The translations under genes were made by a program, and so were the position numbers. From Candidatus Roizmanbacteria bacterium RIFCSPHIGHO2_12_FULL_38_13 (GTDB lineage: Bacteria; Patescibacteriota; Microgenomatia; UBA1406; GWC2-37-13): a stretch of 64,000 nucleotides of DNA. The stretch is from positions 11,244 through 75,243 of the forward strand of contig MFZZ01000042.1 of the NCBI GenBank assembly GCA_001789555.1, read 5' to 3'. Of this stretch, positions 1 to 64,000 are shown one piece after another. A model generated the notes under the pieces. It did no database searches, was not told where the DNA came from, and saw only the letters and a program-made list of their open reading frames with translations. Within the stretch, counting starts at the first letter, position 1; each line of letters opens with the position of its first letter.

Positions 1-406
1 AATTTTGGAATTTTATAAAGATAAGAAGCTGCCAGAGGGTATTGTTGAGAAGACGATTCCACTTATCAAAGAACGTATTAAAAAGTTGTCTGATTATTAT
101 CCTTTATGCGAGTTTTACTTTAAAAAGCCGGAAAAATATGAACTAGATTTAAAAGACAACAAAGATCTGCTTAAAAAAATCTCCGAAAAATTGGGATCAA
201 TAAAAGAATGGAAAGCTGATGATATCGGCAAGTCCATGATCGATCTTGCCAAAACAGAAGGTATATCAAACAGCAAATTTTTCATGATTTTACGAATTGC
301 TATTTCCGGAAAAAAAATTACTCCACCGCTCAATGAATCGATGGAGATATTAGGTCAAGTAGAGAGCGTTAGCAGATTGAAAAATATTAAAAATGTCATC
401 TTATAG
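1..406 (+). CDS. gltX: glutamyl-tRNA synthetase, C-terminal fragment (5' end lies outside the window)
   Basis: ORF is open at the left edge. The tail ...FFMILRIAISGKKITPPLNESMEILG... resembles the conserved GluRS C-terminal region. Confidence 0.55.
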   Translation, partial: ILEFYKDKKLPEGIVEKTIPLIKERIKKLSDYYPLCEFYFKKPEKYELDLKDNKDLLKKISEKLGSIKEWKADDIGKSMIDLAKTEGISNSKFFMILRIAISGKKITPPLNESMEILGQVESVSRLKNIKNVIL

Positions 407-2093
407 TAGATTACTTTATATACACCAAAACGAACTGTATCATAATGCTCACAAACGAGTTTCCGAAGATATTCAGGCCGTATACAAACGTAATAAGATC
501 GCAGTTGGTCTGCCAAAAGGTGTTAAAAGTCGATACGCCATATCCGGTCTTCCAAATTCTTACGCAGTGATAGGAATGATGTGGGGGGATGAAGGTAAGG
601 GAAGAATAGTTGATAATTTACTTGAAAAATTACTTACAAATCCTGGTATAAAAAATGCTTACGTTGTTCGTTTTCAGGGCGGTAGCAATGCTGGTCACAC
701 GGTTTACAAAGACAGGCACAAAATTCCACTTCATCAGCTTCCATCCGGGATACTTCACAGTCGATCAGTCAACATCATGGACAGCGCAATGGTGATCCAT
801 ATGGAAGATTTACAGACAGAAATCATCGATGCCGAAGCGATCGTTGGCGATCTTCAAGAAAGACTAGTTCTTAGCGAGGATGCGATGTTGAGTACTGATC
901 TTGAGCGGGCAGAAGAGGTATTTCTACGTGAAAAAACATTGGGAAAATCAAAAGGTGGTACGGGGCGGGGCATGTCGCAAACTGTCGCTCATTATATTGA
1001 CAGGCAAGGATTCATCGTTGCAGACTTATTTGAAAAAAACTGGAAGGCAAGATTTTCAAAAAAGTATGATACTTACAAACGTGATTTTGCGGCTTGGGAT
1101 CATGATTTAGCGACGACGGATGTCCCTGATTTTCGGCAAACAAGAAAACAAAAAAAACCTTTAACTAGAAAAGTTGGGACAAAAAAAGAGTTTTTAGAAA
1201 GATTGCACAATGTCAGAAATTGGTTTCTCAAAAGAGATTCAAAACTTTCAAAAAAGCAAAGACTGATCCAAAACACTTTTCCAATTCATCATCAAATAGA
1301 AGATTTTCTGGTTTCGCGAAAAGCAAGCGTTGTTTTTGAGGGAGCACAGGCTGTTGGATTGCATTTCAGACTTGGTAGGCGCCCTGATGTGACTTCGACC
1401 GACACAACTATGACCGGGATCAAAGACAGTACAGCTTATTACACGCGGGAGATGATCGGAGATGGAATTGGTGTATTTAAGGCAACATACGACAGTAGTG
1501 TCGGTCAAGTCAAACCAATGACAATTATCAACCTACCTAAAGACGATCTACTCTTGAAAGTTAAGCAAAAAATCGGGGACACTTGGAAAAACTGGAACGA
1601 TGAGGATTACTGGCGGGAAATAAAAAAATTGAAGAGTTTGTCGGTAGAACAGAAATATGCAGCCTGGATACGTGAGGTAGCCAAGGAAAAGGGTACGACG
1701 ACCGGCAGGTACCGCGAAATATGTTATCTTGACTTGGCGGCGATGAGATTTAACGCCAAAATGTCCGAAGTAACTATGCTCGCAGTGACGCATCTTGATA
1801 TCGCCCGCAAAGATCATGCTATCAGAGTGTGTACACATTATACCGACTCAAAAGGGAGAAATAGTCCATATCAACCTGGTCAAAAAAGGCAAAAAGGATT
1901 AAAGCCCCATTATGTCGATCTGCCCGGATTTGACGGTCGGCAAGTACAAAAGGCCAAAAGATTTGATGAGTTGCCAGAAAATGCCAAAAAATTTCTTGCC
2001 TTTATTCAAAGACAAGTAGGTCTGCCAATAACCATAGTTTCAACAGGTCCAAATCGTGAAGACGTGGTCTTTATATCTTCTTTCCTGTCATAA
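393..2093 (+). CDS. purA: adenylosuccinate synthase homolog, unusually long (566 aa)
   Basis: Carries the motifs MMWGDEGKGRIVD, GGSNAGHTV, TGRGMS, KGTTTGRYRE and VSTGPNRED in the order expected for PurA. It also has an N-terminal extension and two internal insertions. Confidence 0.75.
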   Translation: MSSYSRLLYIHQNELYHNAHKRVSEDIQAVYKRNKIAVGLPKGVKSRYAISGLPNSYAVIGMMWGDEGKGRIVDNLLEKLLTNPGIKNAYVVRFQGGSNAGHTVYKDRHKIPLHQLPSGILHSRSVNIMDSAMVIHMEDLQTEIIDAEAIVGDLQERLVLSEDAMLSTDLERAEEVFLREKTLGKSKGGTGRGMSQTVAHYIDRQGFIVADLFEKNWKARFSKKYDTYKRDFAAWDHDLATTDVPDFRQTRKQKKPLTRKVGTKKEFLERLHNVRNWFLKRDSKLSKKQRLIQNTFPIHHQIEDFLVSRKASVVFEGAQAVGLHFRLGRRPDVTSTDTTMTGIKDSTAYYTREMIGDGIGVFKATYDSSVGQVKPMTIINLPKDDLLLKVKQKIGDTWKNWNDEDYWREIKKLKSLSVEQKYAAWIREVAKEKGTTTGRYREICYLDLAAMRFNAKMSEVTMLAVTHLDIARKDHAIRVCTHYTDSKGRNSPYQPGQKRQKGLKPHYVDLPGFDGRQVQKAKRFDELPENAKKFLAFIQRQVGLPITIVSTGPNREDVVFISSFLS

Positions 2094-2268
2094 TTTTTTT
2101 TGAAATTTTTGGAGATCTGTCTTTAGTCTTTGGTATTAATTTTCGAGGAATGGGTGATCAGTCCCCATATATCTTGACGCGTTAAATCCGGGATCGACTT
2201 TTTTTAGGAGTGGAGATGATTTGGTCGGTGAGACAAGAGAGATAAGAGTTTATAAACATAAAAATCAC

Positions 2269-2454
2269 CTAATAGCTTTTTTCTTGAAAACCGGCGGTAG
2301 TCATCTTGTCTATAGATTGACCAAAGCAGTTGTAGCAACCATCAATCCAGACACTTCTATAAAAAATTTCAGTCTTACTTGAAGATTTGATTATATTTTT
2401 GCAGAAGGGACAGATATAATCGCGCTTGGAATTCTTTTTAAGTTTTATTTTCAT
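2269..2454 (-). CDS. small zinc-ribbon-like protein
   Basis: 61 aa ORF with two Cys pairs (CPFCKN and CYNC). Confidence 0.3.
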   Translation of the reverse strand: MKIKLKKNSKRDYICPFCKNIIKSSSKTEIFYRSVWIDGCYNCFGQSIDKMTTAGFQEKSY

Positions 2455-2547
2455 TGTTATTCAAGGAAAAATATAACAATCTATATTCTGTATTATACTT
2501 CTTTTTTCTATAACAGCTTGAGCACTTTTGATAAGACTATTATTTAT

Positions 2548-3351
2548 CTAATCTGTCTTCTGTTTCATTAAAAACGTCAAAAAGAAGATTACCAAAGTTA
2601 TAAGAACGATTGTTCCTCCCGTTGAAAGATTTAAATAAAATGACACAAATATTCCCGAAATAACGGAAAAAATGGAGATGATCTCGGAGTATATAATGGT
2701 TTGTTTAAAGCTTTTTTTAAGTTGTAATGCGGCGACAACGGGGATAACAATAAGTGCCGATATGAGAAGCACTCCAACAACGGGTATAGCCAATGAAACA
2801 GTCAGGGCAGTCAATATAATAAGGAGGGTATTGATAAATTTTGTCGGAATACCGCTTACCTTTGCCGACTCCTCGTCAAATGTCACGTAAACAAGCTCTT
2901 TATAAAATGCGATAAGCAAAGCTATGACTATCGCACCAAGTACTCCAATCATATACACATCGGATTGTTTGACTGTTACGATGCTTCCAAATAAATAATT
3001 GAACAAGTCTACTCTAAATCCGTGGGCAATACTGATAAGTACGATTGCCAGAGCCAGACTGCCCGATAGAAATATCGCAAGAGCAGATTCGCCGTATACT
3101 TTTTTGCTACTGCGCAGTTTTTCAATTGAAATAGAAGAAATAACAGTCGAGACCAGAGCCGTAATCATGGGATTGAGCTTCAATATCAACCCGAATGCTA
3201 TTCCGGCCAGTGAAACATGAGCCAAAGTATCGGCAATAAGTGAATATCTCCTCAAAACCAAAAATATTCCAATCAAAGGTGCAATAACCGCGATGATAAA
3301 TCCGGCTTCAAGACCTCGAACTATAAAACCATATTGAAAAATTTCCAGCAT
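2548..3351 (-). CDS. metal (Zn/Mn) ABC transporter permease, ABC-3 family
   Basis: Polytopic membrane protein typical of ZnuB/MntB/TroC. Its start abuts the ATPase gene stop (1-nt overlap). Confidence 0.8.
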   Translation of the reverse strand: MLEIFQYGFIVRGLEAGFIIAVIAPLIGIFLVLRRYSLIADTLAHVSLAGIAFGLILKLNPMITALVSTVISSISIEKLRSSKKVYGESALAIFLSGSLALAIVLISIAHGFRVDLFNYLFGSIVTVKQSDVYMIGVLGAIVIALLIAFYKELVYVTFDEESAKVSGIPTKFINTLLIILTALTVSLAIPVVGVLLISALIVIPVVAALQLKKSFKQTIIYSEIISIFSVISGIFVSFYLNLSTGGTIVLITLVIFFLTFLMKQKTD

Positions 3352-4112
3352 TAGTGGTTGTGTAAAATCAATCTAACTTGGGCGCCATAAAGTTTTTTCA
3401 GACCATCATTTTTTATAAAATCTTTGGGGTTGCTGTCGTATATAAGTGTTTGATTGATACAGGCCATTTCAGTTGTTTCATGAGTAATAACATCGATATC
3501 ATGGGAAACAAGTATTAATGTCAAATGCAGTTCCTGGTTTAGCTTCTTGAGAAGTCCATAAAATTCTTCTTGCGTTTTTATATCAACTCCGATCGTTGGT
3601 TCGTCAAGAAATATCACTTCCGGTTGACCGGCCAAAGCTTTGGCTATAAACACTCGTTGTTGTTGTCCTCCCGACAGATCGCCGATGATTTTATTTCGCA
3701 GGTCCCACATATCTACTTGTTCTAACGATTTTTTAACTATTGCATGGTCGGAGTCAGTGAGTGAATGAAACAACCCACGTTTTCCGATGCGTCCCATATT
3801 CACCACTTCTTTAACAGTGATCGGAAAGTTAGTATCAAAATTCACGGCTTTTTGAGGAATATACCCGACCTTTGACCAGTAACTGAATTTTTGTATATCC
3901 TGACCAAACAAAAATATCTTGCCAGATGTCGGTTTGAGTAGACCAAGCATTATTTTTACAAGTGTAGTTTTACCTCCGCCATTTGGGCCAACTATGCCAA
4001 GATAATCACCCTTATGAACGTTTAAAGTAATATTTTTCAGTACGTCTTTTTCTCCATATGAAAAGGAGACATTTTTGACCTCAATTATATTTTGGCTGTG
4101 ATCTACTGACAT
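3351..4112 (-). CDS. metal ABC transporter ATP-binding protein
   Basis: Walker A GPNGGGKTT, signature LSGGQQQR, Walker B IFLDEPT. Confidence 0.85.
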   Translation of the reverse strand: MSVDHSQNIIEVKNVSFSYGEKDVLKNITLNVHKGDYLGIVGPNGGGKTTLVKIMLGLLKPTSGKIFLFGQDIQKFSYWSKVGYIPQKAVNFDTNFPITVKEVVNMGRIGKRGLFHSLTDSDHAIVKKSLEQVDMWDLRNKIIGDLSGGQQQRVFIAKALAGQPEVIFLDEPTIGVDIKTQEEFYGLLKKLNQELHLTLILVSHDIDVITHETTEMACINQTLIYDSNPKDFIKNDGLKKLYGAQVRLILHNH

Positions 4113-5047
4113 TCGAGAGCTGTGCGTAAATTATTAAGATTATCTCGCATTATTGAAAAATAATTTTTTCCTTGCTCAATATCTTTTTCCGATACTCCTT
4201 CGATTGGATCAAGTACCAGAGTTTGAGCTCCGATCTCATTTGCCAAGGTATTTGATAGTTTCGGACTAACCAGTGTCTCAAAGAAAATATATTTGATATT
4301 GTTCTGTTTTGCAAATTCGGCTAAGTCGATGAGTTGCCTTGCCGAAGGTTCTTCGTCAGGTGAAAGGCCGGAAATAGGGACTTGATCAAAACCGTATGTG
4401 GTGGCAAGATATCCAAAAGCAGTGTGAGAGGTAACTATATTTTTTTGGGTACAATTATTTAGTCCTTCTTTGTATTGCACATCAAGTTCGTCAAGTTTGA
4501 CCTTCAGTGCGTCGGCATTTTTTTCATAGGTTTCTTTGTTATTCGGATCAGCCTTGATAAATCCTGCCAAAATATTAACCACTTCTTTTTTTGCAAGCTG
4601 CGGACTTAACCAGACATGAGGATCTTGGATAGTTTCACCTTTTTCTTCAGCCTGCTTATTTGCTATACCATCACTTGCGGTAACTATTATCACTTTTTTG
4701 TCATTTAAATTTTGTTTCATATTATCACCCCAAAGCTCCAAGCCTCCACCATTTAAAATCAGAAGATCACTTTTTTCAAAGTTAACAATATCCTGAATTG
4801 TTGGTTCGTAATCATGAGGTTCGGCTCCTGAAGGAGTAACATTCGTGACTTCGGCCTTGTCACCAGCAATTTGTGAGGCAAAGAAATAAATTGGATAAAG
4901 TGAAGTAACTACTTGTGGTTTTTCAGACTCAACATCCGTTGAAGAATCGTTTTTCAAAATTTTATCTTTCAAGTTAAAACCCAAGATCGCAACCAAAATT
5001 AAGATTAAAACAACCCAGATTGTATTTTTTTTCATACTTATTGACAA
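4103..5047 (-). CDS. metal ABC transporter substrate-binding protein (ZnuA/TroA-like)
   Basis: N-terminal membrane anchor. His-containing blocks GAEPHDYEP, DPHVWLSP and TSHTAFGYL are typical of cluster-9 binding proteins. Confidence 0.8.
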   Translation of the reverse strand: MSISMKKNTIWVVLILILVAILGFNLKDKILKNDSSTDVESEKPQVVTSLYPIYFFASQIAGDKAEVTNVTPSGAEPHDYEPTIQDIVNFEKSDLLILNGGGLELWGDNMKQNLNDKKVIIVTASDGIANKQAEEKGETIQDPHVWLSPQLAKKEVVNILAGFIKADPNNKETYEKNADALKVKLDELDVQYKEGLNNCTQKNIVTSHTAFGYLATTYGFDQVPISGLSPDEEPSARQLIDLAEFAKQNNIKYIFFETLVSPKLSNTLANEIGAQTLVLDPIEGVSEKDIEQGKNYFSIMRDNLNNLRTALECQ

Positions 5048-5439
5048 TCTTGGCAGAGGCCAAAAAATTCTAAATGGTGATGATCGATCAGAAACTTGGA
5101 TTTTTCGTTGATTTTCTTGTCAAAATTTATTTCATTCATCTCCACATCTTCGATCGTCCCACATTTATTGCAAATCAGATGGTGATGATGATAGTTTTTA
5201 TTGACAAGCTCATATCTTTTCTTACCCTCACCAAGTTCGATGGAGTAAACAACACTCATCTTTACAAAAAGCTCGAGCGATCTATAAACCGAAGCAAGAT
5301 CGACCCGAATATTCTTTTTGTCCAAAGCATCATGTATTTCCTCGGCAGAGAGGGGATAGTTCGACAGTACCTTTATGATTTCTAGACGAGGTTTTGTCAC
5401 TCGAAATCCTTTTTCTTTGAGTAGAGAAACAATGTTCAT
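5038..5439 (-). CDS. Fur-family metalloregulator (Zur-like)
   Basis: Winged-helix N-terminus, HHHHLICNKCG and a C-terminal CQDC pair. It is the first gene of the znu-like operon. Confidence 0.8.
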   Translation of the reverse strand: MNIVSLLKEKGFRVTKPRLEIIKVLSNYPLSAEEIHDALDKKNIRVDLASVYRSLELFVKMSVVYSIELGEGKKRYELVNKNYHHHHLICNKCGTIEDVEMNEINFDKKINEKSKFLIDHHHLEFFGLCQDCQ

Positions 5440-5449
5440 TAGACAGTAT

Positions 5450-5470
5450 TATTGCAAATTAGTTGCAATA
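5450..5470. promoter_or_regulatory. candidate Zur operator (perfect 8-5-8 inverted repeat TATTGCAA-ATTAG-TTGCAATA)
   Basis: Perfect palindrome 11 nt upstream of the zur start codon. Confidence 0.4.
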
Positions 5471-5628
5471 TGTCAAGAAGCACTATTTTTTAAGAAATCT
5501 CTTTAAACAAGGATCAGAGCGGGATGATTTGTGGGGGTATTAATTTTTCCAGAGATGTTGAAGATGAAAGTCTTAGAGAAAAGATAATAAGGATTGTTAA
5601 CAAGAGGTAGTTTATTTGAGAGCCATCC

Positions 5629-6207
5629 TCACTTAGATTTTTTAAGATCGGCAATTTCTTTTTTTTGTTCTATCATTTTTAATTCTCGGCCGACCATAAA
5701 TTTATTCATTTTCTCCAGCACTTTATTTTTATCGCTGATTTCTCCTGTCCTTTCGACTATTTTACCCTCAAGTCCTTCTGTATATTCTGCCAATTTTTTC
5801 TCAAGGTTCTTTCTGACTGAAATATCTTCTATGGCCAGAATAATGAGTCGCACCGAATCTATTTGTCTTGCATTAAGGATCATTGTTCTTTCTCCAATTG
5901 TTTTAAAAACATGAAAAACTTCATAATCTCTAACAACTTTTTTCTCGGGCAGGATTTTTTCCAATAAATTTTTCAGTTCGGGAATATCCCACTGACCGTT
6001 GCCTAAATTATATAGCAGCATATTCTCCGTTTCTTTTTTTGTAACTTGGAAGGTATCGTAGAAAATTGGGTTAGCTGTAATCACCCGAAGATCGGCATCA
6101 AGAATTAGGAAGGACTCCCTGGCGACATCTACCAATGTTGTCATGTAATGCAGAGCAGTCTTTATGTCTTCTGTGAACGGTGTTTCTTTATCATTATCAT
6201 CTTTCAC
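5629..6207 (-). CDS. stand-alone PAS-domain protein with C-terminal coiled coil
   Basis: PAS-like block (FLILDADLRVITANPIFYDTF ... GERTMILNAR) followed by a heptad-rich tail. No output domain is present. Confidence 0.5.
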   Translation of the reverse strand: MKDDNDKETPFTEDIKTALHYMTTLVDVARESFLILDADLRVITANPIFYDTFQVTKKETENMLLYNLGNGQWDIPELKNLLEKILPEKKVVRDYEVFHVFKTIGERTMILNARQIDSVRLIILAIEDISVRKNLEKKLAEYTEGLEGKIVERTGEISDKNKVLEKMNKFMVGRELKMIEQKKEIADLKKSK

Positions 6208-6353
6208 GGCTGACCCCTTTCTAATAATTTGTTACATATTTGTAACTATTATTACGTTATCCAGAATTATGCGTTTTGTCAAGTGCGAAAGGGATTGTTT
6301 TTTTAGGCACATATTGTCCGAAATTTCCATTTAAATCTTTTTTTGAGAGCCAT

Positions 6354-6383
6354 TGGGGATGACCGGATAGACGGGTTTTGGAC
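6354..6383 (-). repeat. cassette-junction repeat R1 (GGATAGAC family, resembles a tRNA 3' end)
   Basis: TGGGGATGACCGGATAGACGGGTTTTGGAC. About 21 of 25 positions match R5. Confidence 0.6.
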
Positions 6384-6405
6384 AGGAATGTTATAATGAA
6401 GGGAA

Positions 6406-7293
6406 ATGCTCCATAAAATTTCTTATTTATTTCCGAATAAAAACGATCAAGAAAAAGATTTTTGCCGAAATTTACTACTACTTTTTGGAAAGCTACAAAA
6501 TACAGTAAAAAGTTCTGATCAGTTAATAATATTTCCTTCATATCCTAAAAATTCTTTACCTGTAACAGTAGTTAAAAGTGATTCTATTCCTTTTCCTCAA
6601 GTAGTATTTGAAACTGAAAAAGAAATATTGTTGAAGATGAAGTATTTTTATCTGACTTCGAGAAAAGACAATTCAGTAAAGTCAGAGACTTTTAATTCAC
6701 ATAAAGATACAGTGGCAAAAAAAGACAACATTGGCAGTTATATACAATTAACAGCTGGTTCAACTCAATTATTTCAACTTTCGTTAGGTGAAATACATCG
6801 GAGAATTGGGAAACATATAGTCCGTATAGATCATACAGGTGTGAATATTCCTTCAGCGATAATAAATAGAAATGAATGGAGTCAGTTAATAAAAAATTTA
6901 TCAAGGGAATGTAATATCTATAACTATCCAACAGGTGAAGATTGGCCATTTGTTCTTCCTTCGACCGAAGAAGAGTTTAAAAATGATATTACAGATTTTC
7001 ATATGGTTCGCAAACCAAAATTTGAATTAGTTTATGATCAATATTTATCTATTCCAACGATTCAATTTGATATAGAAACTGATTTGATAAGAAAAAAAGT
7101 TGAAGAATTATTACCCAATCCTTATGGGATTAGTTTTCCCGACTTGGCTGATTTTTTTAGAACTGTTTATATTTATCATCCATGGGGAGGATTGGCAATA
7201 CGCTTTGATATTGGTTTTAAAAATAATGATCAGAAAAGTGATTGGGAAACAGGAGAATGGTTAGTTAAAGATGGAGGAAGAATAAAATTCTGA
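6406..7293 (+). CDS. hypothetical protein (possible VOC/glyoxalase-like fold); true start may be 6637
   Basis: Long ORF. VRIDHTGVNIP resembles the first beta-strand/metal ligand of VOC proteins. The N-terminal ~77 codons are doubtful. Confidence 0.4.
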   Translation: MLHKISYLFPNKNDQEKDFCRNLLLLFGKLQNTVKSSDQLIIFPSYPKNSLPVTVVKSDSIPFPQVVFETEKEILLKMKYFYLTSRKDNSVKSETFNSHKDTVAKKDNIGSYIQLTAGSTQLFQLSLGEIHRRIGKHIVRIDHTGVNIPSAIINRNEWSQLIKNLSRECNIYNYPTGEDWPFVLPSTEEEFKNDITDFHMVRKPKFELVYDQYLSIPTIQFDIETDLIRKKVEELLPNPYGISFPDLADFFRTVYIYHPWGGLAIRFDIGFKNNDQKSDWETGEWLVKDGGRIKF

Positions 7294-7301
7294 ATTTGCC
7301 T

Positions 7302-7327
7302 TGAGTGACCGACGGGGATCGAACCCA
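7302..7327 (-). repeat. R2: partial copy of the 3' end (T-arm plus acceptor strand) of a tRNA-His-like gene
   Basis: GTGACCGACGGGGATCGAACCC versus GTGACCGACGGGACTCGAACCC in the intact tRNA-His at 10147-10223 (20 of 22), same orientation. Confidence 0.7.
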
Positions 7328-7344
7328 GTTGATATAATTTCTCT

Positions 7345-8268
7345 ATGACTTCAATATCTGCCACTGCCACTAACTTTCATAAACGAATAGTTATAAGAAT
7401 TGAAGAGTTAATGAAAGACAATATTGTTGATATAAAAATCCCCCTTCAGGGAATGACGAGTAAAGTTTTTTTTATTAAAACTGAAGAGAGAAGAGAATAT
7501 GCTGTAAAGTATGGAAAGGAGGCAAAGAATGATATTCCTGCATATGAACTGCTTGCAAAAGAAAAAATAAACATACCTGTTCCCAAGCTATATAACTCTT
7601 TTATATTGGAAGAATGTACTGTTTTAATATTTGAGAAAATTAGCTATCCTCTACTTGAATCAATACGGACTGCAGAAATGTCAAGATATATCCCTTCGAT
7701 GGTTCAAAACCTTAAAAAACTTCATACAATAAAATTTCATAAACCACGTCTTCTTATTGAGAAAGAAAGTAATAAAACTTGGAAAGAAATGATGTTATCT
7801 TTATTTGAAATTAATGATTGGGAGAAGATAAGTAATAGAGAAGGTTTAGATACAGATTTGATTCAAACATCCGTCAAAGAGATAAGAGAAAAGATACGTA
7901 AAACTAATTTTCATATTCATGAATATTCCTTTCTTCATACAGATTTTAATCAAAGAAATTTATTTATTGATCCTAAGAGCGATAAGATAACTGGAATCAT
8001 TGATTGGGAAGAAGCCATATTTGGGGATCCATTATATGATTTTGCAAGAATTCGTATGTTTATTTGGCATTTTCATTTAGGAAGAAAAGTAGTTGAAGAT
8101 TACTATAAACTATTAAGCTATACTCCAGAACAAAAAAAACGAGAAGAATTATATTGGCTTTTACGTGTTATCCAATATCTCCGTTGGTATTCTGAGGAAT
8201 TAAGTGAGTTTAATATAGCTAGAGTAAAATTACATCAAGATTTATTAAGAAAATATCAATGGAGATAA
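7345..8268 (+). CDS. aminoglycoside phosphotransferase (APH)/choline-kinase-family kinase
   Basis: Catalytic loop HTDFNQRNLFID and IIDWEEAIFGDPLYDF (Brenner and DFG-equivalent motifs of the APH fold). Confidence 0.7.
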   Translation: MTSISATATNFHKRIVIRIEELMKDNIVDIKIPLQGMTSKVFFIKTEERREYAVKYGKEAKNDIPAYELLAKEKINIPVPKLYNSFILEECTVLIFEKISYPLLESIRTAEMSRYIPSMVQNLKKLHTIKFHKPRLLIEKESNKTWKEMMLSLFEINDWEKISNREGLDTDLIQTSVKEIREKIRKTNFHIHEYSFLHTDFNQRNLFIDPKSDKITGIIDWEEAIFGDPLYDFARIRMFIWHFHLGRKVVEDYYKLLSYTPEQKKREELYWLLRVIQYLRWYSEELSEFNIARVKLHQDLLRKYQWR

Positions 8269-8305
8269 AAGTAATTTATTTTGATATAAAAATTCATATC
8301 AATTA

Positions 8306-8334
8306 TGGTTGTCTGGATAGACTAGTTTCGAACC
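8306..8334 (-). repeat. cassette-junction repeat R3 (GGATAGAC family)
   Basis: TGGTTGTCTGGATAGACTAGTTTCGAACC. About 25 of 29 positions match R5. Confidence 0.6.
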
Positions 8335-8371
8335 TGCATAAAAATATAAGCGATACTGCTATAATAATAAC

Positions 8372-8665
8372 ATGCAAAAAATAAATATTACTAAACGTAT
8401 TATTGCGGAAATTAAGCCAGATCTTAAATCCAAGTTTAAAGTAAAGACTATTGGTTTGTTTGGTTCGGTAGCAAGAGCCGAGGATGACCAACATAGTGAT
8501 ATTGATCTTCTTGTTGAATTTTTTGAGCCTGTCAGCTTCTTCCATTTTTTGGATTTAGAAGAGTATCTCAAAGATAAGCTGAAGCAAGATATGGATTTGG
8601 TTACAAAAAATGCTTTGAAACCTCATATAGGCAAACAAATTCTCCAAGAAGTCACTTATTTATGA
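8372..8665 (+). CDS. MNT-type nucleotidyltransferase (antitoxin of a HEPN/MNT module)
   Basis: GLFGSVARAEDDQHSDIDLLVEF motif (GSxxRG...DxD). Its stop overlaps the next start as ATGA. Confidence 0.8.
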   Translation: MQKINITKRIIAEIKPDLKSKFKVKTIGLFGSVARAEDDQHSDIDLLVEFFEPVSFFHFLDLEEYLKDKLKQDMDLVTKNALKPHIGKQILQEVTYL

Positions 8666-9011
8666 TTCAACGTATACAAACAGACTATATTCAAGATATT
8701 GTCACTTCAATTGAAGATATTGAAGAATTTATAAAAGATATGTCATATGCAGAATTTACTGAAGATCGTAAAACCGCGAAGGCAGTGGTACGCAGTTTTG
8801 AAGTAATGGCGAAGCAATAAAAAAAATTGATGATAATTTGAAACAAAAATATTTCGGAGTACCTTGGAAGAAAATTGCAGGTATGCGAGATAAGTTGATC
8901 CATGAATATTTTGGTATCGATTTAGAAATCATTTGGAAAACAGTTCATGAAGATTTGCCTCAGATAGAGCCTCCGTTAAAGCAGATTTTAAATGATCTTC
9001 AAAATGAATAA
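8662..9011 (+). pseudogene. HEPN (DUF86) toxin gene with a 1-nt deletion near 8807
   Basis: Frame 1 reads ...AVVRSFEVMAKQ stop. The adjacent frame continues GEAIKKIDDNLKQKYFGVPWKKIAGMRDKLIHEYFGIDLEIIW (the RxxxxH HEPN motif). Joining them needs one extra base between GTA and GGC. Confidence 0.7.
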
Positions 9012-9026
9012 TGAATGGTATTTAGT

Positions 9027-9467
9027 TTACTGGGCAGACGAGTTTAGAACCGAAACTTTTTTTTTATCTTTAAGTAGAATATTTTTAGCCTGTCTTGCGG
9101 AAATAATTTGAGTTTTCTTCCATTTCTTCAAAGGCAGAAGATGTTTTTTATCACCTGTGACCAAGTAGTCTGCATTGCTCTCTTCTGCTAAATCTAGAAG
9201 ATATGCATCATTAGTATCCTGAGGCAGAGATACTAAGGCTTGCGTATTGTAGAGTATGCCAATATTTAGTAATTCAGTAACATCTTCCAATATTTTTTGA
9301 TCGACACCGAACTTATAAATCAGTTTGTCGAATATTTCTGTATATAATCCCACAGAGAGACATAATTCAAATTTTTTCTGTTGAATACCTTTTAAAAGAG
9401 CAGCTGGAATACCACCAAAAAGCGCGCCTGACAAAATAATATTGGGGTCAAGTATTACTTTATGCAT
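9027..9467 (-). CDS. PIN-domain toxin
   Basis: ILDPNIILSGAL at the N-terminus and NADYLVTGDKKHLL near the C-terminus, as in the PIN_3-type toxin family. Confidence 0.7.
   Translation of the reverse strand: MHKVILDPNIILSGALFGGIPAALLKGIQQKKFELCLSVGLYTEIFDKLIYKFGVDQKILEDVTELLNIGILYNTQALVSLPQDTNDAYLLDLAEESNADYLVTGDKKHLLPLKKWKKTQIISARQAKNILLKDKKKVSVLNSSAQ
9031..9051 (-). repeat. cassette-junction repeat R4 (shortened GGATAGAC-family copy)
   Basis: TGGGCAGACGAGTTTAGAACC. 16 of 18 positions match R5. It overlaps the last codons of the PIN ORF. Confidence 0.5.
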
Positions 9468-9732
9468 TTTTAATTAAGTTGTAAGCTTCATCTTCAGTTA
9501 ATGTAGAAATATCTTTTCCTTGCTGTTTCAACCATTTATTAAAGTATTTTCTGCCTTTAGAAGTAAGATTATCTATATTAAGGTCAGTTTTTTGAGATGT
9601 TGTCGACTTGATATACAATTCAGACAAACCCAGCTTTAAAATTTCTGGGTCGCTTAAAACAGGGTATTTGGATTTTATTGTGTTAATCGTATCACGTATT
9701 TCAGGCGTGATAGTGAGTCGGATAGTTTGCAT
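9460..9732 (-). CDS. putative antitoxin of the PIN module
   Basis: 90 aa ORF overlapping the PIN start by 8 nt. No motif recognised. Confidence 0.4.
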   Translation of the reverse strand: MQTIRLTITPEIRDTINTIKSKYPVLSDPEILKLGLSELYIKSTTSQKTDLNIDNLTSKGRKYFNKWLKQQGKDISTLTEDEAYNLIKNA

Positions 9733-9782
9733 ATAGAGACATTATAAGGCTTTTATAGCCTTTTTGCAACCTTTATTGCTTA

Positions 9783-9812
9783 TGGGTGACTGGATAGACG
9801 AGTTTAGAACCC
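9783..9812 (-). repeat. cassette-junction repeat R5 (GGATAGAC family)
   Basis: TGGGTGACTGGATAGACGAGTTTAGAACCC. Shares TGGGTGAC and GAACCC with the tRNA-His 3' end. Confidence 0.6.
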
Positions 9813-9820
9813 AAATAGGA

Positions 9821-10087
9821 TTAAAACTTTAAGGGACAAGAAAATCCATAACAGTTTCCTGAAGTCTGTTCATAACTCCAAATAGAAGCGAGTGTAGTAG
9901 ATAAGATAATGAATTCAATAAATAAGACTACTATAATCAAAATTATCTTCAAAAGTGATCTAAAGAAACTATTTTTTATATTTTTCCAAAAGGACAATCT
10001 CCAGATTTTATATGGAATAAAAGTGAAAGCAGCTATAAATATTCCGAAAGTAAGAAGGCGAATGATTAAGGTTATGATAGCACCCAT
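9821..10087 (-). CDS. small membrane protein
   Basis: 88 aa with three hydrophobic segments. Confidence 0.4.
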   Translation of the reverse strand: MGAIITLIIRLLTFGIFIAAFTFIPYKIWRLSFWKNIKNSFFRSLLKIILIIVVLFIEFIILSTTLASIWSYEQTSGNCYGFSCPLKF

Positions 10088-10146
10088 ATGAATAATAATC
10101 AGTTATTGAATATATATTCAAGAGATTGTGAGATTTTGATACATTT

Positions 10147-10223
10147 TGGGGTGACCGACGGGACTCGAACCCGCGACAGCCTGCTCCACAAGCAGGTGCT
10201 CTACCAACTGAGCTACGGTCACC
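10147..10223 (-). tRNA. tRNA-His (GTG) with encoded G-1 and encoded CCA
   Basis: The reverse complement folds as a cloverleaf: G-1, GTGACCG acceptor, D-arm AGCTCAGTTGGTAGAGC, anticodon loop TTGTGGA, T-arm GCGGG-TTCGAGT-CCCGT, then CGGTCAC-C-CCA. Confidence 0.9.
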
Positions 10224-10318
10224 ATTTTGTTAATGTGACTTTACGCCCGTCCGAAGGTTTAGCGAAGGAGGGCGGTCATCAATGTAGGGTAATTATATCA
10301 AAAATAGGCCTTTAGAAG

Positions 10319-10362
10319 ATCCTGAAACCTGCCTGCGGCAGGCAGGCGCATTCAGGATGACG
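10319..10362. repeat. solo hairpin module ATCCTGAA...TTCAGGATGACG with inner GC hairpin
   Basis: ATCCTGAA / TTCAGGAT stem enclosing CCTGCCTGC-G-GCAGGCAGG. It lies 10 nt downstream of the era stop. The same module type occurs at 22379-22497 and 38759-38822. Confidence 0.6.
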
Positions 10363-10371
10363 TTCGTGAAG

Positions 10372-11241
10372 TTACGAGAAATACGTTTCCTGCCAGTGCG
10401 GGTCGGTTTCAACCGTAAGATCAAGATAAACTTTTTTATTTATTGCAAGTGCGATCTCTTTTCTGGCATAACTGCCTATTTCCTTTATTTTTCTTCCTCT
10501 TGCACCAATAAGCATTTTTTTATAGCGGTCGGCAGTTGTTAATATTCTTGCCTTTATATACATGACTCCGTTGCCGCGTTCTTTGATCTCATCAATCAAA
10601 ATATGTGAAGAATAAGGTATCTCCTCGCCCATCATGAGAAAGATTTTTTCACGAATGAGCTCGGCTATAAAGCCTGTGCTGTCCATATTCAGTATGGGAT
10701 AGACGAGACCCTCATGAGTAAATTCGCTTTCCGTTTTTTCCGGTAAAATCTCAAAGATATAATCTAGGAGAGGTTTCATATGTTTTTTTTCCAAAGCGGA
10801 GATGCGAAAAACTTTCTGAAATTCATCTTCGATAAATTTGTACTGCACCATATATTTTGGGTCTTTATTATCCATTTTGTTATATACAAGGATGACCGGA
10901 GCTTTCATTTTTCGCGCGATGCCAAGCACTTTTGCCTCTTCAAAATCCCGCCTCCTAGTTGGGTCGATCATATAAATAACAACATCTACTTTTTTATTTA
11001 CCTCACGAAGTGCTCGCTCGTTGATTTTTTTTGAAAGAAGGTCTTTTGTTTTTCCAAAAATACCAGGCGTATCGGTAAAAATGATGTTTCCTCGATCTTC
11101 ATGATAAAAACCCTGGATCACTTGTCTTGTGGTTTGCGGCTTTGGTGAGGTGATCGCGACTTTTTGACCAATAACATTGTTGACAAACGTGGATTTGCCG
11201 ACATTGGGGCGACCGAGCAATAATACATATCCTTCTTTCAT
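10372..11241 (-). CDS. era: GTPase Era
   Basis: G1 GRPNVGKST, G3 DTPG, G4 NKMD, plus a C-terminal KH domain. Confidence 0.9.
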   Translation of the reverse strand: MKEGYVLLLGRPNVGKSTFVNNVIGQKVAITSPKPQTTRQVIQGFYHEDRGNIIFTDTPGIFGKTKDLLSKKINERALREVNKKVDVVIYMIDPTRRRDFEEAKVLGIARKMKAPVILVYNKMDNKDPKYMVQYKFIEDEFQKVFRISALEKKHMKPLLDYIFEILPEKTESEFTHEGLVYPILNMDSTGFIAELIREKIFLMMGEEIPYSSHILIDEIKERGNGVMYIKARILTTADRYKKMLIGARGRKIKEIGSYARKEIALAINKKVYLDLTVETDPHWQETYFS

Positions 11242-11267
11242 GGAATGATATTATATCATTTAACTAC

Positions 11268-11293
11268 TTGACATATTGACATATTTATGTCAA
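11268..11293. promoter_or_regulatory. candidate promoter/operator of the vapBC-like module
   Basis: TTGACATA-TTGACATA direct repeat followed by the inverted copy TATGTCAA, 10 nt upstream of the ATG at 11303. Confidence 0.35.
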
Positions 11294-11302
11294 ACTACTT
11301 TT

Positions 11303-11539
11303 ATGCAAATGATCAGAACAACATTACGTCTACCAATACAATTAAAAAAGGCTGCAGAAAAGAAAGCTACTGAGCAAGAAACTACATTGCAAGATTTATT
11401 TAATCGTGCATTAAAGCTTTATATTGATCATGCTGATAAAACGCGAGCCAAGAAAATAGTCTTTAGAAGTCATGACCTCGGAGTTCCCCTTGACAATTTA
11501 ACTCGTGAGGATATATACGGTGAACCTGAAACACCATGA
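11303..11539 (+). CDS. antitoxin (VapB-like)
   Basis: MQMIRTTLRLPIQLKKAAEKKA is a typical antitoxin N-terminus. Overlaps the PIN gene by 4 nt. Confidence 0.5.
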   Translation: MQMIRTTLRLPIQLKKAAEKKATEQETTLQDLFNRALKLYIDHADKTRAKKIVFRSHDLGVPLDNLTREDIYGEPETP

Positions 11540-11955
11540 AAATTCTTCTTGATTCAAATATTATTATCTACTCTTTGAATAAATTGTCCCCGAAATGTAT
11601 GCAGGCTCAGGGTTTCATAGTGGAACATCAAAGCAATTTGGTAGTTGCTCATCAAGATATGAATGAAACTTTAAGGATACTTACGCACAAAACTTTTCCG
11701 TCAAGCATGACGTCGGGACAAGCATTAAAAGCTGTGGACGGCATACTTCAAGGATTAGAAATTATTAATCCTCCGCCTGTTACATATAATATAGTGAAGG
11801 AATTAATAAGTTTGTATAAACTAAAAGGAAATGCGGTGTTTGATGCTTATTTAGTGGCAACCATGTTGTCAAATGATATTAGTCACATAGCAACAGACAA
11901 TGTAAAGCATTTTAAACTATTTAAACAGATCAAAGTGGTTAATCCTTTTAATTAG
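11536..11955 (+). CDS. PIN-domain toxin (VapC-like)
   Basis: ILLDSNIIIY at the N-terminus and FDAYLVATM / HIATDN blocks. Confidence 0.7.
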   Translation: MKILLDSNIIIYSLNKLSPKCMQAQGFIVEHQSNLVVAHQDMNETLRILTHKTFPSSMTSGQALKAVDGILQGLEIINPPPVTYNIVKELISLYKLKGNAVFDAYLVATMLSNDISHIATDNVKHFKLFKQIKVVNPFN

Positions 11956-12133
11956 CATAAACTCCTTAAATAAGTATTTTTGGGTTTTTATTTGATAAAA
12001 TATACTACCTTAACAATCAAATCATGCGGGGTCGCCCGCCTGCATCGCTATGCTGATACTAATAATTTTTAATAAAGATTAAAAGATAAACTAAAAGCTA
12101 GTTTACAAGAAACAATAAAGTTGTAAACAGGGC

Positions 12134-12215
12134 TGGGGGATCGTCTAATGGTAGCCAGCGCCGTTGGCGCGGTCTCGCCGAAAGTATTTAGGCGATGAGA
12201 CAACAGACTTTGGAT
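12134..12215 (+). pseudogene. relic 5' half of tRNA-Gln, interrupted by a 44-nt GC-rich insert
   Basis: 12134-12154 (21 nt) and 12199-12215 (17 nt) are identical to positions 1-21 and 22-38 of the intact tRNA-Gln at 12468. No 3' half follows. Confidence 0.8.
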
Positions 12216-12222
12216 AATTTGT

Positions 12223-12465
12223 ATGTTTTATACACATATATTAAAAAGTACATTAAAAAATTGGTATTATATCGGACATACATCCGATATAGATAAAAGA
12301 TTAAAAGAGCATAATAAAGGCAGAAGTAAATAAACTAAGCCTTATAAACCCTTTGAATTAGTATATTTCGAAAAATTTGAAACTAAAGGCGAAGCTTTTA
12401 AAAGAGAACAACAAGTAAAGAAATATAGACACGGAGAAGCATTTAAGAAATTATTAGATAAATAA
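12223..12465 (+). pseudogene. GIY-YIG nuclease (YhbQ/UPF0213-like) with an in-frame TAA
   Basis: My translation: MFYTHILKSTLKNWYYIGHTSDIDKRLKEHNKGRSK-stop-TKPYKPFELVYFEKFETKGEAFKREQQVKKYRHGEAFKKLLDK. It has the GIY-YIG-type YxYIL...YIGxT...RLxxHN...LVYxE...A..RE layout. The TAA is at 12331-12333. Confidence 0.75.
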
Positions 12466-12467
12466 TA

Positions 12468-12538
12468 TGGGGGATCGTCTAATGGTAGGACAACAGACTT
12501 TGGATCTGTTTATCCAGGTCCGAATCCTGGTCCCCCAG
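12468..12538 (+). tRNA. tRNA-Gln (TTG), CCA not encoded
   Basis: Cloverleaf: acceptor TGGGGGA/TCCCCCA, D-arm GTCT-AATGGTA-GGAC, anticodon arm ACAGA-CTTTGGA-TCTGT, T-arm CCAGG-TCCGAAT-CCTGG, discriminator G. Confidence 0.9.
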
Positions 12539-12546
12539 CAAACTTT

Positions 12547-12996
12547 GTGCAAACAATAATGATACATTCTGAAAATAAAGATAAATTTATACTAACTTTA
12601 CATAGATATTTTATTTGGGCTTTATATCAACATAACACTTTTAAAACGGTAATACGTGTTGTTAATACAGAGAAGACTAGAGAATCTGCACGATTTACAA
12701 GACCTTTTGGATACGGAAGTTATTGGTATGCTTCTATGTATGTGGTAATTGAAGGTTGGTTAGAGCTCAAACTACATGACAAAAAAATTGATGTATTTTT
12801 GAAAAACGCAAAATATATTCAGTTGCTTAGAAGATATAGGAATGGCGTTTTTCATTTCCAAAAAGATTATGAAGATAATAGATTCGAAATCTTTTTTAAA
12901 CGAGGTTCCGATTTTAATATTTGGGTGGATGAGATTTATCATGAATTTGATAGATTTTTTTTAGAATGGTCAAAAAAAGAAAAAAGTGAAAAGTAA
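12547..12996 (+). CDS. hypothetical protein with an Rx4H (HEPN-like) motif
   Basis: 149 aa, looks alpha-helical. LLRRYRNGVFHFQ contains RNxxxH. The start may instead be the ATG at 12559. Confidence 0.5.
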   Translation: MQTIMIHSENKDKFILTLHRYFIWALYQHNTFKTVIRVVNTEKTRESARFTRPFGYGSYWYASMYVVIEGWLELKLHDKKIDVFLKNAKYIQLLRRYRNGVFHFQKDYEDNRFEIFFKRGSDFNIWVDEIYHEFDRFFLEWSKKEKSEK

Positions 12997-13107
12997 TTAA
13001 ATACAACACACAAAACTGTTTTTAGAATAAAAAGTTCCCACATAATCAACGAGTGCCAGCAAAGACGATCATGCCTTTCATTTTGATATAATTCACGCGT
13101 AGTCCTT

Positions 13108-14277
13108 ATGAGAAAAGAATATGCCGGTGTAGCGATTAATAAAATACATAATTATTACAAGTATCTTACCCATAAAGGTTTTATAGATAAGAATAGGGAA
13201 AGTCTAAGAGCGGCTTATTGGGTAATTAGTTGTTCTTACAACATAGACGTAGGAATGGGAAATAAAACTAAGGCAACTTGGGATGATTTTAAACGTGCTG
13301 GGTACGAAAACGAGGAAGCTTTTCATAACTTTATGGAATGCGTGTTTCAACTCGAAGGAGATTTAGATAATTATTTTAAGCCAGACTGGATTAATTTTGA
13401 TGATGAAGAGAGTTATATAAATGATAATATCCTCCAAGGTTTTCAGTCTAAAACTGGCTATTTTAATTATCAAAAACTAATTACTTTAATTGAGGAACTA
13501 AATTTCAACTATTCTAACAAAAAAACTTACTCAGCTTGTATGGTTTTAAGAGCAATTTTAGATCACGTACCTCCTCTACTTGATAAGGATGATTTTAGTA
13601 GTATGGTAAACAATCATATTTGGGGCAATGAAAAGTCTTCTCGAAGAAAAGCAGTAAAAGAATTACTTACTTTCAGAAATATTCCTGACGATGTATTACA
13701 TAATCAAATTACAGATAAAAGTGATGTGATTGATTTTACATACCTGCCGAGCAAATTTTCAGTTAACGTTTTATTAAAAGAATGTTTAGAGAGTAAAATC
13801 GAGTTAAAAACGGAGAGAAAATTTGTGAAACAAAAAAATAGGAAGGATGATAATATCAGTCTTGATTTGAGGATAGATTTTGATGAGCTAAAAATTTCTT
13901 GGGCTAATTATGCGGTGAGAAGTTGGGTATGGCCATCTTTTAGAATGGTTTTGTCTATCAACAACTTTCGGAATAAGTCGCCAGAATATATAAAAGCCTA
14001 TCTTGTAGGGAATTCAAATGATGGTAGATGGGAAGCTAGAAATTTTATTTTTTTGAATAGAGAAGATGAGAGTAAAACCAGGTCAAACGAAGATTTTAGA
14101 GTAGAAGCAGGATATAAAGAAAAAGTGTCGCTTTTTGTATCGAATTATGATATTGGATTCACAGGACAGAAACCTATGCCAGATATCGATAAAGATAGTT
14201 TAGAGCTGATTATCGAAACAGAAAGTGAAAAGAAGATAACTTTGCCTATAAAAGCTGGATGGATTTATAAAGGCTAA
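13108..14277 (+). CDS. hypothetical protein (389 aa), helical N-terminal part with an Rx4H motif and a beta-rich C-terminal domain
   Basis: Long intact ORF. MVLRAILDHVPPLL contains an Rx4H motif. No other motif recognised. Confidence 0.5.
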   Translation: MRKEYAGVAINKIHNYYKYLTHKGFIDKNRESLRAAYWVISCSYNIDVGMGNKTKATWDDFKRAGYENEEAFHNFMECVFQLEGDLDNYFKPDWINFDDEESYINDNILQGFQSKTGYFNYQKLITLIEELNFNYSNKKTYSACMVLRAILDHVPPLLDKDDFSSMVNNHIWGNEKSSRRKAVKELLTFRNIPDDVLHNQITDKSDVIDFTYLPSKFSVNVLLKECLESKIELKTERKFVKQKNRKDDNISLDLRIDFDELKISWANYAVRSWVWPSFRMVLSINNFRNKSPEYIKAYLVGNSNDGRWEARNFIFLNREDESKTRSNEDFRVEAGYKEKVSLFVSNYDIGFTGQKPMPDIDKDSLELIIETESEKKITLPIKAGWIYKG

Positions 14278-14319
14278 CAAAAACTATAAGTAACATCGGC
14301 TCCTGTTATACTATTCTTC

Positions 14320-14745
14320 ATGCAATTTAACCCACTTCTCCCCGAATTATATGTAACAGATTTCAAAAAGAGTCTGCATTTTTACACTAAAATAATCGGC
14401 TTTAAACTTGAATATTCCCGAGAAAATCCTCTTTTTGCCTTTCTTTCATTTGAAAGAGCTCAAATCATGATTCAGGAATTAGATCCAAATGAAGATCACG
14501 AATATATCACAGGAAAGTTTGCATACCCCTTTGGCAGAGGAATAAATTTTCAGATCGATACGAAAGATGTTGAACGAATATCAGATTCATTGAAAAAAAA
14601 TAACTGTCCATTACGAAGGGAATTAGAAGACAGTTGGTATAAAGTTAAAAATCTATTGCAAGGCTGTCGCCAAATTTTAGTTCAGGATCCGGACGGGTAT
14701 TTACTTCGGTTTTCTCAAGATATTGGGAAGAAGACTGTAAAGTGA
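14320..14745 (+). CDS. VOC (glyoxalase/bleomycin-resistance) family protein
   Basis: LYVTDFKKSLHFYTKIIGFKL at the N-terminus and LVQDPDGYLLRF at the C-terminus. Confidence 0.7.
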   Translation: MQFNPLLPELYVTDFKKSLHFYTKIIGFKLEYSRENPLFAFLSFERAQIMIQELDPNEDHEYITGKFAYPFGRGINFQIDTKDVERISDSLKKNNCPLRRELEDSWYKVKNLLQGCRQILVQDPDGYLLRFSQDIGKKTVK

Positions 14746-14776
14746 TTTGAGAACTTTTTTTGCTATACTTTCCCAT

Positions 14777-15502
14777 ATGTTCACCTACGACCAGATTTTT
14801 GCAAACAAAAAAAATATTCTCTTTGTGATGGCGCATCCTGACGATATTTTGGTTTATTATGCCGCGCTTGTTAATAAACTAGTAAAAGACAAAAAGAACA
14901 TTTATGTTTTAACTGTCAGTAACGGTGCTCGTGGAAGCCAGAAAAATATTATTAGTGAAGAAGAACTTGCAAAGAAACGACTTGATGAAGAAATAGCGGC
15001 TTTGAAATTTTTAGGTGTACCTAAGGAAAATGCCCACAGTTTAAATTACAAGGACGGTGAGCTGGAAAGTAACTATAAACTCATAGGTGAAGTGACGAAA
15101 TTAATAAGAAAATACAAAACAGATGTTGTTTGCACCCATGAACCGACGGGGATTTATTTAGAAACGTATAAAAAAGATGGTTTTTTTGTTCAGCATCGTG
15201 ATCATCGAAAAGTAGCAGAAGCAGTCGTTGATTCTGCATATCCTTTTTCAAGAGATCGATCTTTTTTCCCGGAGCATGCTAAAGAGGGTATTGAACCACA
15301 TACTGTTTATGATATTGTGTTAACAGATGAAGCAAAATATAATTTTTAGCTTGATTATACCGACGAATTAGAAACAAAGAAATCTGCAATGCGCATCCAT
15401 AAGTCTCAATTTGATGAAGAGTTTATTAATGATGTAGTTGAATCGGTGAAGTTTAATGAGAGATATCTAGAAAAGTATTTTTATGTGAAGTTGTTGTGGT
15501 GA
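14777..15502 (+). pseudogene. PIG-L/LmbE-family deacetylase with an in-frame TAG at 15347-15349
   Basis: ILFVMAHPDDILV and VQHRDHRKV motifs lie before the stop. The same frame continues LDYTDELETKKSAMRIHKSQFDEE..., the conserved C-terminal HxSQ block. Total length ~241 codons is normal for the family. Confidence 0.7.
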
Positions 15503-15520
15503 AAAATTCATACATCTTTA

Positions 15521-15967
15521 ATGAATACCCGCATAGAGCCGTTTCATTCCGATCTACAAAAACAAGTCAAGGATTTCGTTCTTGATGTATGGAAAGAGTT
15601 TGGATTATTTTATATGCCGGAGTATGATTCGGATTTAGATAATCCAGAAAAATTTTATATAAAAACAGGTGGAATGTTTTATGTACTTAAAGAGGAAGAT
15701 AAAATTATTGGGACTATCGGAATAATAAATAAACGCGATCATATCGCAGAATTTAAAAGATTTTATATAAATAAAAATTATCGAGGGAAAGGTTGCGGAA
15801 CTATGTTATTTAATAAAGCTATAGATTATTGTCTCAAAAATGATTTTAAAAAAGTTAAGTTTGCAACTGGAAAAGCATTCAAGCAAGGACATAAATTTTA
15901 TAAAAATAAAGGCTTTAAAGTAGTAAAAGAGAATGACGAGGATTATTATATGGAAAAGTTTCTTTAA
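15521..15967 (+). CDS. GNAT-family N-acetyltransferase
   Basis: NKNYRGKGCGTMLFNKAIDY acetyl-CoA binding block (R/Q-x-x-G-x-G/A). Confidence 0.75.
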   Translation: MNTRIEPFHSDLQKQVKDFVLDVWKEFGLFYMPEYDSDLDNPEKFYIKTGGMFYVLKEEDKIIGTIGIINKRDHIAEFKRFYINKNYRGKGCGTMLFNKAIDYCLKNDFKKVKFATGKAFKQGHKFYKNKGFKVVKENDEDYYMEKFL

Positions 15968-15988
15968 GAATTCTTAACCCAAAATCAA

Positions 15989-16284
15989 TTATTCAATACT
16001 TTCCTTCCCAAGCTTTTTAGAGAGTTGCTTAAAAAAATCCTGTAGTTCCTGAATCTCAAGAGGCTTTATCATTTTAGGTAAAAAATCAAATTCCTCAACT
16101 ACCATAAGATCGCTAGCAAAAAGGTATGGATCTATCTCAATACGAAACTTAGTTTTTACATCCTCTCTTAGATCCCAAAAAGTAAATTTCTGCAAAAGTA
16201 AAAAGTTTCAGATAAGAAGTCATCTTTACTTATGAGATCAATAATATCTGTTTGGTGCAGATTCAGGATAGTATCACTTTTCAT
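15989..16284 (-). pseudogene. frameshifted small ORF translationally coupled to 16281-16472 (possible degraded toxin)
   Basis: An ATG at 16284 overlaps the upstream stop as ATGA. That frame ends at 16168, and the reading continues in another frame as the 15989-16195 ORF. Confidence 0.3.
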
Positions 16285-16472
16285 ATAAAAAGTTCCATGA
16301 GTTTTTTTCTATTAGGAAAGAGATGTAGTTTGTTCCAGTATTTTTTTACTTCAGCTAATTTGATTTTTTTACCCTTTTCCGGTCCATAATTTATTTGTCT
16401 TTCAAGAAGAAAAATTCTGCCTTTTTCTGACTTTTTGAGTTCGTTTTCATTGTAATCCCAGACTGATTTCAT
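16281..16472 (-). CDS. small protein, possible antitoxin-like partner
   Basis: MKSVWDYNENELKKSEKGRIFLLERQINYGP...KYWNKL. From memory, resembles a short family found next to nucleotidyltransferase toxins in small genomes. Confidence 0.35.
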   Translation of the reverse strand: MKSVWDYNENELKKSEKGRIFLLERQINYGPEKGKKIKLAEVKKYWNKLHLFPNRKKLMELFI

Positions 16473-16811
16473 ATGATTTAAGTATAACATAGTTAAGGTT
16501 CGACACAGCAACCAGTGCCGGTAAATTTTTTGCTATGCTCAGAGTACTATTGGGAACCATTTGCTTGCCAAAATTAAATATTGATATGGGCAGTTATGAT
16601 TTTGGTGATAAACATGTCCGCGTAGGTTTTGGAAGAAAAAAATCTAATACTTAATGCTTCCGCGCCTAACTACTTTCTTTTGTGTTGTTTTTCGCAAAAT
16701 TTTACTTAGTCAACAATAGATATTGCTTTATGCTACAATACAAAGTAGTAAAAAAACGAGACCAAAAATGAAGGTTATCCAGTAATTCAAGGACTTCTTA
16801 CAAAAGAAAAT

Positions 16812-17699
16812 ATGAGTATTACGGAGTCCGTCATTAGACGGCATCAGATATTGCAATCAGCTGCTTTAAATAGTCTTAAATCTCTTAAATTAAATATACC
16901 ACCAAGTTTAACTCCAATTTCAACAAGCTATGATCGGGTAGTCTTTTGTGATCCGGAGATGAAGGTAATTGCAAAAGTATATGATCAAGGAAATATTCTA
17001 AAACATGAGTTTAATATGTTAACACAAGCTGAAGAAGCAGGGGTGCCAGTTCCACACGTTTTTGGTTTCACCGAGGGTAAACCTGCAGTACTTGTTACCC
17101 AGATGGTGCAAGGTAGCAAACTATCATCTGCGAATCCCAATTCAGCCCGTGAAGCCGGTATGTACTTACGCCGTTTCCACGAACTTAAAGCCAAACCCCC
17201 GTTTGCAGAAGGACAGGAAACTTGGCAAGATTATGTGCTCTCCAGAGCTGACAGAGCTATAGATTGGATGATGGCAAACAATATTCCAGACTTTCGTGGT
17301 GTCGATTTAAGATATTTACGTCAATTATTTCTAAAACAAAAACCCAATTTTACTGGAAGACCTGTAAAACGTCTTCACGGAGATTTTCAGCCAAATCACG
17401 TTCTCATTGATCCTACAGCTGATAAAGTGATGGCGTTTATTGATTTTGCTGATGCTCAACCCGGTGATCCTCTTTGGGATGTTGCGGTAGTGTCATTATG
17501 GGATAAACAAATAGCAGATTTAGTTTTGGGAGGATATAATTCTGAAGTTTTAGCAAATGCTGCAAAAGGCCTGCTTCCGTATTACAGACTGTTGCGGCAT
17601 TTAGTAGAAATTCCGTGGAGATTTAAACGAGGTCGTCGTGAATCCGACAAGTCGAACTTAGCAGCAATTCAAGGCATTCTTAAGGAAGAATTGCCTTAG
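16812..17699 (+). CDS. aminoglycoside phosphotransferase (APH)-family kinase
   Basis: HGDFQPNHVLID catalytic loop and FIDFADAQPGDPLWDVA. Visibly more GC-rich than its flanks. Confidence 0.75.
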   Translation: MSITESVIRRHQILQSAALNSLKSLKLNIPPSLTPISTSYDRVVFCDPEMKVIAKVYDQGNILKHEFNMLTQAEEAGVPVPHVFGFTEGKPAVLVTQMVQGSKLSSANPNSAREAGMYLRRFHELKAKPPFAEGQETWQDYVLSRADRAIDWMMANNIPDFRGVDLRYLRQLFLKQKPNFTGRPVKRLHGDFQPNHVLIDPTADKVMAFIDFADAQPGDPLWDVAVVSLWDKQIADLVLGGYNSEVLANAAKGLLPYYRLLRHLVEIPWRFKRGRRESDKSNLAAIQGILKEELP

Positions 17700-17905
17700 A
17701 GCGAAATGCGATTCTTAATGAGATATGGCATAGGTAAATCTTAGTTATAAAAGATAATCAAACTTGATAAAATGTGGCTTAAGTGGTTTACGACTAAAAA
17801 AAGTACTAAAATATACCTATGCCGCGGAAAGAAATGCAAAACCGAACAATTGAAATAATTTATACATTCTTTTCTACCAAAAGGCCAGCATAAAGTATAA
17901 ATGCC

Positions 17906-18952
17906 ATGAGGAAATTTATTTCCAATATTTCAAAACATGTAATTGTCACACAGGACCTAGCGGGCTACTCATATTTTGAAAATTTTTTAATTTCAACTGT
18001 TTCGACGATACTTCTTGTTCGATTTTACCTTCATCTTGCTAACTATCCGCAGATAGGTGTCGGCGGTCTACATATTGCCCACATGCTCTGGGGTGGACCA
18101 ATCCTTATGGTCGCGCTGATTTTGACACTGCTTTTCTTGGATCGCTGGATACGAGCATTTGCGGCAGTATTAGGAGGCATAGGATTCGGGTTTTTTATAG
18201 ATGAGCTTGGCAAATTTATAACTTCAGACAATAATTATTTCTTCCAGCCAACGATCGCACTGCTTTATGTCATTTTCATCATGCTTTATCTACTGCTTCT
18301 TTTTCTAAAAAAATATATGCATGTTACGTCATCGGAGTATTTGTCAAATGCAATAGACATATTCAGAGATGGTATCACTAATGGTATGTCACCTCAATCT
18401 AGAGAACAGATTATTGAATATTTAAAAAAGTCAGGTACCCAGATGACACTAATGACACTAAGCACTGTCATGTCAATAAAATTATTTGATAAAACGAGAG
18501 ATTTTTCTCCACTTGATAAGTTAAAAAAACAATATTTTAAATATCTTCACAAAACTGTCAATTCAACAGTTTTTCAAAAAATAGTTATCTTTTCTATTGC
18601 GCTGAAGGCACTGATTACTGGTGTTGTAGTCATAACTATAATTTTGGCAATAACGGGTGTTTGGATCGATATTTCAATGCTTTCAACAGATATCGAGGTT
18701 AATTTCAAATCTCTGGGATTAACCATAAGTACTGTAATTTCTGGAACTCTCGCGCTTGCAGGATTGGTATCATATCCGATATCTAAAAAACGAGCATTTC
18801 TTTTTTTTCGTTATTATCTGCTTTTTTCAATATTTATAGTGCAATTTTTTCTCTTCTGGGCTAATCAATTCGATGCGCTGACGGGTCTGTTCTTTGACAT
18901 CCTCGCCCTGCAGACTGTGAATATTATTCTCAAAGAGTCAAAGAATGAATAA
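17906..18952 (+). CDS. polytopic membrane protein
   Basis: 348 aa with many hydrophobic segments. Confidence 0.5.
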   Translation: MRKFISNISKHVIVTQDLAGYSYFENFLISTVSTILLVRFYLHLANYPQIGVGGLHIAHMLWGGPILMVALILTLLFLDRWIRAFAAVLGGIGFGFFIDELGKFITSDNNYFFQPTIALLYVIFIMLYLLLLFLKKYMHVTSSEYLSNAIDIFRDGITNGMSPQSREQIIEYLKKSGTQMTLMTLSTVMSIKLFDKTRDFSPLDKLKKQYFKYLHKTVNSTVFQKIVIFSIALKALITGVVVITIILAITGVWIDISMLSTDIEVNFKSLGLTISTVISGTLALAGLVSYPISKKRAFLFFRYYLLFSIFIVQFFLFWANQFDALTGLFFDILALQTVNIILKESKNE

Positions 18953-18974
18953 TTTGAAGAATTTATAACATTAA

Positions 18975-19610
18975 ATGACTGAACAAACTGTATTACTACA
19001 AATATTATTGATCTTCATTATCCCGGTAGTCCTTGCCTATTTGGGGATTATTCCAGTAAAGATAAGGTTGTGGCTATTTCTTATTTTATTTTTTTTAGTG
19101 ATTGGTGTTAGTTATTTTGAAAGAATGAGTTTTGATGAGCTTGGGATACGATGGGATAACTTCTATGAAAGTCTTGTACCTTATTTATTACTTACAATAT
19201 TAGGTGTTACTTTAATAATTATTGTCGCTAAACTACTTAATAAAAAAATTCATCCCAGATGGTGGGAAAATCCGCATTTTCAATTCATGTTTATTTTCCT
19301 AAGTATCGCACAGGAATTCATGTATAGAGGATTCTTGATGTTAAAACTGGAATTGGTTATTTCTTCGGTATTTTTTGTAGTAATTCTTAACACCTTGATA
19401 TATATGTTCCTTCATATAATTTATCCAAATAAAGCCAGTAATTTATCACTTACATTTCTTGGAGGATTGGCATTTGCAACTGTGTATTATTACTATCCCA
19501 ATCTCATTTTGATTTCTATTTCTCATGCAATTCTTAATTTCTTCGCCGTATTATATGGTCTAGTAGGATTTGGTAGTGCAAGTAAACTTAATAAAGCGTG
19601 GAACAAGTAA
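18975..19610 (+). CDS. CPBP-family intramembrane glutamic protease (CAAX protease-like)
   Basis: AQEFMYRGFL (EExxxR-type motif 1), FLHIIY, and SHAILNF (motif 3). Confidence 0.7.
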   Translation: MTEQTVLLQILLIFIIPVVLAYLGIIPVKIRLWLFLILFFLVIGVSYFERMSFDELGIRWDNFYESLVPYLLLTILGVTLIIIVAKLLNKKIHPRWWENPHFQFMFIFLSIAQEFMYRGFLMLKLELVISSVFFVVILNTLIYMFLHIIYPNKASNLSLTFLGGLAFATVYYYYPNLILISISHAILNFFAVLYGLVGFGSASKLNKAWNK

Positions 19611-19659
19611 AAAACTTGTTTAAAAAAAATTCAACTAGTCACAAAAAATAAAATCTAGT

Positions 19660-19995
19660 ATGGAAAAAAAAGTTCTTTTACTAAGAGCTGTCCACACACT
19701 ATTTGCAATTTATTTTATATCCTGCATCTTTTATATCTACTACGCAGTCATTGTCGCGCGTTTTAATCTGGTCTTGATTATAGCGATTGTCAGTCTTATT
19801 ATTGAGGGAGTCCTAGTTTTTATATTAAATGGAGGAGATTGCCCGCTTATTCACATTCAAAAGAAACTCGATGACCCCATACCTTTCTTCAATCTATTTC
19901 TTCCGGATCATCTCGCCAAGAAAGCAACCCCGTTTTTTACAAATGTTACATTTTTAGGATTAATTTTGTTGGTTATCAGATTTTTATTAAAGTGA
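19660..19995 (+). CDS. small membrane protein
   Basis: 111 aa with three hydrophobic segments. Confidence 0.45.
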   Translation: MEKKVLLLRAVHTLFAIYFISCIFYIYYAVIVARFNLVLIIAIVSLIIEGVLVFILNGGDCPLIHIQKKLDDPIPFFNLFLPDHLAKKATPFFTNVTFLGLILLVIRFLLK

Positions 19996-20015
19996 CTAGT
20001 TGATATCATTTCCAT

Positions 20016-20396
20016 ATGAAAATGAAAAGCGTTTCCGGCGTAGTTTGTTATGTCAAGGATACAAATAAAACTGCCAAATTTTATGAAGCTCTTGGTTTTA
20101 CGTTTGAAAAGCGCGAACCAGATCATGTGTCTATTTTTTTAAACCGATTTTGGATAGACTTTCACCCGCAAGACAAAGAAGATAAACCCGAATTTCAAAA
20201 AGAGGCAAATCTGGACAACAAAGGCGCTGGTTTATTTTTATACATTAGCGTCGATGATGTTGACGCATTTTATAAAGGACTTCTTGCCAAAGGTTTGCAA
20301 CCTTCCAGCAAACCTCGTGACTGGCCATGGGGTAATAGAGAATTTGTAATCCGTGATCCAGATGGTTATAAATTGGTATTCTTTAAAAGAAAATAG
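20016..20396 (+). CDS. VOC (glyoxalase/bleomycin-resistance) family protein
   Basis: VCYVKDTNKTAKFYEALGF and VIRDPDGYKLVFF. Confidence 0.7.
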   Translation: MKMKSVSGVVCYVKDTNKTAKFYEALGFTFEKREPDHVSIFLNRFWIDFHPQDKEDKPEFQKEANLDNKGAGLFLYISVDDVDAFYKGLLAKGLQPSSKPRDWPWGNREFVIRDPDGYKLVFFKRK

Positions 20397-20414
20397 GGTT
20401 ATATAATAAATTTT

Positions 20415-20600
20415 ATGCAAGAATTTTTATGGGGTTTATGGAACGGACTTACAGCTTGGCCGGTACTCATCGCACATGTATTTGGATGGTGGACTAGCTT
20501 TCCGGTTTACAATGTAGCGCGTGATGGAGGCTGGTATCAATTCGGATTTTTACTCGGTGCCGGATCTCCGCTTTTGGGATTATTGGGGAAAAAGAAATAG
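20415..20600 (+). CDS. small Trp/Gly-rich membrane protein
   Basis: 61 aa ORF with two hydrophobic segments. Confidence 0.3.
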   Translation: MQEFLWGLWNGLTAWPVLIAHVFGWWTSFPVYNVARDGGWYQFGFLLGAGSPLLGLLGKKK

Positions 20601-20636
20601 TAATCCCATAAGAAAAATTATAGTATAATAGTATTT

Positions 20637-21152
20637 ATGGCAGTAGATCCCGTCAAAACTTCTCATAAGGGAATAGGTTGTGGATTGATGACCTTCATAA
20701 TCATGGTGGTAATTATTTTATTCATTATTGGTGGAAATTTTTTATTCGGAACCTATAGTGAAAACTGTGGAGATATACCGTTATTTGATTGTATTTCTGA
20801 TATCATGGCTGAAGATGAAGAAGCGGGACAAGATGTTGTCACGGCAACCGGACCTTATTCGTACAAAGATTATTCGATTACCATGACAGCGCAAGTCCCA
20901 CTTGAAGGAGGTGAAGTTACTGGTTCTGTAACTGGTGACTGTAATGGAAAAGTGACCGGTACCTACGACGGAGCAGATGGTGGCAGTATTTCAGGAAAAA
21001 TGGCTGGCAGTTGTAGCCTATTTTTTGTCAATGTTCCGGCAAGCGCTACTTTCGGCGGGGTCGTAAATAAAGAAAGTAAAACGGTGCCGATCAGCTTCCA
21101 GGGCAGTGGCGGCGGATTTTCTCATGAAGACTCAATATCGCTTGCTTATTAG
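20637..21152 (+). CDS. membrane-anchored Gly/Thr-rich protein
   Basis: One N-terminal transmembrane segment, then repeated GxVTG / GGS stretches. Confidence 0.4.
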   Translation: MAVDPVKTSHKGIGCGLMTFIIMVVIILFIIGGNFLFGTYSENCGDIPLFDCISDIMAEDEEAGQDVVTATGPYSYKDYSITMTAQVPLEGGEVTGSVTGDCNGKVTGTYDGADGGSISGKMAGSCSLFFVNVPASATFGGVVNKESKTVPISFQGSGGGFSHEDSISLAY

Positions 21153-21243
21153 TACATAAAGAGTCAACTTTAGGAAAGCGTCTTCACCATGTTGCACATT
21201 GTTTTTTGTTTGAGCGAAGATGATTAAAGGCTCAAAAATTGTA

Positions 21244-21272
21244 TTGACAATCGACTAATAATCGACTAAAAT
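21244..21272 (+). promoter_or_regulatory. sigma70-like promoter of fic (TTGACA-17 nt-TAAAAT)
   Basis: Consensus -35 box with exact 17-nt spacer. The -10 box ends 7 nt before the fic ATG, implying a leaderless or near-leaderless mRNA. Confidence 0.5.
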
Positions 21273-21279
21273 TAGACTA

Positions 21280-22314
21280 ATGTTTACTCCTTCGTACACC
21301 ATAACTAACCGTCTTCTTGCCAATATCAAGCGTATCAATTCTCTTATTACGAAACTCAATTCCCGACGTTTCCCTCATGTTGTGCTCATGGAACTTGAGC
21401 GCACTGCACGAGCTATATCAACATATGCCTCAACAAGCATTGAAGGGAATACACTTCCTTTGACAGAAGTAAAAAAAATTCTTAAATCAAAACCGGTTCA
21501 TATAAGAGCAAGCGAACAGGAGGTACTTAACTACAATGAAGCGCTTGAAACATTAAATGAGCAGATCGGTAAAAATCCTCCCGTTCTTTCACTGAATCTC
21601 TTACTCTCCATCCAAAAGAAAGTCATACACACCCTTCTTCCGGTCTCAGATATCGGACGGTTGAGACAAAAATCGGTCGTGGTCAATGATCCACGAACAG
21701 GACAGGTAGTTTTTATACCCCCAAATGTAAAAGACGTTCAACCGCTTATGGAAGATCTCATAACATTCATAAACACAAATCACAATACCATAGATCCGCT
21801 CATTCTTGCGGGAATATTTCATAAACAAATGGTCATCATTCATCCGTTCATGGATGGCAACGGCAGGACAACACGACTCGTTACAAAGGTATTACTGGCT
21901 GCGATGGGATTAAACACCTTCAATCTGTTCAGTTTTGAAAATTACTACAACAAAAACGTGACCAAGTATTTTCAGACTGTCGGAGAATATGGAGATTACT
22001 ATGAACTCAAAGACAAGATAAATTTTACTTCCTGGCTTGAGTATTTTACGGAAGGCATCATAGATGAACTTTTGAGAGTTCAGGAACTCCTTCCGAAAGC
22101 ATCTCATACACCTCAAACGGAACTCCAACCACATCATCTTGCTATTCTGGAATATATCCAAAAAAACGGGTATATAACAGACCGAGGTTACACACGGCTT
22201 ACCGATCGGGCTAAGGCAACACGGACGCTTGATTTTCAAAAACTTCTTAAATTACAGATTATTGGGCGTAAAGGGAAAGGAAAAGCGACGTATTATATAT
22301 TGAAAAAGTATTAA
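21280..22314 (+). CDS. Fic-family protein with C-terminal winged-helix-like tail
   Basis: HPFMDGNGRTTR, i.e. the Fic motif HPFx[D/E]GNGR. Confidence 0.85.
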   Translation: MFTPSYTITNRLLANIKRINSLITKLNSRRFPHVVLMELERTARAISTYASTSIEGNTLPLTEVKKILKSKPVHIRASEQEVLNYNEALETLNEQIGKNPPVLSLNLLLSIQKKVIHTLLPVSDIGRLRQKSVVVNDPRTGQVVFIPPNVKDVQPLMEDLITFINTNHNTIDPLILAGIFHKQMVIIHPFMDGNGRTTRLVTKVLLAAMGLNTFNLFSFENYYNKNVTKYFQTVGEYGDYYELKDKINFTSWLEYFTEGIIDELLRVQELLPKASHTPQTELQPHHLAILEYIQKNGYITDRGYTRLTDRAKATRTLDFQKLLKLQIIGRKGKGKATYYILKKY

Positions 22315-22330
22315 CATGAAAGTAGTCCTT

Positions 22331-22534
22331 TACTTGTGAGAGTTCACGGTCTTTGACAAATCTAGATCAATCTATATCACGTCATTCCGAACTCGCCTGC
22401 CCGCCGAATAGGAGGGTTTCGGAATCTCCTTGTTAAGATGCTGAAATCACCGCTTAGCGGGATCCCGCAAAAGGCGGGATAAATTCAGCATGACGAGTAT
22501 TGTGTCAAGACTTGTGAACTCTTACATAACAAGT
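22331..22534. mobile_element. MITE-like element: ~28-bp imperfect terminal inverted repeats around two hairpin modules
   Basis: Left end TACTTGTGAGAGTTCACGGTCTTTGACA, right end TGTCAAGACTTGTGAACTCTTACA...AAGT. The core holds CGTCATTCCGAA...TTCGGAAT and ATGCTGAA...TTCAGCATGACG hairpins. Confidence 0.55.
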
Positions 22535-22578
22535 TCCCACTGAGACAATCAATTTTTTTATGATAAACTTTCTCTAAC

Positions 22579-23748
22579 ATGTCCAATTCGGATTTACAAG
22601 AAAAAGCTCTCGATCTTCATAAAAAACACAAAGGAAAAATTACTGTAAAATCCAAAATTCCCCAAAGCGAAGATGAAACCTTTTCTCTTGTTTACACTCC
22701 TGGTGTGGCTGCAGCATCTAGAAAAATTGCGGAAGATACTAACTCTGTTTTTGATTATACGATCAAAAGTAATTTTGTTGCTGTCGTCTCTGACGGTACG
22801 GCTGTACTCGGATTGGGAAATATCGGACCCGAGGCGGCGATGCCGGTCATGGAAGGCAAGGCTTTACTTATGTCAGAGCTTGCCGGCATCGACGCTGTCC
22901 CACTTTGTATAAAAGCTGAAAATGCAGATGACATTATTCGTTTCGTAAAACAATGCGCACCGACATTTGGCGCTATAAATCTTGAGGATATTGCGGCACC
23001 GAGATGTTTTGAAGTCGAAGATCAATTGCAAGATATCGGCATTCCGGTTTTTCATGACGACCAGCATGGTACAGCAGTTGTGGTTTTCGCAGCATTGCTC
23101 AACGCCTGCCGTGTTCTTGGAAAAAAATTAAATAACCTTCGTGTCGTGATCGTGGGTTCCGGTGCTGCGGGCATCGCCGTCACCAAACTCATAGCAAATG
23201 CCGGTGAGGCAAACTTTCCTCAAGTCGCCGACATCAAACTTGTCGACTCGAAAGGTATAGTTTCTCCAAGCAGAACAGATATGAATTCATACAAACTTAA
23301 AATTGCACAAAAGATCAATAAAGAAAACAAGGAAGGCGATTTAGCCTTTGCACTTAAAGGCGCAGATGTTGTGGTTGGTTTATCAAGACCCGGGATTATC
23401 ACCAAACAAATGATCAAATCTATGAACCCTGATCCAATAGTTTTTGCGATGGCAAATCCTGTTCCTGAAATCATGCCTGATGAAGCAAAGGAAGTAGGAG
23501 CAGCGATTGTCGCCACCGGTAGGAGCGATTTACCCAATCAAATAAACAATGCACTAGGATTTCCCGGCATTTTCAGGGGATTATTAAACTGTCGTGCCAA
23601 GCGAGTTACCACAAAGATGAAATATGCGACTGCCAAAGTGTTGTCTGAATATGTTGTTTCACCTAAAGCCGATCAGCTTTTATCAAAGATAGGAGATAGG
23701 GAAGTTGTGAAAGTGGTGGCCGATGCGGTGAGTAGCTCTTACGAGTAA
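22579..23748 (+). CDS. NAD(P)-dependent malic enzyme (short, no PTA domain)
   Basis: YTPGVA, VVSDGTAVLGLGNIGP, FGAINLEDI, HDDQHGTAVV, GSGAAG and ANPVPEI blocks. Confidence 0.85.
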   Translation: MSNSDLQEKALDLHKKHKGKITVKSKIPQSEDETFSLVYTPGVAAASRKIAEDTNSVFDYTIKSNFVAVVSDGTAVLGLGNIGPEAAMPVMEGKALLMSELAGIDAVPLCIKAENADDIIRFVKQCAPTFGAINLEDIAAPRCFEVEDQLQDIGIPVFHDDQHGTAVVVFAALLNACRVLGKKLNNLRVVIVGSGAAGIAVTKLIANAGEANFPQVADIKLVDSKGIVSPSRTDMNSYKLKIAQKINKENKEGDLAFALKGADVVVGLSRPGIITKQMIKSMNPDPIVFAMANPVPEIMPDEAKEVGAAIVATGRSDLPNQINNALGFPGIFRGLLNCRAKRVTTKMKYATAKVLSEYVVSPKADQLLSKIGDREVVKVVADAVSSSYE

Positions 23749-23758
23749 AAAGCACTTT

Positions 23759-24679
23759 CTATAATTTCTTAGGAAATATTACAGAAAGCAGGAGAGAAAG
23801 TCCAAGTGCACTAATTATGACTGCAAATGACACAAGTGAAGAAATATGTAAATCAAGAATTCCCAAAAACATTTTGGCGCCAACAAAAATCAGGATAAAT
23901 GATAAACCTTTCTGAAGATGGTGAAATTTATGCAGGACATTTTCAAGCAGAAAAAATAGTGCCCGGAGTCCCATGACGGCAAAGATATTTGAGGTAAAAA
24001 CTATGAATGAATTTTGAGTGATCGCGAAAGCTGCCGGAATGGAATCAATCGCAAATATTATATCAGTGGTTTCAATAAGAATAATGATTAGGAAAAGAAT
24101 AGTGAAATATATTTTTCCTCCCTCTCTCACAATGAATTTTCCTCCGTGATGAGCAGTTGTAAATGGCAAATATTTTCTCGCAAATCGCACCACTTTGTTT
24201 TTTTCAAAATCTACATGCTCCTCTTTTTTATCAGCAAATAATTTTATACCAGTATAAATAAGTATTGCCCCAAAAATATATAGTACCCAGTGAAATTGAT
24301 CGATAATATAAGCACCGATAACGATAAATAATGCCCGGAAAACTATTGCCCCCAAGATGCCCCAGAACAAAACTTTGTGGTGGTATTTTTCTTCAATATT
24401 AAAAAAGTTAAAGATAAGCATGATCACGAAAAGATTGTCGACAGAAAGCATCTTTTCTGTTACATAAGCGCTCATAAACTGGGCGGCCGTTTCGCGATCT
24501 AAAAATATCAAGATCAATAGCGCAAAAGCAAAGGAAATAGCAATCCAAAATATTGATTGGATTAGAGCTGAAGTAGGACCAATTTTATGAGCCTTGCGGT
24601 TGAAATAGCCAAGGTCGACAATCAAAAATCCGCCAACAATAATGCTAAAAATTATAAAAAGATTAGTTTGGATCTCCAT
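23759..24679 (-). CDS. TerC-family integral membrane protein
   Basis: Polytopic protein with YVTEKMLSVDNLFV and AIDSIPAAFAIT blocks typical of TerC/Alx/YkoY. Confidence 0.75.
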   Translation of the reverse strand: MEIQTNLFIIFSIIVGGFLIVDLGYFNRKAHKIGPTSALIQSIFWIAISFAFALLILIFLDRETAAQFMSAYVTEKMLSVDNLFVIMLIFNFFNIEEKYHHKVLFWGILGAIVFRALFIVIGAYIIDQFHWVLYIFGAILIYTGIKLFADKKEEHVDFEKNKVVRFARKYLPFTTAHHGGKFIVREGGKIYFTILFLIIILIETTDIIFAIDSIPAAFAITQNSFIVFTSNIFAVMGLRALFFLLENVLHKFHHLQKGLSFILIFVGAKMFLGILDLHISSLVSFAVIISALGLSLLLSVIFPKKL

Positions 24680-24732
24680 AAATATGAAATTACATTATAG
24701 AGGTTTATAACTTAAAAGTTATGCTACATTCC

Positions 24733-25149
24733 CTATAAATCTTTTCTCATAAAAACAGAGTAAGGTTCATAAGTACTATAACCACATTTTTCATAGAATG
24801 TTACGACATGTAAATTCTCTAAATCAACCATTAGCCTTACTCTTGACACCCCGATTTTTTTAAGAGAAAATTCTACTTTTTGTAGTAATTTTTTACCTAC
24901 ACCTTTACGTTGCCAGTCAGGATGAACTGCTACATGATATATAAAAGCCCTTCGTCCATTGTTTGTTCCAAAAACGCTTCCGATTAGATGATCTTTATTT
25001 ACGGCTACAAAACATGATTCTGAATTAATGTTTAACATTTCAGCAAATTCCCTTTTTTCATTCTGATAAGTATCAAGTTTTAGCTTAGCTTTTTGCCATA
25101 ACTCATATACTCCATAAAAGTCGTTTTTTTGTATTAGCCTGATTTTCAT
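24733..25149 (-). CDS. GNAT-family N-acetyltransferase (last gene of the arg cluster)
   Basis: VAVHPDWQRKGVGKKLLQKV acetyl-CoA binding block. Overlaps the argF stop by 4 nt. Confidence 0.7.
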   Translation of the reverse strand: MKIRLIQKNDFYGVYELWQKAKLKLDTYQNEKREFAEMLNINSESCFVAVNKDHLIGSVFGTNNGRRAFIYHVAVHPDWQRKGVGKKLLQKVEFSLKKIGVSRVRLMVDLENLHVVTFYEKCGYSTYEPYSVFMRKDL

Positions 25150-26084
25150 GAGTTCAGTAAATAAACTAACAATGCTTTCTGGGCGTGTAGACGATTTTCA
25201 GCCTGCTGAAAAATAACAGATTGCGGTCCATCAATCACTTCTGCCGAAACTTCTAGGCCTCGATATGCCGGCATATCGTGCATAAAAATAGCATTCGGTT
25301 TAGTTTTCTTCATCAGTGAAATCGTTACTTGATAGTCTCGAAAAATTTTTAGGCGTTTTTCTTTTTCTGATTCATCACCCATACTTACCCAGGTATCCGT
25401 ATAAACAACATCAGCATTTTGAACAACATCAATAGGATTATTAGTCTCAATAAGTGAGGCACCGGTGTTTACGGCGATTTTTTTTGCTTTTTTAACGATT
25501 AATTTGTTCATTTTAAAGCCGCGCGGAGATGCAACACTAAAACGGATTCCCAACATAGCACAGGCTAGAGCTAATGAATGAGTAACATTATTTTCCCCAT
25601 CTCCGACAAATGCCAATTTTATTCCGGAAAAAGATTTTTTGATCTCGATAATTGTTAGCAAATCCGCAAGTATCTGGCACGGATGTTCAAGATCAGAAAG
25701 TACATTTATTACCGGAACTCGAGAATACTTTGAAAGTTCTTCCACAGATTCATGCCGAAATACCCGAGCTATGATGATATCCGCCATACTCGATGTCACT
25801 CTTGCAACATCCGATATTTTCTCACGGACTCCCAAACCAATATCTGAAGGAGCCAAGTAAATAGCGTGTCCTCCAAGTTGTGTCATCCCGATTTCAAAAG
25901 ACAACCTTGTTCTCAAACTGGGTTTTTCAAAGATCATTGCCATCGATTTTCCAAAGAGGAGTTTTTTGTTTGAACCAGTTGTTTTTAACTCTTTTTTCAA
26001 TCTCAAGGCAATATTGAGGACGGTCATAAACTCTTTCTTATCAAAGTCGCTAATCGATAAAAAGTGTTTCGGTTTCATATTCAT
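25146..26084 (-). CDS. argF: ornithine carbamoyltransferase-family protein
   Basis: FEKPSLRTRLSFE, HPCQILADL and DTWVSMG are present. The usual HCLP block reads HDMP here. Confidence 0.8.
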   Translation of the reverse strand: MNMKPKHFLSISDFDKKEFMTVLNIALRLKKELKTTGSNKKLLFGKSMAMIFEKPSLRTRLSFEIGMTQLGGHAIYLAPSDIGLGVREKISDVARVTSSMADIIIARVFRHESVEELSKYSRVPVINVLSDLEHPCQILADLLTIIEIKKSFSGIKLAFVGDGENNVTHSLALACAMLGIRFSVASPRGFKMNKLIVKKAKKIAVNTGASLIETNNPIDVVQNADVVYTDTWVSMGDESEKEKRLKIFRDYQVTISLMKKTKPNAIFMHDMPAYRGLEVSAEVIDGPQSVIFQQAENRLHAQKALLVYLLNS

Positions 26085-27331
26085 TTTGTTTCGAATTTGT
26101 TCGCCAGCTTCATCTGAAGAGTATATATCTCGATAAAACCGGCGCTTGCATTCACATTAAATTTATAACCCTCATCCGTATTGAAGGATGTATAATCCAG
26201 TCCGTTTGCCGACTTCATTGCAACTATCGTAGCTTTGCCTTTATGAAGTTCGACGGTCACATTTCCGGTCACTTTTTCATTCACAAATTCATTGAAGGCA
26301 TTTATCGCCCGCATAGCCGGGTCATACCAAAGAGCTCCGTAACACAAGTATCCCCATTTGAGGTCAAGCCCGGATTTGAGTTCATTGAGGTTGCGTGTGG
26401 AGACATAACTCTCCAAAGCTTTGTGAGCCTTGATGATCACATGTGCTGCAGGCAACTCATATACTCCTCCGTTTTTAAGACCAACTAAACGATCTTCAAA
26501 CATGTGTACCACACCGACTCCGTGTGCTCCGGCGATCTTATTCAGTTTTGAAATGATTGCCGCAAGTTTATGCTTTTTACCGTTTAGAGCAACAGGTATG
26601 CCTTTTTCAAAAGCGAGTGTTACCAATGTTGCTTTATCGGGAGCTTTTTTGGCCAGGGTATAGGTGGTCAAAAATTTTTCAACAGGCGAAATGATATCCG
26701 GTGCCTCGATCTCACCACCTTCCCATGTCATTCCCCACATATTATCATCGACACTGTAGGGAAAATTTTTTGACGCCGGGACTGGGATATCATTGCTTTC
26801 TGCATACTCGATTTCCTCGTTTCGATCCATATTCCATTCACGAACAGGAGCAATAATTTTCATTTTGGGCTCCTGGGTCAGGATGTATCCTTCAATACGT
26901 ACCTGATCGTTACCCTTTCCTGTACAACCATGTGCTATACAGTCAGCTCCCACCAGTTTTGCTATCTCAATGGCTTTTTTTGCCAACATGACGCGCCCCA
27001 TCGGTGTTGAAAGATGATAGTCTCCCTGATATGAAGCATTGGCTTTGATACCTTTTGTGAGAATGTCGTTTGCAAACTCATCTTTTGCATCAAGTGTTAT
27101 CGTTTTTTTAGCGCCCAACTTTAGAGCTTTTTGCTTTATTTTTTTCAGATCATCCCGTTGTTGACCGATGTCTATGGTCAAAGCAATGACCGGGACTTTG
27201 TACTGTTCCTGAATCCATTTGAGCATCACGCTCGTATCCAGTCCACCTGAATAAAGCAAAAGAATCTTGTTAACTTTTCCTTTTTGTGCTTCGTATGAAG
27301 CAACTTTTACGTAACTTGTTTGATTTTTCAT
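26081..27331 (-). CDS. argG: argininosuccinate synthase
   Basis: LLYSGGLDTS, AHGCTGKGNDQVR, and 416 aa length. Confidence 0.9.
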   Translation of the reverse strand: MKNQTSYVKVASYEAQKGKVNKILLLYSGGLDTSVMLKWIQEQYKVPVIALTIDIGQQRDDLKKIKQKALKLGAKKTITLDAKDEFANDILTKGIKANASYQGDYHLSTPMGRVMLAKKAIEIAKLVGADCIAHGCTGKGNDQVRIEGYILTQEPKMKIIAPVREWNMDRNEEIEYAESNDIPVPASKNFPYSVDDNMWGMTWEGGEIEAPDIISPVEKFLTTYTLAKKAPDKATLVTLAFEKGIPVALNGKKHKLAAIISKLNKIAGAHGVGVVHMFEDRLVGLKNGGVYELPAAHVIIKAHKALESYVSTRNLNELKSGLDLKWGYLCYGALWYDPAMRAINAFNEFVNEKVTGNVTVELHKGKATIVAMKSANGLDYTSFNTDEGYKFNVNASAGFIEIYTLQMKLANKFETK

Positions 27332-27385
27332 AAAATTTTGAATAAATAATAATTGAGTGTATGGCTACCACTCCAGGTATTAGAT

Positions 27386-28882
27386 TCATCTGAAAATTTC
27401 CGTTATTTTAGCTTCTAGCAAATCTAATGCGTTCTTTTTTTCTTTTAATTTATTACTCAACCAATTTTTATGTTTTTTTAAATTATTTTCTAACAACTCA
27501 ATGCTTTTCATTATTGATTTTTTGCCAGGTCCACCAAATGATTGTGTTAACTGAATAATGACATTGGGGTCTTGAAACTTTTTAACCTCTTCTTTTGTAA
27601 TAGATATATTAATTCCTTCTTTTTTTAAAGCATTCATGAGGGCTTCATAAGAAACCGATTCATTTCCTTCAGAGTATTTCACCGCATTTTCTACAATCAT
27701 TTTTGTTTTTCGAAATGGGAGTTTGAACTTTAGAGAAATTTGTTCCATTAGGGACGGGGCACCGATGAAACCTAGATAGCACCATTTTTCCATATTTGAT
27801 TTATGAACTTTCATTGTTTTGACGACTCCACACATTATCTCCGCAGCCGGAGTGGATTCTTCAACGGCATCAATCAGCGCATACTTTGACCACTGTGAGT
27901 CGCGGTTATAACCGATGAAGTTCCCTTTGCCAAGAGACATGAGAGTTTGTAATGAACTGGCAACATAGGCGGTTTTTCCTTTCATGACTTCAAGAGGATC
28001 GGGGTTTTTCTTTTGCGGCATGATCGAGCTGCCGGTTGAGAATTCATCAGCAAGAGTGACCATGCCAAATTGAGGCGTAGCCATGAGTATAAAAGTTTCG
28101 GCCATGAGCGAAAGATGATTCATAAAAATACTTATCGCAAAAACAAAATCTGCTTCAGGCTCCCAGCGGTTCGTGATCGGATCAAGAGAATTCAAAACAG
28201 GGCAATCAAATCCCAAAAGTTCAGTTGTCAGAGCGGGATTTATGGGAAATGTAGTGCCATAACCCGCCACACTTCCCAGCGGATTGTTGTTATGCAGGTC
28301 ATACCATTGTGAAAAACGAACAGCGTCCCGTGAAACCATCGAGGCAAAGCTCATTAAGACGTGTCCGAATGTAGTTATCATTGCATGTTGGTGATGGGTA
28401 AATCCCGGCATGAGATAGTCTTTATATTTTTTTGACAGATCTACAAGATTCTCGCACAAAATAATTAAGTTTTTTATATACTCAAGAGTTTTATCGCGAA
28501 TAAAAAGGCGAGTATCCAGATTGCTCTGATCATTTCGAGACCTGGCAGTGTGCAGTTTGCCAATGGTGTCAATTCCGTAGTGTTTTGTCAGATATGACTC
28601 AATGTTTGTATGTACATCTTCAAGATTTGGATCTAGTTTAAACTCTCCCTTTTTGACAAGAGATGCTATTTTTTTCAGGCCTGCGAATATCATTTCTGCG
28701 TCTTCTTTACCGATAATTTTTTGCTCGTAAAGCATGAATACATGAGCCTGACTTCCCAAGATATCATAGGGAAGCAAATGATAATCGGCAGCCTTTTTAC
28801 CGACCACATCATGCCCAGCAGTGAAATTTATTACTGCTGCAGACGGTTGGTTTTTAAAAGCTTTCCCCCAAAGTGTTTTCAT
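27386..28882 (-). CDS. argH: argininosuccinate lyase
   Basis: TARSRNDQ and GSSIMPQKKNPDPLE signature motifs. Confidence 0.9.
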   Translation of the reverse strand: MKTLWGKAFKNQPSAAVINFTAGHDVVGKKAADYHLLPYDILGSQAHVFMLYEQKIIGKEDAEMIFAGLKKIASLVKKGEFKLDPNLEDVHTNIESYLTKHYGIDTIGKLHTARSRNDQSNLDTRLFIRDKTLEYIKNLIILCENLVDLSKKYKDYLMPGFTHHQHAMITTFGHVLMSFASMVSRDAVRFSQWYDLHNNNPLGSVAGYGTTFPINPALTTELLGFDCPVLNSLDPITNRWEPEADFVFAISIFMNHLSLMAETFILMATPQFGMVTLADEFSTGSSIMPQKKNPDPLEVMKGKTAYVASSLQTLMSLGKGNFIGYNRDSQWSKYALIDAVEESTPAAEIMCGVVKTMKVHKSNMEKWCYLGFIGAPSLMEQISLKFKLPFRKTKMIVENAVKYSEGNESVSYEALMNALKKEGINISITKEEVKKFQDPNVIIQLTQSFGGPGKKSIMKSIELLENNLKKHKNWLSNKLKEKKNALDLLEAKITEIFR

Positions 28883-28895
28883 ATTTTTTTAAGCC

Positions 28896-28925
28896 AAAAA
28901 AAATCCCCGACCTTTTTTGTCGGGG
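28896..28925 (-). terminator. intrinsic terminator inside the argH leader
   Basis: On the minus strand: CCCCGAC-AAAAAAG-GTCGGGG, then A and U8. The U tract ends 13 nt before the argH ATG. Confidence 0.65.
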
Positions 28926-28951
28926 GTGAATAGTTTTTGTTAAATGATTTT

Positions 28952-29026
28952 TTAGATCATAGAAATACTACCCTCCCCAGTGATTCTTCTTGAAGAAAAA
29001 CGAGTTGTGGATAGTATTTTTAACAT
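28952..29026 (-). promoter_or_regulatory. candidate 24-codon leader ORF MLKILSTTRFSSRRITGEGSISMI
   Basis: ATG about 8 nt downstream of the predicted transcription start. Contains CGT and tandem AGA AGA Arg codons. Its stop lies 26 nt upstream of the terminator stem. Confidence 0.35.
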
Positions 29027-29040
29027 ATTGTCTGTTTAGT

Positions 29041-29069
29041 ATTGTACAAAAGTGATTGGCAATTGTCAA
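29041..29069 (-). promoter_or_regulatory. sigma70-like promoter of the arg operon (TTGACA-17 nt-TACAAT)
   Basis: Near-consensus boxes on the minus strand, 29069-29064 and 29046-29041. Confidence 0.55.
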
Positions 29070-29097
29070 ATTTCTGCGGAAAATTTATACTTTGCTC

Positions 29098-29643
29098 ATG
29101 TCACTTTACTTCATAACCGGATCAAAAGGAAAATTTAAAGAAATACAATCGATCCTGTCAAAGATCAGACAACTCGAGATTGATCTACCCGAAATCCAGG
29201 AAATCGATGCAAGGAAAATTGTCGAGGCAAAACTTCAGTCGGCGTTTGAACATCATTCCGGTGAATTTATCGTTGAAGACACGTCATTGTATTTAAATTG
29301 CTTAAATGGCTTACCCGGTCCTCTCATCAAGTGGTTTATAAAAAGTTTAAAGAACGAAGGTATAGTAAAAATTACTGAAAAATTCGCTAACAATTTTGCA
29401 CTTGCTAAAACCATTATTGGTTATTCAGATAGAAAAAAGAACATAAATTTTTTTGAAGGTGAAGTAAAAGGTCGGATTGTCGCAGCTCGAGGTAGTCATG
29501 GTTTTGGCTGGAACCCGATTTTTCAACCCAATGGCGAAACTAGAACATTTGGCGAAATGAGTTTGGAAGAGAAACAAAAATACAGCATGCGAAGAATTGC
29601 GGCTGAAAAATTAAAAATATTTTTAAACAAGAATAAAATTTAG
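29098..29643 (+). CDS. rdgB: non-canonical purine NTP pyrophosphatase (RdgB/HAM1 family)
   Basis: FITGSKGKFKE, VEDTSL, GLPGP and FGWNPIF blocks. The ATG at 29098 is preferred over the upstream TTG. Confidence 0.8.
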   Translation: MSLYFITGSKGKFKEIQSILSKIRQLEIDLPEIQEIDARKIVEAKLQSAFEHHSGEFIVEDTSLYLNCLNGLPGPLIKWFIKSLKNEGIVKITEKFANNFALAKTIIGYSDRKKNINFFEGEVKGRIVAARGSHGFGWNPIFQPNGETRTFGEMSLEEKQKYSMRRIAAEKLKIFLNKNKI

Positions 29644-29845
29644 TTTTAAGCCATGGAATTTTACTTTTTCCTTAAAATATCTTTGAAAGCCTTTCTTTGC
29701 CTTTTCGTCAATATTTTCTATCAAAGATTTACGGATTTCCTGAAGAATTTTGTTCATATCACATTATATTCTAATTCTATCGTCTTCATAAAATCTTAAT
29801 ATTCTCTTTGTTAACATAGTCACAGTTATAAGTCTAGCATGTCTT

Positions 29846-30343
29846 ATGAATAAATTATTTATTGCATTAGTAGCCATACTTTCAATTGCAATTATTGCAG
29901 GATCGTATTTTGTGCTTCGGACAAAAACTCCACTTGCAGTTTCTGTAACAAAATATTCTGCAAACGACAATCAAAAACCAAAAGTTGAGTTAGACCAAAC
30001 GTCTTACGATATGAAAACTATTAAAGTATCTGACACCGCAACTGCAAATTTTACTATTAAAAATACCGGAAATAAGCCATTGCAACTTTTTGATATATCC
30101 TCAAGTTGTGGTTGTACTGTCGGTCAAGTAATTTATAAAGGTAAAGAGAGTGCAGAGTATGGGATGCATTCGGTAGGTAGTTTTTCGACACCGATTGAAC
30201 CTGGAACCGAAGCTACAGTTAAAGTGCTCTATCGTCCTTTTGTGATGCCGGTGTATGGAGCGGTACAGCGAGAAGTGTATATATCAACAAATGCTCCTGA
30301 CAATCCCAAACTTGTACTGCAAGTTACAGCAAATGTAAAATAA
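29846..30343 (+). CDS. DUF1573-like secreted protein
   Basis: Signal anchor, beta-rich domain, and the FTIKNTGNKPLQL...SSSCGCT motif. Confidence 0.6.
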   Translation: MNKLFIALVAILSIAIIAGSYFVLRTKTPLAVSVTKYSANDNQKPKVELDQTSYDMKTIKVSDTATANFTIKNTGNKPLQLFDISSSCGCTVGQVIYKGKESAEYGMHSVGSFSTPIEPGTEATVKVLYRPFVMPVYGAVQREVYISTNAPDNPKLVLQVTANVK

Positions 30344-31161
30344 TGGATTCAAATTTTTTATTTGGAATATCGCTTACGGCATCATTTCTTGCTGGAGTCT
30401 TGGCGTTGTTTGCTCCATGTTGTATTACGTTTCTTTTCCCGACCTATCTCGGAACTATATTTAAAGAAAGCAAAAAGGTAATGTTTTATACCTTAATCTT
30501 CGCGCTTGGGTTATCTTTCATACTCATTCCCGTCGCTTTGGGATTTCGATTTCTTATATATTTTCTTGATGCCTATCATACAGAAGTCTATTATGTGGGA
30601 GCCCTTGTTCTTATCGTAATGGGCATATCCACGATAAGACCGTTGTTTCATATTCCACAGTTTTTTAATGTTAAGCCAGGAATTGATAAGAAAGTGAGCG
30701 CGGGATCTGTTTTTGGACTGGGAATTATGTCCGGGCTTACTTCTTCATGTTGCGCACCTGTCCTTTTTGCAGCGATAACGCTGACGTCACTTTCCCCATC
30801 TATTTTCCAGGCAGTTGTAGTTTCCGGCGCATATGTTCTTGGCATAGTTTTCCCGCTTTTTCTTCTATCTCTTGGATATAAAAAATCAACTTCTCTCCTG
30901 CCTGCTGAAAAAAGAAAAAATTTATATACAGTTTTTCAGTATCTTGGGGCGGCAATATTTATCGTTTCCGGTATTACGATTGCGGTCATGAACTATTTGG
31001 GTAAAATCCAGATGGAGAGTATGGAAGGATACGGGAAAGAATTACGCATAGTTGTTTTTAACATTGCTAAAAATTTTCAAAATCCTTTTCTTGATATTAC
31101 TCTTTTTCTAATCATCGTATTTATCTTTTATAAATTACTTAAAAAAACTTATGACAAATGA
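30343..31161 (+). CDS. CcdA/DsbD-like thiol-disulfide transmembrane protein
   Basis: Six or more transmembrane segments with membrane-embedded Cys pairs (FAPCCITF and SSCCAPVL). Confidence 0.55.
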   Translation: MDSNFLFGISLTASFLAGVLALFAPCCITFLFPTYLGTIFKESKKVMFYTLIFALGLSFILIPVALGFRFLIYFLDAYHTEVYYVGALVLIVMGISTIRPLFHIPQFFNVKPGIDKKVSAGSVFGLGIMSGLTSSCCAPVLFAAITLTSLSPSIFQAVVVSGAYVLGIVFPLFLLSLGYKKSTSLLPAEKRKNLYTVFQYLGAAIFIVSGITIAVMNYLGKIQMESMEGYGKELRIVVFNIAKNFQNPFLDITLFLIIVFIFYKLLKKTYDK

Positions 31162-32557
31162 AAATAAAAAATCATTTTTTATGAAAACGCTTCAAAACGT
31201 ATATAAGGATTTCAGCATGAAAATTCTTTCCCTATCTTTATTTATCTCTTTTATGCTTCTTGATTATTTTCTTTTGACAAGAACCACTTCGTGGGAACGA
31301 TTCATACAAGATAATAATCCTATTTACATATGGCTTACGATTGGGCTTTCAATTATAAACAATCTTCTTATCGGGATCGTAATTACAACACTTGTTTATG
31401 CTTTTGAAAAAGCGAAACAAAAAACTCATACCGAACTCGCCAACTCAAGCATGGGTATTTTTTTGAGCCTTGTCTCGGTAGGGTGCGCTGTTTGTGGCGG
31501 ATTTTTGCTTCCGATTTTAGGGATCGCCGCTTCACTTACGGCTTTTCCGTTTCAAGGACTTGAGATAAAAGTATTATCAATACTTCTTCTTTTGTACTCA
31601 TTCAATATTCTTTCGCTTCGGATTCATGGTATATTTCAAAATAAATCATTCAAACGCTCTGCTTTAGTGGGATTGGTATTTGTACTCTTTGTCTATGCTA
31701 TTCCCCGTATGCCGCTTCCAATAGGTAATGTATTTGGAAGTATCGCAGAGAAAAATATCGAGAATGCGTCTGGTGTCTCTGATGAAATATATAGCCAAAT
31801 TAATCCGGAAAAAGGATATGAATTAAATACCATATTTGGTGACCTTGGGCCACGTATGCTTGCAATGGGTGTTATTGATGTTGAAAAATTTCAGCAATTA
31901 TATGCCGGTCGCGGAGAAGCGTTGACCGATGAACAACTGACAATTCTCACCAAAGGAACAGATAAAAAAGTCAAGATTACCCGTGAAAATTCCAATTTTC
32001 TTCTCAATTTTTTCTGGGCCGCTGGTCTCGGGAATAAATCACGGGTTCTGACTGAAGGAGAAATGGTTAAATACGGAGACGGTGGAGCGGGTGGATTTGC
32101 CTCAACCGGTGGTTGGACCCTCGCCAAAAGTGACCCCATGGATTATTATGCTAAGGAAACTTTGATTCAAATGACACCGGAGCAGGAAGCTCTTGTTGAA
32201 AAAGTCTCATCAAATATTTATCGACCATGCTGCGGAAATCCCACATCGTTTCCTGACTGCAATCACGGTATGGCACTTTTATCAGTCTTACAGCTCATGG
32301 CAAGTCAAGGTGCAACCGAAGATGAGATGTATGAAGCCGGAAAATATATCAGTGCGTACTGGTTTCCAGCTAATTACTACGACCTCGCTCTCTATTTCAA
32401 GAGTAAAGAAAATACGGAATTTAAAGATGTCGACCCCAAAAAATTACTAAGTAATGAGTATTCCTCATCTAACGGCTGGGCACAGAAAAAAAGATGGCTG
32501 CAAGATCAAGGAATCGTTAAGCAGCCGCCGAAAGGAGGTGGTGGATGTGGTGTTTAA
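31151..32557 (+). CDS. membrane protein with a transmembrane CxxC module and a Cys-rich extracytoplasmic domain
   Basis: VGCAVCGGFLLPILG sits in a transmembrane helix. The C-terminal domain carries YRPCCGNPTSFPDCNHGMAL and a terminal GGGGCGV. Confidence 0.5.
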   Translation: MTNENKKSFFMKTLQNVYKDFSMKILSLSLFISFMLLDYFLLTRTTSWERFIQDNNPIYIWLTIGLSIINNLLIGIVITTLVYAFEKAKQKTHTELANSSMGIFLSLVSVGCAVCGGFLLPILGIAASLTAFPFQGLEIKVLSILLLLYSFNILSLRIHGIFQNKSFKRSALVGLVFVLFVYAIPRMPLPIGNVFGSIAEKNIENASGVSDEIYSQINPEKGYELNTIFGDLGPRMLAMGVIDVEKFQQLYAGRGEALTDEQLTILTKGTDKKVKITRENSNFLLNFFWAAGLGNKSRVLTEGEMVKYGDGGAGGFASTGGWTLAKSDPMDYYAKETLIQMTPEQEALVEKVSSNIYRPCCGNPTSFPDCNHGMALLSVLQLMASQGATEDEMYEAGKYISAYWFPANYYDLALYFKSKENTEFKDVDPKKLLSNEYSSSNGWAQKKRWLQDQGIVKQPPKGGGGCGV

Positions 32558-32756
32558 AACAAAAACTTACAAAATGGAAGGAATACATTGTGGAGCTTGC
32601 GTGGAAATGATAAAAAGAACTTTAAGAAAAATAAAGGGAATTCATAATATGCATGCTGATTTTAATAAAAAAGAGATTACACTGAAATTATTGAAAGATT
32701 ATGATGAGACAGTTGCACGTAAGTCAGTATCTGAACTTGGTTATCAATTAGTCTAA
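32547..32756 (+). CDS. copZ: heavy-metal-associated (HMA) domain copper chaperone
   Basis: YKMEGIHCGACVEMIKRTL matches the GMxCxxC-type motif. A GTG start lies 8 nt after AGGAGG. Confidence 0.7.
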   Translation: MVFKTKTYKMEGIHCGACVEMIKRTLRKIKGIHNMHADFNKKEITLKLLKDYDETVARKSVSELGYQLV

Positions 32757-32766
32757 ATGAAAGCAG

Positions 32767-33042
32767 GTGGTAGATATGAAATTGGAAAAAATTCTTATAG
32801 CAAATACACTCGCTATTACAACAGGATTTGCCTGGACAATCTGTACACTAGCTGTGGCATTTTTTCCAGCTTTCTCATTCCAGTTTACACAATGGTTGAC
32901 ACACGGCTTGGTCTTAAGACAGATGGGAGATGTAAATGTAACATTTTATGGATATTTTATGGTCGGCATTGTGCTTGTTGCGTTTGCATGGATTACAGGT
33001 TATGTATTTGGACTAGTTTGGGAGGTCATGAGTAAAAAGTGA
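32767..33042 (+). CDS. small membrane protein
   Basis: 91 aa with two or three hydrophobic segments. Preferred over the overlapping frame 32757-33035. Confidence 0.4.
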   Translation: MVDMKLEKILIANTLAITTGFAWTICTLAVAFFPAFSFQFTQWLTHGLVLRQMGDVNVTFYGYFMVGIVLVAFAWITGYVFGLVWEVMSKK

Positions 33043-33392
33043 GTATGAAGAAAGTTTTAGGATTCATGATCCCATTTACCTTGCAGCACATCATTTGCTG
33101 TGGAGCCCTTTTATTTTTTCTTATTTCTTCAGGTCTTTTGCTTAAATTTAGTCAAGAAGGCCAAAACAGAATATATTTACTGCCGGCGTTATTCTTTGCA
33201 GCTTTCCTCATATTTTTATATTTTTACTATGGAAGATGCTGTAAACAAAAGGGACATAAAACCTTTCTTGATCATGGTATTTTACTCCTAATTTATCTTC
33301 TCATTTCATTTGTAGTTGGGATTATTTTTATGATCTATGTATTTATTCCCTCGTGGATTCCCGGCTATCAAGGGGGTCCTCTTTTGCCCTGA
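33039..33392 (+). CDS. small membrane protein with Cys pairs
   Basis: 117 aa; HIICCGALL and GRCCKQKGH. Confidence 0.4.
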   Translation: MSMKKVLGFMIPFTLQHIICCGALLFFLISSGLLLKFSQEGQNRIYLLPALFFAAFLIFLYFYYGRCCKQKGHKTFLDHGILLLIYLLISFVVGIIFMIYVFIPSWIPGYQGGPLLP

Positions 33393-33420
33393 TCTTATTA
33401 GTTTTATACATAGTTTTTGA

Positions 33421-33612
33421 TTATTTCATAAACTCCGAAGGGTCAGGAAGTTTTGTCCCCAATGAATTATGGAGATATGTATTTAATAGCATAAAACCTG
33501 CCGAAACTGCTCCTATGATAAAAATGTACTTGGCAATTTTCCATAATCTTTCATCTTCCATTTTTTTAATATAACGAAATGCTAATGAAGATTTTATGAA
33601 GACAAAAAACAC
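33421..33612 (-). CDS. possible small membrane protein
   Basis: 63 aa ORF and the only minus-strand ORF in a plus-strand gene run. Weak call. Confidence 0.2.
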   Translation of the reverse strand: MFFVFIKSSLAFRYIKKMEDERLWKIAKYIFIIGAVSAGFMLLNTYLHNSLGTKLPDPSEFMK

Positions 33613-33658
33613 TTCCGTCTTAATAAATTCTTAATGGGGTATTGATTATCATATTGAC

Positions 33659-34093
33659 ATGAAAAGAAAAAGCATACTTTTTGGCATCCTTGGGGCACTT
33701 GCCCTAATTCTCTTCTACTTTATTGTGATGGGTCTTGCATCAAGGAATGTAGAGGCAACTTTTTCACAGTTACGGCAGATGTGGTACTGGATTTTTGCAT
33801 TAGCCGGCGGATTTGGCGTGCAGGTTGGATTATTTTCTTATTTGAAAATGGTTATAAAACATAACGCCGCACATGTTGGAGCAATTACGGCAACAAGTAC
33901 AGGAACATCGACTATGGGTATGATCGCCTGCTGCGCTCATCATCTTACGGATGTCCTACCAATCGTAGGTTTATCGGGGGCGGCGATCTTTCTCACTAAT
34001 TATCAAATACCGCTCATTATCTTGGGCATAATCATGAATTTCGTAGGAATTGTATACATTTTACGAGTTTTAAAAAAATATCATGAAAAATAA
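33659..34093 (+). CDS. membrane protein with a CCAHH motif
   Basis: Four hydrophobic segments, with MIACCAHHLTDVLP inside a helix. Confidence 0.45.
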   Translation: MKRKSILFGILGALALILFYFIVMGLASRNVEATFSQLRQMWYWIFALAGGFGVQVGLFSYLKMVIKHNAAHVGAITATSTGTSTMGMIACCAHHLTDVLPIVGLSGAAIFLTNYQIPLIILGIIMNFVGIVYILRVLKKYHEK

Positions 34094-34550
34094 CACCACT
34101 TTTCTATTAATAATCGGTTGTATCGCAATGATTATTTTTGCAATTCTTTTTGCCATGAAACTACAGAAAAATATCAAACTTCCTGTTCAACAAGAAAGCA
34201 ATACAGCCAAGACAGTACAACCGCAGTTTGAAACTCAAGAGGCGGATGGAGGGAACGTAACTGTTATTGCTACTCCAGAAGTCTTACAAGTTGGAAAACA
34301 GCCACGGATCAAATTAATATTCGATACTCATACGGAAGAACTTGATTTCGATGTATCAAAAGTCAGTATTCTTCTTGATGACGCTGGAAATACATACTCC
34401 GAAAGTATCTGGGAAGGCTCACCTCCTGGCGGGCATCACAGAAATGGAAAGCTCATTTTTGATAAACAACTGAAAGAGGCATCAAAGATAAAACTTGTAA
34501 TAACAGACGTTTCAGGTATTAAAGAGAGAGTATTTGAATGGAAACTATAA
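34083..34550 (+). CDS. membrane-anchored beta-rich protein (possible metal-binding, GGHH)
   Basis: N-terminal anchor, beta-sandwich-like sequence, and WEGSPPGGHHRNGKLIF. Confidence 0.4.
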   Translation: MKNNTTFLLIIGCIAMIIFAILFAMKLQKNIKLPVQQESNTAKTVQPQFETQEADGGNVTVIATPEVLQVGKQPRIKLIFDTHTEELDFDVSKVSILLDDAGNTYSESIWEGSPPGGHHRNGKLIFDKQLKEASKIKLVITDVSGIKERVFEWKL

Positions 34551-34607
34551 CAGTCTATAATAAAAATTGATCATTCTTGTTATTAATATAATTAATTTCC
34601 GATTCAT

Positions 34608-36737
34608 ATGGAAAATCATACTATAAAATCATTTTATACTTGCCCAATGCATCCAGAAGTTCAGCAGGATAAACCCGGCAGATGTCCAAAATGTGGGATG
34701 GATCTGGTAAAAATTCAAAATGAAATCAGTCATGCACATCATAATATCGATCATTCAGATCATGATCATGAAAGTATGATGGCCACTCCCGATGCAGCAA
34801 GTGATTTTTTACATCGATTTTTTATTGTAACTGCACTATTGGTTCCACTAGCCTTCTTTTCAGAGCCTGCAGTAAAATTTTTAGGCGCTCCTGATTTTGC
34901 CTCAAGACCTTATGTAGAGTTTGGGATTGCTTCGATCATTTTTTACTTTAGTTTGATTTTTTTTCAACACGCGAGTCATGAAGTTAAGTCTCGTCAGTTT
35001 GGGATGATGACACTGGTTTCCTTGGGAGTGGGAGCAGGTTATCTTTTTTCAGCAGCTTCTACTTTTATTCCCGCTATTGAAGTTGAGTTTTATCTGGAAA
35101 TATCAACACTTATTTGGGTACTTTTGTTTGGCCATTTTTTAGAGGCAAAATCATCGTCTGCTGCGGGTGATGCACTTCAGGAGGTAGCGAAACTATTGCC
35201 GAAAGAGGCGCATCTCAAAACCGAAAGTGGAATTACGGAAGTTACTATCGATACACTCAAGGAAGCCGATATCGTTATAGTAAAATCCGGTGAGAAGGTA
35301 CCTGCTGATGGAGAAGTAATAAAAGGCAGCGCTAATTTCAATGAAGCACATATCACCGGAGAATCCAAACCGGTTGAAAAATCTGTAGGGTCACCAGTTG
35401 TTGCCGGCGCGATAAATATTGACGGATCGGTTGAAGTCAAACTACTCCGAGTAGGCGAGTCGTCAACCATCGGTCAAATTAAAAATCTGATCGCCTCTGC
35501 CAAACAAACAAAACCTTCGGTGCAAAAGCTGGCTGACAGAGCCTCTAAAATATTGACGTTTTCGGCTCTCCTGGTGGCGTTTTCTGCTTTAATCGTTTGG
35601 TCACTAATAGTTGGTGAGCCACTTGTATTTGCCGCAACAATGGCTATAACTGTTCTGGTGATTGCCTGTCCTCATGCACTGGGACTTGCGATCCCTACGG
35701 TGTCTACGATCGCGACCAAACTGGCGGTCAATAACGGAGTCTTTATCAAAGACATGGCAAAAATTGAAATAGTAAAAAGTGCCGACTATGTGGTATTTGA
35801 TAAAACCGGTACTCTAACACGCGGAGAGTTTGGAGTAACAGATGTCGAAGTCTTAGATGGAAACCGAGATACATTACTATCCACAGTGGGCAGCATCGAA
35901 AGTCAGTCTTCTCATGTTATCGGAATGGCGATGGTTTCGTATCTCAAGGATAAAAAGATTGTCTTTGAAGAAGCCGAAAATATTAAGAACCTGGCCGGTA
36001 TGGGTATGGAAGGCTCGGTTAACGGTAAAAAGTATTTTGTCGGTAACCAGCGCTTGATGGAAAAGAAAGGACTTATGTCACCGGCTGCTCAAGAAGTTAT
36101 AAACACCTTTTCTCAAGGAGGCAAAACACCGGTATTTGTTGCGGGTGAACAAAAAATATTGGGAATTTTAGGCTTAAGCGATGAGGTTAAAAACGAGTCT
36201 CGTCAGGCTGTGGACGAACTTCACAAACTAGGAGTTAAAGTAGCTATGCTTACGGGCGACACCAAGGCAGCAGCAGCTCCTGTCGGCAAAGAACTTGGTA
36301 TAGATGCCGTTTTTGCCGAAGTTTTACCGGAAGACAAGTATAAACACATCAAAGAACTGCAAGATAAGGGCAATATCGTTTTAATGGCGGGTGATGGAGT
36401 AAATGATGCTCCTGCGCTCACTCAAGCCAATGCGGGAGTGGCGATAGGCGCCGGTACCGATGTTGCAGTTGAGGCAGGTGATATCGTGCTTACCCAAAGT
36501 AATCCGCAACACATTGTGCGTTTAATCATTCTTTCCCGAAAAGTGTATAGAAAGATGGTTGAGAATTTGTTCTGGGCGGTTGGATACAACGTGCTTGCTA
36601 TTCCGGCAGCCGCAGGGCTCTTTATACCTCTTGGGTTTAGACTTACTCCGGCAGTTGGAGCGCTTCTCATGAGTTTATCTTCAGTTATTGTAGTTATTAA
36701 TGCCATGACATTGCGGAAAGCGAAGTTACAAGTTTAG
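34608..36737 (+). CDS. copper-translocating P1B-type ATPase, CPH subtype
   Basis: N-terminal YTCPMHPEVQQDKPGRCPKCGMDL, a His-rich stretch HAHHNIDHSDHDHE, TGES, transmembrane CPH (IACPHALGLA), DKTGTLT and GDGVNDAP. Confidence 0.9.
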   Translation: MENHTIKSFYTCPMHPEVQQDKPGRCPKCGMDLVKIQNEISHAHHNIDHSDHDHESMMATPDAASDFLHRFFIVTALLVPLAFFSEPAVKFLGAPDFASRPYVEFGIASIIFYFSLIFFQHASHEVKSRQFGMMTLVSLGVGAGYLFSAASTFIPAIEVEFYLEISTLIWVLLFGHFLEAKSSSAAGDALQEVAKLLPKEAHLKTESGITEVTIDTLKEADIVIVKSGEKVPADGEVIKGSANFNEAHITGESKPVEKSVGSPVVAGAINIDGSVEVKLLRVGESSTIGQIKNLIASAKQTKPSVQKLADRASKILTFSALLVAFSALIVWSLIVGEPLVFAATMAITVLVIACPHALGLAIPTVSTIATKLAVNNGVFIKDMAKIEIVKSADYVVFDKTGTLTRGEFGVTDVEVLDGNRDTLLSTVGSIESQSSHVIGMAMVSYLKDKKIVFEEAENIKNLAGMGMEGSVNGKKYFVGNQRLMEKKGLMSPAAQEVINTFSQGGKTPVFVAGEQKILGILGLSDEVKNESRQAVDELHKLGVKVAMLTGDTKAAAAPVGKELGIDAVFAEVLPEDKYKHIKELQDKGNIVLMAGDGVNDAPALTQANAGVAIGAGTDVAVEAGDIVLTQSNPQHIVRLIILSRKVYRKMVENLFWAVGYNVLAIPAAAGLFIPLGFRLTPAVGALLMSLSSVIVVINAMTLRKAKLQV

Positions 36738-36765
36738 CCTGTCCACTTATCATATATTGATGATG

Positions 36766-37473
36766 TCATTTTAAATCTTTCTTCTTTTCCTCAAATTCCT
36801 TTTTATCAATTTCACCTTTAGCGTAGCGTTCTTTGAGAATATCTAAAGCCGATCTGTCATGTGTTTGGCTTTTGCCTTGATTTGCAGTCCATTTTATCAA
36901 GGCGACAATGCCTAAGATAATCAGACCCCAAAATAAGATCATAAAAATCCAGCCAAAACCCCAACCGTATGTTCCCATTGGATTACCCGCAAAATTACCC
37001 ATCATACCATTTCCACCTCCTTCCTGCGTCCCGTAGAAGGCTGTTAACATATCTTGTGGCATGGGTGCGTTTGGTTCACAGCCACTCATGCGTTTGCCCA
37101 TGGCAATATGCATTTGTTCCTCTCCTTCGCTTCCCAACATCTGGGTTAGTCTGTCATTCATTGCCTCATGGGAATCACCCATCATCTGCCCCATGAAATA
37201 CTCGCCAAGAGCTCCAAAGTCATCATTAGATAGATCTACGCATTTTAACTCTTTGCTTTGAAGTTTTTTCCAGACTTCTTTTCCTGCGGCTTCTTCACGG
37301 GCGGTATGACCCGCCTGCGCCGTTGCTTCGGTGGGCAGGCCGTTATCGTTTTGAGTTACCGTATCAACTTTGCCCATCATGTTGTTTCCCATCATCCCTT
37401 GGGCAAAGGAGTGAAGGGGGAAAAACAGTATCAAACTTAAAATTAATATGGCAAGAGAAAACTGTATTTTCAT
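36766..37473 (-). CDS. secreted Met/His-rich protein with a transmembrane segment and C-terminal SHOCT domain
   Basis: Signal peptide, MMGNNMMG / QMMGDSHEAMN / GNGMMGNFAGNPMG stretches, one transmembrane segment, and ALDILKERYAKGEIDKKEFEEKKKDL (SHOCT-like). Confidence 0.55.
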   Translation of the reverse strand: MKIQFSLAILILSLILFFPLHSFAQGMMGNNMMGKVDTVTQNDNGLPTEATAQAGHTAREEAAGKEVWKKLQSKELKCVDLSNDDFGALGEYFMGQMMGDSHEAMNDRLTQMLGSEGEEQMHIAMGKRMSGCEPNAPMPQDMLTAFYGTQEGGGNGMMGNFAGNPMGTYGWGFGWIFMILFWGLIILGIVALIKWTANQGKSQTHDRSALDILKERYAKGEIDKKEFEEKKKDLK

Positions 37474-37513
37474 AAATTATTTTGCTTTGTCAATAATACT
37501 TCCTTCTCTTTAT

Positions 37514-37834
37514 TTAAAAAGTTATTACTTTATCGCTATCAGCAATCAAATTGTATAAATCTTCAATTCCTCCTGCCAGACATTCCTGACTGCTCTCCTG
37601 TTTACGTATTGCCATACACGTGCCACAAGCGACAATCTTACCTCCTGGTTCCAGGAATTTTTGTACCTGTTTAGTGATGTTAAATTGAGCAGAAGTATGC
37701 TTTCCGTATTCGACACCCTCACCAATAAGAAAAACGGAAACAGTATCACCCTTACCAATCGCCAGATTTGCCAACCTAAACGCATTCCAATTGGTTTCCA
37801 CGTTGCTACTTGAAAGGACAATAGCTAGCTTCAT
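37514..37834 (-). CDS. DsrE/DsrF-like family protein
   Basis: 106 aa with MKLAIVLSS..., FLIGEGV and ACGTCM blocks. Confidence 0.5.
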   Translation of the reverse strand: MKLAIVLSSSNVETNWNAFRLANLAIGKGDTVSVFLIGEGVEYGKHTSAQFNITKQVQKFLEPGGKIVACGTCMAIRKQESSQECLAGGIEDLYNLIADSDKVITF

Positions 37835-37879
37835 ATTCTTATTGTATCAATTTTCAGGAATCGATCAGAAGCCAAGATT

Positions 37880-38062
37880 TTATTTACAAGTACACAAAGC
37901 TTCTGCTTGACCACAACCGGTGCATTTCGGCATACAGTTTCGATCCGATGCCGGTTCGCCATGTTTGTGATTTGCATCATGAGCATCTGATTCCTCACCA
38001 CAAATAGCACATTTCCAGCCTTTTGCCTCCATTTCGCATTTGGAACATTTCATATTATTCAC
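37880..38062 (-). CDS. Cys/His-rich miniprotein (metallothionein- or zinc-ribbon-like)
   Basis: 60 aa with 9 Cys in CxxC, CxxC, CxxxC-x2-C and CxC spacing, plus 4 His. Confidence 0.45.
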   Translation of the reverse strand: MNNMKCSKCEMEAKGWKCAICGEESDAHDANHKHGEPASDRNCMPKCTGCGQAEALCTCK

Positions 38063-38073
38063 CTTCTTTCTAT

Positions 38074-38718
38074 TTAGTAATTTACATAATACTTAATATC
38101 CGCTGATGTTTTAAAGGTAGTAACCCATGACTGGACTTCCTGCTGGAATTTCTGTTGTATTAACTGATCCATTATCTGTTTTTTTGTTTCGGCTTCTTTT
38201 CCCTCTTCTATTGGAATTTCATTTTCGGCAATATACTTATTCACTTCTGCATCAGTTACTTTTAGCTTATCCGCGAAAAGTTTTTCAATTATTTTCTGGT
38301 TTTTTACACTTTCTCTTAAACTTTCTTTAGTCATTCCCTGTTGAAGGAGTGCCTGCTCAAGTGTACCACCTTGCTCCGTAACCGAAGCTTCAATTGTTTT
38401 AATTTCCTGATTTACTTCATCTTCCGATATAATAATTCCTTTCTTTTTCGCTTCATTTTTTATGAGTGTATCAGTAATAAGTGAGTCAAGAATACTTTTA
38501 CCACCTTGTTTTTCTAATTTCTGAATGACACTTAATCTACTGATTGGCTGACCATTTACAGTTGCAGCTACAAATACTCCTTTAAAGAAATATGATATTA
38601 CAAGAATAATCCCTAGTATCGCTATACCAATCAAAGTCCTCTTATTTTTAAATTTGTCCAAAGGACCTGATTCAGTAGGCTCTCCATTTTCTTTAGATTT
38701 CATTGATTTATTTTTCAT
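38074..38718 (-). CDS. SurA N-terminal-domain-like periplasmic chaperone
   Basis: Membrane anchor, VAATVNGQPISRLSV, and repeated helical ...EVNQEI... / ...EVNKYI... blocks. Confidence 0.5.
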   Translation of the reverse strand: MKNKSMKSKENGEPTESGPLDKFKNKRTLIGIAILGIILVISYFFKGVFVAATVNGQPISRLSVIQKLEKQGGKSILDSLITDTLIKNEAKKKGIIISEDEVNQEIKTIEASVTEQGGTLEQALLQQGMTKESLRESVKNQKIIEKLFADKLKVTDAEVNKYIAENEIPIEEGKEAETKKQIMDQLIQQKFQQEVQSWVTTFKTSADIKYYVNY

Positions 38719-38741
38719 AAATATTTAAATTAGATAATTAG

Positions 38742-38842
38742 TAACTCATGTTACGCATCACACGTCATGCTGAATTCATTTCAGCATCCCATCGAGATCC
38801 TGAAACAAGTTCAGGATGACGATAAATGCGTAAGGTGAGTTA
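38742..38842. mobile_element. MITE-like element: 17-bp terminal inverted repeats around two hairpin modules
   Basis: TAACTCATGTTACGCAT ... ATGCGTAAGGTGAGTTA (15 of 17 complementary). The core is CGTCATGCTGAA-TTCAT-TTCAGCAT and ATCCTGAA-ACAAG-TTCAGGATGACG. Confidence 0.6.
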
Positions 38843-39065
38843 GTAAAATACTACTATAATTTGTGGGCATTTCCATCAGATTTTAATTGTACTATTTTAA
38901 ATAGCGATCAAAAAATTCAATCGTTCTTTTAGAAATTATATCCCATCAAAGATTAACAAAGTTATGATCTTGTCTAAAGGCTTTTCCTGCTTTTTTGTGA
39001 TTCGATTGAATGCGAAGTTATTTCAAGATTACATTGGACATTGAAAGATTTTATGCATAGAATAT

Positions 39066-39704
39066 TTAATGGTTATCAATTCCTCGAAAGCTTTTAATAA
39101 ATGTTTGTATTCTTTCTTCATCAAACTCATCCAGTGTATCTATGCGAGTCCATGCGGTAAGCCCAAGACGTGACTCCATGTCATGATATGGAGCCAATAT
39201 TACTTTTTCATTATATTTTTTTACAATCTCTTCTAGTTGTTTAATGAGCTTTTGGCAGTCGTCTTTTTTTGTATCACAATTGTATTGAATCATTACGCCA
39301 CCATCTTCAAGATTGTGAATCTGCAGTTCATCGGGTATTGGCTCATCATGGATTCCCCACTTCGCAATAGATCCGATGTGAGGCCCGGATGTAGGTGGCT
39401 TTGAATTATATTCCTCATGAAGTGTGTCAACAGAGTCGATATGTCTGTTACCCATAGATTGTACAAATGTACCCGGAAGAGGTTTACCGAAATTTTTGAT
39501 AAAGATATATAAACCGTACCCAAGCAATCCAATAAGGATACTTATAACCACGTATACGGCAATCTTTTTTAAATTTATTTTTTTTTGCGACTTTCCCTTC
39601 TGCAGTTTTTTTTCTAGCTTTTCAAGATATCTTCTTTCACGTCTTGTTAGATGATCTTTTGTTTTTAACTCTTCAATCTGTTTTCCAACATCTTCAGTTT
39701 CCAT
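39066..39704 (-). CDS. DUF3105-like membrane-anchored protein
   Basis: KPPTSGPH and HNLEDGGVMIQY blocks after a Lys-rich N-terminus and one transmembrane segment. Confidence 0.55.
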   Translation of the reverse strand: METEDVGKQIEELKTKDHLTRRERRYLEKLEKKLQKGKSQKKINLKKIAVYVVISILIGLLGYGLYIFIKNFGKPLPGTFVQSMGNRHIDSVDTLHEEYNSKPPTSGPHIGSIAKWGIHDEPIPDELQIHNLEDGGVMIQYNCDTKKDDCQKLIKQLEEIVKKYNEKVILAPYHDMESRLGLTAWTRIDTLDEFDEERIQTFIKSFRGIDNH

Positions 39705-39707
39705 AAT

Positions 39708-40220
39708 TTATTTTACAACTTTGCACACATCGCAAAGATTAAGGATTTTTCTTGATGTGAAATAAACCGATAATAGAATAAATATTATTGATAATAAGAC
39801 GATTTGAAATCGATATGCAAGTAAAAATGTCACAGTTCCGATTCCTAAGAATCCCAAGATTGTTGATGCGCATGCAACACAGGTGATTGATCCAAAAAAA
39901 GATGAGATAATACCAAATCCACCGGTAACTGACATCATGCCGAGCTTCTTAACTTGTTTATCTCTCTCACGATTGAATACATATAGATTAAGCATAATTG
40001 AGACTCCTGTCAGCAGACCAAGTAGCGCAATAGTGCCATAATCCCGTGGCGGCATAATGCTTAGCTGGAATGCGAGATCATTTCCGGGAACTAAAAGCAG
40101 CGGAATGGCAATGATCATGATAAAGATTATCAGTGCTGTCACCACAGCCCCGAGAAGATATGTCTTCTTTTGAAACACGATCTTCAATGCTTCAATTATG
40201 ACCGAAATATGATACTTCAT
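39708..40220 (-). CDS. membrane protein with a transmembrane CxxC module
   Basis: GSITCVACASTILGFLGIG. Same layout as the N-terminal part of the 31151-32557 protein. Confidence 0.45.
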   Translation of the reverse strand: MKYHISVIIEALKIVFQKKTYLLGAVVTALIIFIMIIAIPLLLVPGNDLAFQLSIMPPRDYGTIALLGLLTGVSIMLNLYVFNRERDKQVKKLGMMSVTGGFGIISSFFGSITCVACASTILGFLGIGTVTFLLAYRFQIVLLSIIFILLSVYFTSRKILNLCDVCKVVK

Positions 40221-40222
40221 CC

Positions 40223-40999
40223 TTAAAGTAAAGCATCAATTTGTCGTTTGACATCTTCAAACGGAAATGCTCCCCCGATGAAATCACGTTTACCATCTTT
40301 AGTCACGATGACCGTTCCGGGTGTACCTTGAACTCCTGCGTCTGTACCACCAACCATTTCGTCCTGTATATGCTTAGCATATTTTCCAGAATCGAGACAT
40401 GATTGAAACTTAGTTCCATCTATACCAACCTCTTCCGCGAGTGGCCGAAGCTGATCAAGAGCAAACCCGGTACCGTTTGACGTTGTCCTTTCGAATATTT
40501 TATCAATATAAGAAAAGAATGCATCGTTTCCTCCCAGTTCACCAACGCATTCTGCTGCTTCGTCTTCCTTCTGGGCATTCTGATGGAAGGAAAGCGGGAA
40601 GTGACGGTAGACCCAGGCTACATCACTACCATACTCATCCGTGACTTGTTGCATAGTTGTGTGGAACCTTTTGCAGAATGGACATTCTAAGTCTGAATAT
40701 TCAACAAGAAGGATTTTGGCATTGATATCTCCGCGAATGTGATCTTTTTCCATCACTTTTGGCATTTTTGAAAGGTCTTGTGGAGGTTGGGGTGGAGGTT
40801 GATTTGCTGGCTCGCCGGCTTGCACTATCGTATTTTGTTTCGCCTCCAGTTTGTTTACTTTAAATAAAGTGTACGCATTTAGGCCAAGAACAGCAATAAG
40901 AGCAAGAATTATAAGTTTGTTAGCATCAAAACCAGATTTACGGTTTGAGCTTTTTGTATCAGATTGTTCTACTGTTAAAATGGACTTTTTTAGAACCAT
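40223..40999 (-). CDS. DsbA-family thioredoxin-fold protein
   Basis: Membrane anchor, Pro/Gln linker, and EYSDLECPFCKRFH (CPFC active site). Confidence 0.75.
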   Translation of the reverse strand: MVLKKSILTVEQSDTKSSNRKSGFDANKLIILALIAVLGLNAYTLFKVNKLEAKQNTIVQAGEPANQPPPQPPQDLSKMPKVMEKDHIRGDINAKILLVEYSDLECPFCKRFHTTMQQVTDEYGSDVAWVYRHFPLSFHQNAQKEDEAAECVGELGGNDAFFSYIDKIFERTTSNGTGFALDQLRPLAEEVGIDGTKFQSCLDSGKYAKHIQDEMVGGTDAGVQGTPGTVIVTKDGKRDFIGGAFPFEDVKRQIDALL

Positions 41000-41018
41000 A
41001 AAGTAAAAGAATTGTTAA

Positions 41019-41035
41019 TACTACAAACTGTAGTA
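41019..41035. promoter_or_regulatory. BlaI/CopY-type operator-like palindrome TACTACA-AAC-TGTAGTA
   Basis: Perfect 7-3-7 inverted repeat containing TACA/TGTA, 20 nt upstream of the dsbA-like start. Confidence 0.5.
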
Positions 41036-41058
41036 GATTAAAAGTACGAAGTCAAGCG

Positions 41059-41931
41059 TTATTTTAGTTGAGAAGAATAAAGGTTGTTATGATTTTCACC
41101 GCATTGTTCTACAGTATTTGCCGACACAGTCTGAGTCTCAAACGGGATAAAGAGTAAGGATAGCAACAAACAAACAGACAAAATCGATGCCGCGAGGTGT
41201 CGTATAGAGACCTTGTAAGTGCGACGAGAATAAAAACCAGGGTAGTAAGCAGGAAGAGGTTCACCCACCATAATAGCCAATGCACGTTGTAAGTGTTGAG
41301 ACGAACTCTGTGAACGTAAAACAGCAGTATCCGCCTCCTTCTCAAACTGAGTTTTTAATGTATAGAATAATAATTTGAATATTGGAATAAATATCAATGT
41401 AGAAACGATAATGTCTGAAGTGAAAAGCCATAAATTATGCTTATGCTCAAGATGATATTTTTCATGGATAAGTACGGCTTCTAACTCTTTGTCCAGCATG
41501 GCATCCACTAGACCTGTAGAGATAAATATCTTTGGCAATAATAAACCACCGGTAAATACAATCTCTTTCTTTGAAAGTAGTAAAATAATTTTATCGTACG
41601 CTATTTCAGCGGTCGTTCGTGCATTTTTCAGTTTAAAGGGTTCATGATGGACTCTTTTCTGCAATAATACCTCAAGGTTTTTTTGTGTTTTAACAAATGA
41701 AAAAAGAGCCCTTGTCAGGAACAAAAATCCAAGTAATATAATTCCGGCAGAAACACCAAAGCCTACAAAGTGTATGCCGGTTGTGAAGACCGATGTAACC
41801 GCTTGATGACAAATATTATATATGTGTGCAAATGTGAGTTGACTGTACTTCTGTAGTGTGAGTGAAAGCAAGACAATAATTCCACTAAATGACACCAAAA
41901 TAATGGAGGATGTAAGAGTACTTTTTTTCAT
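41059..41931 (-). CDS. M56-family (BlaR1-like) membrane metalloprotease lacking a sensor domain
   Basis: Transmembrane segments and HEKYHLEH (HExxH). Only 290 aa, with no penicillin-binding-type C-terminal domain. Confidence 0.65.
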   Translation of the reverse strand: MKKSTLTSSIILVSFSGIIVLLSLTLQKYSQLTFAHIYNICHQAVTSVFTTGIHFVGFGVSAGIILLGFLFLTRALFSFVKTQKNLEVLLQKRVHHEPFKLKNARTTAEIAYDKIILLLSKKEIVFTGGLLLPKIFISTGLVDAMLDKELEAVLIHEKYHLEHKHNLWLFTSDIIVSTLIFIPIFKLLFYTLKTQFEKEADTAVLRSQSSSQHLQRALAIMVGEPLPAYYPGFYSRRTYKVSIRHLAASILSVCLLLSLLFIPFETQTVSANTVEQCGENHNNLYSSQLK

Positions 41932-41942
41932 ACTGATAATGA

Positions 41943-42275
41943 TTATTTATGTATTTTTTCCAGTTCATCTGTGAATGCGACTACGGCTTCTCTTCCGAAC
42001 TGATTAACAAGTGAACCGATTACCGATTTAACAGAGTTGTGGACTACCTGCTTTCTGGAATGATATGGAGTGTATCTGTAGGCTTTACCATCTTTTGTAC
42101 GTTTTAATAATCCCTTTTCAACCAGACGATACATAATAGTCATTACTGTTGTGTAAGCGATCTCTCTTCCTTTCCGAAGTATTTTTAGAACATCGCTTAC
42201 GCTGGCCTCTTTTTTCCCCCAGATAATATCCATAATTTTTTTTTCAAGCGGGCCCAATGAGTATATTTCATTCAT
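41943..42275 (-). CDS. BlaI/MecI/CopY-family transcriptional repressor
   Basis: LGPLEKKIMDIIW...YTTVMTIMYRLVEKGLLKR winged-helix block. Confidence 0.75.
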   Translation of the reverse strand: MNEIYSLGPLEKKIMDIIWGKKEASVSDVLKILRKGREIAYTTVMTIMYRLVEKGLLKRTKDGKAYRYTPYHSRKQVVHNSVKSVIGSLVNQFGREAVVAFTDELEKIHK

Positions 42276-42276
42276 A

Positions 42277-42293
42277 TACTACAGATTATAGTA
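42277..42293. promoter_or_regulatory. second BlaI/CopY-type operator-like box TACTACA-GAT-TATAGTA
   Basis: Lies 2 nt upstream of the blaI-like ATG. The 22-mer ATACTACAGATTATAGTAGATG closely matches ATACTACAAACTGTAGTAGATT at 41017-41038. Confidence 0.5.
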
Positions 42294-42384
42294 GATGAAA
42301 ATAAATGAGACAATAGCCATTGATCAATTAAGGTACTTTACTATCTTCATCAAATCTTAACCGCCTATTTAGTATCATATACTC

Positions 42385-43050
42385 ATGAGAATTTTACTTG
42401 TTGAGGATGAAAAAAAATTATCGGATGTCATAAAAAAGGGTTTAATCGAAGAGGGTTATGCCGTTGATCAAGCATTTAACGGGGAAGAAGGACTGTATCT
42501 TGCAGAATCCGAAAGTTATGACGTGATTATTCTAGACATAATGCTGCCTAAATTGGATGGCATGACCATATGCCGCGAACTTCGTAAAAAAGGGATTGTT
42601 ATTCCTGTTCTCATGCTCACCGCAAAAACACGGGTGGAAGATAAAGTTACAGGATTAAATGTTGGTGCGGATGATTACTTGACCAAACCATTTGAGTTTA
42701 TCGAACTTAAATCAAGGATCCATGCTCTGATTCGTCGTTCATCTCAGAAACCCATTTCTACAATATCAATTGGTGACATTGAGATCGACACCGTCAAACG
42801 GATAGTCAAAAAGGATGGAAAAGAAATAATATTCACCCCAAAAGAATTTGCAATTTTAGAATTTTTAGCTCGACACAAAGACGAAGTTGTCACCCGTACC
42901 CAGATCACGGAACATATTTGGGACTATAATTTTGAAGGTCTTTCCAATGTCGTCGATGTATTTATTGCTTCACTTAGAAAAAAACTGAAGACAAAAATTA
43001 TTCAAACGGTGCACGGCATCGGATACAAATTAACCGAAATAAAAGTATGA
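42385..43050 (+). CDS. OmpR-family response regulator
   Basis: Receiver domain (ILLVEDE, DVIILDIMLP, LTAK) plus a winged-helix output (GIGYKL). Confidence 0.9.
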   Translation: MRILLVEDEKKLSDVIKKGLIEEGYAVDQAFNGEEGLYLAESESYDVIILDIMLPKLDGMTICRELRKKGIVIPVLMLTAKTRVEDKVTGLNVGADDYLTKPFEFIELKSRIHALIRRSSQKPISTISIGDIEIDTVKRIVKKDGKEIIFTPKEFAILEFLARHKDEVVTRTQITEHIWDYNFEGLSNVVDVFIASLRKKLKTKIIQTVHGIGYKLTEIKV

Positions 43051-44060
43051 ATTTACTTAGAAGTTTACGGAATAGATTATTTCTGTGGTATGTAGGAAGC
43101 CTCCTTCTTTTCTCGGTCTTTTTTTATATCGTTGTTCATATACTCGATATTCATTATGGTATTGAAATAGTCTTTATTTTGTTTTTTCTTTTGGCATGTA
43201 TCGGCTTTTTTATTATTTATAAAATAACCGATGCTTTGACGTATTTAACTGAAAAAATAAAAGAAATATCACGTGAAACTTTAGGACAAAGAATCACGGG
43301 AATACGCAGTGAAGATGAAATAGGAGAACTTGCAACTGCATTTAATAACCTTCTTGATAGGCTTGATGGCGCATTTAAACGGGAACAGCAGTTTATCGCG
43401 GATGTCGCACACGAACTCAAAACTCCTCTTGCCACTTTGAGAAGTACATTGGAGGTATCTTTATCAAAAGATCGAAATCGTCAAGAATACAAAAAAGTTA
43501 TTACCGATGCTATCTCTGAAACAAATCATCTTTCATCGACTTTAAATAATGTTTTAAGCCTCGCCTGGTCAGAAACACCGCAAGAGCAAAAACATATGAC
43601 TAAGATCAACCTTAGTGTATTGCTTACGGAGCTGGTAGATATTGCGGAAAAACTGGCTTCACAAAAAAAACAAATCGTCAAATTTCAGATTAAGCAGGAG
43701 GTTTATATTCAAGGTAACAAAGAAAAACTTGCACGGGCGCTTGTTAACATTATTGATAATGCCGTTAAATATACCCTGCCAAAAGGCGAAATTTTAGTAA
43801 AGCTCAAAGTAGAAGATAAACATGCTCTTATTATTTTTGCCGATAATGGACGGGGAATTTTAAAAAAAGATATTCCCCATATTTTTGATCGTTTTTATCG
43901 CGGGTCTGCGACGGATAAAGTTTTTGGTTCAGGTATCGGGCTTTCAATCACGCAGTCCATTATAAAAGCTCATCACGGAGATATTTTAGTACAAAGTACC
44001 GTGGGGAAAGGGACGAAGTTTATTATTACTTTACCATTTTTCAACCCGCTATCCTCCTAA
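43047..44060 (+). CDS. sensor histidine kinase
   Basis: Two transmembrane segments, HAMP, H-box FIADVAHELKTPL, N-box IIDNAVKY, and G-boxes DNGRGI and GSGIGL. Confidence 0.9.
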   Translation: MNLLRSLRNRLFLWYVGSLLLFSVFFYIVVHILDIHYGIEIVFILFFLLACIGFFIIYKITDALTYLTEKIKEISRETLGQRITGIRSEDEIGELATAFNNLLDRLDGAFKREQQFIADVAHELKTPLATLRSTLEVSLSKDRNRQEYKKVITDAISETNHLSSTLNNVLSLAWSETPQEQKHMTKINLSVLLTELVDIAEKLASQKKQIVKFQIKQEVYIQGNKEKLARALVNIIDNAVKYTLPKGEILVKLKVEDKHALIIFADNGRGILKKDIPHIFDRFYRGSATDKVFGSGIGLSITQSIIKAHHGDILVQSTVGKGTKFIITLPFFNPLSS

Positions 44061-45098
44061 ATATATCTTAAAAAATTCAACAGTATCCTGCATAGCCTGG
44101 GAAAAATTTGCACCTGAAATATTGTGACCTCCACTTGGATATTCGTGTAGCTCATGGGGAACATTTGTGTCATCAAGCAATCCTATGAAATCTCGACTAA
44201 AGCCGATATTTACTACGGGATCGTCCATAGCATGAAATATACCGATCGCACCCTGAAGATCAGAAAGATAGTTAGTCGGCACAAAGCTTTTCCAAAAAGT
44301 GTTTTCAGGATCAAAATCACCATAGGTGTCAAAAAGACGTTGTCTTGATCTTAGACTTTTTGCTGTGCTTGGCAAAGGTACATAGCTTGAGTCATTAATA
44401 GTATATTTTTCCCAATCGGAGTAGGTATACACTGCCCCGGCCCAGATGGCGATGGCCGGTATCTCCGGTTGTGCTGCAAAACTGCGCATTACCACATTGC
44501 CGGACATGCTGTGTCCCCAGAGTCCGATTTTTTTGGGGTTGACAAAATCGGTCGACTGTAATGCTGCACGGGCATTAAGTGTATCGACTATATAATCTGC
44601 TGAATAATATGCTCCACCAGGTTCGCCTTCGGACTCACCATGACCTCGCAGATCGATTTTAAAAACCACAAATCCGTTTCGGGCAAGAAAATCAACATAG
44701 TCATAATATTTTTCCGTAGTTTTGTATTGTGAGGGTGGTATATAGCCGTGAACAAAAACTATAGCGGGAAATCCATCATCTGGCATTTGGCTTGTCGGTC
44801 TAGTTAGAAGTCCGTTTATTTTCAATCCGTCAGAGTCGTAGCTAGTAAGATAAGCAGTATAGTTTGAGGCATCATAAGTTTTTGTTAGCTTTGCGATCTC
44901 ACTTTCGTAATCTCTGCTGCGAAGATAAGGGATTGTTAGTTCTTCAAAAGGAAAGGGAGTAGGAGAGGGTAGAATGTTTTTTAAAGGAGATTCAATATTG
45001 GATAGTAATGATTGGGAAGATTTATTTTTTAATAAAAAGTAAGTTCCTGATAAAGAAATGACGACTACTATGGCGACTAAAATAAACTTATTGTTCAT
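44049..45098 (-). CDS. secreted alpha/beta hydrolase (S9/dienelactone-hydrolase-like)
   Basis: Signal anchor, nucleophile elbow GHSMSG, and C-terminal GGHN. Confidence 0.7.
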   Translation of the reverse strand: MNNKFILVAIVVVISLSGTYFLLKNKSSQSLLSNIESPLKNILPSPTPFPFEELTIPYLRSRDYESEIAKLTKTYDASNYTAYLTSYDSDGLKINGLLTRPTSQMPDDGFPAIVFVHGYIPPSQYKTTEKYYDYVDFLARNGFVVFKIDLRGHGESEGEPGGAYYSADYIVDTLNARAALQSTDFVNPKKIGLWGHSMSGNVVMRSFAAQPEIPAIAIWAGAVYTYSDWEKYTINDSSYVPLPSTAKSLRSRQRLFDTYGDFDPENTFWKSFVPTNYLSDLQGAIGIFHAMDDPVVNIGFSRDFIGLLDDTNVPHELHEYPSGGHNISGANFSQAMQDTVEFFKIYLGG

Positions 45099-46167
45099 CG
45101 TTGTTTATATCGCCCTTCACATACTTATCAAAAAAATCAATAGAGTGTTGTATTGCAGTATTGAAGTTAGCACTTATATTATGATCATCACCGGGATAGG
45201 TGAAAAGTTCCACTGTTTTTCCGGCAGCTTTCATCTGTTTTTCAAGAGTTTCTGAAAAGGCAACGGGTACAGAAGTATCTGCCGTACCATGATGAAGTTG
45301 GATCGGGCCCGCGACATCTGCAAGATAACTAGTTGCTGATATTGAGTTCCAAAATTCAGGATTCTTTTCTGGAGAGCCATATTCATTTATTAAACTCTGT
45401 CGCCAGCCGCCTCTGGTACTTCTAGTTGGGAATGGAGTAGTAGTTGTTTGATTTCTTCGTCGCCAGTTATTTATAAGATCTGCGTACGATCCTACAACTC
45501 CTGCCCAGATCACTCCGGCTTTGACATCTTTATTTACCACCATGGCCCGAAGTGTAATATGTCCGCCCATTGAATGTCCCCACATACCAATTCTTCGCGG
45601 ATCGGCATCTTTGTATTTTTTCATTGAAGCGACAGCATTAAGAATATCTATTGTGTAGCCATTGGAACCATAGCTGCCAGATGCTTGACCTTCGGAGTTG
45701 CCATGACCTCGATAATCAGACCTTAAAACTATATAGCCGTTTCTTGAAAAACCATCTGTGTATGCAATATAACGTTCGGTTGTTCGATATTCGGATGGTG
45801 CGATATAACCATGGTTAAATATGACAACAGGCCAGCCATTTTCGGGTTTTTCTCCATTTGGCACAGTGAGCAATGCATAAATTTTTAAACCCTCGGATTT
45901 ATATGATGCAATATGGCGGCTGTAATTTGAACCTGGATCAAGTATCTGTTCGATAGTAATTTCACTTCCCGGATATTCTCCTTTTCGCAGACTCTCGATA
46001 GATAGAGGATGAGGCAGATCTTTTTCGACGAGCCCTGCTTTGTCACGTTCATCAATCTGCTCAATGTCATTATTTAAAATATTTGGCTTATTGCCTTTAT
46101 ACAAGCTTAAAAAAGAAATTCCGACGACAAAAATAATGACGATTAACAGTAATATTTTTTTGTTCAT
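45088..46167 (-). CDS. secreted alpha/beta hydrolase, paralog of 44049-45098
   Basis: GHSMGG elbow, and blocks LKI.ALLT.P / PVVIFNHGYI / YRGHGNSEG shared with its neighbour. Start moved to MNKKILLL. Confidence 0.7.
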   Translation of the reverse strand: MNKKILLLIVIIFVVGISFLSLYKGNKPNILNNDIEQIDERDKAGLVEKDLPHPLSIESLRKGEYPGSEITIEQILDPGSNYSRHIASYKSEGLKIYALLTVPNGEKPENGWPVVIFNHGYIAPSEYRTTERYIAYTDGFSRNGYIVLRSDYRGHGNSEGQASGSYGSNGYTIDILNAVASMKKYKDADPRRIGMWGHSMGGHITLRAMVVNKDVKAGVIWAGVVGSYADLINNWRRRNQTTTTPFPTRSTRGGWRQSLINEYGSPEKNPEFWNSISATSYLADVAGPIQLHHGTADTSVPVAFSETLEKQMKAAGKTVELFTYPGDDHNISANFNTAIQHSIDFFDKYVKGDINNDEQ

Positions 46168-46218
46168 AGCGATTTTAATATGATACACAAATAGACTACT
46201 ATAGTACAATACTTATGT

Positions 46219-47139
46219 ATGTCACGTAAGAAATTCAGGCCCTCCGACTCGGAGGGTAAACCCCATATTGAACACCTTAAATCCAAGTGGCTCAAGCGTC
46301 ATCAAAAACTCAAAGAAAAACTTTGGAAAAAACATGGTCACTCGCTGATGTGGATATACAAATCTACACATAACCTCATGGTTGGCGGCACGGCAAGTTT
46401 GCTCATGCTTTCACATCCTGTTGCCTCAACATTAATGAAACAAGGTTTACCCATATTCAATGACCAGAATAAAACCCAGGTCGAAGAAAAGACGTCACAT
46501 ACTTCTCAACAGTTAGTAACTTCTTTAGCGGGCTTGTTGCCAAATGCCGTGCAACCTTTATCACAAGAACAAGAGTTTGCTGTTGCAAATCTTTTAACTA
46601 CTTATTTTCGCGTTCCAATTTCTGCAGAACTTCAAGGAATAAGACTCAATCGTAGTTACGGATATATAGGATTGGAGCAACATCTTAGCCGATATACAGG
46701 AGATACGGTAGGGACTCATTTTGACAGTGACGATGAGGTCCAACGTTTCGCCGCCTCCGGTATGGCTCCCGGTCGTGGTGCTTGGGGTTATTTTGCTGAT
46801 TCGGCGGAAACATTAACATCTGCCGATAAGCAGAGTGAAAAGTACTATATTGCGGCGCAAACATTCTTAGCTCCCGGATGGCTGGAAAGAACCCATAAAC
46901 TTTATGATTTTTTCAAATATAGAAAAATGATCGTTGTCAATCCTGATAACGGTAAAGCCATTGTCGTCGTCATTGGCGATGCGGGCCCTGCCGAATTTAC
47001 GGGAAAACATCTGGGCGGTTCACCCGAAGTTATGTCCTATTTGAAACGAGAAGATGGAGTGAGGAAAAACGGAGTTTTGTATTTTTTTATTGACGATCCG
47101 GACAACAATGTTCCGCTTGGTCCTATTCAGGTACAATAA
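46219..47139 (+). CDS. hypothetical secreted protein (C-terminus possibly RlpA/DPBB-like)
   Basis: 306 aa. AIVVVIGDAGPAEFTGKHLGGSPEVMSYL resembles the double-psi beta-barrel core. Weak call. Confidence 0.4.
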   Translation: MSRKKFRPSDSEGKPHIEHLKSKWLKRHQKLKEKLWKKHGHSLMWIYKSTHNLMVGGTASLLMLSHPVASTLMKQGLPIFNDQNKTQVEEKTSHTSQQLVTSLAGLLPNAVQPLSQEQEFAVANLLTTYFRVPISAELQGIRLNRSYGYIGLEQHLSRYTGDTVGTHFDSDDEVQRFAASGMAPGRGAWGYFADSAETLTSADKQSEKYYIAAQTFLAPGWLERTHKLYDFFKYRKMIVVNPDNGKAIVVVIGDAGPAEFTGKHLGGSPEVMSYLKREDGVRKNGVLYFFIDDPDNNVPLGPIQVQ

Positions 47140-47143
47140 TTTT

Positions 47144-47476
47144 ATGAAAAACAAACATTTTTACACTGATATCGTTGAGGTTGATTCGATTTTTGTGGCA
47201 CTTGACAAAATGGATTTAACAAGCGAAGAGCTTTCACAGCTCAAAGAAATGGTGGAATCTCAAGTTCATCAGGTTGTTATCGATACGGTTTTGTCACAAC
47301 TTTCCGAAAAAGATCAAAAATTTTTTCTCATGCATCTCGCCCATGGACGACATGATGAGATTTTGCAACATCTAAAAAAGAACATAGAAAAAGTTGAAGA
47401 AAAGATAATAAAGGCGGTTGATGAGCTGAAAAATGATCTTCACGCAGACATCAAGGAATCGAGACAAAAGAAATGA
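47144..47476 (+). CDS. hypothetical helical protein
   Basis: 110 aa from MKNKHFY. The upstream part of the listed ORF overlaps the previous gene. Confidence 0.4.
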   Translation: MKNKHFYTDIVEVDSIFVALDKMDLTSEELSQLKEMVESQVHQVVIDTVLSQLSEKDQKFFLMHLAHGRHDEILQHLKKNIEKVEEKIIKAVDELKNDLHADIKESRQKK

Positions 47477-47487
47477 ACACTCCGACT

Positions 47488-47530
47488 TTGCACAAAAAAT
47501 AAAAGTGCAATTATTTATTTTTTTTTAAGT
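47488..47530 (+). terminator. intrinsic terminator
   Basis: TTGCAC-loop-GTGCAA followed by a T-rich run (TTATTTATTTTTTTTT). Confidence 0.5.
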
Positions 47531-47675
47531 TTTCAGCTATTAAGCATTTCCTCAATCACAACATATGCTATTGGAATTGTTGTTTTTGCAATAGGTTTTG
47601 TAGCGGATTTATATAAAACTTTACAAACATGATAAATTTATTAATAAATAATTTGCTATAATCATTCCTAGATTT

Positions 47676-48377
47676 ATGAAACGTGTTCATCTTATTTTGA
47701 CCGGACTTACACTTACAATAGTTCTTCTTTCAATAAATCGTTTGTCCAATTTTACTCAAGGGTATTTGCAACCTTTTGAATTTTTGCGATGGCTTGATTT
47801 TAATGCCATGTTACCGATCCCGTTATTCAGCATAATCTTGTATTACCTGCTTAAACGAGAGATCGTTTATGAAAACGCATTTTTAAAAACTGGTAAATAC
47901 ATTCTGCTTATGGTGATACTCATCACAGGAATTTATTTCTTTGGTGCAGGTTCCGGAGATCACGAAGTCACAAATTATTTAAATTTCCGTTTCTGTGATC
48001 AAGGGAAAGTTAATTCACCAATTTGTAATATCATCAAATACAACGACGATGAGTTCAGTCATTACGTTTACTATGTCGGTTTTATTCTCATGAATGTTGC
48101 CTTGATGCTCATCGAATATAATCTTCCTCGCAAAAATGGAGTCACAAAGAAGGATCTTATTTTAATTGCTGTCAACAGTTTATTTATAGCACTGGGAATT
48201 TTTGCAAATTTGGCTTTTGAAGAAATTGGACTCGATCTTGTCTTTTTTGGTAGCGTAATGCTTTTATCAATTTATTTACTTTTACAAAAATCATATAAAA
48301 GATTACCGATCACATTTTATTTTGCGGTAGCGTACACATTTGGAGTTGTTGGGACATTGTTTTATAAAATAATTTAA
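47676..48377 (+). CDS. polytopic membrane protein
   Basis: 233 aa with about six hydrophobic segments. Confidence 0.5.
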   Translation: MKRVHLILTGLTLTIVLLSINRLSNFTQGYLQPFEFLRWLDFNAMLPIPLFSIILYYLLKREIVYENAFLKTGKYILLMVILITGIYFFGAGSGDHEVTNYLNFRFCDQGKVNSPICNIIKYNDDEFSHYVYYVGFILMNVALMLIEYNLPRKNGVTKKDLILIAVNSLFIALGIFANLAFEEIGLDLVFFGSVMLLSIYLLLQKSYKRLPITFYFAVAYTFGVVGTLFYKII

Positions 48378-48393
48378 ATTGAATTTAAAAAAA

Positions 48394-48422
48394 CCAGACA
48401 CATTTTCAGCTAAAGTGTCTGG
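48394..48422. terminator. bidirectional terminator hairpin between convergent genes
   Basis: CCAGACAC-13 nt-GTGTCTGG, preceded by an A-run and followed by TTAATTT. Confidence 0.55.
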
Positions 48423-48443
48423 TTAATTTACTACACGTCGTCC

Positions 48444-48923
48444 TCATTTTGCAAAACCGTGGCCGAATCCGCGACCTCCCTTAAATCCGAAAAACAGATC
48501 TAAGTTTATGCCGTTCTTTTCAGCCCAAGATTTCATCTCTGCTTGTCGTTTTTCGTGTTCTGCTTTGCGTTCTTCTTGGGTCATATTTTGCCAAGTATCT
48601 CTGTTTTTTTCTCTTTCAGCTTGCATCTCTTCGTGTTTTTTTAGAACGAGCTGTTTTTGCTCTTCCGTAATCGTGCCATTTGTAACCGACTCATTCAGTC
48701 TCGTCTCCATGCGTTGCTGCATCTGCGCATGCATTTGGTTTCTGTGTTCTTGAAAAACAGCTTCAACATCAGCTTGCTCCAATCCGAATTTCTCAACAAT
48801 TTTTTGTATGAGTGATTGGAAAGGCGAGCCGTCATTGGTTTGCGCGTGAGCAGGAGTCGCGCTCAAGATTGAGACTCCGATTACTGTTGCCATAATTACC
48901 GGTAAGATGATTTTCTTTTTCAT
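48444..48923 (-). CDS. secreted coiled-coil protein (DUF2680-like)
   Basis: AGGGAGGTG Shine-Dalgarno before MKKKIILPV, a signal peptide, and charged EEQKQLVLKKHEEMQAEREK repeats. Confidence 0.5.
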   Translation of the reverse strand: MKKKIILPVIMATVIGVSILSATPAHAQTNDGSPFQSLIQKIVEKFGLEQADVEAVFQEHRNQMHAQMQQRMETRLNESVTNGTITEEQKQLVLKKHEEMQAEREKNRDTWQNMTQEERKAEHEKRQAEMKSWAEKNGINLDLFFGFKGGRGFGHGFAK

Positions 48924-48996
48924 GTTTATTTCACCTCCCTTCATTAATAGAAAATTTCTAATATGTTTACTTTACCCAACAAATCTGAAGAAAAGC

Positions 48997-50046
48997 TTAA
49001 GATGATCTATTTGTTTGCTTGATAGGAAGACGGACAATAAATGTAGTTTCTTGTTTTACTTTACTTTTAACACCGATTGAACCATGATGTATCTCAACAA
49101 TTTTTTTAGCAATCGATAATCCTAGACCGTATCCGTCATGTGAATTTTTTGTCCTTGCGATATCTGCTCTATAAAATCGCTCAAAAATGCGAGGAAGATC
49201 TTTATCATCAATACCTATTCCCTGATCTTTAACCTCAATTTCTATATATCCATCAGTTTTTTTAGAAATAATGCTGACCGATGTATTTACTTGACTATAT
49301 TTGACAGCATTATCGAGAAGTATCTTAAATAAGTCTTCTAAACTATATTTATTGCCTTTAATTTTTCTATCTTCGACATCGGTTTTTATCATGATGTTTT
49401 TCTTTTTAGCAATTGGTTTTATGTTACTTACGGCTTTATTTACAACATCGGAAATGAGTATTTGCTCAAATAGTGTATGTCCATTGGGGTTTTGATATTG
49501 GGCAAGCTGCAGAAGCGATTCGGAAAGTGACTGAAGTTTGTTTACCTCAACAATACTTTCTCCAATGATTGTCTTTGCGTCATTTAAATTTTTTTTCTTT
49601 CCACGCAAGAATACTTCCATTGCTGTTTTTAAGGATGTCAACGGTGTCTTAAGTTCATGAGAAGCATCTGAAATGAATCTATTTTGTTCATCCATCATGT
49701 CTTGGATAGGCTGCAGAGTTTTGCCGGCGAGAAAATATGAAAGAGCTCCTGCCATAAATAAAATACCTCCGTTTATTATCATGAGTGTCACAGCAACGCG
49801 CCGTTCAATTTCCTCGACAAGTTCCGGGTTCTCAATAAGTATTCTTAAAGGTCTGGAGTTATGATCGGCTTCGATTGGAAGATCAAAGTCACGAAGTCTT
49901 CTCTCAAATCCGTATCTTTGAGCTTGTTCAAAGCGATTGATTTCCCAAGTCAATTGATGATAGATCACAATACTGAAGGCTAAACTTACTGACATTATGA
50001 TTAGAAGATACCAGCCGGTAAGTTTGATTCGTGCGGAGTGAAACAT
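48997..50046 (-). CDS. sensor histidine kinase
   Basis: Two transmembrane segments, H-box FISDASHELKTPL, LLDNAVKY, DQGIGI and GYGLGL. Confidence 0.9.
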   Translation of the reverse strand: MFHSARIKLTGWYLLIIMSVSLAFSIVIYHQLTWEINRFEQAQRYGFERRLRDFDLPIEADHNSRPLRILIENPELVEEIERRVAVTLMIINGGILFMAGALSYFLAGKTLQPIQDMMDEQNRFISDASHELKTPLTSLKTAMEVFLRGKKKNLNDAKTIIGESIVEVNKLQSLSESLLQLAQYQNPNGHTLFEQILISDVVNKAVSNIKPIAKKKNIMIKTDVEDRKIKGNKYSLEDLFKILLDNAVKYSQVNTSVSIISKKTDGYIEIEVKDQGIGIDDKDLPRIFERFYRADIARTKNSHDGYGLGLSIAKKIVEIHHGSIGVKSKVKQETTFIVRLPIKQTNRSS

Positions 50047-50051
50047 TTTTA

Positions 50052-50726
50052 TTAAGGTGAAATTTTGTATCCAAAACCTCGTACTGTTTTGATCAAAGGT
50101 TTTTTATTTTTAAACGCAAAATCTATTTTCTTTCGTAAATTTCCAATATAAACCTCAACTGTGTTTGGGAGAATATCAGAGTCATAGTCCCACACATGAG
50201 TTATTATTTGATCTTTTGTCAAAATGCTTTCGGCATTTCTCATGAGGTACTCAAGTAGAGCAAACTCTTTGTTAGTCAGCGAAATTTTTCTGTGTTTGCG
50301 TACTACGTCATATCTTTGTGGATCAAGTTGAAGATCGGCTACAGTCAACATGTTACTTAGAGTTTTTTTGGGACGGCGTGTAAGAGCTCTTATTCGTGCA
50401 AGTAATTCTTCAAATGAAAACGGTTTTGTCAGGTAATCGTCAGCGCCTCCGTTGAGCCCAATAATTTTATCTTGGATCTGGCTTTTGGCAGTGAGCATCA
50501 GGATTGGAGTGTGAATTTTTTTTTCCCTCAATGCCCGACACAACTCAAGACCGTTCATACCGGGAAGCATGATATCAAGTAGAATTACGTCATACTCTTC
50601 GACTATGGCAAGATCATATCCTTCTGTACCGCTGTAAGCTATATCGGCAACATATCGTTCTTGCTCAAGCCCTTTTTTAATTGTAGCGGCAATGCGATGT
50701 TCGTCTTCGACAATGAGGATTCTCAT
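50052..50726 (-). CDS. OmpR-family response regulator
   Basis: ILIVEDE, DVILLDIMLPGMNG, LTAK, and C-terminal RGFGYKI. Confidence 0.9.
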   Translation of the reverse strand: MRILIVEDEHRIAATIKKGLEQERYVADIAYSGTEGYDLAIVEEYDVILLDIMLPGMNGLELCRALREKKIHTPILMLTAKSQIQDKIIGLNGGADDYLTKPFSFEELLARIRALTRRPKKTLSNMLTVADLQLDPQRYDVVRKHRKISLTNKEFALLEYLMRNAESILTKDQIITHVWDYDSDILPNTVEVYIGNLRKKIDFAFKNKKPLIKTVRGFGYKISP

Positions 50727-50784
50727 AACACCGTAAATTATACGATAGAACCTGAAGATTGGCTGAAAGTATTATAATCAAATT

Positions 50785-51048
50785 ATGGATGCAATAATCC
50801 GATTTTTGCAAAGATTCATTTATGACTTGTCACATGCGACAATTTTTGCCGCTATAGAATATGATGATAGGTTGAAAATGACGAAAACACCGACTCAAAG
50901 GATACTCATTTGGATAGTTATATCAATCATTGTCACTGGTATTGCGATTGGTCTGCTTTACTTAATTTGGCATCTACTTGATGCAATATCGGTTCCTGAT
51001 ATTTATTCCTCAACTATTAGTGTTCCTACCATTCCCATTGCTCTGTGA
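50785..51048 (+). CDS. possible small membrane protein
   Basis: 87 aa with one clear transmembrane segment. Its 3' end overlaps the convergent cupredoxin gene. Confidence 0.3.
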   Translation: MDAIIRFLQRFIYDLSHATIFAAIEYDDRLKMTKTPTQRILIWIVISIIVTGIAIGLLYLIWHLLDAISVPDIYSSTISVPTIPIAL

Positions 51049-51494
51049 TTGCCGATAGAGCAGTAATATTCAAACTCACCTGTCTCACTAGCTACAAATG
51101 TTACGGTGTCGGTTTCACCATCATTTATTTGTTTGGTGCGGGCATCAAATTCATCAATCACCCAATCATGTATACCTCCAGTATTATTTAGAATAATTTT
51201 AACAGTGTCGCCTTTTTTTACGCGGATTTCTGTTACATCATATTTAAAACTACTTGCATTAAGTGTAAATTCCTTGGTGCTTTCATCAGTTATAGCCGTA
51301 TCTTCAGTTTTTTCCATAGCTTCGTTTTCAGATTTTTCTTCTACTGCAGTTTCATTACTTTCTTTCTTAACCATAGCGTCATTTGTCGCCTCATCTGTGA
51401 TACCTGCACTTGGTGTTTGGTTATTCATATACAAGTAAGCGCCGACAGCAACTATAACAAGGACAATAATTCCGATCATAAGATATTTATTCAT
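51003..51494 (-). CDS. membrane-anchored cupredoxin (plastocyanin/azurin-like blue copper protein)
   Basis: Starts MNKYLMIGIIVL. Type-1 Cu ligand pattern: GGIHDW...YYCSIGNHRAMGM (H...C...H...M). Confidence 0.75.
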   Translation of the reverse strand: MNKYLMIGIIVLVIVAVGAYLYMNNQTPSAGITDEATNDAMVKKESNETAVEEKSENEAMEKTEDTAITDESTKEFTLNASSFKYDVTEIRVKKGDTVKIILNNTGGIHDWVIDEFDARTKQINDGETDTVTFVASETGEFEYYCSIGNHRAMGMVGTLIVEE

Positions 51495-51558
51495 GGATTT
51501 GTAAAAAATAATAAGTTTTTTTAGTATACAATAAAATTTGTAAGTAAAGTGTAAAAAA

Positions 51559-52281
51559 ATGAGTGGACTATTTTTTCTTGGTGCTTTTGTTGCCGAGATC
51601 ATTGGAACTATAGCAGGATTTGGTTCTTCAACAGTGTTTCTTCCTATAGCTCTGGTTTTTTTTGATTTCAAAACTGCCCTTACTCTCGTTGCCTTTTTCC
51701 ATTTATTTGGCAACTTGACGCGCATCGTTTACTTTCATAAAGGCATGGATATGAAGGTCTTTGTATTGTTTGCTATACCGAGTGTGATTGCTGCGTTTAT
51801 CGGGGCTTATCTTGTTAACTACCTTCCATATGAAATACTGAAAGGATTGCTTGGAATTTTTCTCATAATATACTCACTTTGGGCGCTTACCAACCATTAT
51901 TTAAAAATTAAAAATAAAACTCGTTCGACGATAATTGGCGGAGTCGTATCGGGTTTTATTGCCGGCCTTATCGGTACGGGTGGAGCAGTGCGTGGCGCAA
52001 TGTTGAATGCTTTGGTAAAAAACAAAAATAAATACATTGCGACTGCCGCTTCGGTCGCTTTTGTGGTTGATTTGACGCGAATTCCGATTTATATTGCTCA
52101 AGGGTATTTACGTGAAAACATGATGTGGTATTTGCTGGTACTTTTTGTGATTGCGCTTATCGGTTCATATTTAGGGAAAATCATTGTTGACCGTATACCT
52201 CAAAAAGGGTTTCGAGTGATTGTTCTTCTTGCCGTGCTTGCAGCGGGCACATATTTTGTCTATCAATGGATTTTTGTATAG
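51559..52281 (+). CDS. TauE/SafE-family (DUF81) anion exporter
   Basis: Eight hydrophobic segments, with the GFGSSTVFLP and GTGGAVRGAML repeat halves. Confidence 0.7.
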   Translation: MSGLFFLGAFVAEIIGTIAGFGSSTVFLPIALVFFDFKTALTLVAFFHLFGNLTRIVYFHKGMDMKVFVLFAIPSVIAAFIGAYLVNYLPYEILKGLLGIFLIIYSLWALTNHYLKIKNKTRSTIIGGVVSGFIAGLIGTGGAVRGAMLNALVKNKNKYIATAASVAFVVDLTRIPIYIAQGYLRENMMWYLLVLFVIALIGSYLGKIIVDRIPQKGFRVIVLLAVLAAGTYFVYQWIFV

Positions 52282-52313
52282 CTAAGTAATTTTTTTTTCG
52301 ATATCATTAAATT

Positions 52314-52811
52314 ATGAAAGAGTTATTGAATATGAGAAAATTTCAGCCGATCAAATTCTTTGCCGCGATAATCGTTTCATTCATGGCCGGAATAATCGGG
52401 TCAATTCCCACATTAAACTCGGTTAATACCTGGTACTCAACCTTAAACAAGCCTTTTTTCAACCCTCCTAATTGGGTTTTTGCACCGGTCTGGAATATTC
52501 TTTACCTTCTTATGGGAGTAGCCTTTTATATTATTCTTATCTCCAAACCAAAAGAGAAAGAAGCTAAGGACGATGCAGTGAAATTTTTTTTACTTCAGCT
52601 GTTATTAAACGCAATTTGGTCGATCATTTTTTTCGGTCTAAGACTTCCTCTTGTGGCTTTTTTTGAAATTGTTTTTTTATGGTTTATATTGTCGGTCACT
52701 ATCCGAAAATTTATTCGCATATCATCATTTGCAGCAGTTCTTCTTATTCCATATTTTCTCTGGGTGACGTTTGCGATGATGCTTAATGCGGCAATTGTAT
52801 TACTCAATTAG
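52314..52811 (+). CDS. tspO: TspO/MBR-family tryptophan-rich sensory protein
   Basis: WYSTLNKPFFNPPNWVFAPVWNILYLLMG and LLNAIWSIIFFG. Confidence 0.85.
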   Translation: MKELLNMRKFQPIKFFAAIIVSFMAGIIGSIPTLNSVNTWYSTLNKPFFNPPNWVFAPVWNILYLLMGVAFYIILISKPKEKEAKDDAVKFFLLQLLLNAIWSIIFFGLRLPLVAFFEIVFLWFILSVTIRKFIRISSFAAVLLIPYFLWVTFAMMLNAAIVLLN

Positions 52812-53631
52812 CTTTTTGTTTTAGGACAGACTCACCTTTTCTGAAAAATACCCACCAGGTCATGAAGAATACGTATACCGAATAAAACATTATCTGAATG
52901 TAATCCATCTTTTGGGTAATGCCAAATAGCGCTTTTAGCATATCTGCAGTGAATGTTCCTTTGGCAGGTAGGAAGCCAAAAACCATTTTACCAAGCTCCG
53001 GTACAAAACCTATTTCGGCAAATTCGTGAACTCCCCGTCCCAAAAGTCCGGCTGCAAACAGGATAAGTAGTATACTTGTCAATCTAAAAGCTTGATATAC
53101 CGGCAGTTTGACTGTAGCTGTAAACAAACCATAAGTTAGTATTAGTCCGCCAATTGTACCGAGTACAAAACCTGTCAAAATACGCTCCGGGCTTGAAGAA
53201 AAATAAATGGTTGATAGGAAAAGTACGATCTCAAATCCTTCCCGAAATACAGAAGTAAATACCAGAACAAATAATCCTTTTTGTTCCTGTCTTTCAACGG
53301 TATTTTTGATTTTTTGTAAAAGACGTGCTTTGTAGGCTCCAAAATAATTGTGTAAGAAGAAGACAGCCCAAGTGATAAAGATCGCTGTTGTCACCATGAG
53401 GGTCCCTTCGATGAGTGCCTCATGTAGTTCAAAGACTTCCTGTACCTTTATTCCAAGAATAGTTCCAAATACCAGTAGCATGACACTTAAAAGAGCGGCG
53501 GCACCGGTTGCCAGCCAAACAGTTTTCAGCTGTTTCTTTTGATTTAGTTTGACAAGAATGCCGGCGATAGTGGCCACTATTAAGGATGCCTCAATAATCT
53601 CGCGAAATGTAATCAAAAATGACGGGATCAT
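52804..53631 (-). CDS. FTR1-family iron permease
   Basis: Two REGxE-type motifs (FREIIEASL and FREGFEIVLF) inside transmembrane helices. Confidence 0.75.
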   Translation of the reverse strand: MIPSFLITFREIIEASLIVATIAGILVKLNQKKQLKTVWLATGAAALLSVMLLVFGTILGIKVQEVFELHEALIEGTLMVTTAIFITWAVFFLHNYFGAYKARLLQKIKNTVERQEQKGLFVLVFTSVFREGFEIVLFLSTIYFSSSPERILTGFVLGTIGGLILTYGLFTATVKLPVYQAFRLTSILLILFAAGLLGRGVHEFAEIGFVPELGKMVFGFLPAKGTFTADMLKALFGITQKMDYIQIMFYSVYVFFMTWWVFFRKGESVLKQKAN

Positions 53632-53688
53632 AGATGGTAATTATAATTTATAAACAAATAAAAAGTAATCTGCAAAATAAATGCTTTT

Positions 53689-54318
53689 TTATTTAGATTT
53701 GTCCAGAAGAATAACCACATTAACATCTTGCGTTTGCGGGAAATAACGATAATACTCGCTAATACTTGATAGATACTCTGTTGTAATGACTGAAATCGTA
53801 TTATCAACCATCTTCTTAATTTTTTCCAAACTATCACGAGCTGACACCGGAGTAGCAAAAACTATTTTTTTAGTTTTTTTAGTTTTTACGTACGGTATTG
53901 CTGCCTTTGCAGTAGCGCCGGTTGCTAAGCCGTCATCGACAATAATCACAGTTTTGTTTTTAAGAGATTTTATCTTTTTTCCTTTCCGATAATAATTCAC
54001 TCGACGTTTTAGTTCTTTTTTTTCTATTGCAATTGCATCCTCAAGTGTTTTTTGAGGAATATTCAGTGAATTTATTGTGTCTTCATCTATAAAGATAACA
54101 TTGTCTTCTGTTATCGCTCCTATGGCAAACTCGCGGTTATGAGGCGCGCCAAGCTTACGAACTACCAAAACTTCAAGCGAGGATTTCAGTATCTTTGCAA
54201 CTTCGTAACCAACTTCGACGCCACCTCGAGGTAAAGCCAGTACAACAGGATTATCTTTCTTGTATTTCAGAAGTTTTTTTCCTAGTTTTCTCCCTGCGTC
54301 AGCGCGATCTTCAAACAT
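53689..54318 (-). CDS. phosphoribosyltransferase-family protein
   Basis: VIIVDDGLATGATAKA PRPP-binding loop. Confidence 0.75.
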   Translation of the reverse strand: MFEDRADAGRKLGKKLLKYKKDNPVVLALPRGGVEVGYEVAKILKSSLEVLVVRKLGAPHNREFAIGAITEDNVIFIDEDTINSLNIPQKTLEDAIAIEKKELKRRVNYYRKGKKIKSLKNKTVIIVDDGLATGATAKAAIPYVKTKKTKKIVFATPVSARDSLEKIKKMVDNTISVITTEYLSSISEYYRYFPQTQDVNVVILLDKSK

Positions 54319-54332
54319 GGTAGGGATTTTTA

Positions 54333-55334
54333 TTAAGAATTAACAACATTGATTGGGGTGTTGTTTATAAATCCTTGAATATTTTTTATTGTTGTATGTG
54401 CTATACGATTTAAGGCCTCGACACTATTGAAGGCATTGTGAGGTGTTATAAGAACATGCGGATGATTTATAAGAATATGGTTTAAAACCAAAGTCTTAAA
54501 ATCGGTTTTTTCACGGAAGCGTTCGGAGAGGATCTGCGCTTCTTCATTTAGCTCTTTTTCTTCCTCAAGTACGTCAAGAGCTACCCCTGCAACGATGTTT
54601 TTCTCAAGCGCCATCATCAGCGCTTCGGTGTCGATTAGTCCACCCCGGGCGGTGTTTATGAGATAACTGCCTTTTTTGAGCAGCACAATATTGTTTTTAT
54701 TAATTGTATGCTTTGTGGCCTCGTTTAAAGGCAGGTGTAAGGTTACGATATCAGAGGTGCGCAGTAAAGTTTCCAGATCTGTATATGAAAACTGATATTT
54801 TTGGCTTAATTCATCGGATTTTGACCTGGTATTTACCAAAATTTTCATACCAAAGCCATGAGCAATTCGCAGTACATTAACCCCAATTTTTCCTAAGCCG
54901 ATTATACCAATAGTCTTATCGTAAAGATCGATCCCTCTTATTTGCGAATGATCAAAGTTGAGCTGTTTGGCCTGGTTTACAGATTGATAAATTTTTCTGG
55001 TTAGGTTGAGAATGAGAGCAAATGTATGTTCTGCCACAGTATTACTACCATACTCTGGGACATTGGCAACGACAATATTGTTCTTTTTACAATACTCAAT
55101 ATCTATATGATCAAAACCAGTTGATCTCGTTGCTATAAATTTTAACTTTTGTAATTTTTGTAGCACTTCCGAGGACAGATTTGAGTAAACAAACGACGAA
55201 AGAAGTTCAACATCAGCAAACTGGCCGGCATTGTCGACGTCAATTTTTTCTTTAATTAATTGGCTATCAGGAAAGTCGTTTCTAAGAAGGTTTTCTTCCC
55301 AGTCTTGGACTTCAAAAAAAACAGTTTTTGTCAT
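54333..55334 (-). CDS. D-isomer-specific 2-hydroxyacid dehydrogenase
   Basis: GIIGLGKIGVNV NAD-binding loop, NTARGGLID, and HVLITPHNAF. Confidence 0.85.
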   Translation of the reverse strand: MTKTVFFEVQDWEENLLRNDFPDSQLIKEKIDVDNAGQFADVELLSSFVYSNLSSEVLQKLQKLKFIATRSTGFDHIDIEYCKKNNIVVANVPEYGSNTVAEHTFALILNLTRKIYQSVNQAKQLNFDHSQIRGIDLYDKTIGIIGLGKIGVNVLRIAHGFGMKILVNTRSKSDELSQKYQFSYTDLETLLRTSDIVTLHLPLNEATKHTINKNNIVLLKKGSYLINTARGGLIDTEALMMALEKNIVAGVALDVLEEEKELNEEAQILSERFREKTDFKTLVLNHILINHPHVLITPHNAFNSVEALNRIAHTTIKNIQGFINNTPINVVNS

Positions 55335-55340
55335 AGAATA

Positions 55341-55694
55341 TTATTTTCTTCTTGAACCATTAAAAATGTAAGCTACAATTCCAAGAACCAGCGCGACTAA
55401 AAGAATATCAGAAAACCCAACTATTGTAATAATGCCAAAAAAAGATAGTAGCCACAGCAGCAAAATGATAGTGGCAAGACCACGAAAAGGCCAAGGCAGA
55501 ATTTCGATGACCCATAAAATAAGCAAGAATGCCAAGAGATCATACAGACTTATCGTTTTACCAAACAGCTCAAATAAAGCAATATCACGTATAGCAATAT
55601 AGGGTACTTTAACATACCCCAAAGAAACAACTAGAAGTAGAAAAATAAGTAAAATGCCTAACATTTCAATACTATTATATCGTATAAAGTTCAA
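55341..55694 (-). CDS. small membrane protein
   Basis: 117 aa with four hydrophobic segments. Confidence 0.4.
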   Translation of the reverse strand: MNFIRYNSIEMLGILLIFLLLVVSLGYVKVPYIAIRDIALFELFGKTISLYDLLAFLLILWVIEILPWPFRGLATIILLLWLLSFFGIITIVGFSDILLVALVLGIVAYIFNGSRRK

Positions 55695-55736
55695 CTCGTA
55701 ATGCTAACAGAAAATTTTTATGGTATTCTAAAAATT

Positions 55737-56075
55737 ATGAAAATCGTAGTCAAACTCTTGGTGAATTCGCTGGCGGTTGCAATAACTGCATACCTCCTTC
55801 AGGCCGGAGTCACTATTGACAGTTTTTTTACCGCCGTGGTCGTTGCAGTCGTTTTAGGCGTCATTAATACATTTATCAAACCGATCATCATCTTACTTAC
55901 ATTGCCAATTAATCTAATCACACTTGGACTTTTTACCTTTGTTATTAACGGTTTATTTATCCTTCTTGTGAGTAGTGTGGTTGCAGGATTTGATGTCCGC
56001 AACTTTTGGTGGGCGGTGCTTTTTGGTATTGTCCTTGCAATCATAAATTCGGTACTGAATATGTTTTCGAAGTGA
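55737..56075 (+). CDS. four-TM holin-superfamily-IV-like membrane protein (YvlD-type)
   Basis: LLVNSLAVAITAYLL...GVINTFIKPIIILLTLPINLITLGLFTFVINGL matches this family pattern. Confidence 0.6.
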   Translation: MKIVVKLLVNSLAVAITAYLLQAGVTIDSFFTAVVVAVVLGVINTFIKPIIILLTLPINLITLGLFTFVINGLFILLVSSVVAGFDVRNFWWAVLFGIVLAIINSVLNMFSK

Positions 56076-56105
56076 CCATCTGCTTGAGGTATAATGTAAC
56101 TCACC

Positions 56106-57329
56106 ATGACCGACTCGATTTTATGTCCAAATTGTAAACATAGCATACCGCTTTCTGAAGCAATCACTCATCAACTTGGCGAAAAATACCAAAAAGAAAT
56201 TGATGATGTAAAAAGAAAAGCTTTAGAAGAAAGAGACAGGCTGATTGTCTTAAGTAAAAAACGCATAGAGGAAGAGCGTGCCAAAGCAACAAAAGAAGCC
56301 GAAGCCACTCTTCGTAAAAAAATTGCCGAAGAAATGGAGTTTAAGCTTAAAAATTCACAAAACGAGATTGAAGAACTTAAAAAAAACAACAACAGACTTC
56401 ATGAACAACTTTTGGAACTCAATAAAACTTTGAGGCAGCTTCAGACTCAAATGCGTGAAAAAGAGATCGAGATGGCAAAAAAGATGAATGAAGAGCAGGC
56501 AAAAATCAGAGAAGATGAGCATAAACGTATTGAGGAGGAGTACAAATTGAAAAATCTTGAAAAAGATAAAAAACTCACGGATGCCCTGAAAGCCAACGAA
56601 GATCTGCGAAGAAAGCTAGAGCAAGGCTCGCAACAGATGCAAGGTGAGGTGATGGAGCTTGCAGTTGAAAATATGTTGAAAAAAGAGTTTCCGGTTGACG
56701 ATGTTAAACCTGTCCCTAAAGGTGTGACTGGTGCAGATATCATCCAAACAATCAAAATCTCAAACGGAAAAAAAGTTGGCATGATCATTTGGGAAACAAA
56801 AAGAACCAAATCATGGAGTCCGTCATGGATCGAAAAACTCAAAAGCGACCAGCGTACATTGCATGCAGAGATTGCCGTAATCATCACCGAAAGACTGCCA
56901 GACGGTATAAAAAAATTCGGTACCATTCAGGGTGTTTGGGTTTGTGAGTTTGACACAATGATAGGTCTAGCACATGCACTGCGTTCACAATTAGTTGAAA
57001 TAGCTTCTTTACGGGTGATGCAGGTCGATCATGAAAGCAAGAAAGAGATGCTATATCAGTACGTTATGAGTGTTGAGTTTCAACATCGCATGCAGGCTCT
57101 GGTTGAGGCATTTACCAATATCCAGCAGGAAATTGAGCGAGAAAAGCGCTGGTTTGCCCAAAAGTGGGCTCGCGAAGATAAGAATTTAAGAAAATTTTTT
57201 GATAACACACATGGCCTGCGCGGGGAGTTACAAAGCATAATGGGCAAAGTTCTCTCTGAAATTGACGATAAAGAGTTATTGGTTGATGGTACGGAAAAAA
57301 ATGATGATGAAAATAGTACACTTTTTTAA
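56106..57329 (+). CDS. DUF2130-like protein: zinc ribbon, long coiled coil, PD-(D/E)xK-like C-terminal domain
   Basis: N-terminal CPNCKHSIPLSEA, about 170 aa of heptad-rich E/K sequence, then GADIIQTI...MIIWETKRTKSW (D...ExK). Confidence 0.6.
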   Translation: MTDSILCPNCKHSIPLSEAITHQLGEKYQKEIDDVKRKALEERDRLIVLSKKRIEEERAKATKEAEATLRKKIAEEMEFKLKNSQNEIEELKKNNNRLHEQLLELNKTLRQLQTQMREKEIEMAKKMNEEQAKIREDEHKRIEEEYKLKNLEKDKKLTDALKANEDLRRKLEQGSQQMQGEVMELAVENMLKKEFPVDDVKPVPKGVTGADIIQTIKISNGKKVGMIIWETKRTKSWSPSWIEKLKSDQRTLHAEIAVIITERLPDGIKKFGTIQGVWVCEFDTMIGLAHALRSQLVEIASLRVMQVDHESKKEMLYQYVMSVEFQHRMQALVEAFTNIQQEIEREKRWFAQKWAREDKNLRKFFDNTHGLRGELQSIMGKVLSEIDDKELLVDGTEKNDDENSTLF

Positions 57330-57341
57330 AGATAAATTTAT

Positions 57342-57947
57342 ATGAAAGAATCAAAAGATTTAAACAATCTTCAGATATTGTCTCGTTTCGTCATTTTTTT
57401 ACCGCTGATTATTGTCATAATTTTTGTATTCATCAACTTAGGAAAACAGCAAAGAAACTACGGTGCGATCACACCGTCACCGACTATCTATCAAAATCCT
57501 TCAGAAAATATTTTTGGCGATTCGGAAAACTCCACAACCACCCGCGATAAATTTGATCTTAACGGACCATCTATCTGTAGTTACAAAGGTGAAGATACAG
57601 ATACAACCGCTTATATCAAAAATAAAAATATCTATGCAAAACAAATCTCTGTAAAAAAAACAACAGAGTTTTTACTTAAAGGTGATTGTGTTTACATCTG
57701 GGAAAAAGATTCGTCTGAAGGCCAAAAGATTTGTGGGGTTTCGCAGTATTTGGACTTGGTTAATATATTTGGTTCGAGTTCATTTTTTGATCTAAAAACT
57801 CTAATTCCAAAATTGCTTGGTGATAAATCGGGTGTCGAAGTTCCGGAAAAAGTTCCAGATTTTGATAAGGTTTGTAAAGAAGGTGAGGTGGATGAACAAC
57901 TATTTGAGATTCCAATAAATATTGATTTTAAAGTTCAAGAACAATAA
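57342..57947 (+). CDS. membrane-anchored hypothetical protein
   Basis: 201 aa with one N-terminal transmembrane segment. Confidence 0.45.
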   Translation: MKESKDLNNLQILSRFVIFLPLIIVIIFVFINLGKQQRNYGAITPSPTIYQNPSENIFGDSENSTTTRDKFDLNGPSICSYKGEDTDTTAYIKNKNIYAKQISVKKTTEFLLKGDCVYIWEKDSSEGQKICGVSQYLDLVNIFGSSSFFDLKTLIPKLLGDKSGVEVPEKVPDFDKVCKEGEVDEQLFEIPINIDFKVQEQ

Positions 57948-58094
57948 ATATCGCTTGTAACCGAAAATTTACTCGCTTTCTAGCAATGATCTCATCAAAG
58001 CTTATATAGGCGGTATTTTGGTATGTTGCAGAAATCTCGTAAATTTTGGTTACTTCGCTTCGGATTGTTAAATTATTTTTTTTCCAAAAAAAAT

Positions 58095-58215
58095 GCCTGG
58101 CTACGACCTACTTTCCCCGTTCTCCGATTTGGAGCGAGTATCATCGGCGCTAACTCGTTTCAAGACCCTGTTCGGTATGAGAAGGGTTGGTGCCAAGTCG
58201 CTTAGATAACCAGAC
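58095..58215 (-). rRNA. rrf: 5S ribosomal RNA
   Basis: The reverse complement reads GTCTGGTTATC...CCGAACAGGGTCTTGAAACGAGTTAGCGCCGATGATACT...GGGGAAAGTAGGTCGTAGCCAGGC. Helix I pairs GTCTGGTTA with TAGCCAGGC, and a T-run follows. Confidence 0.85.
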
Positions 58216-58279
58216 GAATGTTATTATATATTAGGCTTGAGGCTGTTTCAAGTCCATGATTTTGCTATAATGTTTCCAG

Positions 58280-58831
58280 ATGGAACCACAACCGGGAGGA
58301 AACTCGACAAATTTTTCACATTCATTTCTGATGAGGCCAAATGTTCGCTTCGAAACACAGCACAAGGGTGAACAAGTCATCTTGGTCGTTCGCAGACATC
58401 CTTTGACTCAACTTTCATGGATTATTAATTCTATTTTTCTAGTGATTATTTCTTTTTTCTTATCTTTTTTTATATTTCCAACGTTTTTTGAAGCGCGCTT
58501 CAGCAGTGTTTTTTTCCTATTTGCAGTATTTTTTACCTTTAGCTATATCTGGATAAATTTTTTACTTTGGTATTTTACTGTTGGAATTGTCACAAATGAA
58601 CGTATTATCGATCTTGATTTTTTTAATGTTCTTTACAAAGAGTTTACTGCAACAACGATATCGCAGGTCAGTGAAATTACGACTAACATAGCCGGTTTTT
58701 TTGGCTCGATTTTTCACTATGGAGATGTATTTATTAAAACACAAGGATTTCAACAGAATATCGAGTTTGAACTTGTGCCTCGACCATCTGAAGTGGTACG
58801 TATTATCAATCAGCTTATGGGTCGACGCTAA
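58280..58831 (+). CDS. membrane protein (bacterial PH-domain/YdbT-like topology)
   Basis: Two transmembrane segments after VVRRHPLTQLSW, then a beta-rich C-terminus. Confidence 0.4.
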   Translation: MEPQPGGNSTNFSHSFLMRPNVRFETQHKGEQVILVVRRHPLTQLSWIINSIFLVIISFFLSFFIFPTFFEARFSSVFFLFAVFFTFSYIWINFLLWYFTVGIVTNERIIDLDFFNVLYKEFTATTISQVSEITTNIAGFFGSIFHYGDVFIKTQGFQQNIEFELVPRPSEVVRIINQLMGRR

Positions 58832-58840
58832 TTAAAGATT

Positions 58841-59083
58841 ATGGAAAACATTATCAATTTTTTTACATCGACCGATTCAAACACTATTCTGATGTTATTT
58901 TTTAAGGCTTTTGCCGTCTTGTTTTCTCTAATGTATTTATTGTATGCTATAGTATTGACGCGCCAGACGCAGATTATGAACCGGACGGTGACGACGCAGT
59001 CCGCACCTGTATTATTGGCGTTTTCAGCAGTGCAAATCATTTTTGCACTTTTTTTGATTTTTGTTTCATTTGTATTAATCTAA
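58841..59083 (+). CDS. small membrane protein
   Basis: 80 aa with two hydrophobic segments. Confidence 0.35.
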   Translation: MENIINFFTSTDSNTILMLFFKAFAVLFSLMYLLYAIVLTRQTQIMNRTVTTQSAPVLLAFSAVQIIFALFLIFVSFVLI

Positions 59084-59097
59084 AAATACGAGCTTTT

Positions 59098-60927
59098 ATG
59101 ACTTCGCAAGTTGCTGGGTACATCGGAAAACAGTTTGAAAACGGTTTTGTTGGATATCTTACCGAAGCTAATTTTTTTGCTACTTTATCCCTTGAAGAAG
59201 GTGTTACGGCAGATGAAGGAAAAAAATTTCTTGATGATTTTAAACAAGCTTTATTGCAAGCAAGCATCAACAATCTGTCGGAGTTTGAATCTGGTTTGAG
59301 CGGGATCATCGTCAAGCTGAATTTTCCCGCTCATTTTAGTTTGGCTGCAGGATATATAAATCAAAACGTATTATATGTCAAAACTGTCGGCAAAGGTCAG
59401 ATTTATTATCGTCGCGGTAATGAGTTCGATTTGCTGATGGATGGCGATAAAAGTGCCTCCGGTTATGTTCAAGAGTACGACTGTGCCATATTCACTACGC
59501 TTAACTCCAGAGAGCAGATTGGAGAGGAAACTGATATGAAGGCGTTTATAGATATGAGTCCGCCGCATGATATTGTAGAAAAACTAAAAAATGAGAAGTA
59601 CGAAGAACACGGGACGGGATTTGTCGCTTTATTTGTTGAGTTTACTTCCCAAGCTGAAGCTGAAGTTAGTCCCCCTTCAACAACACTTGATCCATCAATC
59701 GCAACCGGGACGCCAACACAAGCAGTCTCAACTCCTCAAGCGCCAACTGTTCCTATCTCTGTTTCACCTGTTGCACCAACTCAACCACCTTCCGTCCAAC
59801 CACAAAGCAGTAATTTAACGGTACCTCAAGTACAGTTTTTTAAATCAAAAAAATTAACTATCGTTGCTGTCATCGCCATTTTTGTAATACTGGTTTGGAG
59901 TGTGGTTTTCGGTTATCAACGCAGAATAGCCGCGCAACTTCAAAAGCAGATAGAGACATCACAACAAAAGATAGGGGAATTACTTCAGAAATCTCGCGAT
60001 GAGGCATTTATCAACGTTGATCAGGCTGTCGTATATTTGGATCAGGCAAAAAATGAACTTGCCAGTTTAAAAAAACAAATTGGTACAACCCATGAGCAAG
60101 ATATCGTCGAGCTTGAAAAGAAAATTCAAGAAACAGAAGGTGCTATCATCAAACGTGAAGAAAAAACGTTTGAAGAGTTTTATGATCTAGCTCTCGAAGA
60201 CAAAGGCACCCAGGGTATTACTGCATATTTGGACGAAAATCAGTTAGCTATTCTTGATACCAAAAACAGCATGGTTTATGTCTTATCTCTTGACAAGAAA
60301 GCCATTACGAGCTACGCAGCTTCCGAGGTCAAAAATGGCTCACTGGTTGCACTGTATGATAATCAGGTTTTTTTCTTTTCACCGAAAAATGGAGTTTATA
60401 AATTTGCATCAGAAAGTAAAGCTGATCAGGTCATCAAGGCCGATTCAGATTGGGGCAGTATAGTTGACATGGAAGTCTATAATGGCAATATTTACCTTCT
60501 TGACAGTAAAAATGACGAAGTCTATAAATATTTGGTTGCAGAGTCGGGTTACTCCAACAAAACATCGTATTTTCAGTCCGGTCAATCGGTTGATCTTGAT
60601 AGCGCAGTTGATATGAGTATCGATTCTGCAATTTATATTGCCCAAAAAAACGATGTTCTCAAATATTTGAACGGCCAAAAAGATCCTTTTGACACAAAAT
60701 ATCCCGATCGCACACCCAATATTGACGGCATATACACAAATGCTGATCTTGAGCAGGTCTTTGTTTGGGACACCGGTGTAGGCATTCTTTATGTTGTTGA
60801 AAAAGACGGTAAGTACAACAGACAACTTGCCTCAAGTATCATCAGAAAAGCAAAAAAGATACTGATTTATGACAAACAGGCACTTGTGTTTGATGGAGCC
60901 AAACTATACTCGATCGCACTTAACTGA
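59098..60927 (+). CDS. single-pass membrane protein: cytoplasmic N-domain, P/T/Q linker, coiled coil, beta-propeller-like C-domain
   Basis: 609 aa with a transmembrane segment at KLTIVAVIAIFVILVWSVVF. Repeated ...VY.L... beta-strand units occur in the last ~230 aa. Confidence 0.45.
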   Translation: MTSQVAGYIGKQFENGFVGYLTEANFFATLSLEEGVTADEGKKFLDDFKQALLQASINNLSEFESGLSGIIVKLNFPAHFSLAAGYINQNVLYVKTVGKGQIYYRRGNEFDLLMDGDKSASGYVQEYDCAIFTTLNSREQIGEETDMKAFIDMSPPHDIVEKLKNEKYEEHGTGFVALFVEFTSQAEAEVSPPSTTLDPSIATGTPTQAVSTPQAPTVPISVSPVAPTQPPSVQPQSSNLTVPQVQFFKSKKLTIVAVIAIFVILVWSVVFGYQRRIAAQLQKQIETSQQKIGELLQKSRDEAFINVDQAVVYLDQAKNELASLKKQIGTTHEQDIVELEKKIQETEGAIIKREEKTFEEFYDLALEDKGTQGITAYLDENQLAILDTKNSMVYVLSLDKKAITSYAASEVKNGSLVALYDNQVFFFSPKNGVYKFASESKADQVIKADSDWGSIVDMEVYNGNIYLLDSKNDEVYKYLVAESGYSNKTSYFQSGQSVDLDSAVDMSIDSAIYIAQKNDVLKYLNGQKDPFDTKYPDRTPNIDGIYTNADLEQVFVWDTGVGILYVVEKDGKYNRQLASSIIRKAKKILIYDKQALVFDGAKLYSIALN

Positions 60928-60948
60928 TATAATGACTGTTAAACTTTT

Positions 60949-61500
60949 ATGAAACGGGATATTGACTACCCACTTATAACAAAGATCGTTAATCGAAACG
61001 AAAGAGGTCTTTATCAATTGTTTCAAAAATATCATTCTCCGGTTTATAACTTCGTTTACAAACAACTAAAGGACAAAGCTATAGCAGATGAACTTACCCA
61101 GGATATTTTTTTGAGCGTCATTGAAAGTTTGCGCGATTTTCGCTACCAGTGTTCGCTAAAAACTTTTATCTTCACAATAGCTAGAAACAAGATCATAGAT
61201 CATTTTAGAAAGAAAAAAATCAAACGCATTTTGTTTTCCGCACTACCACAGTTTGTGGTCGAAGGCTTGAACTCGGTTATGATCGATGACGAGCTTGAAA
61301 AAAAACAGATTCAACAAAATATTGAAGACACGTTTCATAAGCTTCCGCGTGATTATCAACTAATTTTACGACTCAAATATATTGAGGACAGATCGGTCCG
61401 ATCTATTGCCAAGCGTTTGGTGCGGACATTTAAATCGACCGAGAGTTTGCTTTTTCGCGCCAGAAGTGCTTTTAAACAGATTTACGATTCAATATCATAA
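60949..61500 (+). CDS. ECF-type RNA polymerase sigma-70 factor
   Basis: Region 2 (ELTQDIFLSVIESL, FIFTIARNKIIDHFRK) and region 4 (LKYIEDRSVRSIAKRL). Confidence 0.8.
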   Translation: MKRDIDYPLITKIVNRNERGLYQLFQKYHSPVYNFVYKQLKDKAIADELTQDIFLSVIESLRDFRYQCSLKTFIFTIARNKIIDHFRKKKIKRILFSALPQFVVEGLNSVMIDDELEKKQIQQNIEDTFHKLPRDYQLILRLKYIEDRSVRSIAKRLVRTFKSTESLLFRARSAFKQIYDSIS

Positions 61501-61505
61501 AAAAT

Positions 61506-61733
61506 ATGTATTACACAGAACTAAAAAACAGTTACCGCAAAATTTATAGCGTCGCTCCAAATGATTTAGGAAGCCACGGATTCACTTTTCTTTACAAACT
61601 ATTTACCAGACCGATCAAGGTAATGCCATTTTTATATATCATTCCGCTATCACTTGTTGGTGCTTTAATTTTGTATCTACTGCGTGGTGGGCTCGTCATA
61701 AGACTTGTCAATGTACTACAATATGGATTTTGA
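61506..61733 (+). CDS. small membrane protein (possible anti-sigma factor)
   Basis: 75 aa with one transmembrane segment, directly after the ECF sigma gene. Confidence 0.35.
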   Translation: MYYTELKNSYRKIYSVAPNDLGSHGFTFLYKLFTRPIKVMPFLYIIPLSLVGALILYLLRGGLVIRLVNVLQYGF

Positions 61734-62337
61734 AAAATTTTTTTCAGGACTTCTAGCTACTATTTATCTCTTTCTAAGAAGGATTGTTTTGCTTGTGTTT
61801 CTGCCTTACAAAACTATGCGTCACATCAGCGAAGAGAAGGATTTCGGACAGATAATATTGATCTTTATTACTATCGCATTCTATTTCTTTTTGGCAAACG
61901 GGTTAAGGGAGTATGATTATGAGCCGTTTGTGCTTTTTTTGATGACCGTTTTTCACTACATCGCAACCGTTATTTTCTTTTATCTATTTACAATGATGAT
62001 AGGGTCTCATGATGCTAAGTTACAGCCATTTCTTTTTACATTTGCCTACGCACTCATTCCGACCATTTTGTGGTTCAGTACCAATTCGGTGCTTTATGCT
62101 GTTTTGCCGCCGCCGCGGACCCTTTCCATATTGGGTAAAGCTTTCAGTATTTTATTTATCACTTTTTCAACTGCGGTTCTTATGTGGAAAATTATACTCA
62201 TGTATCTGGCGATTAGGTTTTCGACAAAACTGAATTTTTTTCAGATAGTCTATGTAGTTATACTTTATCTTATAGCCATACTGCCTTACTCAATCTTTTT
62301 ATACTCCCTTCGTTTCTTTCGAATACCTTTTTTATAA
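61723..62337 (+). CDS. polytopic membrane protein (Yip1-like topology)
   Basis: Five hydrophobic segments. Start moved to MDFEKFF. Confidence 0.4.
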   Translation: MDFEKFFSGLLATIYLFLRRIVLLVFLPYKTMRHISEEKDFGQIILIFITIAFYFFLANGLREYDYEPFVLFLMTVFHYIATVIFFYLFTMMIGSHDAKLQPFLFTFAYALIPTILWFSTNSVLYAVLPPPRTLSILGKAFSILFITFSTAVLMWKIILMYLAIRFSTKLNFFQIVYVVILYLIAILPYSIFLYSLRFFRIPFL

Positions 62338-62374
62338 AAAAATGATTTAAAGGTATTTTCCGACTGTAATTAAC

Positions 62375-63496
62375 ATGAACCTTAAAGCGCATAATGACTT
62401 TCTTGAGCGCGCAGAATCTCTAGAAAAAAAACTCAACATAAGTCTTGTCAACATAACACAAAGCATAAAAGACGATCCAAAAAATATTCATTGCGAAAAC
62501 CTGATTGGAGCCGTGAGTATTCCAGTCGGTGTTGCCGGGCCTTTGAAAATAATAGGTAGAAATTCAAAAAGAGAGTTTTTTGTCCCGCTTGCGACCACTG
62601 AAGGCGCGCTTGTCGCCTCGGTAAATCGCGGTTGTAAAGCAATCACACAAAGTGGCGGGACGACTGTACAGATTGAGGAAGTCGGAGTCACACGAGGTCC
62701 AATATTTAAAGTTTCCGGTATAAATCAGGCTTTGTGGTTTAAAGAATGGCTGAATAAAAATTTTGCCGAACTGAAAACAGTCGCAGAAGCAACATCATCT
62801 CATCTAAAGTTTAAAAAAATTGACACAAGTATTTTGGGCAAAAATGTATACGTGCGTTTTTACTTCGACACGGATTTTGCCATGGGTATGAATATGGCGA
62901 CTTTGGCGACAGAAGCAATTGTCAAATATATAGGTGTAAAAACCAAAATAGCATGTTTGGCTCTTGCCGGCAATTTTGATATCGATAAAAAAGCGGCGTG
63001 GCTGAACTTCATTTCCGGTCGTGGCAGAAGGGCGTGGGCCGAGGTGGTTATCCCTAAATCAATTTTAAAATATGTTCTGAAAACAGATGCTGAAACACTC
63101 AATGAAGTTATTCAGTCAAAATGTTGGGGTGGGTCGATGATGTCGGGATCGCTAGGTTTTAACGCCCATTTTGCCAATATCGCCGCCGCGTTTTTTGCGG
63201 CCACCGGTCAGGACCTGGCGCATGTGGTTGAAGCAAGTCTTGGGATTACGAGTGCCGAAGTTACTGAAAACAAAGGGCTTTATGTTTCTGTATATTTACC
63301 TGACATCATGATGGGAACAGTCGGCGGAGGTACGAATTTGAAGACCCAATCTGAAGCCCATTCTATTGTCGGAGTTAAAACATTGGCAGAATTATCGGAA
63401 GTCTTTGCAGGAGCCGTGCTTGCTGGCGAGATATCACTTCTCTCATCAATTGCGCAGCAGTCACTTGCGAGAGTTCATAAAGAGTTGGGACGATGA
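62375..63496 (+). CDS. hmgA: hydroxymethylglutaryl-CoA reductase (short, class-I-like catalytic domain)
   Basis: CENLIGAVSIPVGVAGPL, ATTEGALVASVNRG, DFAMGMNM, and MGTVGGGT. Confidence 0.85.
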   Translation: MNLKAHNDFLERAESLEKKLNISLVNITQSIKDDPKNIHCENLIGAVSIPVGVAGPLKIIGRNSKREFFVPLATTEGALVASVNRGCKAITQSGGTTVQIEEVGVTRGPIFKVSGINQALWFKEWLNKNFAELKTVAEATSSHLKFKKIDTSILGKNVYVRFYFDTDFAMGMNMATLATEAIVKYIGVKTKIACLALAGNFDIDKKAAWLNFISGRGRRAWAEVVIPKSILKYVLKTDAETLNEVIQSKCWGGSMMSGSLGFNAHFANIAAAFFAATGQDLAHVVEASLGITSAEVTENKGLYVSVYLPDIMMGTVGGGTNLKTQSEAHSIVGVKTLAELSEVFAGAVLAGEISLLSSIAQQSLARVHKELGR

Positions 63497-63590
63497 CTTA
63501 TGATTTAAGATTTAGGATTTAAGAAAAAAAATACATAGTTCCTAAATCGTAATTCATAAATCTTAAATCTATTCAATATCTTGTAATTAT

Positions 63591-64000
63591 ATGATTGGTA
63601 TTATTTCATACGGATTTTACATACCGAGATATCGGATCAAACTTGAGGAGATTGCATCTGCCTGGGATAAATGTGGTGAAAAAGTCGAAAAATCATTAAA
63701 GATAGACGAAAAGGCAGTGGCCGGACTTGATGAAGATGTATTGACAATGGGATACGAGGCAGCATCGCAGGCTTTACTCAACAAAGCGCAGATTAAGAAA
63801 AAAATTGGTGCGGTTTTTATCGGCTCGGAAACCTTTCCATACGCGGTCAAACCCGTCTCAACTTCGATAGCATCTTGGCTTTCACTTTCAAACAATTATC
63901 TTGCCTATGATACCCAATTTGCCTGCAAGGCGGCAACCGGCGCACTGATATCTTCATATTCTATGGTCAAATCTCAAGATGTTGACTTCGCACTTGTCAT
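63591..64000 (+). CDS. HMG-CoA synthase (archaeal-type), 5' part; continues beyond the window
   Basis: MIGIISYGFYIPRYRIKLEEIASAW...VFIGSETFPYAVKP...FACKAATGAL, where the Cys is the nucleophile. Confidence 0.7.
   Translation, partial: MIGIISYGFYIPRYRIKLEEIASAWDKCGEKVEKSLKIDEKAVAGLDEDVLTMGYEAASQALLNKAQIKKKIGAVFIGSETFPYAVKPVSTSIASWLSLSNNYLAYDTQFACKAATGALISSYSMVKSQDVDFALV

Follow-up and report, generated by a model that had tools for sequence, protein, structure and literature searches.

The whole stretch of DNA analysed here (the window) comprises 64,000 nucleotides of Candidatus Roizmanbacteria bacterium RIFCSPHIGHO2_12_FULL_38_13 (GCA_001789555.1 MFZZ01000042.1:11244-75243), a bacterium of the candidate phyla radiation (CPR). 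It contains an intact tRNA-His gene whose 3' end points toward an array in which five repeats split the adjoining DNA into five units (A to E, counted outward from the tRNA) of 0.3-1 kb, each with one or two genes, and the array is flanked by a PAS-domain gene on its distal side and, beyond the tRNA, by the conserved gene for the Era GTPase (Table 1). As a preliminary description of the locus had stated, all five repeats lie on the tRNA-His strand, whatever direction the genes between them have; the same description had ended the tRNA gene at 10223, where ARAGORN places its end at 10222.

Table 1. Features of the tRNA-His locus, ordered from the distal to the proximal flank. Site sequences are given in tRNA sense; bits for m1-m4 are HMM scores of the repeat family.
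Feature	Position	Strand	Description
PAS-domain gene, distal array flank	5629-6207	-	PAS_4 4.3e-05
P-type site m4	6353-6388	-	TTCCTGTCCAAAACCCGTCTATCCGGTCATCCCCAA; most degenerate copy; 17.8 bits
Unit E, furthest from tRNA-His	6389-7301	+	295-aa protein 6406-7293 (ORF list)
B-type fragment	7305-7326	-	T-arm and acceptor as in tRNA-His itself, lacking the five extra bases; 20/22 matches to this genome's tRNA
Unit D	7327-8302	+	APH-family kinase 7345-8268; Pfam APH 1.1e-18
P-type site m3	8303-8337	-	GCAGGTTCGAAACTAGTCTATCCAGACAACCATAA; acceptor-like part mutated; 26.7 bits
Unit C	8338-9028	+	MntA-type nucleotidyltransferase 8372-8665; frameshifted HepT/HEPN gene 8662-8820 plus 8838-9011
P-type site m2	9029-9055	-	TTTCGGTTCTAAACTCGTCTGCCCAGT; 29.8 bits
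Unit B	9056-9779	-	90-aa putative antitoxin 9460-9732; PIN toxin 9027-9467 (PIN_3 4e-14, Pfam; TIGR00305 4.9e-15)
P-type site m1	9780-9815	-	TTTGGGTTCTAAACTCGTCTATCCAGTCACCCATAA; best-preserved copy; 40.2 bits; GGTTC-CAC 26 nt
Unit A, nearest tRNA-His	9816-10146	-	88-aa predicted membrane protein 9821-10087 (ORF list)
tRNA-His (GUG), intact	10147-10222	-	ARAGORN; Rfam tRNA model 69.1 bits
Era GTPase, conserved proximal flank	10372-11241	-	Pfam

Four of the repeats between 6353 and 9815 are same-strand copies of one family of about 30 nt, as had been proposed, and the fifth is not a member of it, being a genuine 3' fragment of tRNA-His. By eye, this B-type fragment is identical at 22/22 positions to the tRNA-His of one related locus (L013), and it is followed by TCAAGGCAAATTCAG (tRNA sense), which in a comparison of attL junctions resembles the recombinase-side flank (P') found beside large serine recombinase (LSR) genes. 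The family motif is a mimic of the tRNA-His T-arm and acceptor with exactly five extra bases, a figure previously put at about 4-6: the spacing from GGTTC to CAC is 26 nt in 24/24 motif copies from many genomes versus 21 nt in 26/26 tRNA-His genes, and the motif accordingly has its GGTTC(G/T)AA block 5 bp further out than the tRNA does. The HMM score of the copies drops from m1 to m4 with distance from tRNA-His, and in a comparison of flanks m2 diverges from the family consensus directly after CCCAGT. In the 64-kb window the 20-mer consensus with at most 3 mismatches gives 3 sites (0.00 expected) and a looser family pattern gives 5 (0.46 expected), and neither search finds a further good copy beyond the four in the array. 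The repeats span the T-arm and acceptor segment only; the scan with tRNA models that had been suggested for them, run with ARAGORN and Rfam at E-values up to 10, detects only tRNA-His and tRNA-Gln and no covariance or cloverleaf match at the repeats. RNAalifold finds no consensus structure in the motif, whose sole possible stem is 5 bp and whose pairing shows no covariation beyond shuffles. The repeats are best read as copies of a recombination site, not as genes or RNA elements.

The layout of the five units is as the preliminary description gave it, with corrections to their content. The 295-aa protein of unit E, called VOC-like there, has no Pfam or NCBIfam match and no homologue among the related loci compared; the HEPN gene of unit C is frameshifted, as read from stop codons together with Pfam matches and a match to NF047752, and is called as a split gene likewise in other strains; and m2 overlaps the end of the PIN ORF, including its stop codon. 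The 88-aa protein of unit A also lacks a Pfam or NCBIfam match, and a homologue of it lies 1.65 kb downstream of tRNA-His in another locus (L021). The APH module of unit D recurs, at 48% identity (tblastn), between two P-type sites with different neighbours in locus L010, and the homology stops at the sites on both sides. In the window, the genes of the units begin or end 9-60 nt from the sites, and the units are clean, free of recombinase debris. On the distal flank, the PAS gene that follows m4 has a counterpart in L091, where a PAS homologue likewise follows a motif copy.

The motif in related genomes

Related loci were retrieved with the Era GTPase as anchor, and all loci compared carry L numbers. 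The array is identical in eight strains, and the interval next to tRNA-His, whose synteny the preliminary description had proposed to compare, differs between species and is unchanged among strains with an identical Era protein. The motif search proposed alongside it ties the motif to tRNA-His across genera: in the Era-anchored relatives every copy is on the tRNA-His strand, downstream of that gene, and a metagenome scan gave 19 matches, of which 15 have low-GC surroundings and look genuine. Eight have enough upstream DNA, and in seven of these a tRNA-His of the same orientation is found 0.57-3.2 kb upstream (the exception is L092). The motif is not a generic repeat, because it has this position relative to tRNA-His in all but one of the places where the sequence suffices, and with its four copies in the 64-kb window confined to a single array it does not behave as a many-copy dispersed repeat of the REP or MITE kind. 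Further arrays of 2-3 copies are found in L096, L097, L105, L090, and L089, and in all of these except L097 one-gene units are spaced 0.57-1.3 kb apart. A pair of genes encoding 113 and 110 aa lies beyond a motif copy in both L014 and L104, in opposite orientations.

Truncated copies leave the family consensus near CCAG(T), and in L062 and L096 the tRNA and the motif copies have similar right flanks for 25-40 nt. The flank beside LSR genes, TCAATGCATTTTG, is unlike the one found after most motif copies, ATAAG...TTTAGAGCTTCA. By eye, the distal site of element E1 in locus L112 (TGCATTGA-GGGTAC-TCATTGCA) may have imperfect dyad symmetry; for the His-type motif, the same inspection gave no partner of convincing symmetry.

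Recombinases and element decay in relatives

The earlier statement that the window has no integrase holds for each search made: no recombinase was found by Pfam among 40 ORFs or by jackhmmer with XerD, Cre, and resolvase seeds among all ORFs of at least 100 aa, and tblastn with six LSRs gave neither an LSR gene nor a remnant of one. Likewise, the 34 ORFs inside the arrays contain toxin-antitoxin and accessory genes and no recombinase among the matches listed (25 of 43 Pfam families), and XerD and Cre seeds found no tyrosine recombinase in about 120 loci, apart from one unrelated high-GC contig. The preliminary description had gone on to suggest a mechanism outside classical integrase islands, and in that form this step is not supported, as relatives carry an LSR (Pfam PF00239, PF07508, PF13408) abutting tRNA 3' ends and show both accretion and decay of elements. 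Specifically, in L016, L108, L109/L110, and L117 the LSR gene, which runs antisense to tRNA-His, ends inside the 3' end of the tRNA gene, and it abuts tRNA-Tyr, tRNA-Glu, or tRNA-Thr in seven further places; all of the LSR elements at tRNA-His extend beyond the 10-kb flank, and the His-type motif was not seen at the far end of an intact one. The locus with an LSR at tRNA-His, L117, and two with motif-bounded units, L094 and L097, have in common the order DnaB, MBL-fold protein, small protein, tRNA-His, and one chromosomal site thus takes either an LSR element or motif-bounded units. Membership of the CPR recombinase in the Ccr group was considered and rejected, because its weak matches to CcrA, CcrB, CcrC, and XisF are far below the family cut-offs.

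Tandem arrangement and loss can both be seen in these relatives. In L112, three elements stand in tandem, their junctions being tRNA-Glu-like sites of 28 nt versus 23 nt in the real tRNA (+5), and behind one of them 180 nt of an LSR 3' end have survived; elements therefore do insert into occupied sites and do decay afterwards. L014 corresponds to an LSR element of the L016 type that has lost 7.9 kb and kept a motif copy at the far end, and is thus a deletion derivative of such an element. Both loci hold deletion remnants or debris, unlike the units of the window, where five integrase-less units stand in tandem between att-type repeats at one target, tRNA-His.

Proposed mechanism and alternatives

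We now propose, with a probability of roughly 0.6, that the array is an old, decaying tandem accretion at tRNA-His brought about by the LSR family of the relatives, and that its units are integrase-less and resemble cis-mobilizable (CIME) or pseudo-SCC elements. The array fits a known kind of process because relatives have an LSR at the tRNA end together with tandem accretion and decay. In the proposed mechanism, the T-arm and acceptor 3' strand of tRNA-His would form the left half-site of attB (B), and each incoming unit would bring an attP whose left half-site (P) mimics this tRNA segment, with the GGTTC(G/T)AA outer block as in the tRNA placed 5 bp further from the crossover; the GGTTCGAA block is a putative contact of the zinc-ribbon domain (ZD). 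Crossover would probably take place near tRNA positions 71-72, in GTC[AC]CC. Integration would keep the tRNA intact, P together with the crossover region would come to lie at the insert's far end, and the tRNA-proximal junction would be reusable, so that units stack with the newest beside the tRNA. Unit A would then be the newest unit and unit E the oldest, and the P-type copies would decay with age. The recombinase would most likely be an LSR of the family found at tRNA 3' ends in related genomes, which, judging from those relatives, probably made this array; the units of the window now appear to be immobile and partly decaying. The preliminary description had taken the repeats for decaying att copies that successive site-specific insertions at tRNA-His had left behind, and the fall of the HMM score with distance and the tie of the motif to tRNA-His support it in this.

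Several observations speak against this scheme. The searches of the 64-kb window gave no LSR gene or remnant, no intact LSR element at tRNA-His was seen to end in the His-type motif, the LSR-side flank differs from the flank after most motif copies, and the right flanks of tRNA and motif copies share 25-40 nt of similar sequence. The clean, tight units fit random deletion remnants poorly, and the B-type fragment in the middle of the array is not predicted by the simple model.

A possible but doubtful alternative is integron-like capture, in which the units are real integrase-less cassettes rather than leftovers of larger elements and move as small circles, each with its own attP-like site of about 30-65 bp, under the action of a serine recombinase supplied in trans at tRNA-His. 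The size of the units, with one or two intact genes tight against the sites, is what capture would give, as are the similar one-gene units in four other arrays, the lack of a recombinase among the matches listed for the 34 array ORFs, the exactly site-bounded APH module with other neighbours in L010, and the 113/110-aa gene pair in two orientations; the like right flanks at the tRNA and at motif copies would in addition mean that the target is regenerated. However, neither a free circle nor a recently moved cassette was seen, the array does not vary among the eight strains, the sites become more degenerate away from the tRNA, and the HEPN gene is frameshifted. Moreover, L014 and L112 demonstrate that deletion of full elements does yield integrase-less units, and toxin-antitoxin genes are expected to survive decay.

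Islands of tyrosine integrases, in which the repeats would be attL/attR identity blocks from tRNA-targeting phage or ICE integrases since lost, are improbable. Tyrosine integrases more typically have long identity blocks at their sites, and the similar right flanks in L062 and L096 resemble such segments, just as the plain tRNA fragment at 7305-7326 resembles a displaced tRNA 3' end; tRNA 3' ends are, furthermore, classic targets of tyrosine integrases (PMC5704250). Against this, the only tyrosine recombinase that the XerD and Cre seeds gave in the roughly 120 loci is that of the unrelated contig, none is among the matches listed for the array ORFs (25 of 43 Pfam families), and a displaced end should be a true tRNA end, which a conserved copy whose 5-nt insertion is invariant across genera is not. 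A generic repeat, terminator, or structured RNA or hairpin (REP- or attC-like) with no role in insertion is largely refuted and very improbable: the motif is short, intergenic, and repeated, and TTGGG/CCCAG can pair in 87.5% of cells, but its copies keep to tRNA-His here and in other genomes, its orientation is independent of gene direction, neither RNAalifold nor covariation supports a structure, and no Rfam match covers any repeat.

Comparison with known systems

The array is like an integron in consisting of one- or two-gene, promoter-poor units with a single site orientation and a conserved site ending each unit, in its inferred growth at one fixed end, and in cargo rich in toxin-antitoxin and accessory genes. 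It is unlike one in being anchored by a tRNA gene, in having genes in both orientations, and in lacking an intI tyrosine recombinase, in the window or in related arrays, and a folded attC-type palindrome; the earlier judgement that this is not a classical integron is upheld.

In its geometry the site is closer to those of serine integrases. For the serine integrase of a Listeria phage (A118 family), the ZD motif is 5 bp closer to the centre in attB than in attP (PMC3783163). The outer block of the motif is likewise 5 bp further from the presumed crossover than that of the tRNA, as it is in two sites of other tRNA specificity in L112, and this +5 shift, read here from sequence, fits the published difference between attP and attB half-sites; in contrast to the A118 family, it is present in the left half only. 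The system further differs from classical phage integrases in reusing sites that are already occupied and in having right halves that seem to be interchangeable. To our knowledge, classical serine (phage) integrases do not use attL as a target.

Accretion itself is known from tandem ICEs and IMEs with decayed CIMEs, such as ICESt1/ICESt3 of Streptococcus thermophilus, and its decay step is seen here in L014 and L112. Described CIMEs rely on tyrosine integrases. According to the review cited for CIMEs, site-specific IMEs with serine recombinases disrupt dispensable genes, and the tRNA 3' ends that it lists as targets are those of tyrosine-recombinase IMEs only; compared with described CIMEs, five tiny, clean units in a row are unusual. 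The SCC, pseudo-SCC, and composite islands of staphylococci, inserted at the rlmH 3' end by the LSRs CcrAB/CcrC, include many units without a recombinase (PMC8407400). Here the host is a CPR bacterium, the target is a tRNA gene, the units are 0.3-1 kb rather than tens of kb, and the site on the element side mimics a tRNA end into which 5 bp have invariably been inserted. In both cases, however, the LSR, here that of the relatives, is directed to the 3' end of a housekeeping gene that stays intact, and the units stand in tandem between direct repeats of the integration site.

Repeats and gene units beside tRNA-His

The plus-strand order in the window is PAS gene, array interval, tRNA-His and Era, and the five same-strand repeats that the preliminary description had read as bounding five units beside tRNA-His are present at the positions and on the strand it gave (see the table). 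The units encode an 88-aa membrane protein, an antitoxin-like protein with a PIN toxin, an MntA-type nucleotidyltransferase with HepT, an APH-family kinase, and a 295-aa protein without a family match. A frameshift divides the HepT/HEPN toxin gene of the MntA/HepT pair, and the split gene is called in the other strains too. Four of the repeats form a family that reads (T)TGGGTTC(T/G)AA(A/G)nnC(G/A)T(C/T)nnnCCAGTCACCC in the sense of the tRNA, with profile scores that drop with distance from tRNA-His (40.2, 29.8, 26.7, and 17.8 bits). Within the 64-kb window the 20-mer consensus of this family, allowing up to 3 mismatches, occurs at 3 sites where none are expected and a looser pattern at 5 sites where 0.46 are expected, while pattern searches found no further good copies elsewhere in the window. 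The fifth repeat is a plain tRNA-His 3' end, matching the tRNA-His of this genome at 20 of 22 positions; it precedes a flank like that on the recombinase side and lies outside what the model proposed below accounts for. No recombinase was detected in the window by Pfam on 40 ORFs, by searches seeded with XerD, Cre and resolvase, or by tblastn with large serine recombinases (LSRs).

Features of the window and of compared loci (L-numbers, related or metagenomic loci), each in the coordinates of its own locus
Feature	Locus	Position	Strand	Remark
PAS-domain gene	window	5629-6207	minus	flanks the array
Family copies (four)	window	6353-6388, 8303-8337, 9029-9055, 9780-9815	tRNA-His strand
Fifth repeat	window	7305-7326	tRNA-His strand	not a family member
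HepT/HEPN toxin gene	window	8662-9011
tRNA-His	window	10147-10222	minus
Era GTPase	window	10372-11241	minus
Box TTTAGAGCTTCAYAACAATCT	window	10105-10146	minus	example
Box TTTAGAGCTTCAYAACAATCT	L084	5301-5340		example
Box TTTAGAGCTTCAYAACAATCT	L096	7558-7600		example
Box TTTAGAGCTTCAYAACAATCT	L097	13660-13700		example
tRNA-Gln region	window	12132-12539
GIY-YIG-like gene	window	~12223-12465
Intact tRNA-Gln	window	12468-12539
Accessory genes	window	12547-20400		downstream of tRNA-Gln
Replacing genes	L002	1-7600		identical-Era strain
Long motif variant	L105 (reoriented)	324-385, 1064-1125
Long motif variant	L092 (reoriented)	5325-5385
tRNA-His-like fragments	L053	15687-16169
tRNA-His-like fragments	L102 (reoriented)	1560-1640
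tRNA-His-like fragments	L062	13587-13680
LSR ORF through tRNA antisense	L016	10955-12514
LSR ORF through tRNA antisense	L108	10001-11560
LSR ORF through tRNA antisense	L024	8274-10001
LSR adjoining tRNA-His	L108, L109/L110, L117
LSR adjoining tRNA-Tyr	L111
LSR adjoining tRNA-Glu	L113, L118, L119
LSR adjoining tRNA-Thr	L115/L116
GIY-YIG gene directly upstream of tRNA-His or tRNA-Glu	L100	1763-2011
GIY-YIG gene directly upstream of tRNA-His or tRNA-Glu	L102	504-662
GIY-YIG gene directly upstream of tRNA-His or tRNA-Glu	L118	11565-11906
Gene pair (113 + 110 aa)	L014	12738-13408		just past a motif copy
Gene pair (113 + 110 aa)	L104 (reoriented)	2856-3526		just past a motif copy

The motif, its spacing and its link to tRNA-His

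Among 80 loci fetched from related species via Era, the motif is found in L010 (two copies), L011, L014, L062, and L084, always downstream of tRNA-His and on the same strand. When metagenomes were scanned with a degenerate pattern, 19 sites matched, 4 of them high-GC chance matches and 15 low-GC family members. Sufficient upstream DNA is available for 8 of these members, and 7 of the 8 have tRNA-His 0.57-3.2 kb upstream on the same strand. A profile made from 24 copies revealed more arrays, in L096 (three copies), L097 (two), and L105, L090, and L089 (several). Because the copies keep to tRNA-His in relatives and metagenomes, the possibility raised in the preliminary description that they are a scattered generic repeat fails. 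Nor is the interval conserved in all relatives, the other outcome that was set against the cassette layout. It is identical among strains sharing an identical Era protein, which an exact-protein look-up located on contig MFZD01000016.1 (GCA_001789325.1) and on seven near-identical contigs from other samples, and its content is wholly different between species.

The motif differs from the tRNA end in its spacing. Counted from GGTTC up to the CAC at the end of the acceptor strand, there are 21 nt in all 26 tRNA-His genes examined and 26 nt in all 24 motif copies that retain that part, so that the extra bases seen earlier are real and their number, then put at about 4-6, is exactly 5. This half-turn shift, constant across genera, points to functional constraint rather than decay. 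A reading of the motif as structured RNA or a hairpin was rejected: a scan of the repeats with tRNA models, as suggested from the initial inspection, gave no tRNA or Rfam match (Rfam E-values up to 10; ARAGORN), and the alignment of 24 copies from many genomes has no consensus fold, its sole possible stem being of 5 bp with covariation not above that of shuffled controls. The conservation therefore lies at the level of sequence, as expected of a protein-binding DNA site. Viral contigs contain no matches to the motif (0). The array is not an integron, as it has neither IntI nor attC-type folding. The motif can serve as a marker of island boundaries and of relative insertion order beside tRNA-His.

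Variant forms occur as well. A long motif variant carries a hairpin-forming insert of ~29 nt whose stem differs compensatorily between loci (ATGGT/ACCAT versus ATCCT/AGGAT). Besides tRNA-His-like fragments there is a 93-nt "tRNA-Arg" call with both ends as in tRNA-His and a GC-rich insert after the D-loop, and in L062 a degenerate tRNA-His pseudogene lies directly past the motif copy.

Serine recombinases at tRNA 3' ends

In another Roizmanbacteria genome (L016, contig LBTJ01000010) a 519-aa LSR is encoded by an ORF that extends into the antisense strand of the tRNA-His 3' end. Beyond it lie genes for a TraG-like ATPase, for a 285-aa protein similar to the Replic_Relax proteins that related elements carry, and for a reverse transcriptase. 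Where an LSR ORF reads through tRNA antisense in this way, its last 10-25 residues depend on the integration state. A search of viral contigs with the LSR gave no relatives. Elsewhere the L016 enzyme has 935 relatives; among the 120 matches listed, all have resolvase and recombinase domains and most also a zinc-ribbon domain (ZD). In the genomic contexts examined, except L112, the LSR gene and an oppositely oriented tRNA gene abut at their 3' ends. Three loci share the gene order DnaB, MBL-fold protein, small protein, and tRNA-His, and at this shared site L117 has an LSR, with motif-bounded units instead in L094 and L097. The LSR elements at tRNA-His in L108, L109 (contig JACPZA010000029), L117, and L016 extend past the 10-kb flank or the contig end, and the Tyr and Glu elements of L111, L113, and L119 yielded no far-end site either. 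The 34 ORFs inside the arrays of other genomes, whose cargo includes zeta toxins, AbiEii, a GNAT acetyltransferase, HAD hydrolases, and NYN-domain proteins, contain no detectable recombinase. Involvement of a tyrosine recombinase was dismissed, since phmmer and jackhmmer searches with XerD and Cre over the 2221 ORFs of all loci led only to an unrelated high-GC contig.

Two loci record accretion and decay. In L112 the recombinase has no adjoining tRNA and its flank is joined to AGGTACGAACATCGTCCCAGATGGGGTAC, a tRNA-Glu-like end of 28 nt; in L113 the genuine tRNA-Glu has 23 nt here. At a distance of 6.4 kb is another site of 28 nt, after which come 180 nt that repeat the recombinase 3' end at 96% identity, and then unrelated DNA. 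L112 thus holds three elements in tandem, with a +5 site at each junction and a deletion remnant as the last element, which shows that this LSR family does insert into sites that are already occupied. The outer 16 nt, GGTWCGAAnnTCGTCC, are common to the His-type motif and the first L112 site, and the inner part of each follows the respective tRNA acceptor. L014, a second case of decay, keeps 100 nt of an L016-type recombinase end; from there it jumps 7.9 kb to where the reverse-transcriptase gene ends, and a motif copy stands at its far end.

We propose that the T-loop block GGTTCGAA of the tRNA would form the outer contact of the target half-site and that the motif would be the donor half-site, with the same block contacted 5 bp further out. 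In the serine integrase of a Listeria phage, the attP ZD motif is in attB "shifted by 5 bp toward the center" (Rutherford et al., 2013; PMC3783163). At the LSR junctions each acceptor 3' strand is still matched to its own 5' strand, and the crossover would therefore fall at or after the last acceptor-stem bases, near GTC[AC]CC, a position that we infer from sequence comparison; truncated copies (9029-9055 in the window, L014, and L011) leave the consensus close to it. A crossover between AG and TC was given up for one at about tRNA positions 71-72 because of this co-variation, and a 14-bp palindrome at the L062 junction, TGGACTATAGTCCA, was dropped as its centre because palindromes that long should arise by chance about once in each locus.

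On the right-hand side, the flank beside recombinase genes, TCAATGCATTTTG, is unlike the usual flank after motif copies. A conserved box, TTTAGAGCTTCAYAACAATCT, follows CAC after tRNA-His and motif copies alike in several genera, usually at 14-16 nt, and may act as a right half-site, as a promoter, or as a processing signal. A 5-bp offset in these flanks was rejected, as the box lies 7-19 nt from CAC without a pattern separating plain tRNA ends from motif sites. The right flanks of tRNA and motif copies are alike over 25-40 nt, which suits re-use of the target but is not how classical serine integrases behave.

The window also holds a tRNA-Gln island. A partial copy of the tRNA-Gln 5' half, broken by a GC-rich insert of ~44 nt, is followed by a small GIY-YIG-like gene that contains a TAA stop in frame and then by the intact tRNA-Gln, an arrangement that looks like a homing-type insertion duplicating part of tRNA-Gln. 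The pairing of a GIY-YIG gene with a tRNA 5' end recurs in several loci of the candidate phyla radiation (CPR). The accessory run downstream includes glyoxalase, PIG-L, GNAT, APH, and CAAX protease genes; one strain with identical Era has different genes in its place. In L024, L027, and L032 the tRNA-Gln 3' end adjoins an LSR of a second, distant family (~22% identity), and no tRNA-Gln-like +5 repeat was found in these three loci or in the island of the window.

Origin of the array and known systems

The array in the window is best explained by repeated insertion at the tRNA-His 3' end, the newest unit lying next to the tRNA. Its distal junction between motif and PAS gene is shared with a distant genome (L091), and its APH unit recurs in L010 between two sites with different neighbours, the homology spanning the gene and its sites and ending there. 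A pair of genes past a motif copy in two distant genomes, L014 and L104, opposite in orientation relative to the motif, looks like a recurrent module.

Whereas L014 and L112 retain messy remnants, the window has clean units in close packing, which leaves room for true cassettes moved in trans. We put forward an integron-like system of gene capture in Microgenomates in which a serine recombinase takes the place of IntI, a tentative reading to which we give roughly one chance in four. Single-gene cassettes lacking a recombinase would each bear a short attP-like site, a mimic of the tRNA-His 3' end with a 5-bp spacer, and a recombinase supplied in trans would insert them successively at the tRNA-His 3' end. 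The target would be regenerated each time because only the left half-site separates donor from target.

If this is true, the 3' ends of tRNA genes are hotspots of gene gain driven by serine recombinases in small CPR genomes. The loci offer dozens of naturally occurring site pairs whose donor half-site is the target half-site lengthened by 5 bp. Coming from uncultured bacteria, these pairs lend sequence-level support to the structural model for the discrimination of attP from attB by serine integrases, and they are a lead to recombinases with tRNA-defined and possibly re-usable landing sites. Full-text literature searches yielded nothing when aimed at CPR bacteria and, in broader form, no paper on this topic. 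According to one review, site-specific elements with a serine recombinase disrupt dispensable genes, and tRNA 3' ends appear there as targets of tyrosine-recombinase elements only (PMC5704250). Closest to the array are the staphylococcal SCC/pseudo-SCC composite islands, in which an LSR targets the rlmH 3' end and recombinase-less units are included (PMC8407400); a further close analogue is the tandem accretion of decayed cis-mobilizable elements (CIMEs; PMC5704250).

Follow-up and report, generated by a model that had tools for sequence, protein, structure and literature searches.

In the 64,000-nt stretch of DNA analysed here (the window), the segment 12134-12539 is best read as one selfish cassette of about 400 bp, composed of a tRNA-Gln 5' part disabled by a double hairpin (motif M), a GIY-YIG nuclease gene and a complete tRNA-Gln. 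The cassette would be of the homing type, breaking a tRNA gene and supplying its replacement, a reading to which we give a probability of roughly 55%. Judged from the sequences compared, it appears to be a member of a widespread family of tRNA-gene cassettes. No earlier description of such cassettes was found in the full-text literature searched, the coverage of which was incomplete, meaning that novelty is unproven. The first-pass annotation of this DNA knew of no described element class with this architecture; this stands for cassettes in tRNA genes, but has to be qualified by the analogous fungal mitochondrial mORFs, which are documented (PMC3630166).

Organization of the tRNA-Gln locus

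The features of the locus, and a second copy of M found elsewhere in the window, are the following (L numbers designate the loci compared):

12025..12034, + strand: remnant of the native tRNA-Gln, positions 1-10 (TGCGGGGTCG); L092 has TGCGGGGTCGTCTAACGG... equally far from the same spacer
12035..12054, + strand: relic, 5' half of a GC-rich long hairpin of a second type (CCCGCCTGCATCGCTATGC), complete in L001 and L004
12055..12133, no strand: AT-rich filler that ends in GGGC, missing from L001 and L002
12134..12154, + strand: orphan copy of tRNA-Gln positions 1-21 (acceptor 5' strand to D loop), exact repeat of 12468-12488
12155..12198, + strand: double-hairpin motif M, in the D loop behind position 21 (covariance model R1)
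12199..12215, + strand: orphan copy of tRNA-Gln positions 22-38, exact repeat of 12489-12505
12223..12465, + strand: GIY-YIG (SLX1/UPF0213-like) nuclease gene, apparently pseudogenised (Pfam PF01541)
12468..12539, + strand: intact tRNA-Gln(UUG), probably cassette-supplied as a xenologous replacement (ARAGORN, Rfam)
22443..22486, + strand: second M copy without ORF, at the tip of an AT-rich hairpin (R1 match, 37.6 bits)

The tRNA-Gln(UUG) at 12468-12538 or 12539 was detected by both ARAGORN and Rfam (62.4 bits), and a blastn-short search within the 64-kb window recovered the two orphan blocks, in register, with E-values of 7e-06 (21-nt block) and 0.002 (17-nt block). The second block (12199-12215) comprises the D stem 3' strand, the anticodon stem 5' strand and the anticodon loop. 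Only 7 nt separate the orphan copy from the ATG of the ORF, the stop codon of which lies 2 nt before the tRNA. The coordinates and sequences given in the first-pass annotation for the intact tRNA, the 21- and 17-nt exact repeats, the GIY-YIG ORF and these spacings were confirmed. Two elements had escaped it: the 44 nt between the blocks (12155-12198), which constitute a conserved structured motif, and the 10-nt host tRNA-Gln remnant at 12025-12034.

The second-type hairpin is found complete, as TCGCCCGCCTGCATCGCTATGCGAAGCATTGCGGGCAG, at the corresponding site of L001 and of L004; it is absent in L002 and has a relative in the opposite orientation in the T loop of L010. The GGGC that ends the filler 12055-12133 is possibly the 3' end of the broken second-type hairpin. 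Derivation of the filler from a decayed older ORF copy was considered but is not supported, the local alignment score of 71.6 falling within those of shuffles (mean 61.9, maximum 77). A promoter and terminator scan of 11900-12700 gave results no better than shuffles.

Empty site and foreign origin of the cassette

The sister allele L092 corresponds to an empty site, having the same Era-vapBC flank and spacer and a plain tRNA-Gln, with neither ORF, M nor orphan. Its homology to the window (87%) extends from 10372 to 12034 and ends at position 10 of the native tRNA. The window tRNA is 81.9% identical to the native, L092-type tRNA, against 95.7% for the adjoining spacer. The cassette thus appears to have replaced the resident tRNA-Gln, whose surviving native part would be the 10 nt at 12025-12034. 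Related assemblies are polymorphic in this respect, with naive alleles among L092-L099 and occupied ones in the window, L095 and L001-L004, the ORF being dead in the window and L095 and intact in L001 and L002. An 83%-identical Era lineage (L104) presents no tRNA-Gln at the corresponding place. The empty allele, which the first-pass annotation had proposed to seek in relatives, and the recurrence of the layout in other genomes bear out its suggestion of a nuclease-carrying element that sits in a tRNA-Gln gene and supplies a working tRNA.

When the window is compared with L002, a comparison of cassette and flank that concerns this single pair of lineages, identity reaches 98.6% in the tRNA, 97.6% in the orphan plus M, 88.9% in the ORF and 82.8% in the Era coding sequence. 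The cassette homology starts at orphan position 1 and stops at the tRNA 3' end. An identity above that of the host flank indicates transfer, and the whole unit (orphan 5' part, M, ORF and tRNA) is foreign to its host. The first-pass reading has to be amended on this point: the orphan travels with the cassette (97.6% versus 82.8% for Era) and is not a host leftover, that being the 10 nt at 12025-12034. The D loop of the cassette tRNA (AATGGTAG versus native AACGGTAA) was also considered as a protective variant, a possibility weakened by its presence in the naive L100.

The least probable of all accounts would be an ordinary by-product: an integrase island that duplicated its att site, illegitimate repair that happened once and left a scar, or an artefact of assembly. 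tRNA genes are indeed common island sites, and gene content beyond the tRNA differs between the window and the naive allele. Against this, a profile search of the locus found no integrase or recombinase beside the cassette, where the neighbours are PIN/VapBC and ORFs; the duplicated portion is the 5' one, not the 3'; and the layout is shared by separately assembled contigs (L095, L001-L004) and by dozens of genomes. The lack of an integrase in the locus and the repeat of the tRNA 5' part uphold the earlier distinction from integrase islands. The repair scar, second proposal of the first-pass annotation, leaves a hairpin sequence conserved across phyla unexplained.

The double-hairpin motif

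The 44 nt of M between the orphan blocks are arranged as CCAGCGCC-GTT-GGCGCGG / TCTCGCC-loop-GGCGATGAGA, and the covariance model R1 matches 12151-12204 with 44.1 bits (E 6.5e-10). The core CCGCC/GGCGG is kept across phyla, with compensatory base changes. In L001-L018 M occupies the same tRNA position as in the window. The conserved junction is this double hairpin, at position 21/22 within the D loop, rather than the anticodon loop or stem proposed at first. Every mappable M insertion (47/47) lies in a D, anticodon or T loop, is preceded by G or A and has tRNA in register on either side, and some hairpins stand in for whole tRNA arms. No target-site duplication was seen around M, across which the tRNA sequence runs on, and no terminal inverted repeats were seen either; the motif is internally palindromic but fixed in orientation. 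Folded as DNA, M alone gives z = -2.7, and the RNA fold of orphan plus M has a stability not above shuffles (z = -0.45). An Rfam search (E <= 1) for a ribozyme, intron or known motif matching M in 10 related loci returned tRNAs only.

M occurs inside M and in tandem in L013 and L043, and L021 has ORF-less copies of it within tRNA-Thr genes repeated in tandem, at 2 kb from any ORF. L012 contains M, yet none upstream of its ORF. The second M of the window (R1 E 4e-08) is found some 10 kb from the ORF, within a multibranched intergenic structure (22376-22500) that, folded as DNA, has z = -4.6.

These properties invite an alternative in which what moves is the GC-rich hairpin module, a miniature element that would enter single-stranded loops of folded DNA, for example tRNA-gene cloverleaves exposed in transcription or replication. 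The SLX1-like nuclease would then be a structure-specific "transposase" acting in cis or trans, and an intact tRNA would lie nearby because insertions into a sole copy are lethal and only duplicated loci survive. The loop restriction and register of M, its nested and tandem copies, its ORF-less occurrences in the L021 tRNA-Thr copies and on the window hairpin tip, the compensated core, the arrangement in L012 and the branched-DNA nuclease SLX1 as the closest structure all favour this view. It is nevertheless unlikely, given that neither terminal inverted repeats nor target-site duplications are seen and that a hydrolytic GIY-YIG nuclease alone cannot join strands. Also left unexplained are the extent of the conserved transferred block, which begins with orphan position 1 and takes in everything up to the 3' end of the tRNA, and the constant position of the ORF between two copies of one tRNA.

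The nuclease gene and its product

The ORF at 12223-12465 matches the Pfam GIY-YIG family PF01541 with 60.1 bits (cut-off 22.6; E 2.6e-16). It carries an in-frame TAA at 12331-12333, where relatives have Ser (TCA in L001), and the gene appears to have been pseudogenised by this TCA>TAA change. The TAA is also present in L095, a contig of another assembly that is 99.96% identical over 2.2 kb, so that it is probably real and a sequencing error unlikely. Three more family loci have ORFs with in-frame stops. The homologue P0001 is intact and 90% identical to the window ORF product, and the catalytic-core residues Y5, Y16, G18, R26, H30 and E62 are invariant among 18 relatives.

The protein has 80 aa and a single domain, without a DNA-binding domain. 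Its AlphaFold model (pLDDT 92) displays a three-stranded sheet with helices, that is, the alpha/beta GIY-YIG fold. The sequence neighbours are 1zg2 (E 9e-13), 1ywl and SLX1 entries; in structure it is closer to SLX1 (TM 0.69-0.75, rmsd 1.5-1.8 A) than to I-TevI (TM 0.52). The product is accordingly predicted, from alignments and model, to belong to the SLX1/UPF0213 branch of GIY-YIG proteins rather than to the homing-enzyme branch. Phage, plasmid and viral collections yielded just generic UPF0213/YazA-type or distant matches, the family being essentially absent from the phage and viral ones searched.

The family in other genomes

A census of the family gathered 80 loci belonging to many phyla. 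A same-strand tRNA gene (Ser, Tyr, Gln, Glu, Pro, Thr or Cys) abuts the ORF in 68 of them, within 60 nt after it in 59 and just before it in 9, and in 53 of these 68 the opposite side of the ORF carries a further copy of that tRNA, disrupted by a hairpin (at least 10 nt exact). The check advised in the first-pass annotation, namely to look for GIY-YIG ORFs beside tRNA genes with orphan copies, was thereby answered in its favour. The nearest protein neighbour has the matching tRNA type in 47/80 loci, against a shuffle mean of 18, and protein clades track tRNA identity. Several cassette copies may coexist in one genome beside different tRNAs (L005). The mirror layout (tRNA-ORF-disabled tRNA) and tandem arrays (M-ORF-M-ORF-tRNA) also occur. 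The junction between orphan and ORF is variable, at tRNA positions 9, ~28, ~35, 39 or 65.

In L006 and L012 the orphan is the 5' part of an outer tRNA-Gln that is otherwise complete, contains hairpin inserts and is split by insertion of the ORF and tRNA. The first-pass annotation had regarded an orphan belonging to a second complete tRNA gene as evidence against its interpretation; these loci approach that situation, with the reservation that the outer genes are hairpin-bearing and split. They also bring up the view that outer hairpin-bearing tRNAs are functional genes with novel small introns, or split tRNAs, the ORF and tRNA forming a large intron. Such a view could draw on the perfect acceptor, anticodon and T stems retained by the outer tRNAs of L006, L010 and L012, and on inserts at loop positions, like those of non-canonical archaeal tRNA introns. 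It is nonetheless very improbable: all resolved loci have an uninterrupted tRNA of matching identity next door, a 3' half is missing altogether from most orphans, and several hairpins take the place of arms indispensable to a tRNA. Moreover, an Rfam search of the window region (E <= 10) returned tRNAs only, with no group I/II intron or other RNA family, and the hosts are bacteria (tRNA-Gln U1-A72 pair, neighbour gene Era), for which we know of no splicing endonuclease. The uninterrupted downstream tRNA and the orphans without a 3' half likewise led to rejection of a group I intron, a BHB intron and a permuted tRNA; the earlier statement that this is not a conventional intron agrees with the uninterrupted tRNA and the missing intron signal.

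ORF and tRNA share one strand and often overlap, which means that they are probably co-transcribed. This arrangement would suit a cellular device acting at the RNA level, in which the truncated tRNA and hairpins form a structured leader or decoy RNA that either regulates the GIY-YIG mRNA and tRNA or undergoes processing together with them, and the protein serves a housekeeping function on tRNA or at its genes. The compensatory hairpin changes fit RNA structure equally well, arm-replacing hairpins keep a cloverleaf-like outline, and, when the window is set against L002, orphan plus M is better conserved than the ORF. We consider such a device improbable, however, in view of the patchy distribution (a sister lineage has the site empty), the pseudogenised ORFs, the several copies per genome beside different tRNAs (L005) and a conservation of the cassette above the host flank that points to transfer. 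The lack of an Rfam family match and the L012 case, in which M is not upstream of the ORF, also count against it, and to our knowledge no GIY-YIG RNase has been described.

A proposed homing mechanism

According to the favoured homing reading, the putative nuclease would nick or break a cognate tRNA gene without cassette at an exposed loop region, and the cassette-bearing copy would serve as repair template for the break. The disabled tRNA fragment (left) and the intact tRNA (right) would act as portable homology arms, and all that lies between them would be copied, namely the hairpin, the nuclease gene and the new tRNA's 5' portion. The recipient would be left with a dead, hairpin-marked tRNA copy, a nuclease gene under the tRNA promoter and a working tRNA, and the insertion would therefore not be lethal. 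Repair copying the hairpin alone could produce hairpin-bearing tRNA copies without ORF, and successive rounds could generate tandem and nested arrays. In the window, the nuclease gene would have died later through the TAA, the usual end of a homing cycle. Within this scheme, we infer the cleavage activity and its target, the repair-mediated copying and the role of M.

Several observations speak against homing. The protein has no DNA-binding domain, unlike characterised GIY-YIG homing enzymes, and the intact tRNA that is regenerated ought to be a target as well, with no systematic protective difference seen. Homing alone neither needs a hairpin nor explains its conservation across phyla, its confinement to loops (47/47) or its replacement of whole arms. 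The ORF-less M copy 10 kb away, in a hairpin that is possibly not a tRNA, the lack of M upstream of the L012 ORF and the variable orphan/ORF junction, which requires extra deletions or independent events, are further difficulties. In a more tentative version, possible but doubtful, an undescribed class of bacterial mobile element combines the SLX1-like nuclease with the double hairpin, strikes the cloverleaf loops of tRNA genes under the guidance of shape and carries a rescue tRNA, its range taking in Patescibacteria, Ignavibacteria, Bacteroidota, Omnitrophota and other groups. The nuclease would then recognise shape over sequence and plant the hairpin in D, anticodon and T loops.

Comparison with known systems

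The closest documented analogue of the cassette would be the fungal mitochondrial mORF, an endonuclease ORF accompanied by a replacement gene end, as in Allomyces atp6 or Glomus atp6/atp9/cox2/nad3 (PMC3630166). Both are free-standing endonuclease ORFs inserted in a gene (LAGLIDADG in mORFs, or GIY-YIG in atp9), with a foreign replacement gene portion brought in and the native portion left as an unexpressed orphan (PMC3630166). mORFs spread by cleavage of ORF-less alleles and repair (PMC3630166), as proposed here for the cassette. In the cassette, too, a functional copy and an orphan copy flank the ORF, the functional one being foreign. In contrast, mORFs hit protein-coding genes and replace the 3' end, whereas the cassettes hit bacterial chromosomal tRNA genes, their orphan is usually on the 5' side (in the window the orphan itself is foreign), the nuclease is an 80-aa SLX1/UPF0213-like domain without a DNA-binding domain, and the disabled copy bears a conserved double hairpin as its mark.

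A GIY-YIG gene among tRNA genes is also known from the Seg proteins of T4-like phages (PMC2330249). The homing endonuclease SegB resides in the T4 tRNA gene cluster (PMC2330249; also PMC13096335), and its cleavage in the tRNA gene region favours inheritance of the nuclease gene with its flanks and can amplify tRNA loci (PMC2330249). Seg proteins differ in being two-domain, phage-borne enzymes with sequence-tolerant duplex recognition; their systems have neither partial tRNA duplication nor hairpin motif, and the cassette family is essentially absent from the searched phage and viral collections. Presence/absence polymorphism with a precise empty site, and an element more similar than its flanks, are shared with homing genes, but not the fused DNA-binding domain of I-TevI, I-BmoI and Seg proteins.

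In collaborative homing, reportedly the subject of work by Zeng et al. (2009) and by Bonocora and Shub (2009), a free-standing endonuclease is said to act with an ORF-less insert that disrupts the target site. A nuclease gene beside a short ORF-less insertion in its target gene (here M), the two being co-inherited, is common to both situations. In collaborative homing a self-splicing group I intron forms the insert and the gene is functional; in the cassette the insert is a hairpin of 35-45 nt by which the copy is presumably killed, and an intact gene comes along as a second one.

Integrase islands also target tRNA genes, restore them with element-borne sequence and leave a partial tRNA repeat. 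They depend on a tyrosine or serine recombinase, duplicate the 3' end and are kilobases long, whereas the cassette has no recombinase, spans about 400 bp and usually duplicates the 5' part. Neither the recombinase and 3'-end repeat of such islands, nor the ribozyme core of a group I or II intron and a downstream tRNA dependent on splicing, nor an interrupted gene as sole source of its tRNA, as for archaeal-type tRNA introns or split tRNAs, was found.

The rRNA genes of CPR bacteria, the same group (CPR/Patescibacteria), carry non-intron insertion sequences, some of which encode GIY-YIG proteins (PMC11270868). These inserts, likened to the cassette by description, are not of group I/II type and sit at tops or bases of stem-loops in a structured-RNA gene (PMC11270868). 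They concern rRNA genes only, tRNA being unmentioned, and a replacement copy or hairpin motif is unreported for them (PMC11270868). Finally, SLX1 and UPF0213 (YhbQ, YazA) proteins are what the ORF product matches best, in sequence as in structure. SLX1, however, requires SLX4 and has a RING domain, and UPF0213 proteins are encoded by single-copy cellular genes with no tRNA linkage and lack the C-terminal helix K-x-Y-K-x-G-E-A-F-K-K-L of the cassette family.

Biological significance

If the homing reading is true, essential tRNA genes in many uncultured phyla would be routinely overwritten by tiny selfish cassettes that carry their own tRNA, which would open a route for horizontal tRNA gene replacement and generate tRNA pseudogenes as well as tandem arrays of tRNAs. 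The fungal mitochondrial strategy of joining an endonuclease to a replacement gene part would extend to bacterial RNA genes, and the large orphan UPF0213/SLX1-like group would gain a concrete biological context. A parallel exists with synthetic cleave-and-rescue gene drives; under the shape-guided version, the cassette would act on essential RNA genes as a natural drive of the "cleave-and-rescue" type. The compact nuclease and its proposed nucleic-acid partner, the double hairpin, would also be a candidate for structure-guided targeting. As a practical point, ARAGORN mis-parsed the copies that bear hairpins, reporting tRNAs whose anticodons were oddly placed, so that automatic annotation can be misled at such loci.

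Anatomy of the cassette

At the tRNA-Gln locus of the window, a cassette (12134-12539) places a nuclease gene between a 5' copy of the tRNA, here called the orphan, and an intact tRNA-Gln. The coordinates that the first-pass annotation had proposed for the orphan blocks, the ORF and the intact tRNA proved correct with ARAGORN, Rfam, exact repeats and Pfam.

Features of the window
12134-12154: orphan block 1, exact match to tRNA-Gln positions 1-21
12155-12198: M, a conserved GC-rich double hairpin of 44 nt between the orphan blocks
12199-12215: orphan block 2, exact match to tRNA-Gln positions 22-38
12223-12465: GIY-YIG domain ORF (Pfam E 2.6e-16)
12468-12538/9: intact tRNA-Gln(UUG) (ARAGORN; Rfam tRNA 62.4 bits)
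22443-22486: second, ORF-less M copy, capping an AT-rich hairpin in the intergenic region that separates a Fic gene from a malic-enzyme gene

The orphan blocks are mutually in register (E 7e-06 and 0.002, blastn-short within the window), and the ORF starts 7 nt past the orphan copy and stops 2 nt ahead of the intact tRNA. An in-frame TAA lies in the ORF at 12331-12333, where relatives encode Ser (TCA in locus L001). This is probably a real mutation, since the same TAA is present in L095, a contig of a separate assembly with 99.96% identity to the window across 2.2 kb.

The locus had been taken for a duplication of the tRNA 5' half. The exact repeat stands, but the layouts found in relatives are better seen as a pair of tRNA-Gln genes, one intact and the other hairpin-disabled and split by an ORF plus tRNA insert, a description drawn from complete or flanking M-bearing outer copies. 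In loci L006, L009 and L011 the orphan belongs, as its 5' part, to a complete outer tRNA-Gln that carries M in its D loop and another double hairpin in its T loop, with the ORF and the intact inner tRNA-Gln located between the outer T stem and the 3' strand of the acceptor stem. In L012 the insert follows position 9 of the outer tRNA, with M located downstream of the insert, and in L005, L014 and L018 M-bearing partial copies are found on both sides of the ORF and intact tRNA. With an intact tRNA-Gln inside each of these layouts, it is very improbable that the hairpins are novel tRNA introns or that the tRNA gene is split. ARAGORN reports the hairpin-bearing outer tRNA of L006 (1455-1530), L009 and L011 as "tRNA-Gln with anticodon at position 37", meaning that relics of this kind can be wrongly annotated as tRNA genes.

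Six divergent loci (L005 at 5320-5329, L012, L013, L014, L017 and L018) share a 10-nt spacer (consensus GTAGACATGA) after the intact tRNA-Gln and before the downstream M-bearing copy, which may delimit the inserted unit on its right side. The L005 genome (GCA_039738415.1) holds a second cassette on tRNA-Glu(CUC) (L005 560-1000), with a different 50-nt double hairpin after orphan position 11 and an ORF overlapping the intact tRNA.

Empty site and transfer of the block

Comparison of the locus among relatives, as the first-pass annotation had advised, revealed an empty-site allele in a sister lineage (contigs L092-L094 and L096-L099) whose Era protein is 87% identical to that of the window. The Era-vapBC flank and spacer are as in the window and are directly followed by a plain tRNA-Gln (TGCGGGGTCGTCTAACGG...), with no ORF, M or orphan at this locus. 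Homology between the window and this allele (87%) extends from 10372 to 12034, ending at native tRNA position 10, so that 12025-12034 is the true remnant of the host tRNA-Gln. Identity between the intact tRNA of the window and the native one is just 81.9%, against 95.7% for the neighbouring spacer.

A second lineage (L001-L004) encodes an ORF product 90% identical to that of the window. Homology spans orphan position 1 through the tRNA 3' end. Against L002, orphan plus M shows 97.6% identity, the 7-nt leader 100%, the ORF 88.9% and the tRNA 98.6%; the neighbouring Era coding sequence reaches 82.8% and the DNA downstream of the cassette is unalignable. Because the cassette is more similar than Era, and its tRNA unlike the native one beside a near-identical spacer, the comparison of this lineage pair identifies the orphan-to-tRNA unit (~400 bp) as foreign DNA whose transfer postdates the divergence of the hosts.

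The stretch from the native remnant to the orphan comprises half of a second type of long GC-rich hairpin and an AT-rich filler, both probably relics of an earlier event. This second type (CCCGCCTGCA...GCGGGCAGG; window 12035-12054, L001 213-250, T loop of L010) resides inside disabled tRNA-Gln copies in both orientations, and is polymorphic among near-identical strains, being complete in L001 and L004 and absent from L002 and L003.

In the window and in L092-L099, a vapB-vapC (PIN) pair (window 11276-11955) separates Era from the tRNA-Gln locus. Since it is missing from the L001/L004 lineage, where Era adjoins the tRNA locus, this toxin-antitoxin pair appears to be itself an insertion at this hotspot. 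L095 matches the window (99.96%) from vapB onward and carries an Era of the L092 type (80% versus the window Era), switching near 11259-11267 (compared with window 10372-13505), meaning that either the lineages recombined recently or the assembly is chimeric.

The nuclease and its family

The ORF product is a single domain of 80 aa with invariant Y5, Y16, G18, R26, H30 and E62, and lacks a DNA-binding domain. Among solved structures, UPF0213 proteins and SLX1 are closest to it in sequence, and its confident predicted model (pLDDT 92) superposes best on the SLX1 nuclease domain (TM 0.69-0.75, rmsd 1.5-1.8 A), the I-TevI catalytic domain scoring lower (TM 0.52).

A one-genome-per-species scan returned 207 relatives, of which the best 80 were analysed; these span Patescibacteria, Ignavibacteria/Melioribacter, Bacteroidota, Omnitrophota, Planctomycetes and others. 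A same-strand tRNA starts within 60 nt of the ORF end in 59 of these best 80, the ORF often reading into it, and in nine an intact tRNA lies just upstream instead. The adjoining tRNAs are Ser (32), Tyr (16), Gln (7), Glu (5), Pro (5), Thr (2) and Cys (1). The suggested search for adjoining tRNAs with a partial second copy showed that the layout recurs: a second exact copy (at least 10 nt) of the same tRNA lies on the far side of the ORF in 53 of the 68 tRNA-adjoining loci among the best 80. Given this recurrence, we attach next to no credence to the layout being the att repeat of an island, the scar of a repair or an artefact. Mirror layouts, with a complete disabled tRNA copy after the ORF and GC hairpins replacing the D, T or anticodon arm, tandem M-ORF-M-ORF-tRNA arrays and tRNAs with an ORF on either side also occur, and three more ORFs of this set bear in-frame stops. 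The nearest protein neighbour adjoins the same tRNA type in 47 of the best 80 (shuffles: mean 18, maximum 36). In the phage, plasmid and viral-contig collections searched, the ORF family was all but missing.

At L080 (3250-3375) and L086 (3313-3421) the intact tRNA lies between 11-12-nt inverted repeats of leader and trailer (e.g., ATTATTTTCCTA ... TAGGAAAATAAT), which would lengthen the acceptor stem in a precursor RNA.

The hairpin motif

When 25 hand-picked copies were aligned, M was paired in 96% of cells, with compensatory changes at 6 of 13 pairs (e.g., C-G, G-C and U-A at one position); control alignments with 3' partners shifted by 1-3 columns gave just 36-49%. The hairpin sequence is conserved across phyla, and an Rfam scan matched it to no family. 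With a covariance model, M turns up almost exclusively in two positions, immediately 5' of the ORF or immediately 3' of the adjacent tRNA, and the ORF strand scores higher in every case. The compensatory pairing would suit a leader or decoy that acts at the RNA level in a cellular role, a reading that we consider improbable beside the transfer of the block between lineages.

All 47 copies mappable on a neighbouring tRNA fall in loops (D 26, anticodon 16, T 5), each preceded by G or A and with the tRNA in register on both sides. M also occurs alone: two tandem tRNA-Thr(GGT) copies at locus L021 (2880-3185) carry it at the 5' edge of the anticodon loop, ahead of an intact gene and without a nuclease ORF within ~2 kb. 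Beside the second M copy of the window lies another GC-rich insert (~22392-22416), and 22376-22500 adopts a multibranched fold (z = -4.6 as DNA); the region may be a decayed tRNA relic. Loop restriction, ORF-less copies and the SLX1-like fold would agree with M itself being a miniature element that targets loops and is moved by a structure-specific nuclease, a reading that we regard as doubtful given the tRNA and ORF that moved with it.

CCA (often CCACC) nearly always opens M right at the tRNA break point (window 12155-12159 and most copies in L012-L091). By analogy this recalls the CCA/CCACCA tailing of RNA 3' ends, and could be a coincidence or hint at an RNA-level step.

Proposed mechanism

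The reading that we favour, with a probability of roughly 0.55, is that the cassette is a homing-type selfish element. The nuclease would nick or break the cognate tRNA gene; nicking enzymes that cut both alleles exist, e.g., I-HmuI. In repair off the cassette-bearing copy, the homology arms would be the disabled tRNA fragment on one side and the intact tRNA on the other. These arms would work in any genome because tRNA genes are conserved, and the recipient would acquire the hairpin, the nuclease gene and a working tRNA. Repair tracts reaching only a short tRNA stretch past M would yield M-only copies, repeated rounds would produce nesting and arrays, and decay of the nuclease gene would follow, as in the window. 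M could disrupt the target site, anchor the enzyme or be a passenger.

Relation to known systems

A full-text literature search of incomplete coverage returned no description of the tRNA-gene cassette or of M. In CPR rRNA genes, non-intron inserts at stem-loops hold GIY-YIG ORFs, as here, although that paper makes no mention of tRNA genes (PMC11270868). T4 SegB is a GIY-YIG homing enzyme within a tRNA cluster (PMC2330249) and can drive the amplification of tRNA loci (PMC13096335). Among documented systems, the mORF of fungal mitochondria comes closest: there, an endonuclease ORF brings a foreign replacement gene end and the native end is left orphaned (PMC3630166).

Follow-up and report, generated by a model that had tools for sequence, protein, structure and literature searches.

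A putative copper-export island with undescribed cysteine- and histidine-rich membrane proteins in a Microgenomates-type bacterium

Gene content of the island

Analysis of a 64-kb window of DNA, the whole stretch studied, from a Microgenomates-type (Patescibacteria) bacterium with a tiny genome pointed to a ~14-kb cluster that, judged from its predicted proteins, combines a copper-export pump with several undescribed Cys- and His-rich membrane and surface proteins. Its likeliest function, at a probability of about 0.6, is copper homeostasis and envelope protection, in which CopZ/ATPase efflux would be joined by Scs/DsbD-like Cys/His relay modules from undescribed families. All 18 ORFs of the original prediction (here g1 to g18), which placed the island at 29846-42293, were recovered in place, and the CGC, CC pair, CxxC, CCAHH, GGHH, and CPH motifs it listed were seen in the translations, the majority being invariant across homologues. 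The unit nevertheless continues to 44060, taking in a heavy-metal-type response regulator and kinase, and a 46-aa antisense ORF had been overlooked.

Pfam matches above the gathering score were obtained for DUF1573, HMA, DUF5676, P1B ATPase, SHOCT, DsrE, SurA_N, DUF3105, DsbA, M56, and BlaI. No family match was present in Pfam or NCBIfam for g2, g3, g6, g7, g8, g12, and g15, in agreement with the earlier view that most parts are undescribed. Homologue alignments revealed invariant Cys/His/Met ligands in g1, g3, g5, g6, g7, g8, g10, g14, and g15. Gene linkage was assessed in 80 loci gathered around g3 homologues, each from a different species-level genome and 36 with full flanks, and in a second sample of 80 DsbA-centred loci; counts out of 80 refer to the former unless stated.

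Copper-export module

The first proposed module (module C) would comprise g5, g6, an antisense miniprotein, g7-g8, a CPH-type P1B ATPase, and CopZ.

32454..32756, plus strand: CopZ-like HMA copper chaperone (GIHCGAC motif; Pfam HMA 39.2 bits vs. cut-off 24.8)
32767..33042, plus strand: g5, DUF5676 two-TM protein (Pfam DUF5676 47 bits)
33039..33392, plus strand: g6, 117-aa three-TM protein (alignment, topology)
33421..33561, minus strand: 46-aa single-TM miniprotein, antisense between g6 and g7
33659..34093, plus strand: g7, 144-aa four-TM protein (alignment)
34083..34550, plus strand: g8, anchored Ig-like beta-sandwich ectoprotein, its start overlapping the g7 end
34608..36737, plus strand: P1B copper ATPase (Pfam E1-E2 ATPase, HAD, and HMBD; TIGR01511 542 bits vs. 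cut-off 397)

As is established for these families, CopZ delivers Cu(I) from the cytoplasm to the ATPase, which exports it. The top NCBIfam matches of the CopZ-like protein were CopZ models, below cut-off, and its true start, probably around 32541-32565, overlaps the g3 end; the gene also overlaps the g3 stop in three other loci (L005, L007, and L009). The ATPase (45/80 loci) carries an N-terminal HMBD, a His-rich stretch, the membrane CPH, and DKTGT. An HMA chaperone and a CPH and HMBD copper ATPase above the TIGR01511 cut-off, together with a BlaI/CopY-family repressor and a heavy-metal-type two-component pair, recall CopZ/P1B ATPase operons (CopY, CsoR, or CopRS), which differ from the island in lacking the many additional membrane genes inside its operons.

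The small proteins of this module carry conserved potential ligands, including an invariant C26 (TM1) and conserved H46 in g5 (16/80 loci) and an invariant H17..C20C21G in TM1 of g6 (9/80 loci), which has an equally invariant C68 in a basic, predicted cytoplasmic, loop. The Cys pattern of g6 resembles MerT/MerF, and both g6 and g15 (below) share with MerT/MerF/MerP a small size, an in-helix Cys pair, and a further Cys site facing the cytoplasm. Orthologous ORFs of the miniprotein lie in the corresponding gap, equally oriented, in L006, L007, L009, L010, and L026, the protein being kept while the DNA diverged.

An invariant C91-C92-x-H94(-H) lies in TM3 of g7, which had no Pfam or PDB match and whose family comprised 825 clusters at 50% identity in a 1.84-billion-protein library. 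Among the best 150 at least 44 were g7-g8 fusions, and others were joined to HMA, YHS, or HMBD domains, the latter making a metal-thiolate relay at least as likely as disulfide chemistry. Alignments of g8 displayed invariant T82-H83 and G117-H118-H119-R120; its AF2 model (pLDDT 89.3) had Helicobacter pylori CrdA (copper resistance) as the top Foldseek match, although a weak one (E 5.5e-3, TM 0.54). A membrane protein and a beta-sandwich ectoprotein that also occur fused are reminiscent of CopC-CopD (cf. CopCD/YcnJ), and the fusions of g7 to HMA domains of MerTP. In contrast to these systems, no MerT, MerF, MerC, CopC, or CopD similarity was found in Pfam or NCBIfam, and unlike Mer the ligands are Cys-Cys-x-His-His in a copper rather than mercury context. 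The membrane Cys-Cys-x-His-His of g7 and the His-bearing Ig-like ectodomain of g8 may form an accessory Cys/His relay that would pass or buffer Cu on its way between metal-binding domains in the cytoplasm, the membrane, and the surface of the cell.

CcdA-like module and g3

The second proposed module (module A) would consist of g1 (DUF1573 with CxC and Met-His), g2 (Cys-Cys pairs), g10 (Met/Cys/His), and g3.

29846..30343, plus strand: g1, membrane-anchored DUF1573 beta-sandwich protein (Pfam DUF1573 63 bits vs. cut-off 26.1)
30343..31161, plus strand: g2, divergent CcdA/DsbD_TM-type membrane protein
31151..32557, plus strand: g3, 468-aa membrane and ectodomain protein (topology prediction, alignments)
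36766..37473, minus strand: g10, secreted Met-rich domain followed by a TM and a cytoplasmic SHOCT domain (Pfam SHOCT)

Invariant residues of g1 across 31 homologues were S-C88-x-C90-T and M107-H108, and the gene lies beside g2 in 34/80 loci; DUF1573 is described as a selenoprotein family, its motif being UGC (PMC9312934). The original assignment of g2 as CcdA-like was right as to homology, the family profile matching PDB 5VKV CcdA (E=1.2e-19) with the g2 Cys aligned to active-site Cys and 8 of 23 homologues matching PF02683, but its Cys pairs, which are invariant and vicinal (APC26C27 of TM1, SC136C137AP of TM4), are non-canonical. It was present in 45/80 loci at a median gap of 65 bp from g3. 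Across 13 homologues of g10, residues C78, C132, and M94 were invariant, with H102 and H122 conserved; g10 occurred in 18/80 loci, where it frequently separates g2 from g3.

The g3 protein starts with a 4-TM domain bearing C112xxC115 in TM3, followed by a fifth TM, an extracytoplasmic domain with the invariant R-P-C360-C361...D-C370-N-H372, and a flexible C-terminal GGGC466GV tail. More than 4194 homologues were found, none named or with a Pfam family, with matches in 421 species-level genomes, and most share a Cys after TM4 that is absent from g3 of the window. The AF2 model (pLDDT 81.5) was mostly at 86-98 in the ectodomain and of low confidence in the CxxC membrane region; g3 had no Pfam family and no PDB match by sequence or by fold. 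The CcdA-fold g2 might serve extracytoplasmic Cys-rich proteins by supplying reducing equivalents or moving Cu(I)-thiolate, for which the CC...C-x-H cluster of g3 and its mobile C-terminal Cys would be the acceptor site.

This arrangement is similar to Scs (ScsABCD) and DsbD/DsbC-G of proteobacteria, which combine a DsbD-superfamily membrane protein with Cys proteins, membrane-anchored or periplasmic, one of them having a DsbA-like thioredoxin fold. Scs is tied genetically to copper stress, its proteins bind Cu(I), and it is under envelope or copper regulators (PMC10907172); coupling of copper with Dsb-like systems has further precedent (PMC10907172; bioRxiv 10.1101/2020.08.17.255257). Unlike ScsB/DsbD, g2 has the CcdA-type core alone, lacking the periplasmic alpha/gamma domains and bearing Cys-Cys doublets, it is accompanied by DUF1573, g3, and a Met-rich protein instead of ScsC or ScsD, the DsbA-like protein of the island pairs with the four-helix g15, and the host is apparently monoderm without a respiratory chain.

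DsbA-like module and regulators

The third proposed module (module B) would be a second relay under signal control, formed by BlaI-BlaR1-like regulators, the DsbA-like g16, g15 as its four-helix CxxC partner, and DUF3105, with a CopRS-like two-component pair as an extra control layer.

39066..39704, minus strand: g14, anchored DUF3105 ectoprotein (Pfam DUF3105 82.6 bits)
39708..40220, minus strand: g15, 170-aa four-TM protein (alignment, topology)
40223..40999, minus strand: g16, membrane-anchored DsbA-like thioredoxin fold (Pfam Thioredoxin_4 and DSBA above cut-off)
41059..41931, minus strand: g17, BlaR1-like M56 membrane metalloprotease, HEKYH (Pfam M56 35.1 bits vs. cut-off 31)
41943..42275, minus strand: g18, BlaI/CopY-family winged-helix repressor without Cys (Pfam Penicillinase_R 96.5 bits)
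42385..43050, plus strand: OmpR-type response regulator (TIGR01387 241 bits vs. cut-off 279)
43047..44060, plus strand: histidine kinase with two TMs and nearly no external loop (TIGR01386 229 bits vs. cut-off 292)

The alignment of g14 (15/80 loci, mostly immediately after g3 or g15) contained invariant P102, H129, E132, and Y140 and a conserved H108, while g16 contains C-P-F-C together with an invariant cis-Pro motif, T-P. An invariant CxxC sits in the outer half of TM3 of g15, with a Cys in the predicted cytoplasmic C-terminal tail. By profile and sequence comparison, g15 is homologous both to the N-terminal four-helix domain of g3 (hhalign against the g3 family 91.6%, E 8e-7) and to g7 (phmmer against family members E 1e-8 to 1e-4, the CxxC aligning with the C-x-x-H of CCxHH); kinship between g7 and the g3 domain relies on g15 as a bridge, their direct hhalign match being weak (4.6%). 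The g15 gene immediately follows DsbA in L085-L087, adjoins it in 14/80 DsbA-centred loci, and the pair was present in all g15-centred loci. A DsbA-like gene followed by a small four-helix CxxC membrane protein recalls DsbA-DsbB/DsbA-VKOR, and g3, in which a g15-type membrane domain is fused with a Cys domain outside the cytoplasm, resembles VKOR-Trx fusions. In contrast, g15 had no DsbB or VKOR similarity, its CxxC is inside a helix, its further Cys is predicted cytoplasmic rather than in an outer loop, and its homologue g7 has His for Cys and metal-binding-domain fusions.

Regulators g17 and g18 are paired as in BlaI/BlaR1. The former lacks the penicillin-binding domain of BlaR1, homologues instead ending in a short tail outside the cytoplasm that bears C-x7-C, of which g17 in the window retains the first Cys alone; all of the 11/80 loci with a g17 gene also had BlaI, and g17 immediately preceded g3 or DsbA in each. 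The top NCBIfam match of g18 was CopY_TcrY at 60 bits, under the cut-off of 122, and unlike CopY it has no C-terminal Cys motif. The response regulator is closest to the heavy-metal CopR/SilR/CzcR type, and the kinase to the CopS/SilS/CzcS type (20/80 loci); a response regulator follows g3 in 19/80 loci. No cop box was found in the island promoters, where promoter and terminator scans were at chance level.

A purely redox role is rather unlikely. Two extracytoplasmic thiol-disulfide pathways, thioredoxin to g2 (CcdA) to g1 and g3, and g15 with the DsbA-like g16, would protect envelope Cys from copper-catalysed mis-oxidation or reverse it, and the Cys proteins would carry no metal. The CcdA homology of g2, the DsbA fold of g16 with CPFC and cis-Pro, the DUF1573 CxC corresponding to UxC in selenoprotein forms, the membrane CxxC and cytoplasmic Cys of g15 that fit the needs of a transmembrane electron conduit, and the Scs/DsbD precedent all speak for it. 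However, vicinal Cys-Cys pairs, typical soft-metal sites and poor disulfide formers, recur in g2, g3, g6, and g7; the g15 homologue g7 has His for the second Cys and HMA/YHS/HMBD fusions; His/Met ligands are invariant in g1, g8, g10, and DUF3105; and g3 overlaps copZ translationally. In the favoured reading copper export would be coupled with thiol handling, although the modules also occur apart.

Conserved linkage and modularity

Beside g3, 12 of the 18 listed genes other than g3 itself, plus the adjoining response regulator and kinase, were each present in 9-45 of the 80 loci. The highest counts were for the CcdA-like g2 and the ATPase (45 each), followed by DUF1573 (34), CopZ (21), and SHOCT (18), with DUF5676, DUF3105, the CCxHH and GGHH proteins, BlaI/BlaR1, and the CopRS-like pair also repeatedly near. 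DsbA was present in 7/80, and the flanking housekeeping genes argG, argH, and Ham1 in 0, 1, and 1, respectively. At least one other island family accompanied g3 in 35 of the 36 full-flank loci, and the ATPase did so in 26; the clustering is far above chance. The linkage to copZ, the copper P1B ATPase, and dsbA on which the original prediction had staked its case therefore holds in many genomes. As the same genes occur together in dozens of related species, the island is probably a lineage-specific copper-defence kit.

The cluster is nonetheless a mosaic of at least three shuffling modules, found apart and in varied combinations, with no fixed operon. The g3 contexts were mutually exclusive, with 36 g2-adjacent loci vs. 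9 BlaR1-adjacent and none with both, which contradicts the earlier proposal of one integrated system. A short form of g3 without the 4-TM domain was beside g2 in 17/17 cases.

Islands of relatives also held multicopper oxidase, cupredoxins, CsoR, DUF411, DUF302, and YtkA, of which the multicopper oxidase, cupredoxins, CsoR, and DUF302 confirm copper as the theme. The multicopper oxidase and cupredoxin/COX2-like proteins are also what would be expected if the island served copper supply rather than defence, maturing extracytoplasmic cuproproteins of these types, with a CopB-type ATPase bringing Cu, g1, g8, the DsbA-like protein, and DUF3105 acting as Sco/PCuAC-like insertion chaperones, and CcdA maintaining the chaperone thiols in reduced form, the part that TlpA plays towards Sco. 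Known copper chaperones include thioredoxin-fold and beta-sandwich proteins, which counts in its favour. This role is distinctly improbable, given that no cuproenzyme is encoded within the island of the 64-kb window and that resistance determinants typically have regulators of the CsoR, BlaI, and CopRS types, an ATPase with a His-rich N-terminus, and proteins rich in Met; the core genes were also mostly without oxidase genes in the 80 loci, a weak point in that the tally covers the window's families only. Accumulation of unrelated small membrane genes round a copper pump, by chance or through mobile elements, to which the separately found modules, the conjugation or integrase genes adjoining L087 and L001, three non-conserved genes, and the palindromic element with gene replacement relative to L085 (below) would lend themselves, is largely refuted by the g7-g8 fusions and by the families adjoining one another, which they do in as many as 45/80 species-level loci, the flanking genes reaching 0-1. 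Against it are also the g15-domain-g3 fusion, translational overlaps along g1/g2/g3/CopZ and in g7/g8, and window flanks in which the eight neighbouring ORFs with matches were all metabolic, hydrolase, or regulatory, with no integrase or T4SS gene.

Non-conserved genes and palindromic element

Four features between g10 and g14 stand outside the proposed modules.

37514..37834, minus strand: DsrE-like protein (Pfam DsrE)
37880..38062, minus strand: 60-aa 9-Cys protein (g12) without signal peptide
38074..38718, minus strand: anchored SurA_N-like chaperone domain (Pfam SurA_N_3)
38743..38841, no strand assigned: palindromic element of ~100 nt, with imperfect inverted repeats at its ends enclosing two hairpins

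The DsrE-like and 9-Cys proteins had been counted as island partners, a role at odds with their presence in 1/80 and 0/80 loci. The former is probably a local passenger, and the latter, with no Pfam or NCBIfam family and no conserved linkage in the 80 loci, is a candidate metallothionein or zinc-ribbon-like protein. Of the 80 g3-centred loci, one had the SurA-like gene; among the DsbA-centred loci it adjoins DsbA or the ATPase in L091, L118, L121, and L122, suggesting an occasional partner of these modules. The feature originally described as a MITE does exist as a palindromic element, but in a single copy in the window, and its comparison with Rfam gave a chance-level match only. It sits in a gap filled by other genes in relatives, and compared with L085 the genes are replaced between SHOCT and DUF3105, where the window has this element.

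Gene content, flanks, and regulators of the island

The translations of 29846-42293 reproduced the originally proposed gene list exactly, with nine plus-strand and nine minus-strand ORFs. Scores above the Pfam gathering threshold were obtained for DUF1573 (g1), the HMA domain of CopZ, DUF5676 (g5), a P1B ATPase with an N-terminal HMBD domain, SHOCT (g10), DsrE, SurA_N, DUF3105 (g14), DsbA/Thioredoxin_4 (g16), Peptidase_M56 (the BlaR1-like g17), and Penicillinase_R (the BlaI-like g18), of which DUF1573, DUF5676, DUF3105, SHOCT, DsrE, and SurA_N serve here as family names assigned by Pfam score and imply no tested function. No family in Pfam or NCBIfam was found for the CcdA-like g2 (272 aa), g3 (468 aa), the small membrane or surface proteins g6 (117 aa), g7 (144 aa, CCxHH), and g8 (155 aa, GGHH), the 60-aa 9-Cys protein, or the four-helix CxxC protein g15 (170 aa), and an exact-sequence cluster look-up matched g2 only. 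The P1B ATPase scored 542 bits against a cut-off of 397 with the NCBIfam copper-ATPase model TIGR01511, and its translation contains FDKTGT, ACPH, and a His-rich N-terminus along with the Pfam E1-E2, HAD, and HMBD domains. CopZ matched HMA (39.2 vs. 24.8 bits), its GIHCGAC motif fitting the GxxCxxC of the ~65-aa ferredoxin-like HMA domain, and scored under the cut-offs of the CopZ-specific NCBIfam models. Export of cytoplasmic Cu(I) by CopZ and the P1B ATPase can be safely transferred from family knowledge.

The upstream flank of the island is formed by Ham1 and arginine biosynthesis genes, the latter unusual in reduced Patescibacteria genomes, and two alpha/beta hydrolases lie farther downstream. 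Features in and around the island were as follows:

23759-24679, minus strand: TerC-family membrane protein, upstream of the island
25146-28882, minus strand: argF-argG-argH block, upstream of the island
33421-33561, minus strand: conserved 46-aa single-helix miniprotein (MEDERLWKIAKYIFIIGAVSAGFMLLNTYLHNSLGTKLPDPSEFMK), antisense in the g6-g7 gap
38743-38841: palindromic element of ~100 nt, two hairpins within imperfect inverted repeats (TAACTCA..TTACGCAT)
42385-44060, plus strand: response regulator (RR) and histidine kinase (HK), divergent from the BlaI-like gene and outside the interval first proposed

Orthologues of the 46-aa miniprotein occupy the same place in five relatives (L006, L007, L009, L010, and L026), and because this conserved antisense gene separates g6 from g7, the plus-strand run comprises at least two transcription units. 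No cop-box (TACAnnTGTA) was found in any island promoter, its two window matches being at chance level, while sigma-70 promoter and terminator scans remained at shuffle level and an Rfam scan gave nothing real.

The best matches of the RR and HK were the heavy-metal regulators CopR/SilR (TIGR01387, 241 vs. 279 bits) and CopS/SilS (TIGR01386, 229 vs. 293 bits), both scores falling short of the model cut-offs, with the HK predicted from its topology to be of the intramembrane type with no periplasmic sensor domain. The BlaR1-like g17 matched PF05569 (35.1 vs. 31 bits) with an invariant HEKYH (HExxH), and its identification as a full BlaR1/MecR1 was rejected, as the 290-aa protein had no transpeptidase match and ends ~25 residues past its last helix; NCBIfam BlaR1 models gave 19-21 bits against cut-offs of 400-1200. 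Instead of a penicillin-binding domain, the family, which keeps HExxH, carries a short external tail with a conserved C-x7-C, of which the window copy has only the first Cys. A CopY/TcrY copper repressor was likewise rejected for g18, a BlaI-family winged helix only (TIGR02698, 60 bits, below 122), whose 110 aa include no Cys and hence no C-terminal CxCxxxxCxC.

Conserved linkage to copper genes

Eighty loci containing a g3 homologue, with flanks of up to 10 kb, were translated in six frames and compared with every window protein by phmmer. The samples were centered on g3 or, in the second set described below, on DsbA, and many contigs were incomplete.

Table. Island families in 80 g3 loci; counts are lower bounds because single-query phmmer under-detects divergent members.
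Family: loci
g2 (CcdA-like; median gap to g3, 65 bp): 45/80
P1B ATPase: 45/80
g1 (DUF1573): 34/80
CopZ: 21/80
HK: 20/80
RR: 19/80
g10 (SHOCT): 18/80
g5 (DUF5676): 16/80
g7: 15/80
g14 (DUF3105): 15/80
g8: 13/80
BlaI: 12/80
BlaR1: 11/80
g6: 9/80
DsbA: 7/80
DsrE: 1/80
SurA-like: 1/80
9-Cys: 0/80
Flank controls: argG 0/80, argH 1/80, Ham1 1/80

The original prediction had staked itself on conserved linkage, and such linkage was recovered, with most island families recurring in the g3 loci against flank controls in 0-1/80. Where at least 5 kb was available on both sides (n = 36), g2 was present in 29 loci, the ATPase in 26, and at least one other island family in 35, and the RR-HK pair was positioned after g3 in ~20/80 related loci. 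The islands of relatives add further copper genes (CsoR, an ATPase, and DUF411 as well as multicopper oxidase, DUF302, COX2-like cupredoxins, and YtkA), and in a Daviesbacteria relative a cupredoxin and a SHOCT gene flank g3. The counts and these additional genes therefore establish the linkage of the g3 island to copper genes as real and strong. Mercury or another metal as the substrate was rejected on the multicopper oxidase, cupredoxins, and CsoR carried by relatives.

Modular organization

Gene-order maps of the g3 loci resolved three recurrent units. Module A has the core order DUF1573-g2-[SHOCT]-g3, after which either RR-HK or CopZ-DUF5676-g6-g7-g8-ATPase is often found; module B is either BlaI-BlaR1-g3-DUF3105 or BlaI-BlaR1-DsbA-g15-DUF3105; and module C is g7-g8 adjoining an HMBD-type ATPase. 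All three modules are represented in the window, module A by a copy with long g3 and module B by the DsbA-g15 variant. Within 2 kb, the contexts of g3 were mutually exclusive (36 loci g2-adjacent, nine BlaR1-adjacent, and none both), and a short g3 consisting of the last helix and ectodomain only occurred in 17/80 loci, adjoined by g2 in 17/17 and by g1 in 16/17. Because the two contexts exclude each other and short g3 always adjoins g2, the pattern suggests that the CcdA-like protein and the N-terminal membrane domain of g3 itself are alternative membrane partners of one ectodomain.

The closest fully assembled relative (L085) has short g3, multicopper oxidase, and DUF302 genes between DUF3105 and SHOCT, whereas SurA-like, 9-Cys, and DsrE genes fill that interval in the window; the palindromic element lies at this place, in a 348-bp gap. 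The window lacks a bPH_2 (bacterial PH domain) protein that L085 (18236-18736) and a second related locus (L087, 13785-14297) encode in the interval from g8 to the HMBD-type ATPase.

A divergent CcdA and the g3 family

The CcdA fold of g2 can be safely transferred from family knowledge, its family profile aligning with the Thermus CcdA structure (PDB 5VKV) at E = 1.2e-19 over 200 residues. PF02683 was matched by 8/23 g2 homologues (best 7e-12), while the window g2 alone had no Pfam match. The invariant APC26C27...P33 in TM1 and SC136C137AP139 in TM4 align with the CcdA PC motifs, so that by its sequence g2 is a divergent CcdA with an atypical Cys-Cys doublet at each active-site position.

More than 4194 homologues of g3 were found, all annotated as hypothetical proteins, the named sources being Microgenomates, Roizmanbacteria, Daviesbacteria, Levybacteria, and Patescibacteria group bacteria, and relatives were encoded in 421 stretches (one genome per GTDB species). 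Several third-party MAG titles read "Gammaproteobacteria" and are probably automatic labels. A Microgenomates-type Patescibacterium is accordingly the most likely origin of the window. The predicted topology has five helices with the N-terminus inside and an invariant C112xxC115 in helix 3, followed by an extracytoplasmic domain with the invariant R-P-C-C-x-N-x-T-x-F-P-D-C-N-H-G-M-A and a disordered GGGCGV tail at its end. In the AlphaFold2 model, pLDDT reached 86-98 over most of the ectodomain, and the CxxC region was poorly resolved. Foldseek returned nothing under E = 3 for this model against the PDB, a g3 profile search of the PDB gave chance matches only, and nothing beyond weak membrane-helix noise emerged when 67 homologues were scanned against Pfam. 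A separate family of ~205 aa with a shorter ectodomain motif, H-P-C-C-N-A-P-I-x3-D-C-L-H, is encoded near full-length g3 and DUF3105:

L028, 7360-7977: short-motif family member
L042, 1973-2590: short-motif family member
L046, 12063-12677: short-motif family member

Pairing of DsbA with g15 and a putative four-helix superfamily

The DsbA-type thioredoxin fold of g16, likewise safely transferred, is accompanied by scores of 71 bits to Thioredoxin_4 and 65.6 bits to DSBA, an invariant C106-P-F-C109, and the cis-Pro T226-P227. DsbA lay immediately upstream of the g15 homologue in 3/3 loci found through g15, and in a second sample of 80 metagenome loci, fetched by DsbA alignment to avoid g3 bias, a g15-type ORF adjoined DsbA in 14 and was within ~3 kb in one more. 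By a stricter downstream test, the next gene after DsbA was a g15-type ORF in 10/70 loci with enough sequence there. Several DsbA-centered loci had the order DsbA-g15-DsbA-SurA-like-ATPase, which makes the SurA-like gene an occasional real partner. On one metagenome contig (L152, 2045-2392), a 116-aa three-helix protein with GGLCCFTPL (MerT-like vicinal Cys) was encoded between DsbA and a g15-like gene.

Helix 3 of g15 bears the invariant CxxC in its outer half, an invariant third Cys occurs in the basic, presumably cytoplasmic C-terminal tail, and g15 is homologous to the first four helices of g3 (hhalign, 91.6%, E = 8e-7). An exhaustive search with g7, which has an invariant Cys-Cys-x-His motif in its alignment, returned 825 clusters at 50% identity. 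Among the best 150, at least 44 were g7-g8 fusion proteins, others had an HMA, YHS, or HMBD domain at the N- or C-terminus, and ~22 also matched g15 at E values of 1e-8 to 1e-4; in the g15-g7 alignment, the CxxC of g15 falls on the C-x-x-H of CCxHH. Kinship between g7 and g3 is claimed through g15 alone because their direct hhalign comparison was weak (4.6% probability). Together, the g3 N-terminal domain, g15, and g7 may represent an undescribed four-helix membrane superfamily in which an intramembrane site (C-x-x-C or CC-x-H(H)) is combined with either a cytoplasmic Cys or a fused metal-binding domain and which would relay Cu(I) or reducing equivalents across the membrane to dedicated ectodomains (Cys-rich in g3, DsbA-like, or g8), a tentative reading given a probability of about 0.3.

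A DsbB or VKOR identity for g15 and the g3 N-terminal domain was rejected, since a profile search of the PDB found neither and the second Cys site is predicted to be cytoplasmic; the g15 profile gave only sub-threshold motif matches to HMA domains. Likewise, MerT, MerF, and MerC were rejected for g6, g7, and g15, which had no such Pfam or NCBIfam match at E <= 0.1 and share a pattern resemblance only.

The smaller proteins also bear conserved ligand-type residues. The first helix of g6 has an invariant His..Cys-Cys, and a basic loop of the protein contains a further Cys; g8, modeled as an Ig-like sandwich (pLDDT 89), has invariant T-H and G-H-H-R; its best Foldseek neighbor was the H. pylori copper-resistance protein CrdA, a weak match amid generic Ig-like folds and thus a model-based hint of likeness. 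Candidate ligands were C88, C90, and M107 (invariant) and H108 (96%) in g1, C78, C132, and M94 (invariant) with H102 and H122 (92%) in g10, C26 (invariant) and H46 (93%) in g5, and H129 and E132 (invariant) with H108 (at least 90%) in DUF3105.

Proposed mechanism

Functions beyond family membership we infer from sequence, gene fusion, and neighborhood. The g7-g8 pair would form one unit that links metal-binding domains in the cytoplasm with a Cys/His site in the membrane and a His site at the surface, and may act as an accessory copper relay of the ATPase. The extracytoplasmic Cys-rich g1, g3, and g16 would be serviced by g2 or, alternatively, by a g15-type domain. The BlaI/BlaR1-like and CopRS-like regulators would control the island units, the Cys-pair tail of the BlaR1-like protease being a candidate sensor of external copper or thiol oxidation. 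The cargo of the Cys relays may be electrons, as in Scs/DsbD, Cu(I), as in Mer, or both; vicinal Cys pairs, the replacement of Cys by His in g7, and the fusions to metal-binding domains tilt the balance toward metal-thiolate handling as probably at least part of the chemistry. Should the four-helix reading be true, the superfamily would constitute the missing DsbA membrane partner in bacteria that have neither quinones nor a respiratory chain, as well as a new copper-trafficking route, and the g3 ectodomain would adopt a new fold containing a metal-thiolate or redox center of the CC/C/H/C-tail type.

Relation to known systems

Patescibacteria constitute a large share of bacterial diversity, lack respiratory chains, and are mostly uncultured. 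Literature searches found no paper tying Patescibacteria (CPR) to DsbA or to the island DUFs, nothing relevant on DUF3105 or DUF5676, and none on island components in a copper/Dsb role. The island provides a concrete parts list. Its g3 family counts >4000 members, is present in 421 species-level genomes, and lacks both a Pfam model and a detectable solved fold; its CCxHH membrane family is widespread, with 825 clusters at 50% identity, and is tied by fusions to copper-binding domains; and g15 recurs as a DsbA partner that bears no relation to DsbB or VKOR. Provided that the mechanisms hold, these would be new components for copper trafficking and transmembrane disulfide/thiol maintenance.

Genetic coupling of copper efflux to Dsb-like thiol systems is an established concept in proteobacteria, where the Scs system couples copper to Dsb-like thiol machinery under copper-responsive regulators, with electron as well as Cu(I) handling reported for ScsB and ScsC (PMC10907172), and a copper-induced dsbDEG operon is controlled by DsbRS (bioRxiv 10.1101/2020.08.17.255257). 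The components here differ: ScsB is a DsbD-family protein with periplasmic alpha and gamma domains bearing CxxC (PMC10907172), whereas the 272-aa g2 is the membrane core only, and this bare CcdA core with Cys-Cys doublets, DUF1573, the g3 family, the g7/g15 four-helix superfamily, g8, DUF3105, and the penicillin-domain-less BlaR1 are the island's own parts. New mechanisms may eventually emerge from the g3 and g7/g15 families.

Mobility

The "MITE" of the original prediction did not hold up, the palindromic element being found once only in the window. A mobile-element origin of the island was rejected, as the neighboring window ORFs scanned included no integrase or conjugation gene. Among the related loci, the copper islands of L087 (16807-20522) and L001 (18186-21461) adjoin type IV secretion, conjugation (TrbC/T4SS pilin, TraC-like, and TraG/DUF87), and integrase genes, with conjugation genes close to L087 and an integrase close to L001, contexts that hint that Patescibacteria copper islands can travel on integrative conjugative elements.
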